The translations under genes and the position numbers were made by a program. Below, in pieces: positions 1 through 32,000 of a stretch of DNA of 32,000 nucleotides. Within the stretch, counting starts at the first letter, position 1. Each line of letters begins with the position of its first letter. The stretch comes from an uncultured archaeon (lineage in GTDB: Archaea; Iainarchaeota; Iainarchaeia; Iainarchaeales; CSSED10-239), in assembly GCA_964463155.1 (NCBI GenBank), contig CAYXAY010000001.1, positions 30,001-62,000 of the forward strand, read 5' to 3'. The notes below the pieces were generated by a model. The model was not told the origin of the DNA, did no database searches, and saw only the letters and a program-made list of their open reading frames with translations.

Positions 1-287
1 TCTGAAAGTTTGTTGATAACGGTAATTGTACTGGTTATGTGGTTTCTATATTTTTCAATTGTTGTTTTTGGACAGATGTTTTTAAACATCAGCTTATAAT
101 ATTCGTTTTTTATCTCATAATTTGGTAACCTGTCAGAAACACACTTAAGTTTGTCAGTAACCCCCACTTGATAAGCAGAGATATACTTGTGCGCAAGGTC
201 GTTTCTTTGAAAGTCCTTGGTTTTTCTAACTTTATTAATAATAACATCCAATATATCCTTGGATTTAGTGATTTTTGGGAAGTTCAT
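1..287 (-). CDS. NOG1-like GTP-binding protein, N-terminal part only (gene runs off the window start)
   Basis: The minus-strand frame is open from the ATG (CAT at 285-287) to position 1. Translation is MNFPKITKSKDILDVIINKVRKTKDFQRNDLAHKYISAYQVGVTDKLKCVSDRLPNYEIKNEYYKLMFKNICPKTTIEKYRNHITSTITVINKLS. This resembles the helical N-terminal domain of archaeal NOG1/COG1084 GTPases. The G domain lies outside the window and cannot be checked. This ORF is not in the supplied track because it is truncated. Confidence 0.4.
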   Translation of the reverse strand, partial: MNFPKITKSKDILDVIINKVRKTKDFQRNDLAHKYISAYQVGVTDKLKCVSDRLPNYEIKNEYYKLMFKNICPKTTIEKYRNHITSTITVINKLS

Positions 288-386
288 ATTTTTCTTATTT
301 TGATTAAGTATTTAAAGGATTTGGTTATAAATATATATAATAATATAATATTTTATATATTCTTCTTTTAAAACGGTGTAAAATCT

Positions 387-1472
387 ATGAAAGTAATTAC
401 AGAAAAGAACTATAAAAAATTAATGTTAATACCATTAATAATAGCAATAATTTGTTTGTTCCTGATATTTGTACATCCAAAGGTACATAGAGGAATAGAC
501 CTAAAAGGAGGAAACCAATTGATCCTAAGACATGAAGGAGAATCAATAGAGCATTCAACCCTTGAGAGCATAATCCGGCAAAACTATTCATTAAAAGAAG
601 TATCAATTAACGAGACAACTGGACCTGGAAGCATAGGACTAATAATAGAGTATTCAAACAGCCCAGAGATAGAGAACGCAAAGCTTTCAAGAAATAGACT
701 TGATTTTAAAAATTCAAATATTGAGGACCTAAAAGTAAAATCAAAAGATGTATTGTCTCCTCTTCTTGCAAAAAAATACATTTCTCAAAAAGAAATAGAT
801 TACATTGATGATTTAAAAAACAAAGAAGACCTAAAAAATTATGTCACTGAAACAATAATTCTTGCAAATAATAATTTTAATAATTCTTTAGTAAACCTAG
901 TAAAATCTGAATTAAAGCTAGGAGAAGAAGCAAGAATCCAGACAAGAGAGATTTCAGCAACTCTTGGTAAAGACTTTGTAAAGTCTTCAATAACAGTAGG
1001 AATAATTGCTTTTACTCTTCTAACAATAGTAATATTATTGTTCTTTAGGGAAATAATTCCTTCTGGATTAATTATCTTTGCTGCAATATTTGATATCCTT
1101 GTAGGTCTTGCAGGAATGGCATTAATAGGTTTGCCACTGGGCCTAACAACAATTCCTGCCCTATTGATGCTTATTGGTTATTCTGTTGACACAGATATTC
1201 TTCTAAGCACAAAGTTATTAAAGCACAGGACAACAGACCCATACACAGCAGCAAACGATTCAATGAAAACAGGACTAACGATGACGATAACAACTCTAGC
1301 AACAGTTCTAGTGATGATGGTTGTTGCTTACTTTACTCAAATGCTTGTGGTTTTGGAAATCGCAGTGATTTTGTTCTTTGGTTTACTTGGAGACTTAATA
1401 TCAACATGGTTCTTCAATGCGTCAGCATTAATATCTTATGTTAAACACAAGGAGAAAAAAAGTCAAATTTAA
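387..1472 (+). CDS. secF: protein-export membrane protein SecF
   Basis: 361 aa with an N-terminal TM and a GIDLKGGNQL box. An extracytoplasmic loop of about 170 aa follows, then a C-terminal multi-TM block (LIGYSVDTDILLSTKLL) typical of the SecD/SecF family. The larger paralogue follows after 17 nt with an AGGGG Shine-Dalgarno. The F versus D assignment rests on loop size and the archaeal secF-secD gene order. Confidence 0.75.
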   Translation: MKVITEKNYKKLMLIPLIIAIICLFLIFVHPKVHRGIDLKGGNQLILRHEGESIEHSTLESIIRQNYSLKEVSINETTGPGSIGLIIEYSNSPEIENAKLSRNRLDFKNSNIEDLKVKSKDVLSPLLAKKYISQKEIDYIDDLKNKEDLKNYVTETIILANNNFNNSLVNLVKSELKLGEEARIQTREISATLGKDFVKSSITVGIIAFTLLTIVILLFFREIIPSGLIIFAAIFDILVGLAGMALIGLPLGLTTIPALLMLIGYSVDTDILLSTKLLKHRTTDPYTAANDSMKTGLTMTITTLATVLVMMVVAYFTQMLVVLEIAVILFFGLLGDLISTWFFNASALISYVKHKEKKSQI

Positions 1473-1489
1473 AAAAGGGGTTTTTCAAA

Positions 1490-3130
1490 ATGAAAAGTTT
1501 ATTAAAAAGACCAAGAATCATAATTTGGATTTTAATTGTAATAATAGCAATAGTACTACTAGCAACAAAGGGACTACAATATGGTGTTGATTTTTCTGGG
1601 GGAACAGCATTTCAAATAGTTCTGGAAAAGCCTGTTGAGCAAAACGAGATGCCACGTGTTGTTGCAGTAATCTCAAGAAGACTTGACTGGGCAGGACTAA
1701 AGGATGCCAAAGTGACTTCAGCAGGTAACCAGTATATAACTGCTCAGCTTGCAGAGTCTGATCCTGATGAGATTGCTAGACTTAAAAACACTCTTTTAAA
1801 ACAAGGTAAGTTTGAGGCCATCCTTGATGGAGAAGTGTTGTTTGTTGGTGAGGATATAAGAACGGTCTATAAAGACCCAGCAAGAGGGTATGGTATTCAG
1901 ACAATAGACAAGTCCGGCGCAAGCCAATGGGTACTGCCATTTATGCTTTCTCCTGAAGCATCTAGAAGGTTTGCAGAAATGGCTTTCCACAAATGCACCC
2001 CAACAGGCTATGAAAACAAAAAAGTTACTTATGATTGTGAAAAAACATATTTCTTTATTGACAGACCAACTGATGCAATAATACTTGTTGATTATGAAAC
2101 ATATGTTGATGAAAAACAAGTCCCTGCGTCTCCAGAACTTGAAAACAGCGATATGATTCCTTTTGAAGAGATTGTTTCTCAATTAAACACAAACTATTAC
2201 ATTGTTGATAATAATCTAAGTTCAGAACAGCTTACAAAGATAACTGTGGATTTAAAAACCCATTCAAAAGCAATTGTTTCTTCTTCAATTTCTCAAAGCG
2301 TAAGAAACCAACTTTTACAATTAGGATATAAAGTAGTTGTTATTAACAAACCCGAAACCCAACCGTGGGTTTGGGAAGCAACAGGCCTAAAGTCAGTTAT
2401 TTCATTAACAGAAGGAGTAGCAAACATGTCTGCGCCATCAACAACGTCTTCAAAATTTGAAATATTTAATAATCTAACAATAACAGGAACCGCAGCAAGC
2501 CAAGAGGACGCAAAAGAAAGGCTTGATGATTTATTAGTTATTCTAGAATCAGGCTCTCTTCCAATACCAATAGAAAGCATAAGCACAGAATCTATTTCTC
2601 CATTCCTTGGGAAGGAGTTCTTGCATAATTCAGTATGGATTGGCTTATTTGCATTATTAACTGTTGCGTTGGTATTATTCATAAGATACAGAGTATTCTT
2701 ATTAACTATTCCAATACTTCTAGCAGACATTTCAGAAGTATTAATAGTTCTTGGTTTCTTGTCATTGATACAGTTCAGGCTTGATCTTGCAACGATTGCA
2801 GGAATTCTTGCAACAATAGGTACCGCAGTTGATCACAAAGTAATAATTACTGATGAGCTATTAAAGGGAGAAGGAAAAGACCACTCAAGTTCAGAAAGTG
2901 TAACAACAAAAGTAAGAAAGGCGTTTTTCATTATCTTTGCTGCTGTTGCTACGGTCTTTGCAACAATGCTACCAATAATTTTCTTTAATGTTGGTTTAAG
3001 CAAGCTTGTTGGTTTTGCAATAACAATAATGGTCGGTTCATTAATTGGCATCTTGATAACTAGACCGGCCTATGCAGAGCTTGCAAAAGAGATTGTTCTT
3101 CTGCAGAAAATAAAACACGAAAAAAAGTAG
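1490..3130 (+). CDS. secD: protein-export membrane protein SecD
   Basis: 546 aa with TM1 and a GVDFSGGTAFQIVLE box. An extracytoplasmic domain of about 350 aa follows, then a C-terminal TM bundle (IAGILATIGTAVDHKVIITDELL) of the SecD/SecF family. It is tightly coupled to the upstream secF. Confidence 0.75.
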   Translation: MKSLLKRPRIIIWILIVIIAIVLLATKGLQYGVDFSGGTAFQIVLEKPVEQNEMPRVVAVISRRLDWAGLKDAKVTSAGNQYITAQLAESDPDEIARLKNTLLKQGKFEAILDGEVLFVGEDIRTVYKDPARGYGIQTIDKSGASQWVLPFMLSPEASRRFAEMAFHKCTPTGYENKKVTYDCEKTYFFIDRPTDAIILVDYETYVDEKQVPASPELENSDMIPFEEIVSQLNTNYYIVDNNLSSEQLTKITVDLKTHSKAIVSSSISQSVRNQLLQLGYKVVVINKPETQPWVWEATGLKSVISLTEGVANMSAPSTTSSKFEIFNNLTITGTAASQEDAKERLDDLLVILESGSLPIPIESISTESISPFLGKEFLHNSVWIGLFALLTVALVLFIRYRVFLLTIPILLADISEVLIVLGFLSLIQFRLDLATIAGILATIGTAVDHKVIITDELLKGEGKDHSSSESVTTKVRKAFFIIFAAVATVFATMLPIIFFNVGLSKLVGFAITIMVGSLIGILITRPAYAELAKEIVLLQKIKHEKK

Positions 3131-3167
3131 TAAAACAATTGAAAAAATACTAAACAAGAACATGTAA

Positions 3168-3174
3168 TTTTTTT
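3168..3174 (+). terminator. oligo-T tract (T7) downstream of secD, candidate archaeal terminator
   Basis: A TTTTTTT run lies about 40 nt after the secD stop in a convergent intergenic region. Archaeal termination commonly uses oligo-T tracts. Confidence 0.3.
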
Positions 3175-3296
3175 CTAACAAACGGCTTTTACCACCACCA
3201 GTATATGGTCAATTAATATACAAAATAGAATAATTGTATTCTTCCTTTTCTTTTTCAAACAAAAGAGCATTTAATTTTTGGATTTATTTTACATCC

Positions 3297-3743
3297 TTAA
3301 TGTTTGCTTTTCTTATTTGCATTTTTTTCACCAACACAAATCTTTACAAGCCAAACAACAATTGCTGCCGTGAAAAACCATGAAAAGACATGCACGATGT
3401 TTGCAATACCAATGTTATCAGCAAGCATAACTACAATTATTCTTATTAAATTAACAAGCCACAAAAGGATCACACTAGCAACTACAACTTTTGCTTCTGG
3501 CTTAATCGTAATAGCCAAAAACCCAGCAATCACAGCTAGATAAGTAGAAATAGAAACAATTCCGGAGCAATAAATAACAAACTCAAAATTATTGTAATTA
3601 ACAATGTCTCGCAGTACTAATTTGATTAGGCTTTCTTCAATACCAACCAATATGTTTCCAAAAACATAAACTCCAAGAAGCAGTAATAAAGCATAAGCAA
3701 TAATGAAGCCCACAATAAAGATTATCTTTTCTTTTGTTTCCAT
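3297..3743 (-). CDS. mini archaeosortase/exosortase-family transpeptidase (ArtE-like short form)
   Basis: 148 aa, about 4-5 TM helices. It carries the three family signature residues in the right order and spacing. The Cys sits in a CSG box (FVIYCSGIVS). The Arg sits in an NxxR box about 42 residues later (WLVNLIRIIVV). A downstream His follows (NIVHVFSWFF). Confidence 0.6.
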   Translation of the reverse strand: METKEKIIFIVGFIIAYALLLLLGVYVFGNILVGIEESLIKLVLRDIVNYNNFEFVIYCSGIVSISTYLAVIAGFLAITIKPEAKVVVASVILLWLVNLIRIIVVMLADNIGIANIVHVFSWFFTAAIVVWLVKICVGEKNANKKSKH

Positions 3744-3793
3744 TACATAAAATATATAAACACAAATATTTTTTAATGGTTGTCTGTGATTAT

Positions 3794-3837
3794 GTGTTCA
3801 TTTGTAATGAACAACAGTGTTCATCAGTAATGAAAAC
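3794..3837. repeat. tandem pair of about 21 nt imperfect palindromes (GTGTTCATnnGTAATGAAnAAC x2)
   Basis: 3794-3815 reads GTGTTCATTTGTAATGAACAAC and 3817-3837 reads GTGTTCATCAGTAATGAAAAC. Each unit contains the GTTCAT/ATGAA(C) dyad around a 5 nt core. The pair lies in the promoter-proximal region upstream of the archaeosortase gene. Confidence 0.5.
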
Positions 3838-4011
3838 CGCTATATACTAATTAGCAAGTGGTTATTAAGTGCCTTAAAAAAATTCAATCTAAAGGAAGGA
3901 ATAATTCTTACAATTAATCAAGAAGGCATTATAAAAGAAAAAGAATTTAAAATACAAGTAATTCCAGTGTGGAAGTGGCTTACTTTAAATCAAATAAAGA
4001 GCAAGCATTGA
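3817..4011 (+). pseudogene. possible 3-prime remnant of a COG1373/DUF4143-type AAA ATPase gene
   Basis: This 64 aa ORF ends ...ALKKFNLKEGIILTINQEGIIKEKEFKIQVIPVWKWLTL. That matches my recollection of the characteristic C-terminus (..iP.W.wLl) of archaeal DUF4143 ATPases. No room exists upstream for the about 350 missing residues. The ORF overlaps the 3-prime end of the next gene by 27 nt. Confidence 0.3.
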
Positions 4012-4638
4012 AAATCCGCCAATAATAAGTGTTGTCAAGAAATTAGTCTGGCTATTGTCAAGATAACCCGCGGTCTCCAAAGTTGCACCAATAACACTAT
4101 CAACAAGGCTTCCAATTATTCCAAATGCAGATATGATAATTGCAATCTTAATATCAACCTTAAATATATAATAAAAAAAAACAAAAGTTATTGCTGAAAC
4201 AAACAATGCAGCAAGTAACCCTAAGATAGTTATCCCACCATTAGTTCCGTGCTCCACTTCCTTAAAGTTAGTGATTAACCATGGCTTTTTCTTTGAAAGC
4301 CTTCCAATCTCTGAAGACATGGTGTCAGAAAAAGCAGCACAAATAGTTGAAGCCGCTGCATAAATCTGTCCAAAAACCACTAAAATAGTTCCAACAAGAC
4401 AATTACCCAAAAGATTAACATAGCTTCTTTTTTCTTTTTTATTTTGAGTAATTATTGTTATTCCCTCAGCTAAGCAAAAATATAATAAAAGATAAATAAA
4501 AAGCATTTCTTTTCCAAAATACAAGAAAAGTCCCGACATTCCAAATATTATAGAAATAGTAAATATATCATACTTCTTTGTTATCCAAAGAACAATTCCA
4601 AGAACATAAAAAAAAAGAAAATAGAATATGAAGTTCAT
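3985..4638 (-). CDS. DUF92 / TMEM19 / VTE6-like integral membrane protein (putative polyprenyl-phosphate kinase family)
   Basis: 217 aa polytopic membrane protein with the family signature FSDTMSSEIGRLSKKKPWLITNFKEVEHGTNGGITILG (DTxxSEIG ... GTNGG). Confidence 0.7.
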   Translation of the reverse strand: MNFIFYFLFFYVLGIVLWITKKYDIFTISIIFGMSGLFLYFGKEMLFIYLLLYFCLAEGITIITQNKKEKRSYVNLLGNCLVGTILVVFGQIYAAASTICAAFSDTMSSEIGRLSKKKPWLITNFKEVEHGTNGGITILGLLAALFVSAITFVFFYYIFKVDIKIAIIISAFGIIGSLVDSVIGATLETAGYLDNSQTNFLTTLIIGGFSMLALYLI

Positions 4639-4648
4639 ATTTCCTCTA

Positions 4649-5218
4649 TCATACTAATGTGGCTTTGATTATCATGACTTTATTAATGTAACCAAACTTT
4701 ATTAGTTTTGCCTTACATTTTTCTGAAAGATGTTGAAATATAATGTCATTCCAGTTTTCTTTTGTAGTCTTTGCTGAAATCTCTTCTTTAAAAAAATCAA
4801 CAATTGCTTTTCTTGTCTGCGTTCTTAATGGGGTTGTAAATTTTGCGCCGGTTATTGCCATTACTTTTATCTTTAATTTGCTTCCATCCTTTGTTGCAAC
4901 ATAGAAAACAGGTTCGATTTTTGACTTTTGTCTTCTTATCATTCTTCTTAAAAATCCGTGTTTAGCTTCAAACAAAGAAATGATGGTGTCAGCTTTAGCT
5001 CCTATTACCTTGTTAATCTTGAAAGTTACTTCAAAGCTTGAATCTCTGAAGTTTCCTGTTAACTCATTTAATCCTTTTTTGATATTTCTACCAATTAGGT
5101 TTTTTGGTAGTATTGCAACAGTCTCTCCAATTTTTTTTTCATCAAATGTGGAGTCTGCAGAAATATCATACCATTTCTTTTTTCTCCAATTATCTACTGT
5201 GCTTTTTTTGTCTGCCAT
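4649..5218 (-). CDS. rps3ae: 30S ribosomal protein S3Ae (eS1)
   Basis: 189 aa. KKKWYDISADSTFDEKKIGETVA...LIGRNIK matches the conserved eS1 N-terminal block (KKKWY.i.AP..F....iGET). Length is typical. Confidence 0.9.
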   Translation of the reverse strand: MADKKSTVDNWRKKKWYDISADSTFDEKKIGETVAILPKNLIGRNIKKGLNELTGNFRDSSFEVTFKINKVIGAKADTIISLFEAKHGFLRRMIRRQKSKIEPVFYVATKDGSKLKIKVMAITGAKFTTPLRTQTRKAIVDFFKEEISAKTTKENWNDIIFQHLSEKCKAKLIKFGYINKVMIIKATLV

Positions 5219-5229
5219 GTTTAAACACC

Positions 5230-5631
5230 CTATTTAACAAGAAGCTTAGCTGAATCGTCTGAGTATCTCCAAGCCCCGTCTATTTTCTTTCTTTTGATAT
5301 AGTATTTTCTAAGTCTATTGACTTTTGACACAGTTTTTTTATATCCTCTTTTTGCGCTTGTGTCTTTTTTGTTTTCTTCTTTATGCTTAATCAATTTTAC
5401 GCTTTTCTTAATAAGATAAAGTAATTCGTCAGGTAGCTTGTCTTTTTTAAGATTAAGCTCTGCTTGAACCTTCCTAATTTTCTTTCCTGTTGCTTCAAAA
5501 ACTGACTTTACGCCATATTTTTGCTTTAAAATAAGTCCAATTTCTGCTGTTGTCTTACCTTTATTTGTAAGGTATTCTATTTGGTCATAGATTTCCTTCT
5601 TTTTAGTTAGTTCTTTTTTTTCTTCGCTCAT
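5230..5631 (-). CDS. rps15: 30S ribosomal protein S15 (uS15, S13e type)
   Basis: 133 aa. Matches include TAEIGLILKQKYGVKSVFEATGKKI, LPDELLYLIKKSVKLIKHKEENKKDTSAKRGYKKTVSKVNRLRKYY and a WRY tail, all fitting archaeal uS15. It lies 11 nt upstream of rps3ae. Confidence 0.85.
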   Translation of the reverse strand: MSEEKKELTKKKEIYDQIEYLTNKGKTTAEIGLILKQKYGVKSVFEATGKKIRKVQAELNLKKDKLPDELLYLIKKSVKLIKHKEENKKDTSAKRGYKKTVSKVNRLRKYYIKRKKIDGAWRYSDDSAKLLVK

Positions 5632-5780
5632 TATATCACATTATTTTTCTCTTAATTATCTTCTAGCCTGTGTCGATTAATAGGCGCTAATTAATAAAAA
5701 ATATAGCCGCATAAAATAGGTCTATAATATATATATATATTCTTGGGGCGATTTATTTATATATATTATTATTTAGCTTT

Positions 5781-6332
5781 CTATAGATATCTTGCTCTTT
5801 TCTCTATTTCTGCGATTTTTTCAAGAACTTCTTTGTTCTTATAGCCTTCTGCTATTTCTTTCCAAAACCCCTCTGTCTTCTTGCAAGCAAGAAGGGTTTT
5901 TTTAAAGACTAAAAGGTCAGTAGCTTTATCTTCTATCTTGTTTGAAAGAAAGCCAAGACCAAAGTCTATAAAGTAGATTTTCTTGTCTTTGGTGGTGATG
6001 ATATTAATAAGATTAAGATCTCCATGAATAATTCCAGCATCATGAAGCTTAGCTATTTCTCTTCCAATCTCTTTTGTAAATTTCTTATGCTTACAGGTGT
6101 TTTCAAGTTTCTCCATAACAATATTGTTTTCAGAAACAGAATAGATGATAGGGGTATTAACACCAGCAACTTTTGCGCGTTTTAGAAGCGTAGATTCTTG
6201 CTTGTTTCTAGTCTTAATAAGTTTTTTGTCTAAAACAGGATCACGATAGCTTTTAGAAACTCTTTGCTTAACAATTTTTTTTCCTTCAAGGTAAATAACA
6301 GCTTCAGCGCCCTTGTTTATTTCTTTTTTCAT
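5781..6332 (-). CDS. bud32: KEOPS subunit Bud32 (Kae1-associated atypical kinase)
   Basis: 183 aa minimal RIO-like kinase. It has a GAEAVIY glycine loop, a catalytic HGDLNLINII box and an FIDFGLG metal-binding loop. Size is typical of stand-alone archaeal Bud32. Confidence 0.85.
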   Translation of the reverse strand: MKKEINKGAEAVIYLEGKKIVKQRVSKSYRDPVLDKKLIKTRNKQESTLLKRAKVAGVNTPIIYSVSENNIVMEKLENTCKHKKFTKEIGREIAKLHDAGIIHGDLNLINIITTKDKKIYFIDFGLGFLSNKIEDKATDLLVFKKTLLACKKTEGFWKEIAEGYKNKEVLEKIAEIEKRARYL

Positions 6333-6344
6333 GACGTTATCTCT

Positions 6345-6848
6345 TTAACAAATAGGAAGATCTCTAGCAACATCTCTTTGTTCTTCAACAGGGTAATAGT
6401 TTTCAAGCACATCTATATAACGACCCCAACGTATTTTGTCAAGTTTCTTAGAATAAGAGTTTTGGAATTCTTCTAAAACCTTGTCTCTTTCCTGAATTTG
6501 CATTTCAATCTTTGCAAGAGTGGTTCTAGTTACACATTGATTTTCAGTGATTGCATATCTTACAAGCCTATCTATCTTTTTTGCGTCCTCATAAAGATAA
6601 ACATAATCAACAATGGGTTTAGTGTATTTTTCAGCACCAACGCCCATTAACTCAGAAACATATGCTTGATAGTCTCCAGGAATCAAATAACTGCCAGCAA
6701 TGTAATATTTCTCATTAATAGCAGATATCTTGTTTATCTGATAATTAGATATAAACATTATCAAGGCATAGACAAGCACAACAGCGATCATTATAACAAT
6801 AAGTCCTCCTAAAAAGGTTTTTTTGTTTCTTGTGTGTGCTAATGACAT
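6345..6848 (-). CDS. hypothetical membrane-anchored protein
   Basis: 167 aa with a single N-terminal TM (FLGGLIVIMIAVVLVYALIMFI) and a soluble C-terminal domain. No family recognised. Its start abuts the valS stop, and bud32 follows after 12 nt. Confidence 0.5.
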   Translation of the reverse strand: MSLAHTRNKKTFLGGLIVIMIAVVLVYALIMFISNYQINKISAINEKYYIAGSYLIPGDYQAYVSELMGVGAEKYTKPIVDYVYLYEDAKKIDRLVRYAITENQCVTRTTLAKIEMQIQERDKVLEEFQNSYSKKLDKIRWGRYIDVLENYYPVEEQRDVARDLPIC

Positions 6849-9218
6849 TTATATCACTTCAATATTATCATTATTTAGATACCGAATATTTAAAACATTA
6901 TGTGTTTTTAGTATGTCCCTTTCCATAGTCTTATATTTGTCATTTATCTTTAATTCTTTGATTTCGTCCTTTAATGACAAGTTATTGTCTTTTTTAAATT
7001 TCCAAATTGCATTATTTAGGTTTTCAATATCCTCAAAGTTCAAGGTGCTTGTAAAGCTTTCAATTTTTGGAAATTCGTTTTTGTTAGGGTCATTTTCATA
7101 AAGTACCAATAATATCTTTTGTGTAGTGAAAGGAATGATTGGAAACAACAATAGTAATAGTCTTTTAAGACAATAGTTCAATGTATCTATGCTTGCATTT
7201 TGTTCTTCCTTACTAAACTTTTTATCTTGATTATAGGCCCTGCTCTTAACCAGTTCAAGATAATGTGATGATAGGGTTGTCCACAAAAAGTATTTCAGCT
7301 TAACAATAGGGTTATGAAAATCATAAGCATTATATTTTTTATCACAATAATCAATCAATTCATTTACTTCTTTTAACATTGCTTTATCAAGTTCAGAGAA
7401 TTCTGAAACCGTTCCATCAATTCTCTTAAACTGCGAAATAAACTTAGCAACATTCCAAAGCTTGTTTAATGTTTTTTGCTCGCTTGAGATCCGATTCTTT
7501 GAACATTTCAAGTCCTTCTCATTAAGATTTCCTTCATCTGCCGCCCAAAGCCTTAAAGATTCCGCTCCAAAGTTTCTTAATATCTCTTGTGGGTCAATAA
7601 CATTACCTGAAGACTTTGCCAGCTTGTTTCCTTTTTCATCAACAATATGCTGATGTATATAAACATCATCAAAGATGACATTTCCAGTTAAAAGATAACA
7701 TTTCAAAAGCGTATAATGAAGCCAGGTTCTAACAATTTCTTTTCCTTGTGGTCTCAAAGTACAGATTGGATGTTTTTTATAAAACTCGCTTCCATAATCC
7801 AAAACAAACAAAGGAGATATTGATGAGTCAAACCAAGTATCAAATACTCTAGTTTCTCCTTCTATCTCTTGGCTTTGGCATTTAGGGCATTTCTTGACTG
7901 GCGCCTCTTCTTTCCAAGGCTTAACATATTTTCCTTTTTCTCCAAGGATGCCTTCTTTACAGTTTTTACAATACCATATAGGTATTTCAGTAGCATAATA
8001 TCTTCTTCTTGAGATTGGCCAATCAATTGAAACAACTTCTAGCCAATCAAGTAAGATTTTCTTTGTTGCAGGATTAGTGAAGTTTACCTTTTCTGCAATT
8101 TTTTTCATCTGTTCAATATATTCTGTTTGCTTTAAATAATATTCCTTCATTGAGATAAACTCAATCTCGTGTTTTGATCTCTCACAGATTGGAACCTTGT
8201 GCCGTATTATCTTTTCTTCAGTTATCAATCCTTTTTTTTTAAGCTCTTCAACCATCTTTTTCCTTGCGTCTTTAACAGTTAAGCCTTTTAAAAATTCAGC
8301 GTTTTCGTTCATGCAACCGGTAATGTCAATAGATATTATAGGTTTAATACCTTGCTCAATAAAAAACCTGATATCTGAGTAGTCTCCAGCAGAGCACATC
8401 ATGACAAGACCAGTGCCTTTGTCGGTTTTTGCCATTGGGTGTGATTTGATTGCTACTTCTTTATTAAACAAAGGAGAGATTGTTGTCTTTCCTTCAAGCT
8501 TCTGCCACCGCTCATCTTCAGGGTTAAATATTACCATTCCAAGTGAACAAACAAGTTCAGGTCTAGTTGTTGCTATTGGTATTTTTTCGGAAGTTTCCTT
8601 AACTTCAAACAATATTGTATAAAACTTAGAATCAACAACATCATAGTCGATCTCTGAGTCTGCAAGTGTTGTCTTACAGCCAGGACAATAGTTAGTTACT
8701 TTTTCATCAAGATAAATTAGTCCTTTTTTATAAAGCTCAATAAATGTTTCTTGTGTTAATGCCCTGTACTTATCTGAGTCTGTCTTGTAAATTGCTCCAA
8801 GCTTTTCGTTTTCCTTATATTCATTAAATGATATTCCGAGCTTGTAAAATGTGTCTGTTGTTTCAGAAGAGGTTTCTTCTAGAATTTTTTTACAATACTC
8901 AATATATGTTTCTCTGTCTGTGTTTAAAATTGAAATATTAAACTTTTTTTCTGCAGCCATCTCAATAGGAAGTCCGTTTCTATCAAGTCCCAAAGGAAAC
9001 AAGACATTAAATCCTTTAAGTCTTTTGTATCTTGATATAAAGTCCATGATTGAATAAGTGGATGCATGTCCAATATGAACTGGGCTATTAATATATGGTG
9101 GGGGGGTATCTATACTATAGACTGGTTTATTATTTTCTTTAAATTCAAAAGTCCTATTATCAATTTCTTTCTTTATGATTTCCTTTTCAAGTTCTTTGTT
9201 CCATTTATCAAATGCCAT
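6849..9218 (-). CDS. valS: valine--tRNA ligase (class Ia aminoacyl-tRNA synthetase)
   Basis: 789 aa. It has IDTPPPYINSPVHIGHASTY (HIGH motif), LGLDRNGLPIE, WPISRRRYYATEIPIWYC and a KMSKS-like KLAKSSGNVIDP. Zn-knuckle cysteines are present (CPGCKT, CKNC...CPKC). The PPP...HIGH context favours ValRS over IleRS or LeuRS. Confidence 0.7.
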   Translation of the reverse strand: MAFDKWNKELEKEIIKKEIDNRTFEFKENNKPVYSIDTPPPYINSPVHIGHASTYSIMDFISRYKRLKGFNVLFPLGLDRNGLPIEMAAEKKFNISILNTDRETYIEYCKKILEETSSETTDTFYKLGISFNEYKENEKLGAIYKTDSDKYRALTQETFIELYKKGLIYLDEKVTNYCPGCKTTLADSEIDYDVVDSKFYTILFEVKETSEKIPIATTRPELVCSLGMVIFNPEDERWQKLEGKTTISPLFNKEVAIKSHPMAKTDKGTGLVMMCSAGDYSDIRFFIEQGIKPIISIDITGCMNENAEFLKGLTVKDARKKMVEELKKKGLITEEKIIRHKVPICERSKHEIEFISMKEYYLKQTEYIEQMKKIAEKVNFTNPATKKILLDWLEVVSIDWPISRRRYYATEIPIWYCKNCKEGILGEKGKYVKPWKEEAPVKKCPKCQSQEIEGETRVFDTWFDSSISPLFVLDYGSEFYKKHPICTLRPQGKEIVRTWLHYTLLKCYLLTGNVIFDDVYIHQHIVDEKGNKLAKSSGNVIDPQEILRNFGAESLRLWAADEGNLNEKDLKCSKNRISSEQKTLNKLWNVAKFISQFKRIDGTVSEFSELDKAMLKEVNELIDYCDKKYNAYDFHNPIVKLKYFLWTTLSSHYLELVKSRAYNQDKKFSKEEQNASIDTLNYCLKRLLLLLFPIIPFTTQKILLVLYENDPNKNEFPKIESFTSTLNFEDIENLNNAIWKFKKDNNLSLKDEIKELKINDKYKTMERDILKTHNVLNIRYLNNDNIEVI

Positions 9219-9273
9219 AGGTTATCTCTTTTATATAATATATAATAAATTAACTATTAAAAAACAGTCGCTT

Positions 9274-9903
9274 TTATTTGTTTACCATCTGGATATACTT
9301 AATAACTGTCTGATAAGCATTTATCTCAGAGATTGTCTGCTGTATCTTTTCAGTTAGCTGGTCAATCTTAACTTGTGCGTTTTCTTTCTTGAACTGTTGC
9401 CTTTTTCGGTTATGATCTCCAATAACATTGTCCTTATAAATAAGTGAGCGATTGACGGTGTCAGAGAGTTTTTTTCTATAATCATAGTCCACTAAAAAAG
9501 TATCAGCAAGTGTCCCATACTCCGGGTCCATCATAACCTCATCAGTAAGCTTACAATTAACAACATCTTCTCTATATTCAGGATTAACTGCTTGTTTAAT
9601 TTTATGTTTCCAAAATTTTCCTTTAAAGAATTTAGTTACCTTAATGTTTCTATAATAATTATGTGCCTTGTCTTTTTCTTTCCCCCAAAACCTCTTAAGT
9701 CCCTTTAGCTTGTCTTTTGTTTCAGCCAATTCTGATATCTTTTGTTCCAGGTCTTTAAGCCCTGGGTGTATAATCTTTCCGTTCTCTAAAATTAGGAATT
9801 TTTTTTTTAAAAAAATATCTATATATACCTTATCTTCGTTTTTTTCTAACTTTAGTTCTTGAATAAACGTCTCGTAATTGTTTATTGTTTTGGTTAAAGG
9901 CAT
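9274..9903 (-). CDS. hypothetical soluble protein, Lys/aromatic-rich with C-terminal coiled-coil-like tail
   Basis: 209 aa ORF with no TM and no recognisable motif. It is flanked by plausible AT-rich promoter regions. Confidence 0.45.
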   Translation of the reverse strand: MPLTKTINNYETFIQELKLEKNEDKVYIDIFLKKKFLILENGKIIHPGLKDLEQKISELAETKDKLKGLKRFWGKEKDKAHNYYRNIKVTKFFKGKFWKHKIKQAVNPEYREDVVNCKLTDEVMMDPEYGTLADTFLVDYDYRKKLSDTVNRSLIYKDNVIGDHNRKRQQFKKENAQVKIDQLTEKIQQTISEINAYQTVIKYIQMVNK

Positions 9904-10020
9904 GTTAAATACACTTGAGTTTAGTATAAAAGAATAAATCTAAATGTTTTTAAAGCTTGACAAAAGAACTATTTTTAATGGTTTTCTGTCATAATTTTAT
10001 ATTTAAAGATGTGAAAAACT

Positions 10021-10341
10021 ATGTTTGGCGGAATAGATCCTAGAAAAATGCAAAGTATGATGAAACAACTGGGAATTGAAAACAAAGAGATTCCTGCAAA
10101 GAAAGTAATAATTGAAACAGATTCTAAAAAGATAATTATAGAAAACCCAACAGTAACAGAAGTGTCAATGCAAGACCAAAAGACCTATCAGATAATAGGG
10201 GATGTTAAAGAAGAAACAGATATCCCAAATGAAGACATTAATATGGTAGTAGAGGCAACTGGTAAATCTGAAAAAGAAGCAAAAGTAGCTCTTGAAAAGA
10301 CCTCAGGAGACATAGCTAAAGCCATAGAGTTACTTGGATAA
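10021..10341 (+). CDS. nac: nascent polypeptide-associated complex protein (NAC domain + UBA)
   Basis: 106 aa. MMKQLGIENKEIPAKKVIIETDSKKIIIENPTVTEV...YQIIG forms the NAC beta-barrel. The C-terminal EKEAKVALEKTSGDIAKAIELL is UBA-like. Confidence 0.85.
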   Translation: MFGGIDPRKMQSMMKQLGIENKEIPAKKVIIETDSKKIIIENPTVTEVSMQDQKTYQIIGDVKEETDIPNEDINMVVEATGKSEKEAKVALEKTSGDIAKAIELLG

Positions 10342-11382
10342 TCCCAAGTAAAGAAGGCTGTCTTTTTGATGATATCCTTGTATATTTAATGTAACTGTTT
10401 CTTTGTCAAGGTCTTCAGGATAATCCAGTAATGCTTGTGTTTGATTATTGTCATAATTGTATTTTTTACCTTCAATAACAACATTACTAGTGTCTACAAG
10501 CGCCGCCACCTTGTATTTATTGGCGTTGTTGTTAATATTATTGTCAGCAAAGAGTTTATTTATTATTTCAGTGCTAACATTTTCTTGATTAAATACAATA
10601 ACCAATGTATCAGAGTCTTTATTTATTTCAAAGTTATAATCTTTTAGTTTGTTTTCAAGTATTGCAATTGTTTGGTTATCATCAGAGTTGATGTCTGTTT
10701 GAAGATAAATTATTGGTTCAATTGAAACAACATCAAACTCTCCTGAACTAAAAAGCATCTGTGGCGCGTTACTACTATTATAGATTTCAATTCCGGTAGC
10801 ACTGATTAGTTGTTGGCCAGAAAAACTAGCATAGCACACCACAGTGATGTCGTCCCCTTTTACAGTATTAATATTAACAATGCCCTCAATAGGGGTTGCC
10901 CCAAAGTAATATTCAATACTTTGATTTAAATCGTTTGAGAAGTTCACATCTTCTGGCGCCTCTAATAAAGCAGACTGGTAGATTTCAATAGGCTCCTCTA
11001 TAATTTCTATTTCTCTTATTTCAGAAATTATTTCTTGTTTTTTCTCTGCCACAACATTCAATGTAATTACAACACTGATATTTCCGTCTTCTGCTTGCCT
11101 AAATGATGTGTTTTTTTTTTTAATTCCTTGAATATCCAAAAGTTTATCATTGATTGCGTTTTCTTCATAATATACAGGTCTTCCAGCAACAATAATTTGT
11201 GGAAACACATCAAGTACTTTAGCATCAAACTGTGCCTGGTAATTAACAGGTTCAGTGTTTAGATCTGCTAGTGGTTCTTGCGATTCATCGCCACCAAACC
11301 CTCTTGTTATTATCGCAAACATAGACCCTACACACAATAACACAATAAATATAGAAAATGCTGTCTTTTTATCCACTCTCAT
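10330..11382 (-). CDS. hypothetical membrane-anchored or secreted acidic protein
   Basis: 350 aa with an N-terminal signal-anchor (AFSIFIVLLCVGSMFAIITRGF) and an Asn/Asp/Glu/Ile-rich ectodomain. No family recognised. Its 3-prime end overlaps nac by 12 nt in convergent orientation. Confidence 0.55.
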   Translation of the reverse strand: MRVDKKTAFSIFIVLLCVGSMFAIITRGFGGDESQEPLADLNTEPVNYQAQFDAKVLDVFPQIIVAGRPVYYEENAINDKLLDIQGIKKKNTSFRQAEDGNISVVITLNVVAEKKQEIISEIREIEIIEEPIEIYQSALLEAPEDVNFSNDLNQSIEYYFGATPIEGIVNINTVKGDDITVVCYASFSGQQLISATGIEIYNSSNAPQMLFSSGEFDVVSIEPIIYLQTDINSDDNQTIAILENKLKDYNFEINKDSDTLVIVFNQENVSTEIINKLFADNNINNNANKYKVAALVDTSNVVIEGKKYNYDNNQTQALLDYPEDLDKETVTLNIQGYHQKDSLLYLGLSK

Positions 11383-11466
11383 AAATAGTTCACTTTTATT
11401 ATTAGTTTTTTATATATTATATATACTATTAACTATTTAAATTAAATCATTACGGCCATAAAACAA

Positions 11467-12360
11467 ATGCTTTCAAAAAACAAATGGGTTTTAGCACCAA
11501 TGCTAGAATACACAAATCTCCGTTTAGACATCTTTGTAAAGGAAACCATTGTTCTTTACTTTACACAAAGATGGTTCACACAAATCATATTCTAAACAAG
11601 CGGTTGTCAGAGATATCAGAATTAGAAGCAAAAGACGAGAATTACCCAGTCTCTCTCCAGCTTGTTGGAAATTTTACTTATAAAAAAACAACAGTCTCTG
11701 CTTTTGAGAAAATAGAAAAGCGCTCTTTCAAGAGAATAGATTTCAACCTTGGATGTCCTTCTCCAAAGGCTGCTGCAGACAAATCTGGTTCTTTCCTTCG
11801 AGACGATATTTCTGTGTTTCAAAAACCCAAAGGAAATAAAAGAAACGACTAAGAAGATTACAGCAAAGGCAAGGCTCGGAACTACAAAAAACAACAAATC
11901 AGTGATTGCAAAGACTTTAAAAGATGCAAACAGTGACGCAATAGCAATACATGACCAGCAAAAGATTTAAGGCTATAAATCAAAATCAGATTACAAAGAA
12001 GTAGAAAAAATAGCAAAAGAACTAACAATTTCATTGATCTACAATGGAGACATAAACAAAAATAACTATTCAATGTTTAATGACATTGAGGTATTTTCAG
12101 GACTAATGCCTGGAAGAACAGCATTAACTGATCCTTATAGATTCTCATTAATAGCAAATAAGAATCCAAAAACCAAAGAAGAAAACATAAAAGCTGTTAT
12201 TGATTTTTCAAAAAAATACAATATGTTTTTACATTCCCAGAAAAACGTTCTTTTGCAATTAGTCTCTGGCTTTTTTGGTTCAAGAAAAGTAAGGGAAAAG
12301 ATAACAACTCTAAAAACCAAAGAAGAAATTGATTCCTTGTTCTATAAAAAGAAAAAATAA
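11467..12360 (+). pseudogene. dus: decaying tRNA-dihydrouridine synthase (Dus family) gene: two frameshifts plus an in-frame stop
   Basis: Dus motifs run colinearly across three reading segments. Segment 1 reads MLSKNKWVLAPMLEYTNL (frame of 11467). Segment 2 reads PFRHLCK...YPVSLQLVGN...IDFNLGCPSPKAAADKSGSFL (frame of 11484, shift at CTCC|G 11518-11522). Segment 3 reads KITAKARLG...ANSDAIAIH (frame of 11749, shift near the A-run at 11821-11830). A TAA lies at 11968-11970. The same frame then continues with DYKEVEKIAKELTISLIYNGDI...GLMPGRTALTDPY. Confidence 0.7.
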
Positions 12361-13064
12361 ATTACAACTGCCAAAAGAACAATCAAATTAATATACCAAT
12401 ATTTGATTAGCATCCTAAGAAAGAAAAGAGCTATATCAAATATTCCAATAAAGAAATCAGCAATGTACTTAAAAAGCTTTTTTGGATCCTTTAAATCGCT
12501 CATCATTTCTGTAAAAAGCGCACTATCGCTTTTCTTAATCTTTCCAAGTTTTTGTAAATTATTGATTTTTCCCATGACTGCGTCAAAATAAAGCTCTAAG
12601 TTATCAATATCGCATCTCCAAATAGGTATATACATTTCTTCAAAGCCACTAAGTGAAATGCTAGTCTTTTCAACATTAAACTTGCAAGAAAGCATCTTTG
12701 TGACTGTTTCTTTTGTTTCTTCTATACTTACAAGTGATTTTTTAACTCTGATCTCCACTCTCTCAATAAAAACATCTATGCTATCAAGAACCCGTGGAGT
12801 AAACTTTTCAAGCAATATCAAGAATTCGTCTTCAATCTTATTAGTAAGGGAATTAAGGGCGGTCTGTCCTGAGATATGATGATATTTATTGTCTATTCTA
12901 CAATCAATATCATAGAAGCATACCCAATAAGGCACGATATTAAGGTGAAGATTTTCTTTTGTAATCTTTACCTTGTACCCTTTTTTGTCAAACTCTTTTT
13001 GGAATTTGGAAATCGCTTCCTCAAGAGTTACTTTGACAGGAAAGGAACATTTATTTAATTCCAT
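12342..13064 (-). CDS. hypothetical tail-anchored membrane protein, co-oriented 5 nt downstream of sepF
   Basis: 240 aa. The soluble N-terminal part has an internally repeated strand motif (NIVPYWVCFYDIDC and MYIPIWRCDIDN). The C-terminus is hydrophobic (FFIGIFDIALFFL...INLIVLLAVVIYFFFL). No family recognised. Confidence 0.55.
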   Translation of the reverse strand: MELNKCSFPVKVTLEEAISKFQKEFDKKGYKVKITKENLHLNIVPYWVCFYDIDCRIDNKYHHISGQTALNSLTNKIEDEFLILLEKFTPRVLDSIDVFIERVEIRVKKSLVSIEETKETVTKMLSCKFNVEKTSISLSGFEEMYIPIWRCDIDNLELYFDAVMGKINNLQKLGKIKKSDSALFTEMMSDLKDPKKLFKYIADFFIGIFDIALFFLRMLIKYWYINLIVLLAVVIYFFFL

Positions 13065-13069
13065 CTATC

Positions 13070-13411
13070 TTATCTTTTTTTTATCTTGACTTTTGATGGT
13101 GTTAAAAGTATCTTTGCTGCAGAAATCATTGCAAGGTCTCCACCTGTGTCTTTAACATACATTTTTATTTGTCCTAAAAATTGCTTTGCTCTTTGTGCAT
13201 TTCTCTTTGTTAAGTTCTCTATGTCTAAAAGAACAATGTTTCTCTCTTTAAGCTCTCTGATAGCTTCTTCAACTTCTGCATTAGTTTGTAAGTTGATAGG
13301 TTTTACCCAAAAGTCTACTTCTTCTGGTTCCTCGTCAACTTCCATGTTGTTTAAGTAGTCATCAACATCTAAATCTGATTTTTTTGCAAAAACATTGTCA
13401 AAAAATGCCAT
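13070..13411 (-). CDS. sepF: cell division protein SepF (archaeal type)
   Basis: 113 aa. It has an N-terminal amphipathic MAFFDNVFAKK (membrane-targeting-helix-like), an acidic linker and a DUF552 core (VKPINLQTNAEVEEAIRELKERNIVLLDIENL...AKQFLGQIKMYVKDTGGDLAMISAAKILLTP). Confidence 0.7.
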   Translation of the reverse strand: MAFFDNVFAKKSDLDVDDYLNNMEVDEEPEEVDFWVKPINLQTNAEVEEAIRELKERNIVLLDIENLTKRNAQRAKQFLGQIKMYVKDTGGDLAMISAAKILLTPSKVKIKKR

Positions 13412-13598
13412 ATTGTTTCACCTTTTTTATTATTCCCCTTTTTATTAAAAATATATAGTAATATAATACTGAACCAAAATATATAAAAACAAATTGTTCT
13501 TTAATATAGAACTTTTTTCAGATAATTTCGGGCTTCCCTTTATAAATCTAACATCTCTTTAAATTACTTTTTAGCCATAATTTATATAGGTTACAGAC

Positions 13599-14768
13599 AT
13601 GAATCCAACACACACAATAATCCATTATTCAGAGATTGGAATTAAAAAGAACAACAGGTTTATTTTTGAGACCCAACTTTTAAGAAACATCAATTTCGCG
13701 TGTAAATACCACATTTTATCGTCATTCAAGAGATATGGAAGAATGGTTCTTGTTCTAAAAGAGGATTCTGATATTTCTACACTTACAAGGATTTTAAAAA
13801 ATATACCTGGAGTCTCAAGTTTTTCTTTTTCATATTTCTGCGAAAGGGATATTGACAAGATTAGAAAGCTTGCTTTTGATATTTCTAAAGCCAAAGAAAA
13901 GGAGTTTTCTAATTTTAGAATAACCACAAGACGCTCCTTTAAAAAATTTCCACTAACTTCTCAAGAAACCGATAAAAAGGTTGGAGAAAATATCTTCATG
14001 AAACTTAAAAAGCCAGTTAAACTAAAGGGTGCTGATCTAGACATTATTATTGAGATAACAGAAAAAGAGGTCTTTGTCTATACCAACAAAGACAGCTTCA
14101 AGAGTATTGGTGGTCTTCCAGTTGGCTCAACAGGAAAACTAGTATGTTCTCTTTCAGGAGGCATTGACAGTCCTGTTTCTGGCTATATGCTTAACAAAAG
14201 GGGTAGTAAGGTAATTTATGTTCATATCCAAAGCAATAATTTAGTGACAAAGGAAGTCGAAGACAAAATATTCAAGCTTTGTAATGTCCTAAAATACTTT
14301 CAAGGCGAGACAAAGCTTATTATCGTGCCTTTCTCTGATATCCAAAAGCAATTGTTGATGGCAGTTCCTGCTGATTACAGAATGATAATCTATAGAAGAT
14401 TCATGTTTAGGATTATTGGAAAAATTGCTGATAAGGAAAATGCCCTTGGCATCATAACTGGTGACTCTGTTGGTCAAGTTGCTTCTCAAACCCTTGAAAA
14501 CCTCAATTGCATCTATGAAGCTAGCCCTCTTCCAGTCATCTCCCCATTAATCGGCCTAAACAAAGAAGAGATAACAGATATTGCTCAAAAGATTGGAACC
14601 TATGACATCTCAATTATCCCGTATCCAGACTGCTGTTCCTTTATGGTTGCTGAGCATCCAAAGACCAAAGGCAACCTTAGAGATGTCAAATACATTGAAA
14701 GCAACATCAAAGACATCGACCTTCTAGTCAACGATGCAATCTCAAAATCAAAGATTTATAATTTCTAA
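13599..14768 (+). CDS. thiI: tRNA 4-thiouridine synthase ThiI (THUMP + PP-loop, no rhodanese domain)
   Basis: 389 aa. IHYSEIGIKKNNR opens the N-terminal ferredoxin-like/THUMP region. It has the PP-loop SLSGGIDSPV, the GDSVGQVASQTLENL box and the C-terminal PDCCSF cysteines. Confidence 0.85.
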   Translation: MNPTHTIIHYSEIGIKKNNRFIFETQLLRNINFACKYHILSSFKRYGRMVLVLKEDSDISTLTRILKNIPGVSSFSFSYFCERDIDKIRKLAFDISKAKEKEFSNFRITTRRSFKKFPLTSQETDKKVGENIFMKLKKPVKLKGADLDIIIEITEKEVFVYTNKDSFKSIGGLPVGSTGKLVCSLSGGIDSPVSGYMLNKRGSKVIYVHIQSNNLVTKEVEDKIFKLCNVLKYFQGETKLIIVPFSDIQKQLLMAVPADYRMIIYRRFMFRIIGKIADKENALGIITGDSVGQVASQTLENLNCIYEASPLPVISPLIGLNKEEITDIAQKIGTYDISIIPYPDCCSFMVAEHPKTKGNLRDVKYIESNIKDIDLLVNDAISKSKIYNF

Positions 14769-14778
14769 AGAGAAAAAC

Positions 14779-15819
14779 ATGAAGGACAAAAGAATAGTTG
14801 TTGGCGTTTCTGGTGGTGTTGATTCTTCAATGAGCCTTGTTGTTCTACAGAAGAGGGGGTATACACCAATTGCTGTTTCTCTTAAGCTTCCAGTCTGGAA
14901 AGACGCAAACTGTAAAGACAATTCTTGTTGTACTCCTCAGGCTCTAAAGATAGCAAAAGAGATTTGTAAGAAGTTTGGTATCAAGTATCACGTTGTTGAT
15001 GAAAGAAAAAACTTTCAAAAAGAGGTTGTTTCTTATTTCAAAAAGGAATTAAAAAATAACAGAACTCCAAACCCTTGCGTTGTTTGTAATCGTTATTCAA
15101 AAATTAAAGCTCTTCTGGATTTTGCAGATAAACATAAGATAAAATTTGTAGCAACAGGCCATTATGCTAAGATAAAAAACAACAATCTATGTAAACCAAA
15201 AGACAAAGAAAAGGACCAGATTTATGGCCTTTGTCTTCTTAAGAAGGATTGGCTATCAAGAATTATTTTCCCTTTGGCAGATATGACTAAAGACCAAGTA
15301 TATTCTCTTGCTCAAAAGCAAGACTTTGATTATTTCTCTAAAACTAAGCAAAGCCAAGATTTTTGTTATGTCTCAGGTAGTGACATTTCAAAATTTGTTG
15401 AAAAAGAACTTGGGAAAAAACCAGGTAAGATTGTTGATGCCCACGGAAAGTTTCTTGGCACCCATAACGGCCTTTGGTTTTATACTCTTGGTCAAAGAAA
15501 AGGCCTGGGAAAAAATGGCAAAAGATATTTTGTGTCTGGGTTTAACACTAAAAAGAATCAATTGATAATTACAGAAAAGCTTGAAAAGAAAATAAAAGAA
15601 ATTTCTTTAGAGAAAGTTAATCTTTTAATAGAAAAACTTCCAAAAAATCTAAAAGTTAAGATTAGATATACGACTACAGAGCTTTCAGCAAAAGTAACTT
15701 TGCAAAAAGGAAATAAAGCAAAAGTAATCTTTGCTTTTCCTCAAGCAGTAGTAACTCCTGGTCAGTTCTGTGTGTTTTACAAAGGCGATAAATGCCTAGG
15801 CGGAGGAATAATAAAATGA
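14779..15819 (+). CDS. mnmA: tRNA-specific 2-thiouridylase MnmA-type (CxxC variant)
   Basis: It has the PP-loop VGVSGGVDSS, TPNPCVVCN, ATGHYA, KDQIYGL and QDFCYV. The start is set at ATG 14779 (MKDKRIVVGVSGG) rather than the track start at 14734, which lies inside thiI. Confidence 0.85.
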   Translation: MKDKRIVVGVSGGVDSSMSLVVLQKRGYTPIAVSLKLPVWKDANCKDNSCCTPQALKIAKEICKKFGIKYHVVDERKNFQKEVVSYFKKELKNNRTPNPCVVCNRYSKIKALLDFADKHKIKFVATGHYAKIKNNNLCKPKDKEKDQIYGLCLLKKDWLSRIIFPLADMTKDQVYSLAQKQDFDYFSKTKQSQDFCYVSGSDISKFVEKELGKKPGKIVDAHGKFLGTHNGLWFYTLGQRKGLGKNGKRYFVSGFNTKKNQLIITEKLEKKIKEISLEKVNLLIEKLPKNLKVKIRYTTTELSAKVTLQKGNKAKVIFAFPQAVVTPGQFCVFYKGDKCLGGGIIK

Positions 15820-16403
15820 AATTAAATAACACTTATTTTCTTATGAGACACGGTCAGAGCCTTGCAAATATTAAACATCTAGTTATAAGTGATCCAAAAA
15901 ACGGTGTAAATCATTTTGGCCTGTCTGTTCTTGGTAAACTACAAGTACAAGATTCAATTTTAAAAAATAAAGATTTAAATAAAGACACAATAATCTATTC
16001 CTCTGATTTCAAGAGAGCAAGAGAAACAGCAGAGATTGTTAGTAAATTTTTAAAATCTAAAAAGCCAAATTTATCAAAGGCCTTAAGAGAAAGGCATCTT
16101 GGTGTTTATGAAAAAGGCAAAGACAACATATATCATAAACTCTGGGCAGAAGATATAAAAGGCAAGACTCTAAAAAGTTGCGAGAGTGTAAATTCGGTTG
16201 TTAAAAGAGTAAAAGCTTTTATAAACTATATAGAAAAAAAACAAAAAGGCAAGAGCATCTTATTGGTTGCTCATGGTGACATAATAAGTATTGGTTTATC
16301 TGTTCTTAATAATAAAGATGCGATATACCATCACAAGTTATTTTCAATTCTAAAAAATGCAGAAATAAAGAGAGCGAATACCACACACTTAAAAAGGCTT
16401 TGA
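15816..16403 (+). CDS. histidine phosphatase superfamily protein (phosphoglycerate mutase-like)
   Basis: YFLMRHGQSLAN (RHG catalytic motif) lies at the N-terminus, and LLVAHGD carries the second catalytic His. ATG 15816 overlaps the mnmA stop as ATGA. A GGAGG SD lies at 15802-15806. Confidence 0.7.
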   Translation: MKLNNTYFLMRHGQSLANIKHLVISDPKNGVNHFGLSVLGKLQVQDSILKNKDLNKDTIIYSSDFKRARETAEIVSKFLKSKKPNLSKALRERHLGVYEKGKDNIYHKLWAEDIKGKTLKSCESVNSVVKRVKAFINYIEKKQKGKSILLVAHGDIISIGLSVLNNKDAIYHHKLFSILKNAEIKRANTTHLKRL

Positions 16404-16478
16404 TTCCATATATATAATATTCTCTATGGATAGTTTTGGTAATAGATTAACTGTTTAGTTTATAATGTGGTGAATAAG

Positions 16479-17693
16479 ATGACAGAGAATATATTCTATA
16501 ATTTCTTAAATGAAAAGTCGGTTTTTACTGATAAGTCTAAAATTTCTCCACACTATGCCCCAGAAAAACTTCCTTTTAGAGACGAACAGATAAAGAATTT
16601 GTCTTTATGGCTTTCTCCAGTTCTTAAAAGATCAAAACCCCATAATATCTTTGTTTATGGCAAAGTAGGAACCGGAAAGACAACAGTTGTAAGACATGTT
16701 GTTTCTCAACTTGATTTGTTTGCAAAAGATCAACATCTGCCCCTAGTAAGTATTTATTTAAATTGTAGAAATTATCAAACCAAATATACAGTATTGGTAT
16801 ATTGTGTTCAATTATTTTATCCAGACCAAAATTTCTTTGGTTATTCCAGATCTTTTATCTATGATAAGTTTCTAACATATATAAAAGAGAATAAAATAAA
16901 CTTTGTAATAGTTCTTGACGAGATGGATAAAATAAAAGACAAAGAGATTGATGATTTGATATACACCTTGACAAGAGCAAATGACGAGCTTGAAGGCGGT
17001 TCTGTTTCAATTATTGGTATTTCAAACAATCTTTTTTTTAAAAACAATCTAGATTCAAGAACAAAAAGCACACTTTGTGAGCAAGAGGCCGTCTATCCTC
17101 CATACAATGCTGAGGAACTAAGAGACATACTTAGTCAAAGAATAGACATCGCTTTTAAAAAAGACGTTGTTAGTGATTCAGCAATTAATGCAGCAGCAGC
17201 AATTGCAGCAAAAGAATCAGGAGATGCAAGACGTGCAGTTATGTTACTTTTAAGGGCAGGAGAGATTGCAGATCTAAATGGCAATCCCAAAGTAACTGAC
17301 AAAGAAGTCTATGATGCTAAAGAAAAAGTTGAACAAGAGGTTATGAAAAGCATGGTTCTAACTCTTCCTGTTCAATTGCAACTGGTTCTTTTAGCTATTG
17401 CCCAAGGCTCATTAAAACCTAAAGGAGTTCTTGCAGTTACTGGTCAGTCAATGGATTCAAACATTCTTTATTCTGGAGAAATATATGACAAATATAATTC
17501 TCTTTGTGAAAAATATTCAGAAAAGGCAGTGACAATAAGGTGGTTTAGAGAATACATAACTGAACTAGAAACCTATGGCTTTATATCAACAACAATCTCA
17601 GGTAAAGGCGTTAAAGGAAACACCACACTAATAAGACTTGGAATAGACGCCCAAAGCATAATAGAGTTATTAAAGTCAGAATTCTCAGAATAG
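16479..17693 (+). CDS. cdc6: Orc1/Cdc6 replication initiator, paralogue 1
   Basis: It has Walker A VYGKVGTGKTT, Walker B VLDEMD, the sensor region GDARRAVMLLLRAG and a C-terminal winged helix. ATG 16479 is preferred over GTG 16467 because a GGTGA SD lies 5 nt upstream. Confidence 0.9.
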   Translation: MTENIFYNFLNEKSVFTDKSKISPHYAPEKLPFRDEQIKNLSLWLSPVLKRSKPHNIFVYGKVGTGKTTVVRHVVSQLDLFAKDQHLPLVSIYLNCRNYQTKYTVLVYCVQLFYPDQNFFGYSRSFIYDKFLTYIKENKINFVIVLDEMDKIKDKEIDDLIYTLTRANDELEGGSVSIIGISNNLFFKNNLDSRTKSTLCEQEAVYPPYNAEELRDILSQRIDIAFKKDVVSDSAINAAAAIAAKESGDARRAVMLLLRAGEIADLNGNPKVTDKEVYDAKEKVEQEVMKSMVLTLPVQLQLVLLAIAQGSLKPKGVLAVTGQSMDSNILYSGEIYDKYNSLCEKYSEKAVTIRWFREYITELETYGFISTTISGKGVKGNTTLIRLGIDAQSIIELLKSEFSE

Positions 17694-17756
17694 GCCATTT
17701 GGAGCAACAAAATCTATTTAAATATCTTTTTTTGCATATATTATTTGTGACTAGCT

Positions 17757-18296
17757 ATGGATGATTCTAAAAAGATTCTAGACCCTATAAGGGTAAAAAT
17801 TTTATCTTCTATGAGAAAAGAGAGAGTGTTAGTTCCAAATATCAGGCAATTAAAAAAACACACCGGCTTTCACAGAGCAACAATAAAGTCATCAATTGAC
17901 TTTATGGAAAAGCAAGGGTTAATCAAACATTACATTCCATCATTAAACGCATCAATTGCAGGTTATGGTCTAAGGGTCTGGACATATCTTCAAATGGATA
18001 TCTCAAATAAAAAAACAAATGTAAATCTAAGAAAAATAGTAACATCAATACCAAATGTCTATCATTGTTCAGAAGTCATTACAGAAAAAGGATACAATAT
18101 AGCAATAGGCTATCTTGCAAAAAACGTTGAAGATTATTACAATAATGTTCAAAGACAATATTTTTATAATTCACCAGAAGTATACGACCTAGTAAAAGAA
18201 AGAACAGTATTTTATCTTTCTGATCCCACCTATGTCCAGAAAAGCCACAGCAGCACTTTGATTGATATTCTTGAAAAAGAACAAGGAATAGAATAA
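17757..18296 (+). CDS. winged-helix transcriptional regulator, Lrp/AsnC-like architecture
   Basis: 179 aa. The N-terminal HTH is IRQLKKHTGFHRATIKSSIDFMEKQGLIK. An alpha/beta domain follows (VWTYLQMDIS...IPNVYHCSEVITEKGYNIAIGYLAKNVEDY) that resembles the RAM/AsnC_trans_reg fold. Family assignment is tentative. Confidence 0.45.
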   Translation: MDDSKKILDPIRVKILSSMRKERVLVPNIRQLKKHTGFHRATIKSSIDFMEKQGLIKHYIPSLNASIAGYGLRVWTYLQMDISNKKTNVNLRKIVTSIPNVYHCSEVITEKGYNIAIGYLAKNVEDYYNNVQRQYFYNSPEVYDLVKERTVFYLSDPTYVQKSHSSTLIDILEKEQGIE

Positions 18297-18299
18297 TAT

Positions 18300-19100
18300 A
18301 TGGAAATAGAAATTAATTATGAATTATCTGCAGGAAAGAATGCAGAAAACAAATACAAGGGTAGAAACAGATATCTAGAAAAGATTAAAGGAATAGATAA
18401 AGCCCTAGAGATAACCAAACAAAAGACGTGTCTACTAGAGAAAGCTAAAGAAAAAAAGCCAAAGTTTGAGATTAAGAAAAAAGAAGAAAGAACAAAAGAA
18501 TGGTATGAAAAATTCAACTGGTTTTTTACAACAAATGGTTTTTTAGTGATTGCAGGACGTGATGCAAAGAATAATGAGCAGCTTGTAAAAAAGCATTTCT
18601 CAGTTAACGACCTTTATTTTCACGCAGATATCCATGGTGCACCCCACATAGTTATTCAAAACCCTAAAAACCTAGAGATTAAAGATATTGACAAACAAGA
18701 AGCAGCAAACTTTGCTGCCATTCATTCTTCTGCTTGGTCAAGCGGGATCTTTTCTGTTGATGTTTATTCTGTTGGCTATGGCCAAGTGTCTAAGACCGCA
18801 GGTTCTGGAGAGTCTCTTGGTACGGGTGCTTTTGTTATAAGAGGCAAAAGAGAATATTATAAAAAAATCAATCTTGAAATTGCTGTTAGTTTTGACAACA
18901 AAAGAAAAGTTGTAATTGCAGGTCCGGTATCTGCAGTTTCAGTAGTATCCAAAGATTTCTTTGTTTTGGTTCCGGGAAAGACCAAAAAATCAGATATATG
19001 TAAAGAGCTAAAGGAAAGATTTTCAAAGAAAAACATTTCTCTTTCTGTTGATGAAGTAATGTCGAACCTCCCACCAGGAGATTGTGATATAAAGGTATAA
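18300..19100 (+). CDS. NFACT-R (DUF814) domain protein, short Rqc2/NEMF-related form
   Basis: 266 aa. A coiled-coil N-terminus is followed by WFFTTNGFLVIAGRDAKNNEQLVKKHFSVNDLYFHADIHGAPHIVI, the NFACT-R signature. The NFACT-N domain is absent. Confidence 0.7.
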   Translation: MEIEINYELSAGKNAENKYKGRNRYLEKIKGIDKALEITKQKTCLLEKAKEKKPKFEIKKKEERTKEWYEKFNWFFTTNGFLVIAGRDAKNNEQLVKKHFSVNDLYFHADIHGAPHIVIQNPKNLEIKDIDKQEAANFAAIHSSAWSSGIFSVDVYSVGYGQVSKTAGSGESLGTGAFVIRGKREYYKKINLEIAVSFDNKRKVVIAGPVSAVSVVSKDFFVLVPGKTKKSDICKELKERFSKKNISLSVDEVMSNLPPGDCDIKV

Positions 19101-19560
19101 AAAGCAATTGTAAATAAATTATTTAGTGATAATCGCGGCTTCAAGAAACACAGAGCTTTTTAAAACGCAAAAACAAATAAGGTAAGCCGTTGACGATAAT
19201 GTGATGACAGAAAGACAAGCGATAAATCATCTTAATAAGATTAACCTACAACTGAAAAAAGAAAAAGGCACATATCAAGAAGCTCTTGCAGTAATGCACA
19301 CACAAACAAAAATTCTGAATTCTAGGAAACTATAAAAAGATTTCCAGATAGCTTTCAAAAAAACATAAAAATCGCTTTTAAAAATTCTAAGTTTACCTAT
19401 TCAGATTATAGAAAATATTTATTACCAGTTGTAGATAGACTTGACACCAACATTAATTAATTATCTACAGAAATAGAGTTTAGAAAAAAAAGCAGTCTTA
19501 AAACCAAAATCTGTTTCTAAAAGAGAAATAAAAAGAAAATATTTTGCTAAATTGTTTTTT

Positions 19561-20169
19561 CTAAAATATACCTGTAAAGAAAATCAATATTACTGGTATT
19601 GCTATTAATATTCCCCAGACAAGAGGATTCCATCTCATTATTTTTGCACCATCAAGTGGTCCAAACGGTATAAGATTAAAGAAAGCAATCCACAGATTAA
19701 TAAAAACACCGTAACTAACAATCAACAATGGCGCCCCAAAGATTGCTGCAATAAAAAACAAAAATGCCATTATAAGATTTGATACAGGCCCAGCAACAGA
19801 AATTATTCCGTCTTCTTTAACACTATGGCTTTTCCCAAAGATATAAACCGCCCCAGGAGCAACAAAAACTAATCCTAGAAGTCCAGCTAGAGTAATCCCT
19901 GCCAAAAGAAAAACCGGCCACATAACAAATCTTGCTTGTGCCCCCAGATGTATCCCAGTATATTTGTGTGCCATTTCATGCACAATAAAGCTTGTTGCAG
20001 TGATAAGCAGGCTTAGCCCAAACTGTGTGAAAAAACCACTCCAGGTAAAAACAAACTGCTTGGTCGTTAGATAATCTAAAAGGCTATAGTTGCCAAGAAC
20101 AATTGTAAAACATAACGATATTGTAAGCCACGCAATTATTAAATCAAAAATTTCGGAATGCTGTTTCAT
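19561..20169 (-). CDS. site-2 protease family (M50) intramembrane metalloprotease
   Basis: 202 aa polytopic protein with HEMAHK (HExxH) in a TM helix and NLIPFGPLDG (NxxPxxxLDG). Confidence 0.8.
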   Translation of the reverse strand: MKQHSEIFDLIIAWLTISLCFTIVLGNYSLLDYLTTKQFVFTWSGFFTQFGLSLLITATSFIVHEMAHKYTGIHLGAQARFVMWPVFLLAGITLAGLLGLVFVAPGAVYIFGKSHSVKEDGIISVAGPVSNLIMAFLFFIAAIFGAPLLIVSYGVFINLWIAFFNLIPFGPLDGAKIMRWNPLVWGILIAIPVILIFFTGIF

Positions 20170-20171
20170 GT

Positions 20172-20921
20172 TTATTCTTTCTTTAAAATTATTTTATTAA
20201 AATTATTGTTTATCTTTTCTTTTAGTTCTTCTAAATCAATATTATTTTCTTTTGATAAAACCTCATATGATTTTTTTATATCAGTTATTGCTATTGGTTT
20301 TCCGTCAACGGAAATAGGATAATCTGTTTCTATAAAAATCTGATTTAAGTAGTCATTAATATTATGTATGCTTGGTTTATTAAATCTGATTGTTAGATAG
20401 TATTTTCTATCAAGTGCGGTTTCTATTTCTTTTTCACTTCCAGTAAACCAATGCAAGATAATTGGGAATCCGTCCCTGCTTTCAAGGATTTCAAGAACTG
20501 GCCCTGTCGCATATCTTGAGTGTACAATTACTGGCAGATTGTTCTCTTTAGCAATATCTAGTTGTTTTTCAAAAACAATTTTTTGCTCTCTTCTAAGCTC
20601 AAAATCGTTTGTAACCTTGTAATCTAAACCTATCTCTCCAATCGCCACAATTTTGTTTGTGTCTTCAAAGATTATTTCTAGGTAATTAAGTGTGTCTTTT
20701 AATCCCTCTCTAACAACAACATCAGGACAAAGTCCATAGGCAAAATAAAGTCCAGGTATATTTTCTTTTCTAAAGTTTTCAAGTTTTCTATAGCTTTCAA
20801 TATCAGCATTGTTAGCCACCGCAAGTATTTCTTCTTTTAAAAAGGTTTCCTTAAGATACTCCAAAGACAATTTATCATAATGACAATGAATGTCTATGAA
20901 TTTTAAATCTTTATTCTCCAT
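20172..20921 (-). CDS. tatD: TatD-family metal-dependent hydrolase
   Basis: 249 aa. It has FIDIHCHY (HxH), GEIGLDY, PVIVHSR, ILHWFTGS and ETDYP boxes in TatD order. Confidence 0.8.
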   Translation of the reverse strand: MENKDLKFIDIHCHYDKLSLEYLKETFLKEEILAVANNADIESYRKLENFRKENIPGLYFAYGLCPDVVVREGLKDTLNYLEIIFEDTNKIVAIGEIGLDYKVTNDFELRREQKIVFEKQLDIAKENNLPVIVHSRYATGPVLEILESRDGFPIILHWFTGSEKEIETALDRKYYLTIRFNKPSIHNINDYLNQIFIETDYPISVDGKPIAITDIKKSYEVLSKENNIDLEELKEKINNNFNKIILKKE

Positions 20922-20951
20922 ATATAATATATGACTATACTTAATTTTAAA
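20901..20951. promoter_or_regulatory. interleaved divergent promoter region of tatD and the methyltransferase gene
   Basis: The two start codons are 9 bp apart (CAT 20919-20921, ATG 20931-20933). TTTTAAAT at 20901-20908 sits about 27 nt upstream of ATG 20931. TTTAAAATTAA (reverse strand of 20941-20951) sits about 25 nt upstream of the tatD start. Both lie inside the partner gene. Confidence 0.35.
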
Positions 20952-21560
20952 GACTATAGTTTAGACATTCCTGCAAGAGTCTATCTTCCAAGCGATGACA
21001 CTGATTTAATGATAGAGGTTTTAGAAGAAGAGATAATAAAACCAAACAAGCATTTTAGGTCAGCAATAGAGATTGGTTCGGGTAATGCCTTCTTGTCTTT
21101 GGAGATTTATCCACAAGTAGATGAATTAATTTCTACAGACATCAATCCGGTAGCCGTTGATTATCTTTTAAATGTTAAGGAAAAGTATAATCTAGAAAAG
21201 CAAAAAATAGTTTATTCAAATCTTTTTGATTCTGTTGGAGATAAGAAATTTGACTTAATAGTCTTTAACCCGCCATATGTTCCATCAGGAGAAATTCTTG
21301 ATGAGGACGATGACGAGATTAATGGTTATGATTTGGCGATTAATGGTGGCGAAAATGGAAGAGAAATTATTAATAAATTCATAAAACAGCTTCCAGAGCA
21401 CTTGGCAGACAAAGGAGTTTGTTATCTTTTAGTGTCTTCTCAAAACGACCCGCTTGATGTTATAGAAAATCTAAAATTAGAAAACCTAAAGTCAGAAATA
21501 ATTCTTTCAAAAAAGATTTTTTTTGAAGAATTATTTGTTATTAAGATTACAAGGAAATAA
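20931..21560 (+). CDS. HemK/Mtq2-like N5-glutamine (release factor) methyltransferase
   Basis: 209 aa. It has VYLPSDDTDLMIEVL, the SAM-binding EIGSGNAF and the catalytic VFNPPYVP (NPPY). Confidence 0.75.
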   Translation: MTILNFKDYSLDIPARVYLPSDDTDLMIEVLEEEIIKPNKHFRSAIEIGSGNAFLSLEIYPQVDELISTDINPVAVDYLLNVKEKYNLEKQKIVYSNLFDSVGDKKFDLIVFNPPYVPSGEILDEDDDEINGYDLAINGGENGREIINKFIKQLPEHLADKGVCYLLVSSQNDPLDVIENLKLENLKSEIILSKKIFFEELFVIKITRK

Positions 21561-21564
21561 AATT

Positions 21565-22671
21565 ATGCCAGCAAATGTAAGTTATGAGTATGTGGCTGCC
21601 CAAAAGAAATATGATGAGGCAAAGACCGATGAAGAGAAATTGATAGCTCTTCAAGGAATGCTTTCTGCAGCCCCCACTCACAAAGGCTCTGAAAATATGC
21701 GCAGAGATATTAGTAAAAGAATATCAGAGTTAAAAATAAAAATGGAAAAAAGAGCAGCTGCTCTTAAAAAAACAGGACATTCAATAGGCATAAAAAAAGA
21801 AGGGGCGGGTCAAGTAGTTATTGTCGGGCTTGCAAATTCTGGCAAAAGCACATTTCTTACAAAATTTACAAATGCAAAACCAGTAATCGCCCCCTACCCT
21901 TACACAACAACAAAGCCAGAGGTTGGCGTCCTCAACTACGGTGGCGCATTAATCCAACTAGTTGAGATTCCGTCTTTTCTAGAATCTAAAGAAATGTCAA
22001 ACCAAATATTTTCAATAGTCAGAAGTGCTGACGCCATAATTCTTACAATCCCAAACAACGACAAAACACACAGAGATAAATTAATACAACTTCTAGAATC
22101 CCAAGATATCTATGTCACGAGACCAAAACCAAAAGTTGATTTCAACAAAAGCCAATATCCCGGAATAACATTTATCAATGAGCAAAACCTAATGGTTCCT
22201 AAAGAACAAGCAATCTCTTTGTTAAAAGATTCAGGCTATCGTTCACACACAGTAATTCTTGGACAAAAGACAACCCGTAACGACCTTTTACTATTAATTA
22301 ATCCACGAGCAGTCTACCATCCAGCAATCATGATTTTTATGCCTTTTACAAAAGACAAACCAGAAACAAATATTTACAAAAACATAAAACCATTTGATTT
22401 CAAAGCTGAAACAAAGATTACAGAGGAAATTTTCAAGATGGTAAACAAAATTATAGTCTACACAAAAAAACCAGGGCAAAAAGCAGACCTGACAGATCCT
22501 CTGGTTCTTGAAAAAGGAACAACAGTTAAAGTTGCAGCAAAGCAAATACACAAATCCATCTCAAAAGAGCTAAAATCAGCAAAGGTCTGGGGCAGCACAA
22601 GGTTTCCTGGCCAAAATGTTTCAAAGGATTATCAACTTCAAGACAAAGACATAGTTGAATTTGTAGCTTAA
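21565..22671 (+). CDS. DRG/Obg-family GTPase with C-terminal TGS domain
   Basis: It has G1 GLANSGKST, YPYTTTKPEVGVL (G2 region) and a C-terminal TGS-like VYTKKPG...LEKGTTVKVAAKQIHKSI...AKVWG. The start is set at ATG 21565 (MPANVSYEYV), 4 nt after the upstream stop, not at the track start 21523. Confidence 0.85.
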   Translation: MPANVSYEYVAAQKKYDEAKTDEEKLIALQGMLSAAPTHKGSENMRRDISKRISELKIKMEKRAAALKKTGHSIGIKKEGAGQVVIVGLANSGKSTFLTKFTNAKPVIAPYPYTTTKPEVGVLNYGGALIQLVEIPSFLESKEMSNQIFSIVRSADAIILTIPNNDKTHRDKLIQLLESQDIYVTRPKPKVDFNKSQYPGITFINEQNLMVPKEQAISLLKDSGYRSHTVILGQKTTRNDLLLLINPRAVYHPAIMIFMPFTKDKPETNIYKNIKPFDFKAETKITEEIFKMVNKIIVYTKKPGQKADLTDPLVLEKGTTVKVAAKQIHKSISKELKSAKVWGSTRFPGQNVSKDYQLQDKDIVEFVA

Positions 22672-22768
22672 ATCAGTTCTGTTTCTTAAAAAACAACATT
22701 TATAAAAGAAATACACATATATTATTTTAGAAAAATATATTTTATGAATAGTTATAATTAGGTAAAAA

Positions 22769-23659
22769 ATGCCGACAACAAAAAAAGACACAAATGTAAA
22801 GGCAGATACAAATTTAGAAGAAAAACTATACAAGCTATTCCTTCCAATAACTGACAGTTTTAAATCCAAAGAACTTGAAGAAAAGTTAATGCAAGCAGAC
22901 ATACAGGAAGAGTTGCCAAATTATCTATCCAAATATTTATTTTACGCATTATTTATACCCTTGTTGTTCATAATACTTGGAACAATAGTATTAATTGCCC
23001 TTGACCAGGTAAGCTATCTAAAGATATTGTTTGTAATTTGTTTTATTTCAATGTTTGGAATATTGATTTATGCAATAATTAATCCATATTTGATGGTCAG
23101 TACAAAAGTAGGTAACATAAAAAACAATCTGTCTCTTGCAATTCTTAGCATGTCAAGTGTTGCAGAGTCTAGTGCTCCGCCAGAAGCGATGTTTCACACA
23201 ACTGCATTAAAAACAGAAACGCCACATATTGGAAAAGAGTTTGAGAAAATAAACAGATATATGGATTTAGGATTGTCACTTCCTGAAGCAATAAACCAAT
23301 TATGTAATAAAACCCCGTCTGCAGATCTTAAAAAATTTCTAACAGAATTAAACTCAAACATAGAAGCCGGTGGATCGTTGTCTGAATTCATGAAAAAAAA
23401 AGCAGAGCATGCTCAGTTCACTTACAAATTAATGCTTGATAACCTAAACAAGAAAGCAGAAACATTTGGGGACATTTATTCAGCAATAGTTATTGCAGGT
23501 CCTTTATTTCTTTTCTCATCAATCATGCTTTTGGGTATGATTGGAGGGGGTACTGGACTAGCGGGGCTTAGTATTGAGGCGCTATTGGTTATCGGAATCT
23601 TTGGGATAGTTCCATTAATCAATATTTTTTTTATAATAATTTTACAATTGGCAGCATAG
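22769..23659 (+). CDS. type IV pilus/archaellum platform protein, single T2SSF domain (FlaJ/TadB-like, part 1)
   Basis: 296 aa. A cytoplasmic T2SSF helical domain (LSLAILSMSSVAESSAPPEAMF...GLSLPEAINQLCNKTPSADLKKFLTELNSNIEAGGSLSEFMKKKAE) is flanked by TM helices. Confidence 0.75.
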   Translation: MPTTKKDTNVKADTNLEEKLYKLFLPITDSFKSKELEEKLMQADIQEELPNYLSKYLFYALFIPLLFIILGTIVLIALDQVSYLKILFVICFISMFGILIYAIINPYLMVSTKVGNIKNNLSLAILSMSSVAESSAPPEAMFHTTALKTETPHIGKEFEKINRYMDLGLSLPEAINQLCNKTPSADLKKFLTELNSNIEAGGSLSEFMKKKAEHAQFTYKLMLDNLNKKAETFGDIYSAIVIAGPLFLFSSIMLLGMIGGGTGLAGLSIEALLVIGIFGIVPLINIFFIIILQLAA

Positions 23660-23669
23660 GAGAAAAACA

Positions 23670-24485
23670 ATGAAATTTAATCCAAGAATTGAATATTTGC
23701 TAGATGCGGCAGCAAAAGGAGCAATAGGTTCACTAATACTTGGAATAATTCTATTAAATACAAAATTTTTCATATTCTGTATCTTTCCAGTTGTAATAGC
23801 AATTGGAGTAGCATCAATACTTTACACAAAGAAACTAAGGTCTCTTGAAAGCAATCTTTTTGTTTTCTTAGATGATTTAAAGGACTTATTACAAGGCGGT
23901 ATGAACATTGTCACAGCAATGGAAATAATTTCAGAACACGATTATGGCGCATTAAATCCTTATCTAAAAAGAATTGCAGCACAAGTCAAGATTGGTATTC
24001 CGTTTGATGTTTCATTAGTGGAGGTGTTTTCAGAAGTTGACAGTCCATTGTTCAATAATATTGCAAATGTAATCTCAGAAACAATGAAATATGGTGGAAA
24101 CCTCATAAAAATTTTTGGAGCAGTTTCAAATTATGTAAAACTGATTGATGAGATGGGTGAGGAAAGAAGAGCAAAAACATTTTCAACGGTATTTTCTTCA
24201 TATTTCATGTTTTTTATTTTTATTGCAATTATCCTTACTATCCAAATAGTATTTCTGCCGATGCTTCAATCAAATCAAATAAGTACATCACCAGGCACAT
24301 CCATTTCAGATATTAACTTTAATGCATATTTCCTTTATCTCTTGATTATTCAAGCAGGCTTTGCTGGTCCAATAATAGGTAAGATTTCTGAAGGAAACTC
24401 AATAGCAGGAATAAAACATTCAATTATATTACTGGTAATCTCAATACCAATCTATGTGTTGATTTCAATGTTATTTGTAAAATAA
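23670..24485 (+). CDS. type IV pilus/archaellum platform protein, single T2SSF domain (FlaJ/TadC-like, part 2)
   Basis: 271 aa. It has a second T2SSF-like domain (LLQGGMNIVTAMEIISEHDYGALNPYLKRIAAQVKIGIPFDVSLVEVF...ISETMKYGGNL) with flanking TMs. An AGGAG SD lies at 23658-23662, 7 nt before the ATG and 10 nt after the upstream stop. Confidence 0.7.
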   Translation: MKFNPRIEYLLDAAAKGAIGSLILGIILLNTKFFIFCIFPVVIAIGVASILYTKKLRSLESNLFVFLDDLKDLLQGGMNIVTAMEIISEHDYGALNPYLKRIAAQVKIGIPFDVSLVEVFSEVDSPLFNNIANVISETMKYGGNLIKIFGAVSNYVKLIDEMGEERRAKTFSTVFSSYFMFFIFIAIILTIQIVFLPMLQSNQISTSPGTSISDINFNAYFLYLLIIQAGFAGPIIGKISEGNSIAGIKHSIILLVISIPIYVLISMLFVK

Positions 24486-24490
24486 GGTTA

Positions 24491-24527
24491 AGTTTATATA
24501 AATATATGAAATATATATTAATAGGAG
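24491..24527 (+). promoter_or_regulatory. promoter/leader region of the first pilin gene (TATA-like boxes and AGGAG)
   Basis: It contains TTTATATAAA (24493-24502), ATATATATTAA (about 24510-24520) and AGGAG (24523-27). Which TATA element is used cannot be decided from sequence. Confidence 0.35.
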
Positions 24528-24542
24528 AAATAATGGGATAAT

Positions 24543-25019
24543 ATGTTATTAAATATTAGATTAAATAAAAAAGGCGTTTCACCATTAATTGCAACCATTC
24601 TACTTGTCGCAGTATCCTTGTCTCTTGCAGGAATACTATATTCTTGGGCATCACAAAACGCAAAAGATACAGTTAACAGCGTTACAGAAACTTCCAAAAA
24701 ATGGAGAGATTGTAGTGCGATAAACATGTACATAGAGTATGGCTGTACTTATGATGCGACCACAGGAATAAGCTTTATACTTAACGATTCATCAACAGTA
24801 AATATTGATGATAACCTAACAGTAAGCGTGATTGATATAAACAATGCAATTAAAAGTTCAACGTTTGCTCCAAACTTTTCAGGAAGAGCAATGGTTATTA
24901 CCCGTGCAATACTTTCTGACCCAAATGCACTTGATGGTTTGAATAAACCATTACAAAGAGTAAGAGTTTATGTTGACGGTTGTCCAGATAGGGCGGCATC
25001 AACAACTACTTGCAACTAA
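24543..25019 (+). CDS. archaeal type IV pilin-like protein 1 (Pilin_N / class III signal peptide)
   Basis: N-terminus is MLLNIRLNKKG/VSPLIATILLVAVSLSLAGILYSW: a short basic leader, a small residue, then the conserved hydrophobic helix of archaeal pilins (AVSPVIgviLmv type). The ectodomain has C-x10-C and a C-terminal C-x9-C-N-stop. Confidence 0.75.
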   Translation: MLLNIRLNKKGVSPLIATILLVAVSLSLAGILYSWASQNAKDTVNSVTETSKKWRDCSAINMYIEYGCTYDATTGISFILNDSSTVNIDDNLTVSVIDINNAIKSSTFAPNFSGRAMVITRAILSDPNALDGLNKPLQRVRVYVDGCPDRAASTTTCN

Positions 25020-25032
25020 ATAAAAATAATCT

Positions 25033-25512
25033 ATGAAACTAAAAGCAATAGACGCATTAATAACAACAATCTTGATTGTTGTAGTTTCAATAATTCTAAT
25101 AACTATAGTTCTTGCCTGGAGTAAAAATTTTACAACAGAAGGAGTAAACAAGGCAAACAACTTAATAGACGAAAAATGCAATCAAGCGACAATAATGATT
25201 GCTGATTGTAGAATAATAGATGATGGTAATATCGTCTTTCAAATAAAAAACACAAGCAATAACTTTGATTTTGAAAGCACAGACATTTTCAAAGTTTCAG
25301 TCTTTAATGATTCAGGAACAATGGATGCGGAAAAAGAAATAATCGTGGTTAACGGCACATGGAATGGTCTAGCAACTGGAAACACAGCAATAGCAAAGCT
25401 TTCACCAACTACAACTTCCTTAACATCAGGTTCTGGGGCATTAGTTAACCTGACAGTAAGATCAACTATCTGCCCTCTAGTTTCAACAACCACCAGAGGC
25501 TGTCACAGATAA
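25033..25512 (+). CDS. archaeal type IV pilin-like protein 2
   Basis: N-terminus is MKLKA/IDALITTILIVVVSIILITIVLAW. It is a paralogue of the neighbours and has the same four-Cys pattern (CNQATIMIADC, CPLVSTTTRGC). Several N-x-S/T sequons are present. Confidence 0.75.
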   Translation: MKLKAIDALITTILIVVVSIILITIVLAWSKNFTTEGVNKANNLIDEKCNQATIMIADCRIIDDGNIVFQIKNTSNNFDFESTDIFKVSVFNDSGTMDAEKEIIVVNGTWNGLATGNTAIAKLSPTTTSLTSGSGALVNLTVRSTICPLVSTTTRGCHR

Positions 25513-25575
25513 AAGCTTTTTAAATGTTTTTGTTATATGGTAATATAAGTATATAACATTTTAGGAGGAAAATTT
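25513..25575 (+). promoter_or_regulatory. internal terminator/promoter/SD region between pilin genes 2 and 3
   Basis: It contains T5 tracts (CTTTTTA, GTTTTTG), then the TATA-like ATAAGTATATAAC, then a strong AGGAGG SD at 25563-25568, 7 nt before ATG 25576. Confidence 0.4.
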
Positions 25576-26028
25576 ATGAATAAAAAAGCAATAGAACCAT
25601 TGATTGCAACTATACTTTTAGTTGTTATTGCAGTGATTCTTGTTGTAATTGTTCTTGCATGGGGCAGAGACTTTACAGGCGAAGGACTAAACAAAGTAAG
25701 CGGGATACTGGACCCAACTTGTGATGAAGCAACAATAGCAATATCAAATTGTGATTATAATGACGCAGAAAATACAATAACATTCTTTATTAAAAACACA
25801 AGTAACAGCTATGTATTTTCAACAAACGCATTTGTTGCAAACATTATTGATGACAGTAATGCCTTAAATAATGCCTTGGATACATCAGTTACTTCTAGTA
25901 CAATAAATCCGGGAGCATCAGCGTTAGGTCAAATGTCAACAACACTTTCAGCTACAAGAGTAACAGTTGCAGTAAGATCAAGTGCTTGTCCAAACATTGC
26001 AACAGACACGGTAAAGAATTGCCAATAA
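25576..26028 (+). CDS. archaeal type IV pilin-like protein 3
   Basis: N-terminus is MNKKA/IEPLIATILLVVIAVILVVIVLAW. It has the four-Cys pattern (CDEATIAISNC, CPNIATDTVKNC) and the strongest SD of the four. Confidence 0.8.
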   Translation: MNKKAIEPLIATILLVVIAVILVVIVLAWGRDFTGEGLNKVSGILDPTCDEATIAISNCDYNDAENTITFFIKNTSNSYVFSTNAFVANIIDDSNALNNALDTSVTSSTINPGASALGQMSTTLSATRVTVAVRSSACPNIATDTVKNCQ

Positions 26029-26049
26029 AATAGTAAATTTGAATAAAAT

Positions 26050-26502
26050 ATGACTTCAAGAAGAGCAGTTTCCCCAATAATAGCAACAATACTTCTTGTT
26101 GTTATTGCACTAATCTTAGTTGGCATACTTCTTTCTTGGGGTCAAAATTTTGTTCAGAGAAGCACTTCTGATGCAGACAACGCAATAGACAGAAAATGCA
26201 TAGGCGCAGATATTTCTTTTAACAATTGTGATTACAATAGTCTCGGTACAGGAACACTGACATTTATCATAGTCAATTCAGGAAAAGTAGATTTTTCTTC
26301 AGACGAGAACCTTAATCTAATTTTGATAGACGATGATCAAGATCTAAATAACGAGAATCTAAACATTCTTGACGGCAGTGCCTTTAATAGAGGGGATTCA
26401 AGGAAAATAACAATCAACAACTATTCAGCAACCCCACCAGTTGAAGTAACAATAAGAAGCAGTCAATGCAATAATTTTTTTGTCAAAACAACTTGTAATT
26501 AG
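26050..26502 (+). CDS. archaeal type IV pilin-like protein 4
   Basis: N-terminus is MTSRRA/VSPIIATILLVVIALILVGILLSW. It has the four-Cys pattern (CIGADISFNNC, CNNFFVKTTC). Confidence 0.8.
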   Translation: MTSRRAVSPIIATILLVVIALILVGILLSWGQNFVQRSTSDADNAIDRKCIGADISFNNCDYNSLGTGTLTFIIVNSGKVDFSSDENLNLILIDDDQDLNNENLNILDGSAFNRGDSRKITINNYSATPPVEVTIRSSQCNNFFVKTTCN

Positions 26503-27002
26503 ATTTTGTCTATTTCTAATAGATTTATTTTCTTTTCTTTATTAACTATTGCTAGCACAAAGTTTGCATGTATGGTTTTTGCAAGCCTTTGAGATTTTAT
26601 AAGATTTACAGAATCGATTTTACCGGGAGCAATAACATCAACAACCATCTCTGTGTGCGTATGCTCTCCATTCTTTGATTTCTTATATACTCTAAAATCA
26701 AAACCAAACAAGTTTCCTTCCTTAACAACAAACCCTTTCTCTGTAAGTTCTCTAAACACCAAAAGCTTGTCTTTAAAGCCATTAATTTCTATCTTACAAA
26801 TTTTTTCAAGTTTCTTTAAATCAATCTTTTTGTTCTTTTTGTCAATAAGACTAATCTTTTTCTTCTCAAGAAAATAAAAACATTCAAAAAGATCAATACA
26901 AAAGTCAAGTCCTTTCTTAAACCCAAACCCTTTCTGTGTCAATTGGCTCTTAAGATTATTGTCTTTTACAATTCCTAAATTATTTTCCAGTATTACTTTC
27001 AT
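26499..27002 (-). CDS. endA: tRNA-splicing endonuclease, single-unit (alpha4-like) form
   Basis: 167 aa. The C-terminal catalytic domain has FDFRVYKKSKNGEHTHTEMVVDV and SQRLAKTIHANFVLAIV (Tyr/His/Lys triad context). Length fits the homotetrameric type. Confidence 0.7.
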   Translation of the reverse strand: MKVILENNLGIVKDNNLKSQLTQKGFGFKKGLDFCIDLFECFYFLEKKKISLIDKKNKKIDLKKLEKICKIEINGFKDKLLVFRELTEKGFVVKEGNLFGFDFRVYKKSKNGEHTHTEMVVDVIAPGKIDSVNLIKSQRLAKTIHANFVLAIVNKEKKINLLEIDKI

Positions 27003-27017
27003 TTATCTCACCAGCAG

Positions 27018-27329
27018 TCACTTATATAAAGTAAACAGGTTTCTGTTAACCTCATAAAACAAACCAATCCTAACTCCCGCGTCAATCCAGCCATAAGCAT
27101 AAGAATAGGATGCAAGTGCTCTTGAAAAGTCTCCTTTTTCTTCAAGAGTTTTACCATCTGCAAGGTAATTCTTTGCCATCTCAAGATAGTTGTCTGCTAT
27201 GTCTTTTAAGAAAGACTCGTTTTCAATATTTATTTTTATAGTACTAAGTGCTTTTTCCAAAAGCCCCCTATATTTCAAACAATATTCTTTAACATCTGTA
27301 TCCATTAACACCATCTCTTTCAATATCAT
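27018..27329 (-). CDS. DUF357 family protein
   Basis: The helical protein ends GDFSRALASYSYAYGWIDAGVRIGLF, which matches my recollection of the archaeal DUF357 signature (A.GWlDAGvRlG). The start is uncertain: in-frame ATGs at 27329, 27314 and 27305 all overlap the dph5 3-prime end. Confidence 0.5.
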   Translation of the reverse strand: MILKEMVLMDTDVKEYCLKYRGLLEKALSTIKINIENESFLKDIADNYLEMAKNYLADGKTLEEKGDFSRALASYSYAYGWIDAGVRIGLFYEVNRNLFTLYK

Positions 27330-28026
27330 TTAGTTGCCCACAAACAATCAAGCTTTGTGGGAAGCTTTTGCTTTCTATTCTCTTATAGTACTTAAAATCA
27401 AAAGTAATTATTTCTTGCGTTTTACTTGCTGCTCCGCAGATAGTAACACAAAAAACGTCCTTTAACTGATTTCCGTTCTCCTTATCTATGTCTTCAAGTA
27501 TCTGGCAGGCTTCCTTTACAGTCATAAACCTGTTCTTGTCTGTCTTTATGTCAAGAAGGCACAGCGTGTGTGCATTTATCTTTAAATTATCAATTATGCA
27601 ATCATAAAAGCTTGTAGGCCGATAGTTTCCTTCTGGATAAACAATGCTTGTTGTCTTTCCAAATTTATACTCAGACAATCCAGCGATTCCACGATAACTA
27701 AAAACAGATATTCCAGGGATAATGGTTGTTTCAATGCCTGCCGTTTTAGCATGCTCAATCAATGTAAAATGTGTTGTTGCAGAAAAGGGGTTTCCAATAA
27801 CCAAAAGACAGCAATTGTCCTTTAAAAAAACAAGTTCCTGCTCAAGTTCTTTTCTGTCCAAAAGATTTATTTTCTTTTCAAGAAAGGTTTCAAGGTCAGA
27901 TATTTGTCCTTCAGAAAATATGTTTGTATAATTATCAATATATATCTTGTTACTGCTTTTGATTGCCTGAATTGCCTCAAGAGTCAATTGCTTGACATTA
28001 AGTCCAATTCCAATTATGTAAAACAT
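27289..28026 (-). CDS. dph5: diphthine synthase (Dph5, tetrapyrrole-methylase fold)
   Basis: It has MFYIIGIGLNVKQLTLEAIQAIKSSNKIYIDNYT, LLVIGNPFSATTH and GISVFSY. The start is set at ATG 28026 (MFYIIGIG), 1 nt after the upstream stop, rather than the track start at 28047. Confidence 0.85.
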   Translation of the reverse strand: MFYIIGIGLNVKQLTLEAIQAIKSSNKIYIDNYTNIFSEGQISDLETFLEKKINLLDRKELEQELVFLKDNCCLLVIGNPFSATTHFTLIEHAKTAGIETTIIPGISVFSYRGIAGLSEYKFGKTTSIVYPEGNYRPTSFYDCIIDNLKINAHTLCLLDIKTDKNRFMTVKEACQILEDIDKENGNQLKDVFCVTICGAASKTQEIITFDFKYYKRIESKSFPQSLIVCGQLNDIERDGVNGYRC

Positions 28027-28027
28027 T

Positions 28028-28426
28028 CTAATTACTATAAACTCCAATTTCTATATATATCTTATTATTAGAATTATTAATATACTTTATGGAATTAGAC
28101 ATTACTTTTTTATATCCAATATTATTGCCAATCTCTTTTCTTTTGTTGTTTATCCTAATATACCCTGGTGTTTCTGGAAAAAGCAAAAGATAGTTTTTCT
28201 CAAGAACATCAATTCCAGAGATTTTAAGATATTGAGAAGTAACAAGCAAGTCTCCGATTTTTTGTTGTCTTAAAAGTTCAATGTTTTTTTCAGAAATATC
28301 TGTGCGGCTACCAGGAAAAACAAGAATAAGCAAAGAAAGAAAGATTAACGCAAAAAGTCCATCAACCACAAACATCTGTGCCTTGTTATTTACATTTAAA
28401 AAACTCAAGCGTCTCAAAGCTTCCAT
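28028..28426 (-). CDS. prepilin-like small protein D (class III signal-like N-terminus)
   Basis: 132 aa. N-terminus is MEALRRLSFLNVNNKAQ-MFVVDGLFALIFLSLLILVF: a basic leader, K-A-Q, a hydrophobic helix and an acidic residue 5 positions after the Q. A G-rich SD (GAGGGGGG) lies 9 nt upstream of the ATG. It overlaps the upstream gene by 41 nt. Confidence 0.5.
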   Translation of the reverse strand: MEALRRLSFLNVNNKAQMFVVDGLFALIFLSLLILVFPGSRTDISEKNIELLRQQKIGDLLVTSQYLKISGIDVLEKNYLLLFPETPGYIRINNKRKEIGNNIGYKKVMSNSIKYINNSNNKIYIEIGVYSN

Positions 28427-28793
28427 CTACAACAACCCCCCTCACAATAACAGAATCCGTTTCTTTTAGAGAATCAAATAAAGTCTTTCCGGACAAACCA
28501 ATTTTGCAGATCTTTTTTCTATCAATAGTAGATATCTTAGAAACATCCAAAACATTCTGATAACAAAGACTTTCATGATTTAAATATGAAAACGCAAGAT
28601 AATTGCAATCAGTTATCAGCCTATCAACATATAATAAGTTTTCAAGTTCCTTTATGTCTTTTTGGGTTTTAAGATTATGATTAACAAAGCCTTCCAAAAG
28701 AACCATCTCCAGATAAACAATAAACACAACAACCAATGCAAGGAAAAGAACATCAAGTACTAGTATCTGTGCCTTTTGACTTTCTATTTTCAT
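28386..28793 (-). CDS. prepilin-like small protein C (class III signal-like N-terminus)
   Basis: 135 aa. N-terminus is MKIESQKAQ-ILVLDVLFLALVVVFIVYL, the same K-A-Q/hydrophobic/Asp layout as protein D. It has four Cys in the ectodomain and a GGTGG SD just upstream. It overlaps the upstream gene by 41 nt. Confidence 0.5.
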   Translation of the reverse strand: MKIESQKAQILVLDVLFLALVVVFIVYLEMVLLEGFVNHNLKTQKDIKELENLLYVDRLITDCNYLAFSYLNHESLCYQNVLDVSKISTIDRKKICKIGLSGKTLFDSLKETDSVIVRGVVVDGSFETLEFFKCK

Positions 28794-28959
28794 ATCCCAC
28801 CAAATATTCTTCCTTCATTCTTTCAATTACTATTCTGTTACTTGGAATCCTTTCAATCTTTTCTTTAAGATTAATATTAACATCAACAAAGAATCCAATA
28901 ATTATTATTATAATCAAAACACACAATATAAACTCCAAAGTCACAATTCCTTTTTTCAA
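28753..28959 (-). CDS. prepilin-like small protein B (KKG/IVTLEF type)
   Basis: 68 aa. N-terminus is M-KKG-IVTLEFILCVLIIIIIIGFF, with Glu at +5 after the Gly as in EppA-type archaeal and bacterial type IV prepilins. The TTG start overlaps the upstream TGA (TTGA). It is preceded by a strong GAGGTGAT SD 9 nt upstream. Confidence 0.5.
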   Translation of the reverse strand: MKKGIVTLEFILCVLIIIIIIGFFVDVNINLKEKIERIPSNRIVIERMKEEYLVGYENRKSKGTDTST

Positions 28960-29459
28960 GTGTAAACAATCACCTCAATACCGTAATTCTTAGGAAACGA
29001 AAAATGCGATTTGTTAAAGCTTGTTAAGACATCAAAGCAAAGAAATTTGTTTTTGTTAATGCCATTAGTTATTGTGTATCTCTTGACATAGATGTTAGGA
29101 GCTGGCCTAAGAACAATGACTTTTGAGATGACTTGCAGTTCTTCAAAACGTACCCTGCTTTTGTTATTAGTCTTGATATCCAAGATATACCAGTCTTCGT
29201 TTTCTGTTTCTTTTAAGTGTTTTACAATGCTATTGTTAATCTGCGTGTTAAGGGTAACGGGCTCTATATTTTTGGAATACAATTCGTTTTTTACAATTTC
29301 TTCAAAATTGATTGCAGCGCTTTGCTTTTTTGTGTTTTGAATCTTTGCTATCAGGAAATCTGAGTCCGGCTCAATACGGTTACCCGCAACAGCATAAACA
29401 AAAACAGGAACAAACAACAAAACTCCAAGGCTCAAAAAGCCCTTATATTTTGATTTCAT
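28956..29459 (-). CDS. secreted or prepilin-like protein A (first gene of the cluster)
   Basis: 167 aa. The N-terminus MKSKYKG-FLSLGVLLFVPVFVYAVAG could be a class III or an ordinary Sec signal peptide. It is followed by a beta-rich domain. A TTAAATAAA TATA-like box lies about 30 nt upstream of the ATG. Confidence 0.45.
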   Translation of the reverse strand: MKSKYKGFLSLGVLLFVPVFVYAVAGNRIEPDSDFLIAKIQNTKKQSAAINFEEIVKNELYSKNIEPVTLNTQINNSIVKHLKETENEDWYILDIKTNNKSRVRFEELQVISKVIVLRPAPNIYVKRYTITNGINKNKFLCFDVLTSFNKSHFSFPKNYGIEVIVYT

Positions 29460-29621
29460 TAGATATCTTATAAATTTTTCCCTTTATTTAACCCGCAGCT
29501 TGGTTTTTTTGTGTTTTTGAAGCTAATGTCGTTAGTCATACAATTTTACAAAAATTCTAACAAATCTTTTTAAATACCTCTATCTACAATAAATATATTG
29601 ATTATAAAGGGGAAATAAAAC

Positions 29622-30710
29622 TTGAAAAAAAACATCTTTGTAAAGGATGTCACTGAAAAAGTAACAAGCATCTTTAAAGATGAGTCTGTCTTTTACCCAA
29701 GCTATTTCCCTGAGGACATAAAATCAAGGGATAAAGAAATCCAAGAATTAAGCTATAACCTTAGGCCAATCTCTGAAAACAAAAAAGCTCGAAATCTTTT
29801 GTTGTTTGGTCCTCCCGGAACAGGAAAGACATTAGTTTCAAAATATGTTTTAAAGCAGTTTTTAGAGTTCACGCAAAAAGGGAAATTCATTTACATAAAT
29901 GCAATTGAGGACAATACAAGATTTGCTTTGTATTCTAAGCTTTTGTCTCTTTACAACTCTCCTCTCCCAAGAAGGGGGTTAGGCATTGACGAGATTCTTT
30001 TAAGAATAAAAGAAGAGATGTCAAAAACAGACTTTGTTCCAATAGTTGTTATTGATGAGGTTGACAAACTTGAAAAATCAGAAATCTCAACAATACTTTA
30101 TGATCTCTCTAGAACGGAAGTTGGAAAGAAGTATTTTGCTTTAATACTTATAACAAACAATAGGGTGTTTCAGTTTTCCTTAGACCCAAGGGTTCAAAGT
30201 TCTCTTTTCTTGACAGAGGTTGAGTTTAAAAGATATTCTCCAATTGAGTTAAAGGAAATCTTAAAGGAAAGAATAGAGTATGGTCTGATTTCTAGTGCAA
30301 TATCAGAAGACAATCTAGGCTACATCACAGGTTATGCTGCAAAGAATGGGGGAGATGCAAGGATAGCAATTGATATCCTTTATAAGTCTGCAAAACTTAC
30401 AGAAAAGAAAGGAAACCTAAAAATAGATAAACAAACAATTCTAGAGTCAGAAAAATTGATTGATGCAGTAAAACTTTGCGAAAAACTAAACTACATTGAT
30501 TCAAGAGAAAAAGAAATCATAAAAGTGATTCCTGAAATTGGAATAGATAGTGGAACACTTTACAAAAAGTTTTCAAAAGACTCAGACAGAACAATAAGAA
30601 GGCATCTTGATAATCTAGAAAACATAGGTCTAATAAAAATCAAGGAAAACATTTCCCAGAAAGGAAAGACAAGAAACATCAGTTTGACATTTAGTAAAGA
30701 GTTATTATAA
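29622..30710 (+). CDS. cdc6: Orc1/Cdc6 replication initiator, paralogue 2
   Basis: 362 aa. It has Walker A LFGPPGTGKT, Walker B VVIDEVD, the sensor GGDARIAIDILYKSA and a C-terminal winged helix (RTIRRHLDNLENIGLI). The only available start is TTG 29622, with an AGGGG SD about 10 nt upstream. Confidence 0.9.
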   Translation: MKKNIFVKDVTEKVTSIFKDESVFYPSYFPEDIKSRDKEIQELSYNLRPISENKKARNLLLFGPPGTGKTLVSKYVLKQFLEFTQKGKFIYINAIEDNTRFALYSKLLSLYNSPLPRRGLGIDEILLRIKEEMSKTDFVPIVVIDEVDKLEKSEISTILYDLSRTEVGKKYFALILITNNRVFQFSLDPRVQSSLFLTEVEFKRYSPIELKEILKERIEYGLISSAISEDNLGYITGYAAKNGGDARIAIDILYKSAKLTEKKGNLKIDKQTILESEKLIDAVKLCEKLNYIDSREKEIIKVIPEIGIDSGTLYKKFSKDSDRTIRRHLDNLENIGLIKIKENISQKGKTRNISLTFSKELL

Positions 30711-30742
30711 ACTAATAAAAAACAAAACTAAATAATGAATAT

Positions 30743-31492
30743 TTACTCATTATCTACTCTTGGCGCCAAGTAGTATCTGACTGCAGCAGAACCGATTGTG
30801 TAGTTTAGTTCTATTGGCATGTCGTCTTTTAGCTTCAAGGTTATTGTTGTTTTTGCGTTTTTAATCATGTTTTGAAGATAGTCTAATGGGAACATTGCTT
30901 TTGCCTTTTTTCCTGAAATAACAATATCTCCTGCTTCAACTTCTTGCTTGAATTTTCCTTTAGAGCTTTGTGTCTCCAAAATGAACTTTTCGTCTCCAAC
31001 CCTTAATGTTATATGAGAACTAAAAAGAGCAGCGTCCTTGATTCCTGCTAATAATTGGTCAGAACCAACCTGCACAGTCACATCAAATGGTATCTGTGGA
31101 AGTGGATGTTGCTGGTCTGAAACATCAATTAAAGGCATAGTAAAGGATCTTTTGGATTTTCCAATAAACTCAATCTGTATGCTTGGCTTTCCTTCCGTTA
31201 TCTCAATTGAAAGTTTATCATCTGCATTTGAGTGTGATAAAATCTGTAAAAGATTATTAATATTAATACCAAACGACAGCTTGCTTGTGCTTTCCTGCCC
31301 AATATCAGTAATGAATTCTTCAAAGGCCTCTTTTGGCATTACAAAGTCAACAAGACTTATTTGGCTAGGGTCTGTTGCTCTTAAATAGAATTTGTTCTTG
31401 TCAATGGTAAACAAGCCTTCATTAATCAATACTCCAATAGCATCTATACATTTATAAAATTCCTTTGCGTCCTTTATAACTAATTTTATCAT
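30743..31492 (-). CDS. pcn: DNA polymerase sliding clamp PCNA
   Basis: The N-terminus MIKLVIKDAKEFYKCIDAIGVLINEGLFTIDKNKFYLRATDPSQISLVDFVMPKEAF and the two-domain length of about 249 aa are typical of archaeal PCNA. ATG 31492 is chosen over GTG 31501 because a GAGGTG SD (31499-31504 on the reverse strand) lies 6 nt upstream. Confidence 0.9.
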   Translation of the reverse strand: MIKLVIKDAKEFYKCIDAIGVLINEGLFTIDKNKFYLRATDPSQISLVDFVMPKEAFEEFITDIGQESTSKLSFGININNLLQILSHSNADDKLSIEITEGKPSIQIEFIGKSKRSFTMPLIDVSDQQHPLPQIPFDVTVQVGSDQLLAGIKDAALFSSHITLRVGDEKFILETQSSKGKFKQEVEAGDIVISGKKAKAMFPLDYLQNMIKNAKTTITLKLKDDMPIELNYTIGSAAVRYYLAPRVDNE

Positions 31493-31509
31493 ACAATCCA
31501 CCTCATATA

Positions 31510-32000
31510 TTATTGAAACAAAACTAATTTAATATATCCTATATATGGAATCCGCCCTATTTTTTTACCTTTTACTATGTTTTCTTTTATTGGATATAGA
31601 TTAATACAGGGCTTTTGCGCAATAATCTTTTCATTGACAATAGCGACTTCACAGTCCTGGTCAATAAAAACATTGGTTTTGTGATTGTCCCCTTTTGTAA
31701 GGTAAAAAACACCGTCTTTAGCATTAATCTTTACAATTGCTCTATGTATGATGTCTCTCCCAGTTTTATTTGAAGGATAAACAATAATATCATTTTTCCT
31801 GTCAATAGCATCCAAAAGAGAAATGTTTTTGTCTGCAATCTTTATGCTGTCTGCTTCTAGCAACCCATATTGGTTTTTAGAATAACTAATCTCTGCAAAC
31901 TCAGAAAGGTCCTTTTTTGCAACATTTTGATTAATGGTTACTTCTTCAACCGTTAGTTCCTTAGGATTTGTAAGAACAACAACATCTCCCCGATAAAGGT
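31510..32000 (-). CDS. signal peptidase I, archaeal/eukaryal Sec11 type (5-prime end outside window)
   Basis: The frame stays open past the track start (TTG 31863) to the window edge. The extension reads LYRGDVVVLTNPKELTVEEV...YG before LLEADS... The GDVVV box, IIHRAI (His box) and YLTKGDNHKTN (GDN box) occur in signal-peptidase order. The catalytic Ser region is outside the window. Confidence 0.65.
   Translation of the reverse strand, partial: LYRGDVVVLTNPKELTVEEVTINQNVAKKDLSEFAEISYSKNQYGLLEADSIKIADKNISLLDAIDRKNDIIVYPSNKTGRDIIHRAIVKINAKDGVFYLTKGDNHKTNVFIDQDCEVAIVNEKIIAQKPCINLYPIKENIVKGKKIGRIPYIGYIKLVLFQ

Follow-up and report, generated by a model that had tools for sequence, protein, structure and literature searches.

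An archaeal locus that encodes the platform and a set of candidate pilins of a type IV filament, with neither an assembly ATPase nor a prepilin peptidase beside them, raises the question of whether it specifies an apparatus of its own kind or part of an ordinary machine whose motor lies elsewhere. The pilus genes in question occupy positions 22769-29459 of the window, i.e., the whole 32-kb stretch of DNA that was analysed, and consist of two T2SSF half-platform genes, four paralogous PilA-type pilin genes and four genes for class III-like small proteins. We regard the locus, at a probability of about 80%, as supplying the platform and pilins of a single canonical archaeal type IV filament machine of Iainarchaeota (DPANN), with the ATPase encoded elsewhere. 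It gives no indication of a machine of a new kind.

Split platform and PilA-type pilins

The gene platA (22769..23659, plus strand) encodes a FlaJ/TadC-like protein of 296 aa with about four TM segments predicted from hydropathy. It matched Pfam T2SSF (4.3e-14, 53 bits; cut-off 25.2) and aligned with positions 9-221 of 555 in the NCBIfam ArlJ profile, corresponding to the N-terminal half of the ArlJ/FlaJ profiles. The 271-aa product of platB (23670..24485, plus strand), which starts after a spacing of 10 nt, matched T2SSF (1.4e-16, 61 bits; cut-off 25.2) and UpsF (3e-6) and covered positions 194-447 of 465 in the ArlJ profile, the C-terminal half of the ArlJ/UpsF profiles. Together the two products provide the T2SSF platform of an archaeal type IV filament (TFF) system, in the two-gene form of the System 1/Epd-type pilus. 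Homologues of platA numbered 62 (identity 40-78%), 50 positions of platA were invariant, and platB directly followed platA in every relative compared. A two-gene platform is no novelty here, because it has already been published for the archaeal System 1/Epd-type and for some DPANN systems including 4A (bioRxiv 10.64898/2026.04.22.720090; PMC4858521). The gene upstream of platA encodes a DRG-type GTPase, as identified with Pfam.

Four paralogous pilin genes follow on the plus strand: P1 (24543..25019), P2 (25033..25512), P3 (25576..26028) and P4 (26050..26502). Each product contains four cysteines, all of which were invariant in an alignment of 49 sequences. The N-terminus reads KKG/VSPLIATILLV in P1 and KA/IDALITTILIVVV in P2, which also carries five N-x-S/T sequons. 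P1 (32.7 bits) and P4 (33.0 bits) scored above the curated cut-off of 20 for the archaellin/pilin N-terminal profile TIGR02537 and thereby possess the conserved N-terminal pilin domain of the PilA/Pilin_N family, while P3 fell slightly below it (19.3 bits) and P2 generated no hit on this profile, with a weak match to UpsA instead. P4 further matched Pfam Pilin_N (PF07790) at 1.8e-4 (22.7 bits, below the cut-off of 25.2) and Arch_flagellin at 4.4e-3. P2 and P3 share 40% identity, and the paralogy of P3 was also detected in a DNA repeat scan, as the repeat family that the scan labelled D1. The P1 family profile matched the N-termini of the solved archaeal pilins 8fk7 (5.4e-6), Iho670 (1.6e-3) and Natrinema PilA2 (3.9e-3), and the AF2 model of P1 (pLDDT 82.8) contained a helix at 14-58 followed by a beta domain. 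Foldseek of this model against PDB generated no pilin match, and its head domain gave weak Ig-like matches only (E of at least 0.035). Taken together, TIGR02537, the profile matches to solved pilins, the modelled helix and beta domain and the motif scan place these proteins among the pilins of archaeal TFF systems. P1 is likeliest to be the major subunit, as it is the best-conserved pilin of the plus arm. Relatives carry three to five pilin copies, a variation due to duplication and not to loss.

Small proteins of the minus arm and their neighbours

The minus strand carries D4 (28956..29459), the first gene of this arm, followed by D3 (28753..28959), D2 (28386..28793) and D1 (28028..28426). 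D4 is a putative minor pilin (KYKG/FLSLGVLLF), the K[KN]K[GA]F motif and hydrophobic N-terminus of which are kept in nine orthologues. D3 is a short Flp/EpdE-like pilin of 68 aa (KKG/IVTLEF, with Glu at +5). D2 (KA/QILVLD, with four cysteines and the conserved N-terminus K[GA]Q-x4-[DE] in its alignment) and D1 (KA/QMFVVD) are further putative minor pilins, and the clade-restricted D1 family comprised only 13 representative clusters among 1.84 billion proteins. All four N-termini show a short basic stretch, then [KR][GA] and a hydrophobic helix. A strict regular expression for the N-terminal pattern matched five of the eight P and D genes, the other 32 genes of the window giving no match, and all eight fit the pattern by eye; class III-type N-termini in the window are confined to the P and D genes. 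The N-termini of D1 and D2 are homologous (hhalign E 7.9e-6) and also formed a DNA repeat (labelled D3 in the repeat scan). In the D3 family, 7 of 11 members matched Pfam PF04021 (Class_IIIsignal) with E up to 0.05 (best 9.9e-7), and D3 of the window generated weak N-terminal matches only, to TadF (0.0018, below the cut-off), ComGE and BasB. The small pilins were not assigned to the Flp, TadE or TadF families of the bacterial Tad/Flp system, to which they showed only sub-threshold N-terminal-helix matches (18.7 bits for TadF against a cut-off of 27.3; 0.017 for Flp1_like in one relative). Profile searches of Pfam, NCBIfam and PDB revealed no Pfam or PDB relative of D1, D2 or D4, and a single-sequence AF2 model of D1 was uninformative (pLDDT 49). 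From their N-termini alone, we infer that D1, D2 and D4 are probably pilins.

Searches of the D-arm families against Pfam, NCBIfam and PDB profiles, and hhalign against the pilin family, generated no match past the N-terminus. This agrees with the earlier note, which had recognised two different pilin families here, as the P and D families showed no resemblance to each other in hhalign. One motor may assemble two filaments, a PilA-type pilus of P1-P4 and a thin Flp/EpdE-type pilus with a D3 shaft, primed by D1, D2 and D4. Besides the unrelatedness of the P and D profiles, the match of the D3 family to PF04021, an Epd-type model, and a predicted mature D3 that, at about 64 aa, would lack a globular head as EpdE and Flp do, are consistent with this. 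Some relatives carry extra Flp-like genes of 62-66 aa (L027, 19595-19783; L029, 19706-19906), and for System 1 a single machine that makes two types of pilus has been proposed in the literature (bioRxiv 10.64898/2026.04.22.720090). However, it is more common for one fibre to contain a mixture of major and minor pilins, and D3 of the window itself scores weakly; two filaments are thus possible but rather unlikely. In its full form, which we offer as a speculation, one ATPase and one split platform at separate loci of a DPANN genome of ~0.8 Mb would build two unlike filaments, an Ig-headed, disulfide-stapled PilA-type one and a headless Flp/EpdE-type one primed by clade-specific minor pilins, as a host-attachment/uptake apparatus.

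Downstream of D1 in the same direction are a diphthine synthase-type gene, a DUF357 gene and endA (26499..28047, minus strand; Pfam TP_methylase, DUF357 and tRNA_int_endo, respectively); the TP_methylase-family gene is read as diphthine synthase, as it was in the earlier note. Coordinates show overlaps of 4-41 nt along D4-D3-D2-D1-dph5-DUF357-endA, including 20 nt between D1 and the start of the diphthine synthase-type gene, and the whole run is like one operon. The previously described list of parts, a split platform with four plus four pilin-like genes, was recovered completely, all 10 genes lying where they had been placed. Its two arms do converge, but the three housekeeping genes are not merely flanked by them, being co-directional with the minus arm. 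The position of endA, DUF357 and the diphthine synthase-type gene was identical in all relatives compared; they are probably passengers co-transcribed with D4-D1 and not pilus parts. Rfam and tRNA scans of the window, a promoter/terminator scan of 22400-29800 and a repeat scan of 16000-30000 revealed nothing relevant. A neighbouring Dus gene is fragmented.

The co-directional and overlapping arrangement with housekeeping genes is also what would be seen if the D-arm proteins were not pilins but ordinary signal-anchor membrane proteins, encoded in one operon together with diphthine synthase, DUF357 and endA. D1, D2 and D4 being without family or structure match, the clade restriction of D1 and the absence of D-arm homologues from the compared DNA of three relatives with a linked ATPase (L008, L034 and L035; see below) point in the same direction. 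We nevertheless consider this improbable, given that class III signals have the very arrangement conserved here, [KR][GA]Q-x4-[DE] before a hydrophobic helix, that the D3 family matches PF04021 and that D1 and D2 have a common N-terminal module. The D arm also lies beside the pilin arm in 18 of 18 genomes, a weak point as the whole neighbourhood is syntenic.

A separate ATPase locus in related genomes

As the earlier note had stated, the window contains neither motor nor peptidase: tblastn with a T2SSE ATPase found nothing in the 32 kb, and neither a GxGD motif nor a Peptidase_A24 match was present, the Pfam scan for the latter covering the other ORFs from 90 aa upwards. In loci L001-L035, as in the window, scans with regular expressions for the GxGD motif and with Pfam A24 detected no class III signal peptidase. 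Neither an ATPase nor an EppA-type peptidase of the kind found in System 1/Epd clusters was present up to 10 kb from the platform, be it in the window or in the 18 related genomes. Because PibD-type peptidases in archaea usually stand alone, a peptidase that is not linked to the locus is no anomaly. Most ATPase-bearing archaeal genomes have a peptidase (PMC4858521).

Eighteen species-representative Iainarchaeota genomes with platA identities of 52-75% show the gene order DRG-platA-platB-pilins/endA-DUF357-dph5-D1..D4/orc1-PCNA, and the locus is conserved across these genomes with its ORFs intact. In distant relatives (L008, L034 and L035; 40-45% platform identity), ATPase, platA and platB form one operon with the ATPase directly upstream. 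The linked locus L035 encodes an Ig-domain adhesin-like protein of 1,196 aa as well as pilin-like proteins and a pilin, and further contains a coiled-coil gene, the ATPase gene and the two platform genes. In the clade of the window, the machine is broken between ATPase and platform. The ATPase locus of this clade contains genes for a TM protein, two pilin-like proteins, a coiled-coil protein and the ATPase, is conserved in L009-L015 and L038, and has no platform gene of its own. Its 123-aa pilin-like gene and coiled-coil gene match those lying immediately upstream of the ATPase in L034, which has the linked form, and the genes upstream of the ATPase are, as judged from sequence, orthologous between the linked and unlinked forms.

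Findings on the ATPase in relatives rest on the best 120 of 510 ATPase matches, and a second ATPase paralogue may be present in these genomes. Among these, ATPase P0119 shared a longest contig of 671,531 bp with platA P0044, and ATPase P0109 one of 281,921 bp with platA P0019. The longest contig of ATPase P0120 (839,632 bp) has the size of the closed Ca. Forterrea multitransposorum genome (accession no. CP045477.1), which carries platform locus L025. A shared replicon was read from identical longest-contig sizes, a match that misled once: the placement of platA P0059 and ATPase P0082 on one 4,249-bp contig was a coincidence, as look-up of the contig gave DRG-platA-platB-P1 and no ATPase. The exact platA of the window was recovered on a 4.5-kb Logan contig only, and P0124, P0097 and P0183, considered as the ATPase of the window's own genome, were from other samples or assemblies. 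P0120 is 675 aa long, with a long N-terminal extension and the T2SSE core in its C-terminal half, and generated only a generic sub-threshold FlaI-like match in NCBIfam. A conserved 325-aa polytopic protein beside the ATPase was rejected as a peptidase candidate, having no Pfam or NCBIfam match. The suggestion that the motor is encoded elsewhere was therefore substantiated in related genomes, where an orthologous T2SSE ATPase occupies a separate conserved, platform-free locus on the same contigs or closed genome, and this ATPase is likely to partner the platform.

In the canonical machine that we favour, platA and platB would jointly form the FlaJ/TadC-type membrane platform, and P1-P4 would be PilA-type subunits with an N-terminal assembly helix and a beta-sandwich head held by two probable disulfides. 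D1-D4 may serve as class III-signal minor pilins that prime, cap or decorate the fibre, D3 being the short Flp/EpdE-type one. Assembly would be driven by a hexameric FlaI/PilB-type ATPase from another locus, the ancestral ATPase-platA-platB operon having presumably been broken between ATPase and platA in this clade so that the ATPase now has a conserved locus of its own, which it shares with two pilin-like genes and a coiled-coil gene. All prepilins are assumed to be processed by a class III signal peptidase whose gene stands alone elsewhere.

Dispersed genes, the reductive nature of DPANN genomes and the fragmented Dus gene nearby could instead indicate a decaying, no longer functional pilus remnant. 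This is very improbable, as none of the ten ORFs is disrupted in the window or in relatives with identities as low as 52%, 50 platA positions and the four pilin cysteines are invariant, and pilin copy number changes through duplication. The non-canonical and undescribed apparatus that the earlier note had offered as its second alternative, ATPase-independent or otherwise, is scarcely credible, even though the window has no ATPase and none occurs at up to 10 kb from the platform in the 18 related genomes: the same genomes possess an orthologous ATPase without its own platform, the ancestral adjacency of ATPase, platA and platB and the orthologous genes upstream of the ATPase persist in relatives, and the platform keeps the cytoplasmic T2SSF domains, which dock the ATPase.

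Relation to known filament systems

Published censuses of archaeal type IV filaments recognise a system by the co-localisation of its ATPase and platform genes, so an Iainarchaeota clade in which the two are separated would be missed or scored as incomplete. No dedicated description of pili in Forterrea or Diapherotrites was found in the literature. The locus defines about ten proteins with class III signals in a genome of very small size; their biological role may be to attach the cell to surfaces or to a host, and the clade-restricted D1, D2 and D4 families and the four-Cys pilins are reasonable targets for work on the ways in which uncultivated DPANN cells adhere to surfaces or hosts.

Among known systems, the locus resembles the System 1/Epd pilus of Methanococcus maripaludis (Makarova clade 1) in its two-gene platform, in several class III-signal pilins including a putative short one of the PF04021/QxSxE type (the D3 family), and in further pilin genes at separate loci. 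It differs in that the Epd cluster includes its ATPase together with EppA, a dedicated 9-TM peptidase, neither of which is linked here, and in that the abundant pilins here are of the PilA/Pilin_N type with an Ig-like head, not of the Epd type. The linked relative L035 is like the DPANN variants of TFF subsystem 4A, which have two platform genes, an ATPase and a pilin, and in many cases also an adhesin, and its gene set fits the published minimal 4A description (bioRxiv 10.64898/2026.04.22.720090), whereas the window contains no adhesin and the ATPase is unlinked in its clade.

The euryarchaeal PilA/PilB-PilC adhesion pili (Haloferax; Makarova clade 2) share PilA-type pilins with an SP(L/V)I(A/G)xxLL N-terminus, multiple paralogous major pilins, an ATPase with a long N-terminal extension (P0120 of a relative) and a stand-alone peptidase (assumed here). 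Unlike in the window's clade, ATPase and tadC stay paired there (PMC4858521), and neither the four-Cys pattern nor the D-arm families are described in those pili. Subsystem 4E of Pyrobaculum and the Sulfolobus bindosome are likewise encoded partly far from the core, with one machine serving remote substrates. In these systems, however, the pilins or binding proteins are remote and the ATPase and platform remain together, while the break here falls between the ATPase and the platform.

Platform and pilin genes of the window

The window (G+C about 32%; no matches in tRNA and Rfam scans of the 32 kb) derives from an archaeon of the Iainarchaeota (Diapherotrites, DPANN), and related proteins and loci include those of Candidatus Iainarchaeum and Ca. 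Forterrea. The coordinates of the ten genes that an earlier note had grouped as a pilus-like system, comprising a split platform and two arms of pilin-like genes, were all exact on re-examination. The platform genes platA (22769-23659, +) and platB (23670-24485, +) each encode a single T2SSF domain, scoring above its Pfam cut-off, and map to the N-terminal and C-terminal half of ArlJ/FlaJ profiles, respectively.

The four PilA-type pilin genes of the plus arm, P1-P4 (24543-26502, +), are paralogues, 28-40% identical, with the N-terminus KK[GA][VI]SP[LI]IATILLVV; P1 and P4 passed the TIGR02537 archaellin/pilin N-terminal model. A P1-family profile built from 49 sequences matched archaeal type IV pilins of solved structure in their N-terminal helices, namely 8fk7 (5.4e-6), Iho670 and Natrinema PilA2. 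The AlphaFold model of P1 (pLDDT 82.8) consists of a 45-residue helix and an eight-strand beta domain, for which Foldseek returned only a weak Ig-like fold. Cys 57, 68, 147 and 157 (P1 numbering) are invariant in the P1 family and the paralogues, with C57-C68 and C147-C157 as probable disulfides. Plus-arm pilin copies number 3 to 5 depending on species (window 24543-26502; L016, L018 and L020-L029 among the loci of relatives), the variation arising from duplicated P2/P3-like genes. P2 has five N-x-S/T sequons, versus one to three in the other plus-arm pilins.

The minus arm (D4, D3, D2 and D1, from 29459 down to 28028, -) encodes four small proteins beginning with a short basic stretch, [KR][GA] and a hydrophobic helix, an arrangement kept in their orthologues; D1-D3 have an acidic residue at +5 or +6. 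Pfam PF04021 (Class III signal peptide) was matched by 7 of 11 D3-family members (best 9.9e-7), and mature D3 would be a headless, Flp- or EpdE-like pilin of about 64 aa. D1 and D2 share an N-terminal module (hhalign E 7.9e-6), beyond which profile searches detected no further relatives; in a set of 1.84 billion proteins, the D1 family accounts for only 13 representative clusters. Profile comparison revealed no relationship between the P and D families. A strict class III-type regular expression matched five of the eight P and D genes; the 32 other genes of the window gave no match. D1, D2 and D4 are regarded as putative pilins from their N-terminal pattern and position. Directly after the D arm lie genes for a diphthine synthase-type protein (TP_methylase family), DUF357 and a tRNA-intron endonuclease, and since gene stops and starts overlap, the D arm and these three housekeeping genes look like one seven-gene transcription unit.

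Genome comparison, which the earlier note had proposed for asking whether the ten genes form a unit, showed that the platform, pilin and D-arm genes recur as one neighbourhood in 18 species-representative genomes (platA identity 52-75%) and several metagenome contigs, in the order DRG-platA-platB-3 to 5 pilins / endA-DUF357-dph5-D arm / orc1-PCNA. No ATPase was present within 10 kb of the platform in any of them. Beyond PCNA, L027 (19175-19783, -) and L029 (19273-19906, -) have two further class III-signal genes, one for a 62-66-aa Flp/EpdE-like pilin (RAQISAEMIIL...) and one for a 131-134-aa pilin (KAQ[IV]SLEYIL...), with no counterpart at that place in the window.

The platform and pilin region of the window is bracketed by two Orc1/Cdc6 paralogues, about 30% identical to each other, and PCNA (16467-17693, +; 29622-30710, +; 30743-31501, -), and in the closed Forterrea genome the platform locus falls inside the final 17 kb of the record. 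A replication origin may lie near the locus; a repeat scan around the pilus region of the window revealed no conspicuous ORB-like repeats.

Location of the probable motor ATPase

The reported absence of a motor ATPase and a prepilin peptidase from the window held, as tblastn with a T2SSE ATPase gave nothing and no GxGD motif was found; Pfam scans of the other window ORFs returned housekeeping families only. Two explanations had been offered, a motor and peptidase encoded elsewhere and shared, or a non-canonical filament system.

Three more distant relatives (L008, L034 and L035; 40-45% identity) carry pilin-like genes, a coiled-coil gene, an ATPase gene (about 700-830 aa), platA and platB in one run. 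In L035, a gene for a 1,196-aa protein carrying bacterial Ig-like domains (68-3658, +) lies upstream of the pilus genes, and the ATPase reading frame (6034-8675, +) appears interrupted near its 3' end, since a different frame encodes the C-terminal segment (8325-8675). When the ATPase of this linked form was used as query, orthologues of about 670 aa were found in the unlinked clade, among the best 120 of 510 matches. Their locus (for example L011 7738-14326, with the same neighbours in L009, L013-L015 and L038) encodes a TM protein of ~320 aa, two pilin-like proteins (~120 and ~155 aa), a ~115-aa coiled-coil protein and the ATPase, flanked by Sec61-beta on one side and a MetAP/L11/NusG/SecE/FtsZ block on the other, and contains no platform gene. 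Genes for a ~440-aa secreted, C-terminally anchored protein and a ~320-aa polytopic membrane protein are convergent on it. The upstream and convergent neighbour proteins had no family matches and may be further parts of the machine. The 123-aa gene and coiled-coil gene of this remote locus have their matches in L034 directly upstream of the ATPase, indicating that the break in an ancestral operon fell between the ATPase gene and platA.

Platform and ATPase were judged to reside on one replicon in relatives from matching longest-contig figures: 671,531 bp for both platA P0044 and ATPase P0119, 281,921 bp for both platA P0019 and ATPase P0109, and 839,632 bp for ATPase P0120. The last figure equals the size of the closed genome of Ca. 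Forterrea multitransposorum, in which the platform locus is present as well. These genomes may have a second ATPase paralogue.

The explanation by genes encoded elsewhere is thus supported for the ATPase, whose recovered orthologues occupy a separate conserved locus in related genomes. Its peptidase part found no such counterpart, as GxGD-type motif scans located no class III signal peptidase in the window or loci L001-L035. As a rule, PibD-type peptidases are encoded by stand-alone genes. A peptidase is present in most genomes that carry an ATPase (PMC4858521). A non-canonical system was not supported, given the ATPase orthologues at their own locus and the linked, ancestral-type operon in relatives.

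Relation to known archaeal filament systems

Archaeal TFF System 1 (Epd-type: methanogens, Thermococcales, DPANN) is characterized by two-gene platforms, which are found in clade 2 and certain DPANN 4A systems as well (bioRxiv 10.64898/2026.04.22.720090; PMC4858521). Pilin loci at a distance are a known feature of Epd, subsystem 4E and the bindosome (including bioRxiv 10.64898/2026.04.22.720090), which the present system resembles in having a part encoded at a remote locus; only the split of the ATPase-platform pair itself, stable across a clade, is unusual. The system combines two platform genes with a candidate PF04021-type pilin, yet its main pilins are PilA-type; further mixed features are the long N-terminal extension of the ATPase and the Ig-domain adhesin of one linked relative. 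Its candidate assignments are System 1, System 2 and subsystem 4A. The system of the window is a known type of machine with a minor organisational twist, and we infer adhesion or host attachment as its function.

Other genes of the window

A 148-aa polytopic protein (3297-3743, -) passed the NCBIfam TIGR04178 exosortase/archaeosortase signature (27 bits; cut-off 23) and showed weak pacearchaeosortase and ArtF similarity. Two ORFs (11484-11852, +; 12034-12360, +) cover consecutive stretches of the dihydrouridine synthase (Dus) model: the first matched positions 7-106 (1.8e-16), the second 187-254, weakly and under the Pfam cut-off (9.1e-3). The pair looks like one fragmented Dus gene, whether a pseudogene or the product of an assembly frameshift. 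A 117-aa ORF adjoining PCNA (31510-31863, -) had no Pfam match and by eye looks like the C-terminal part of a type I signal peptidase (GDN...).
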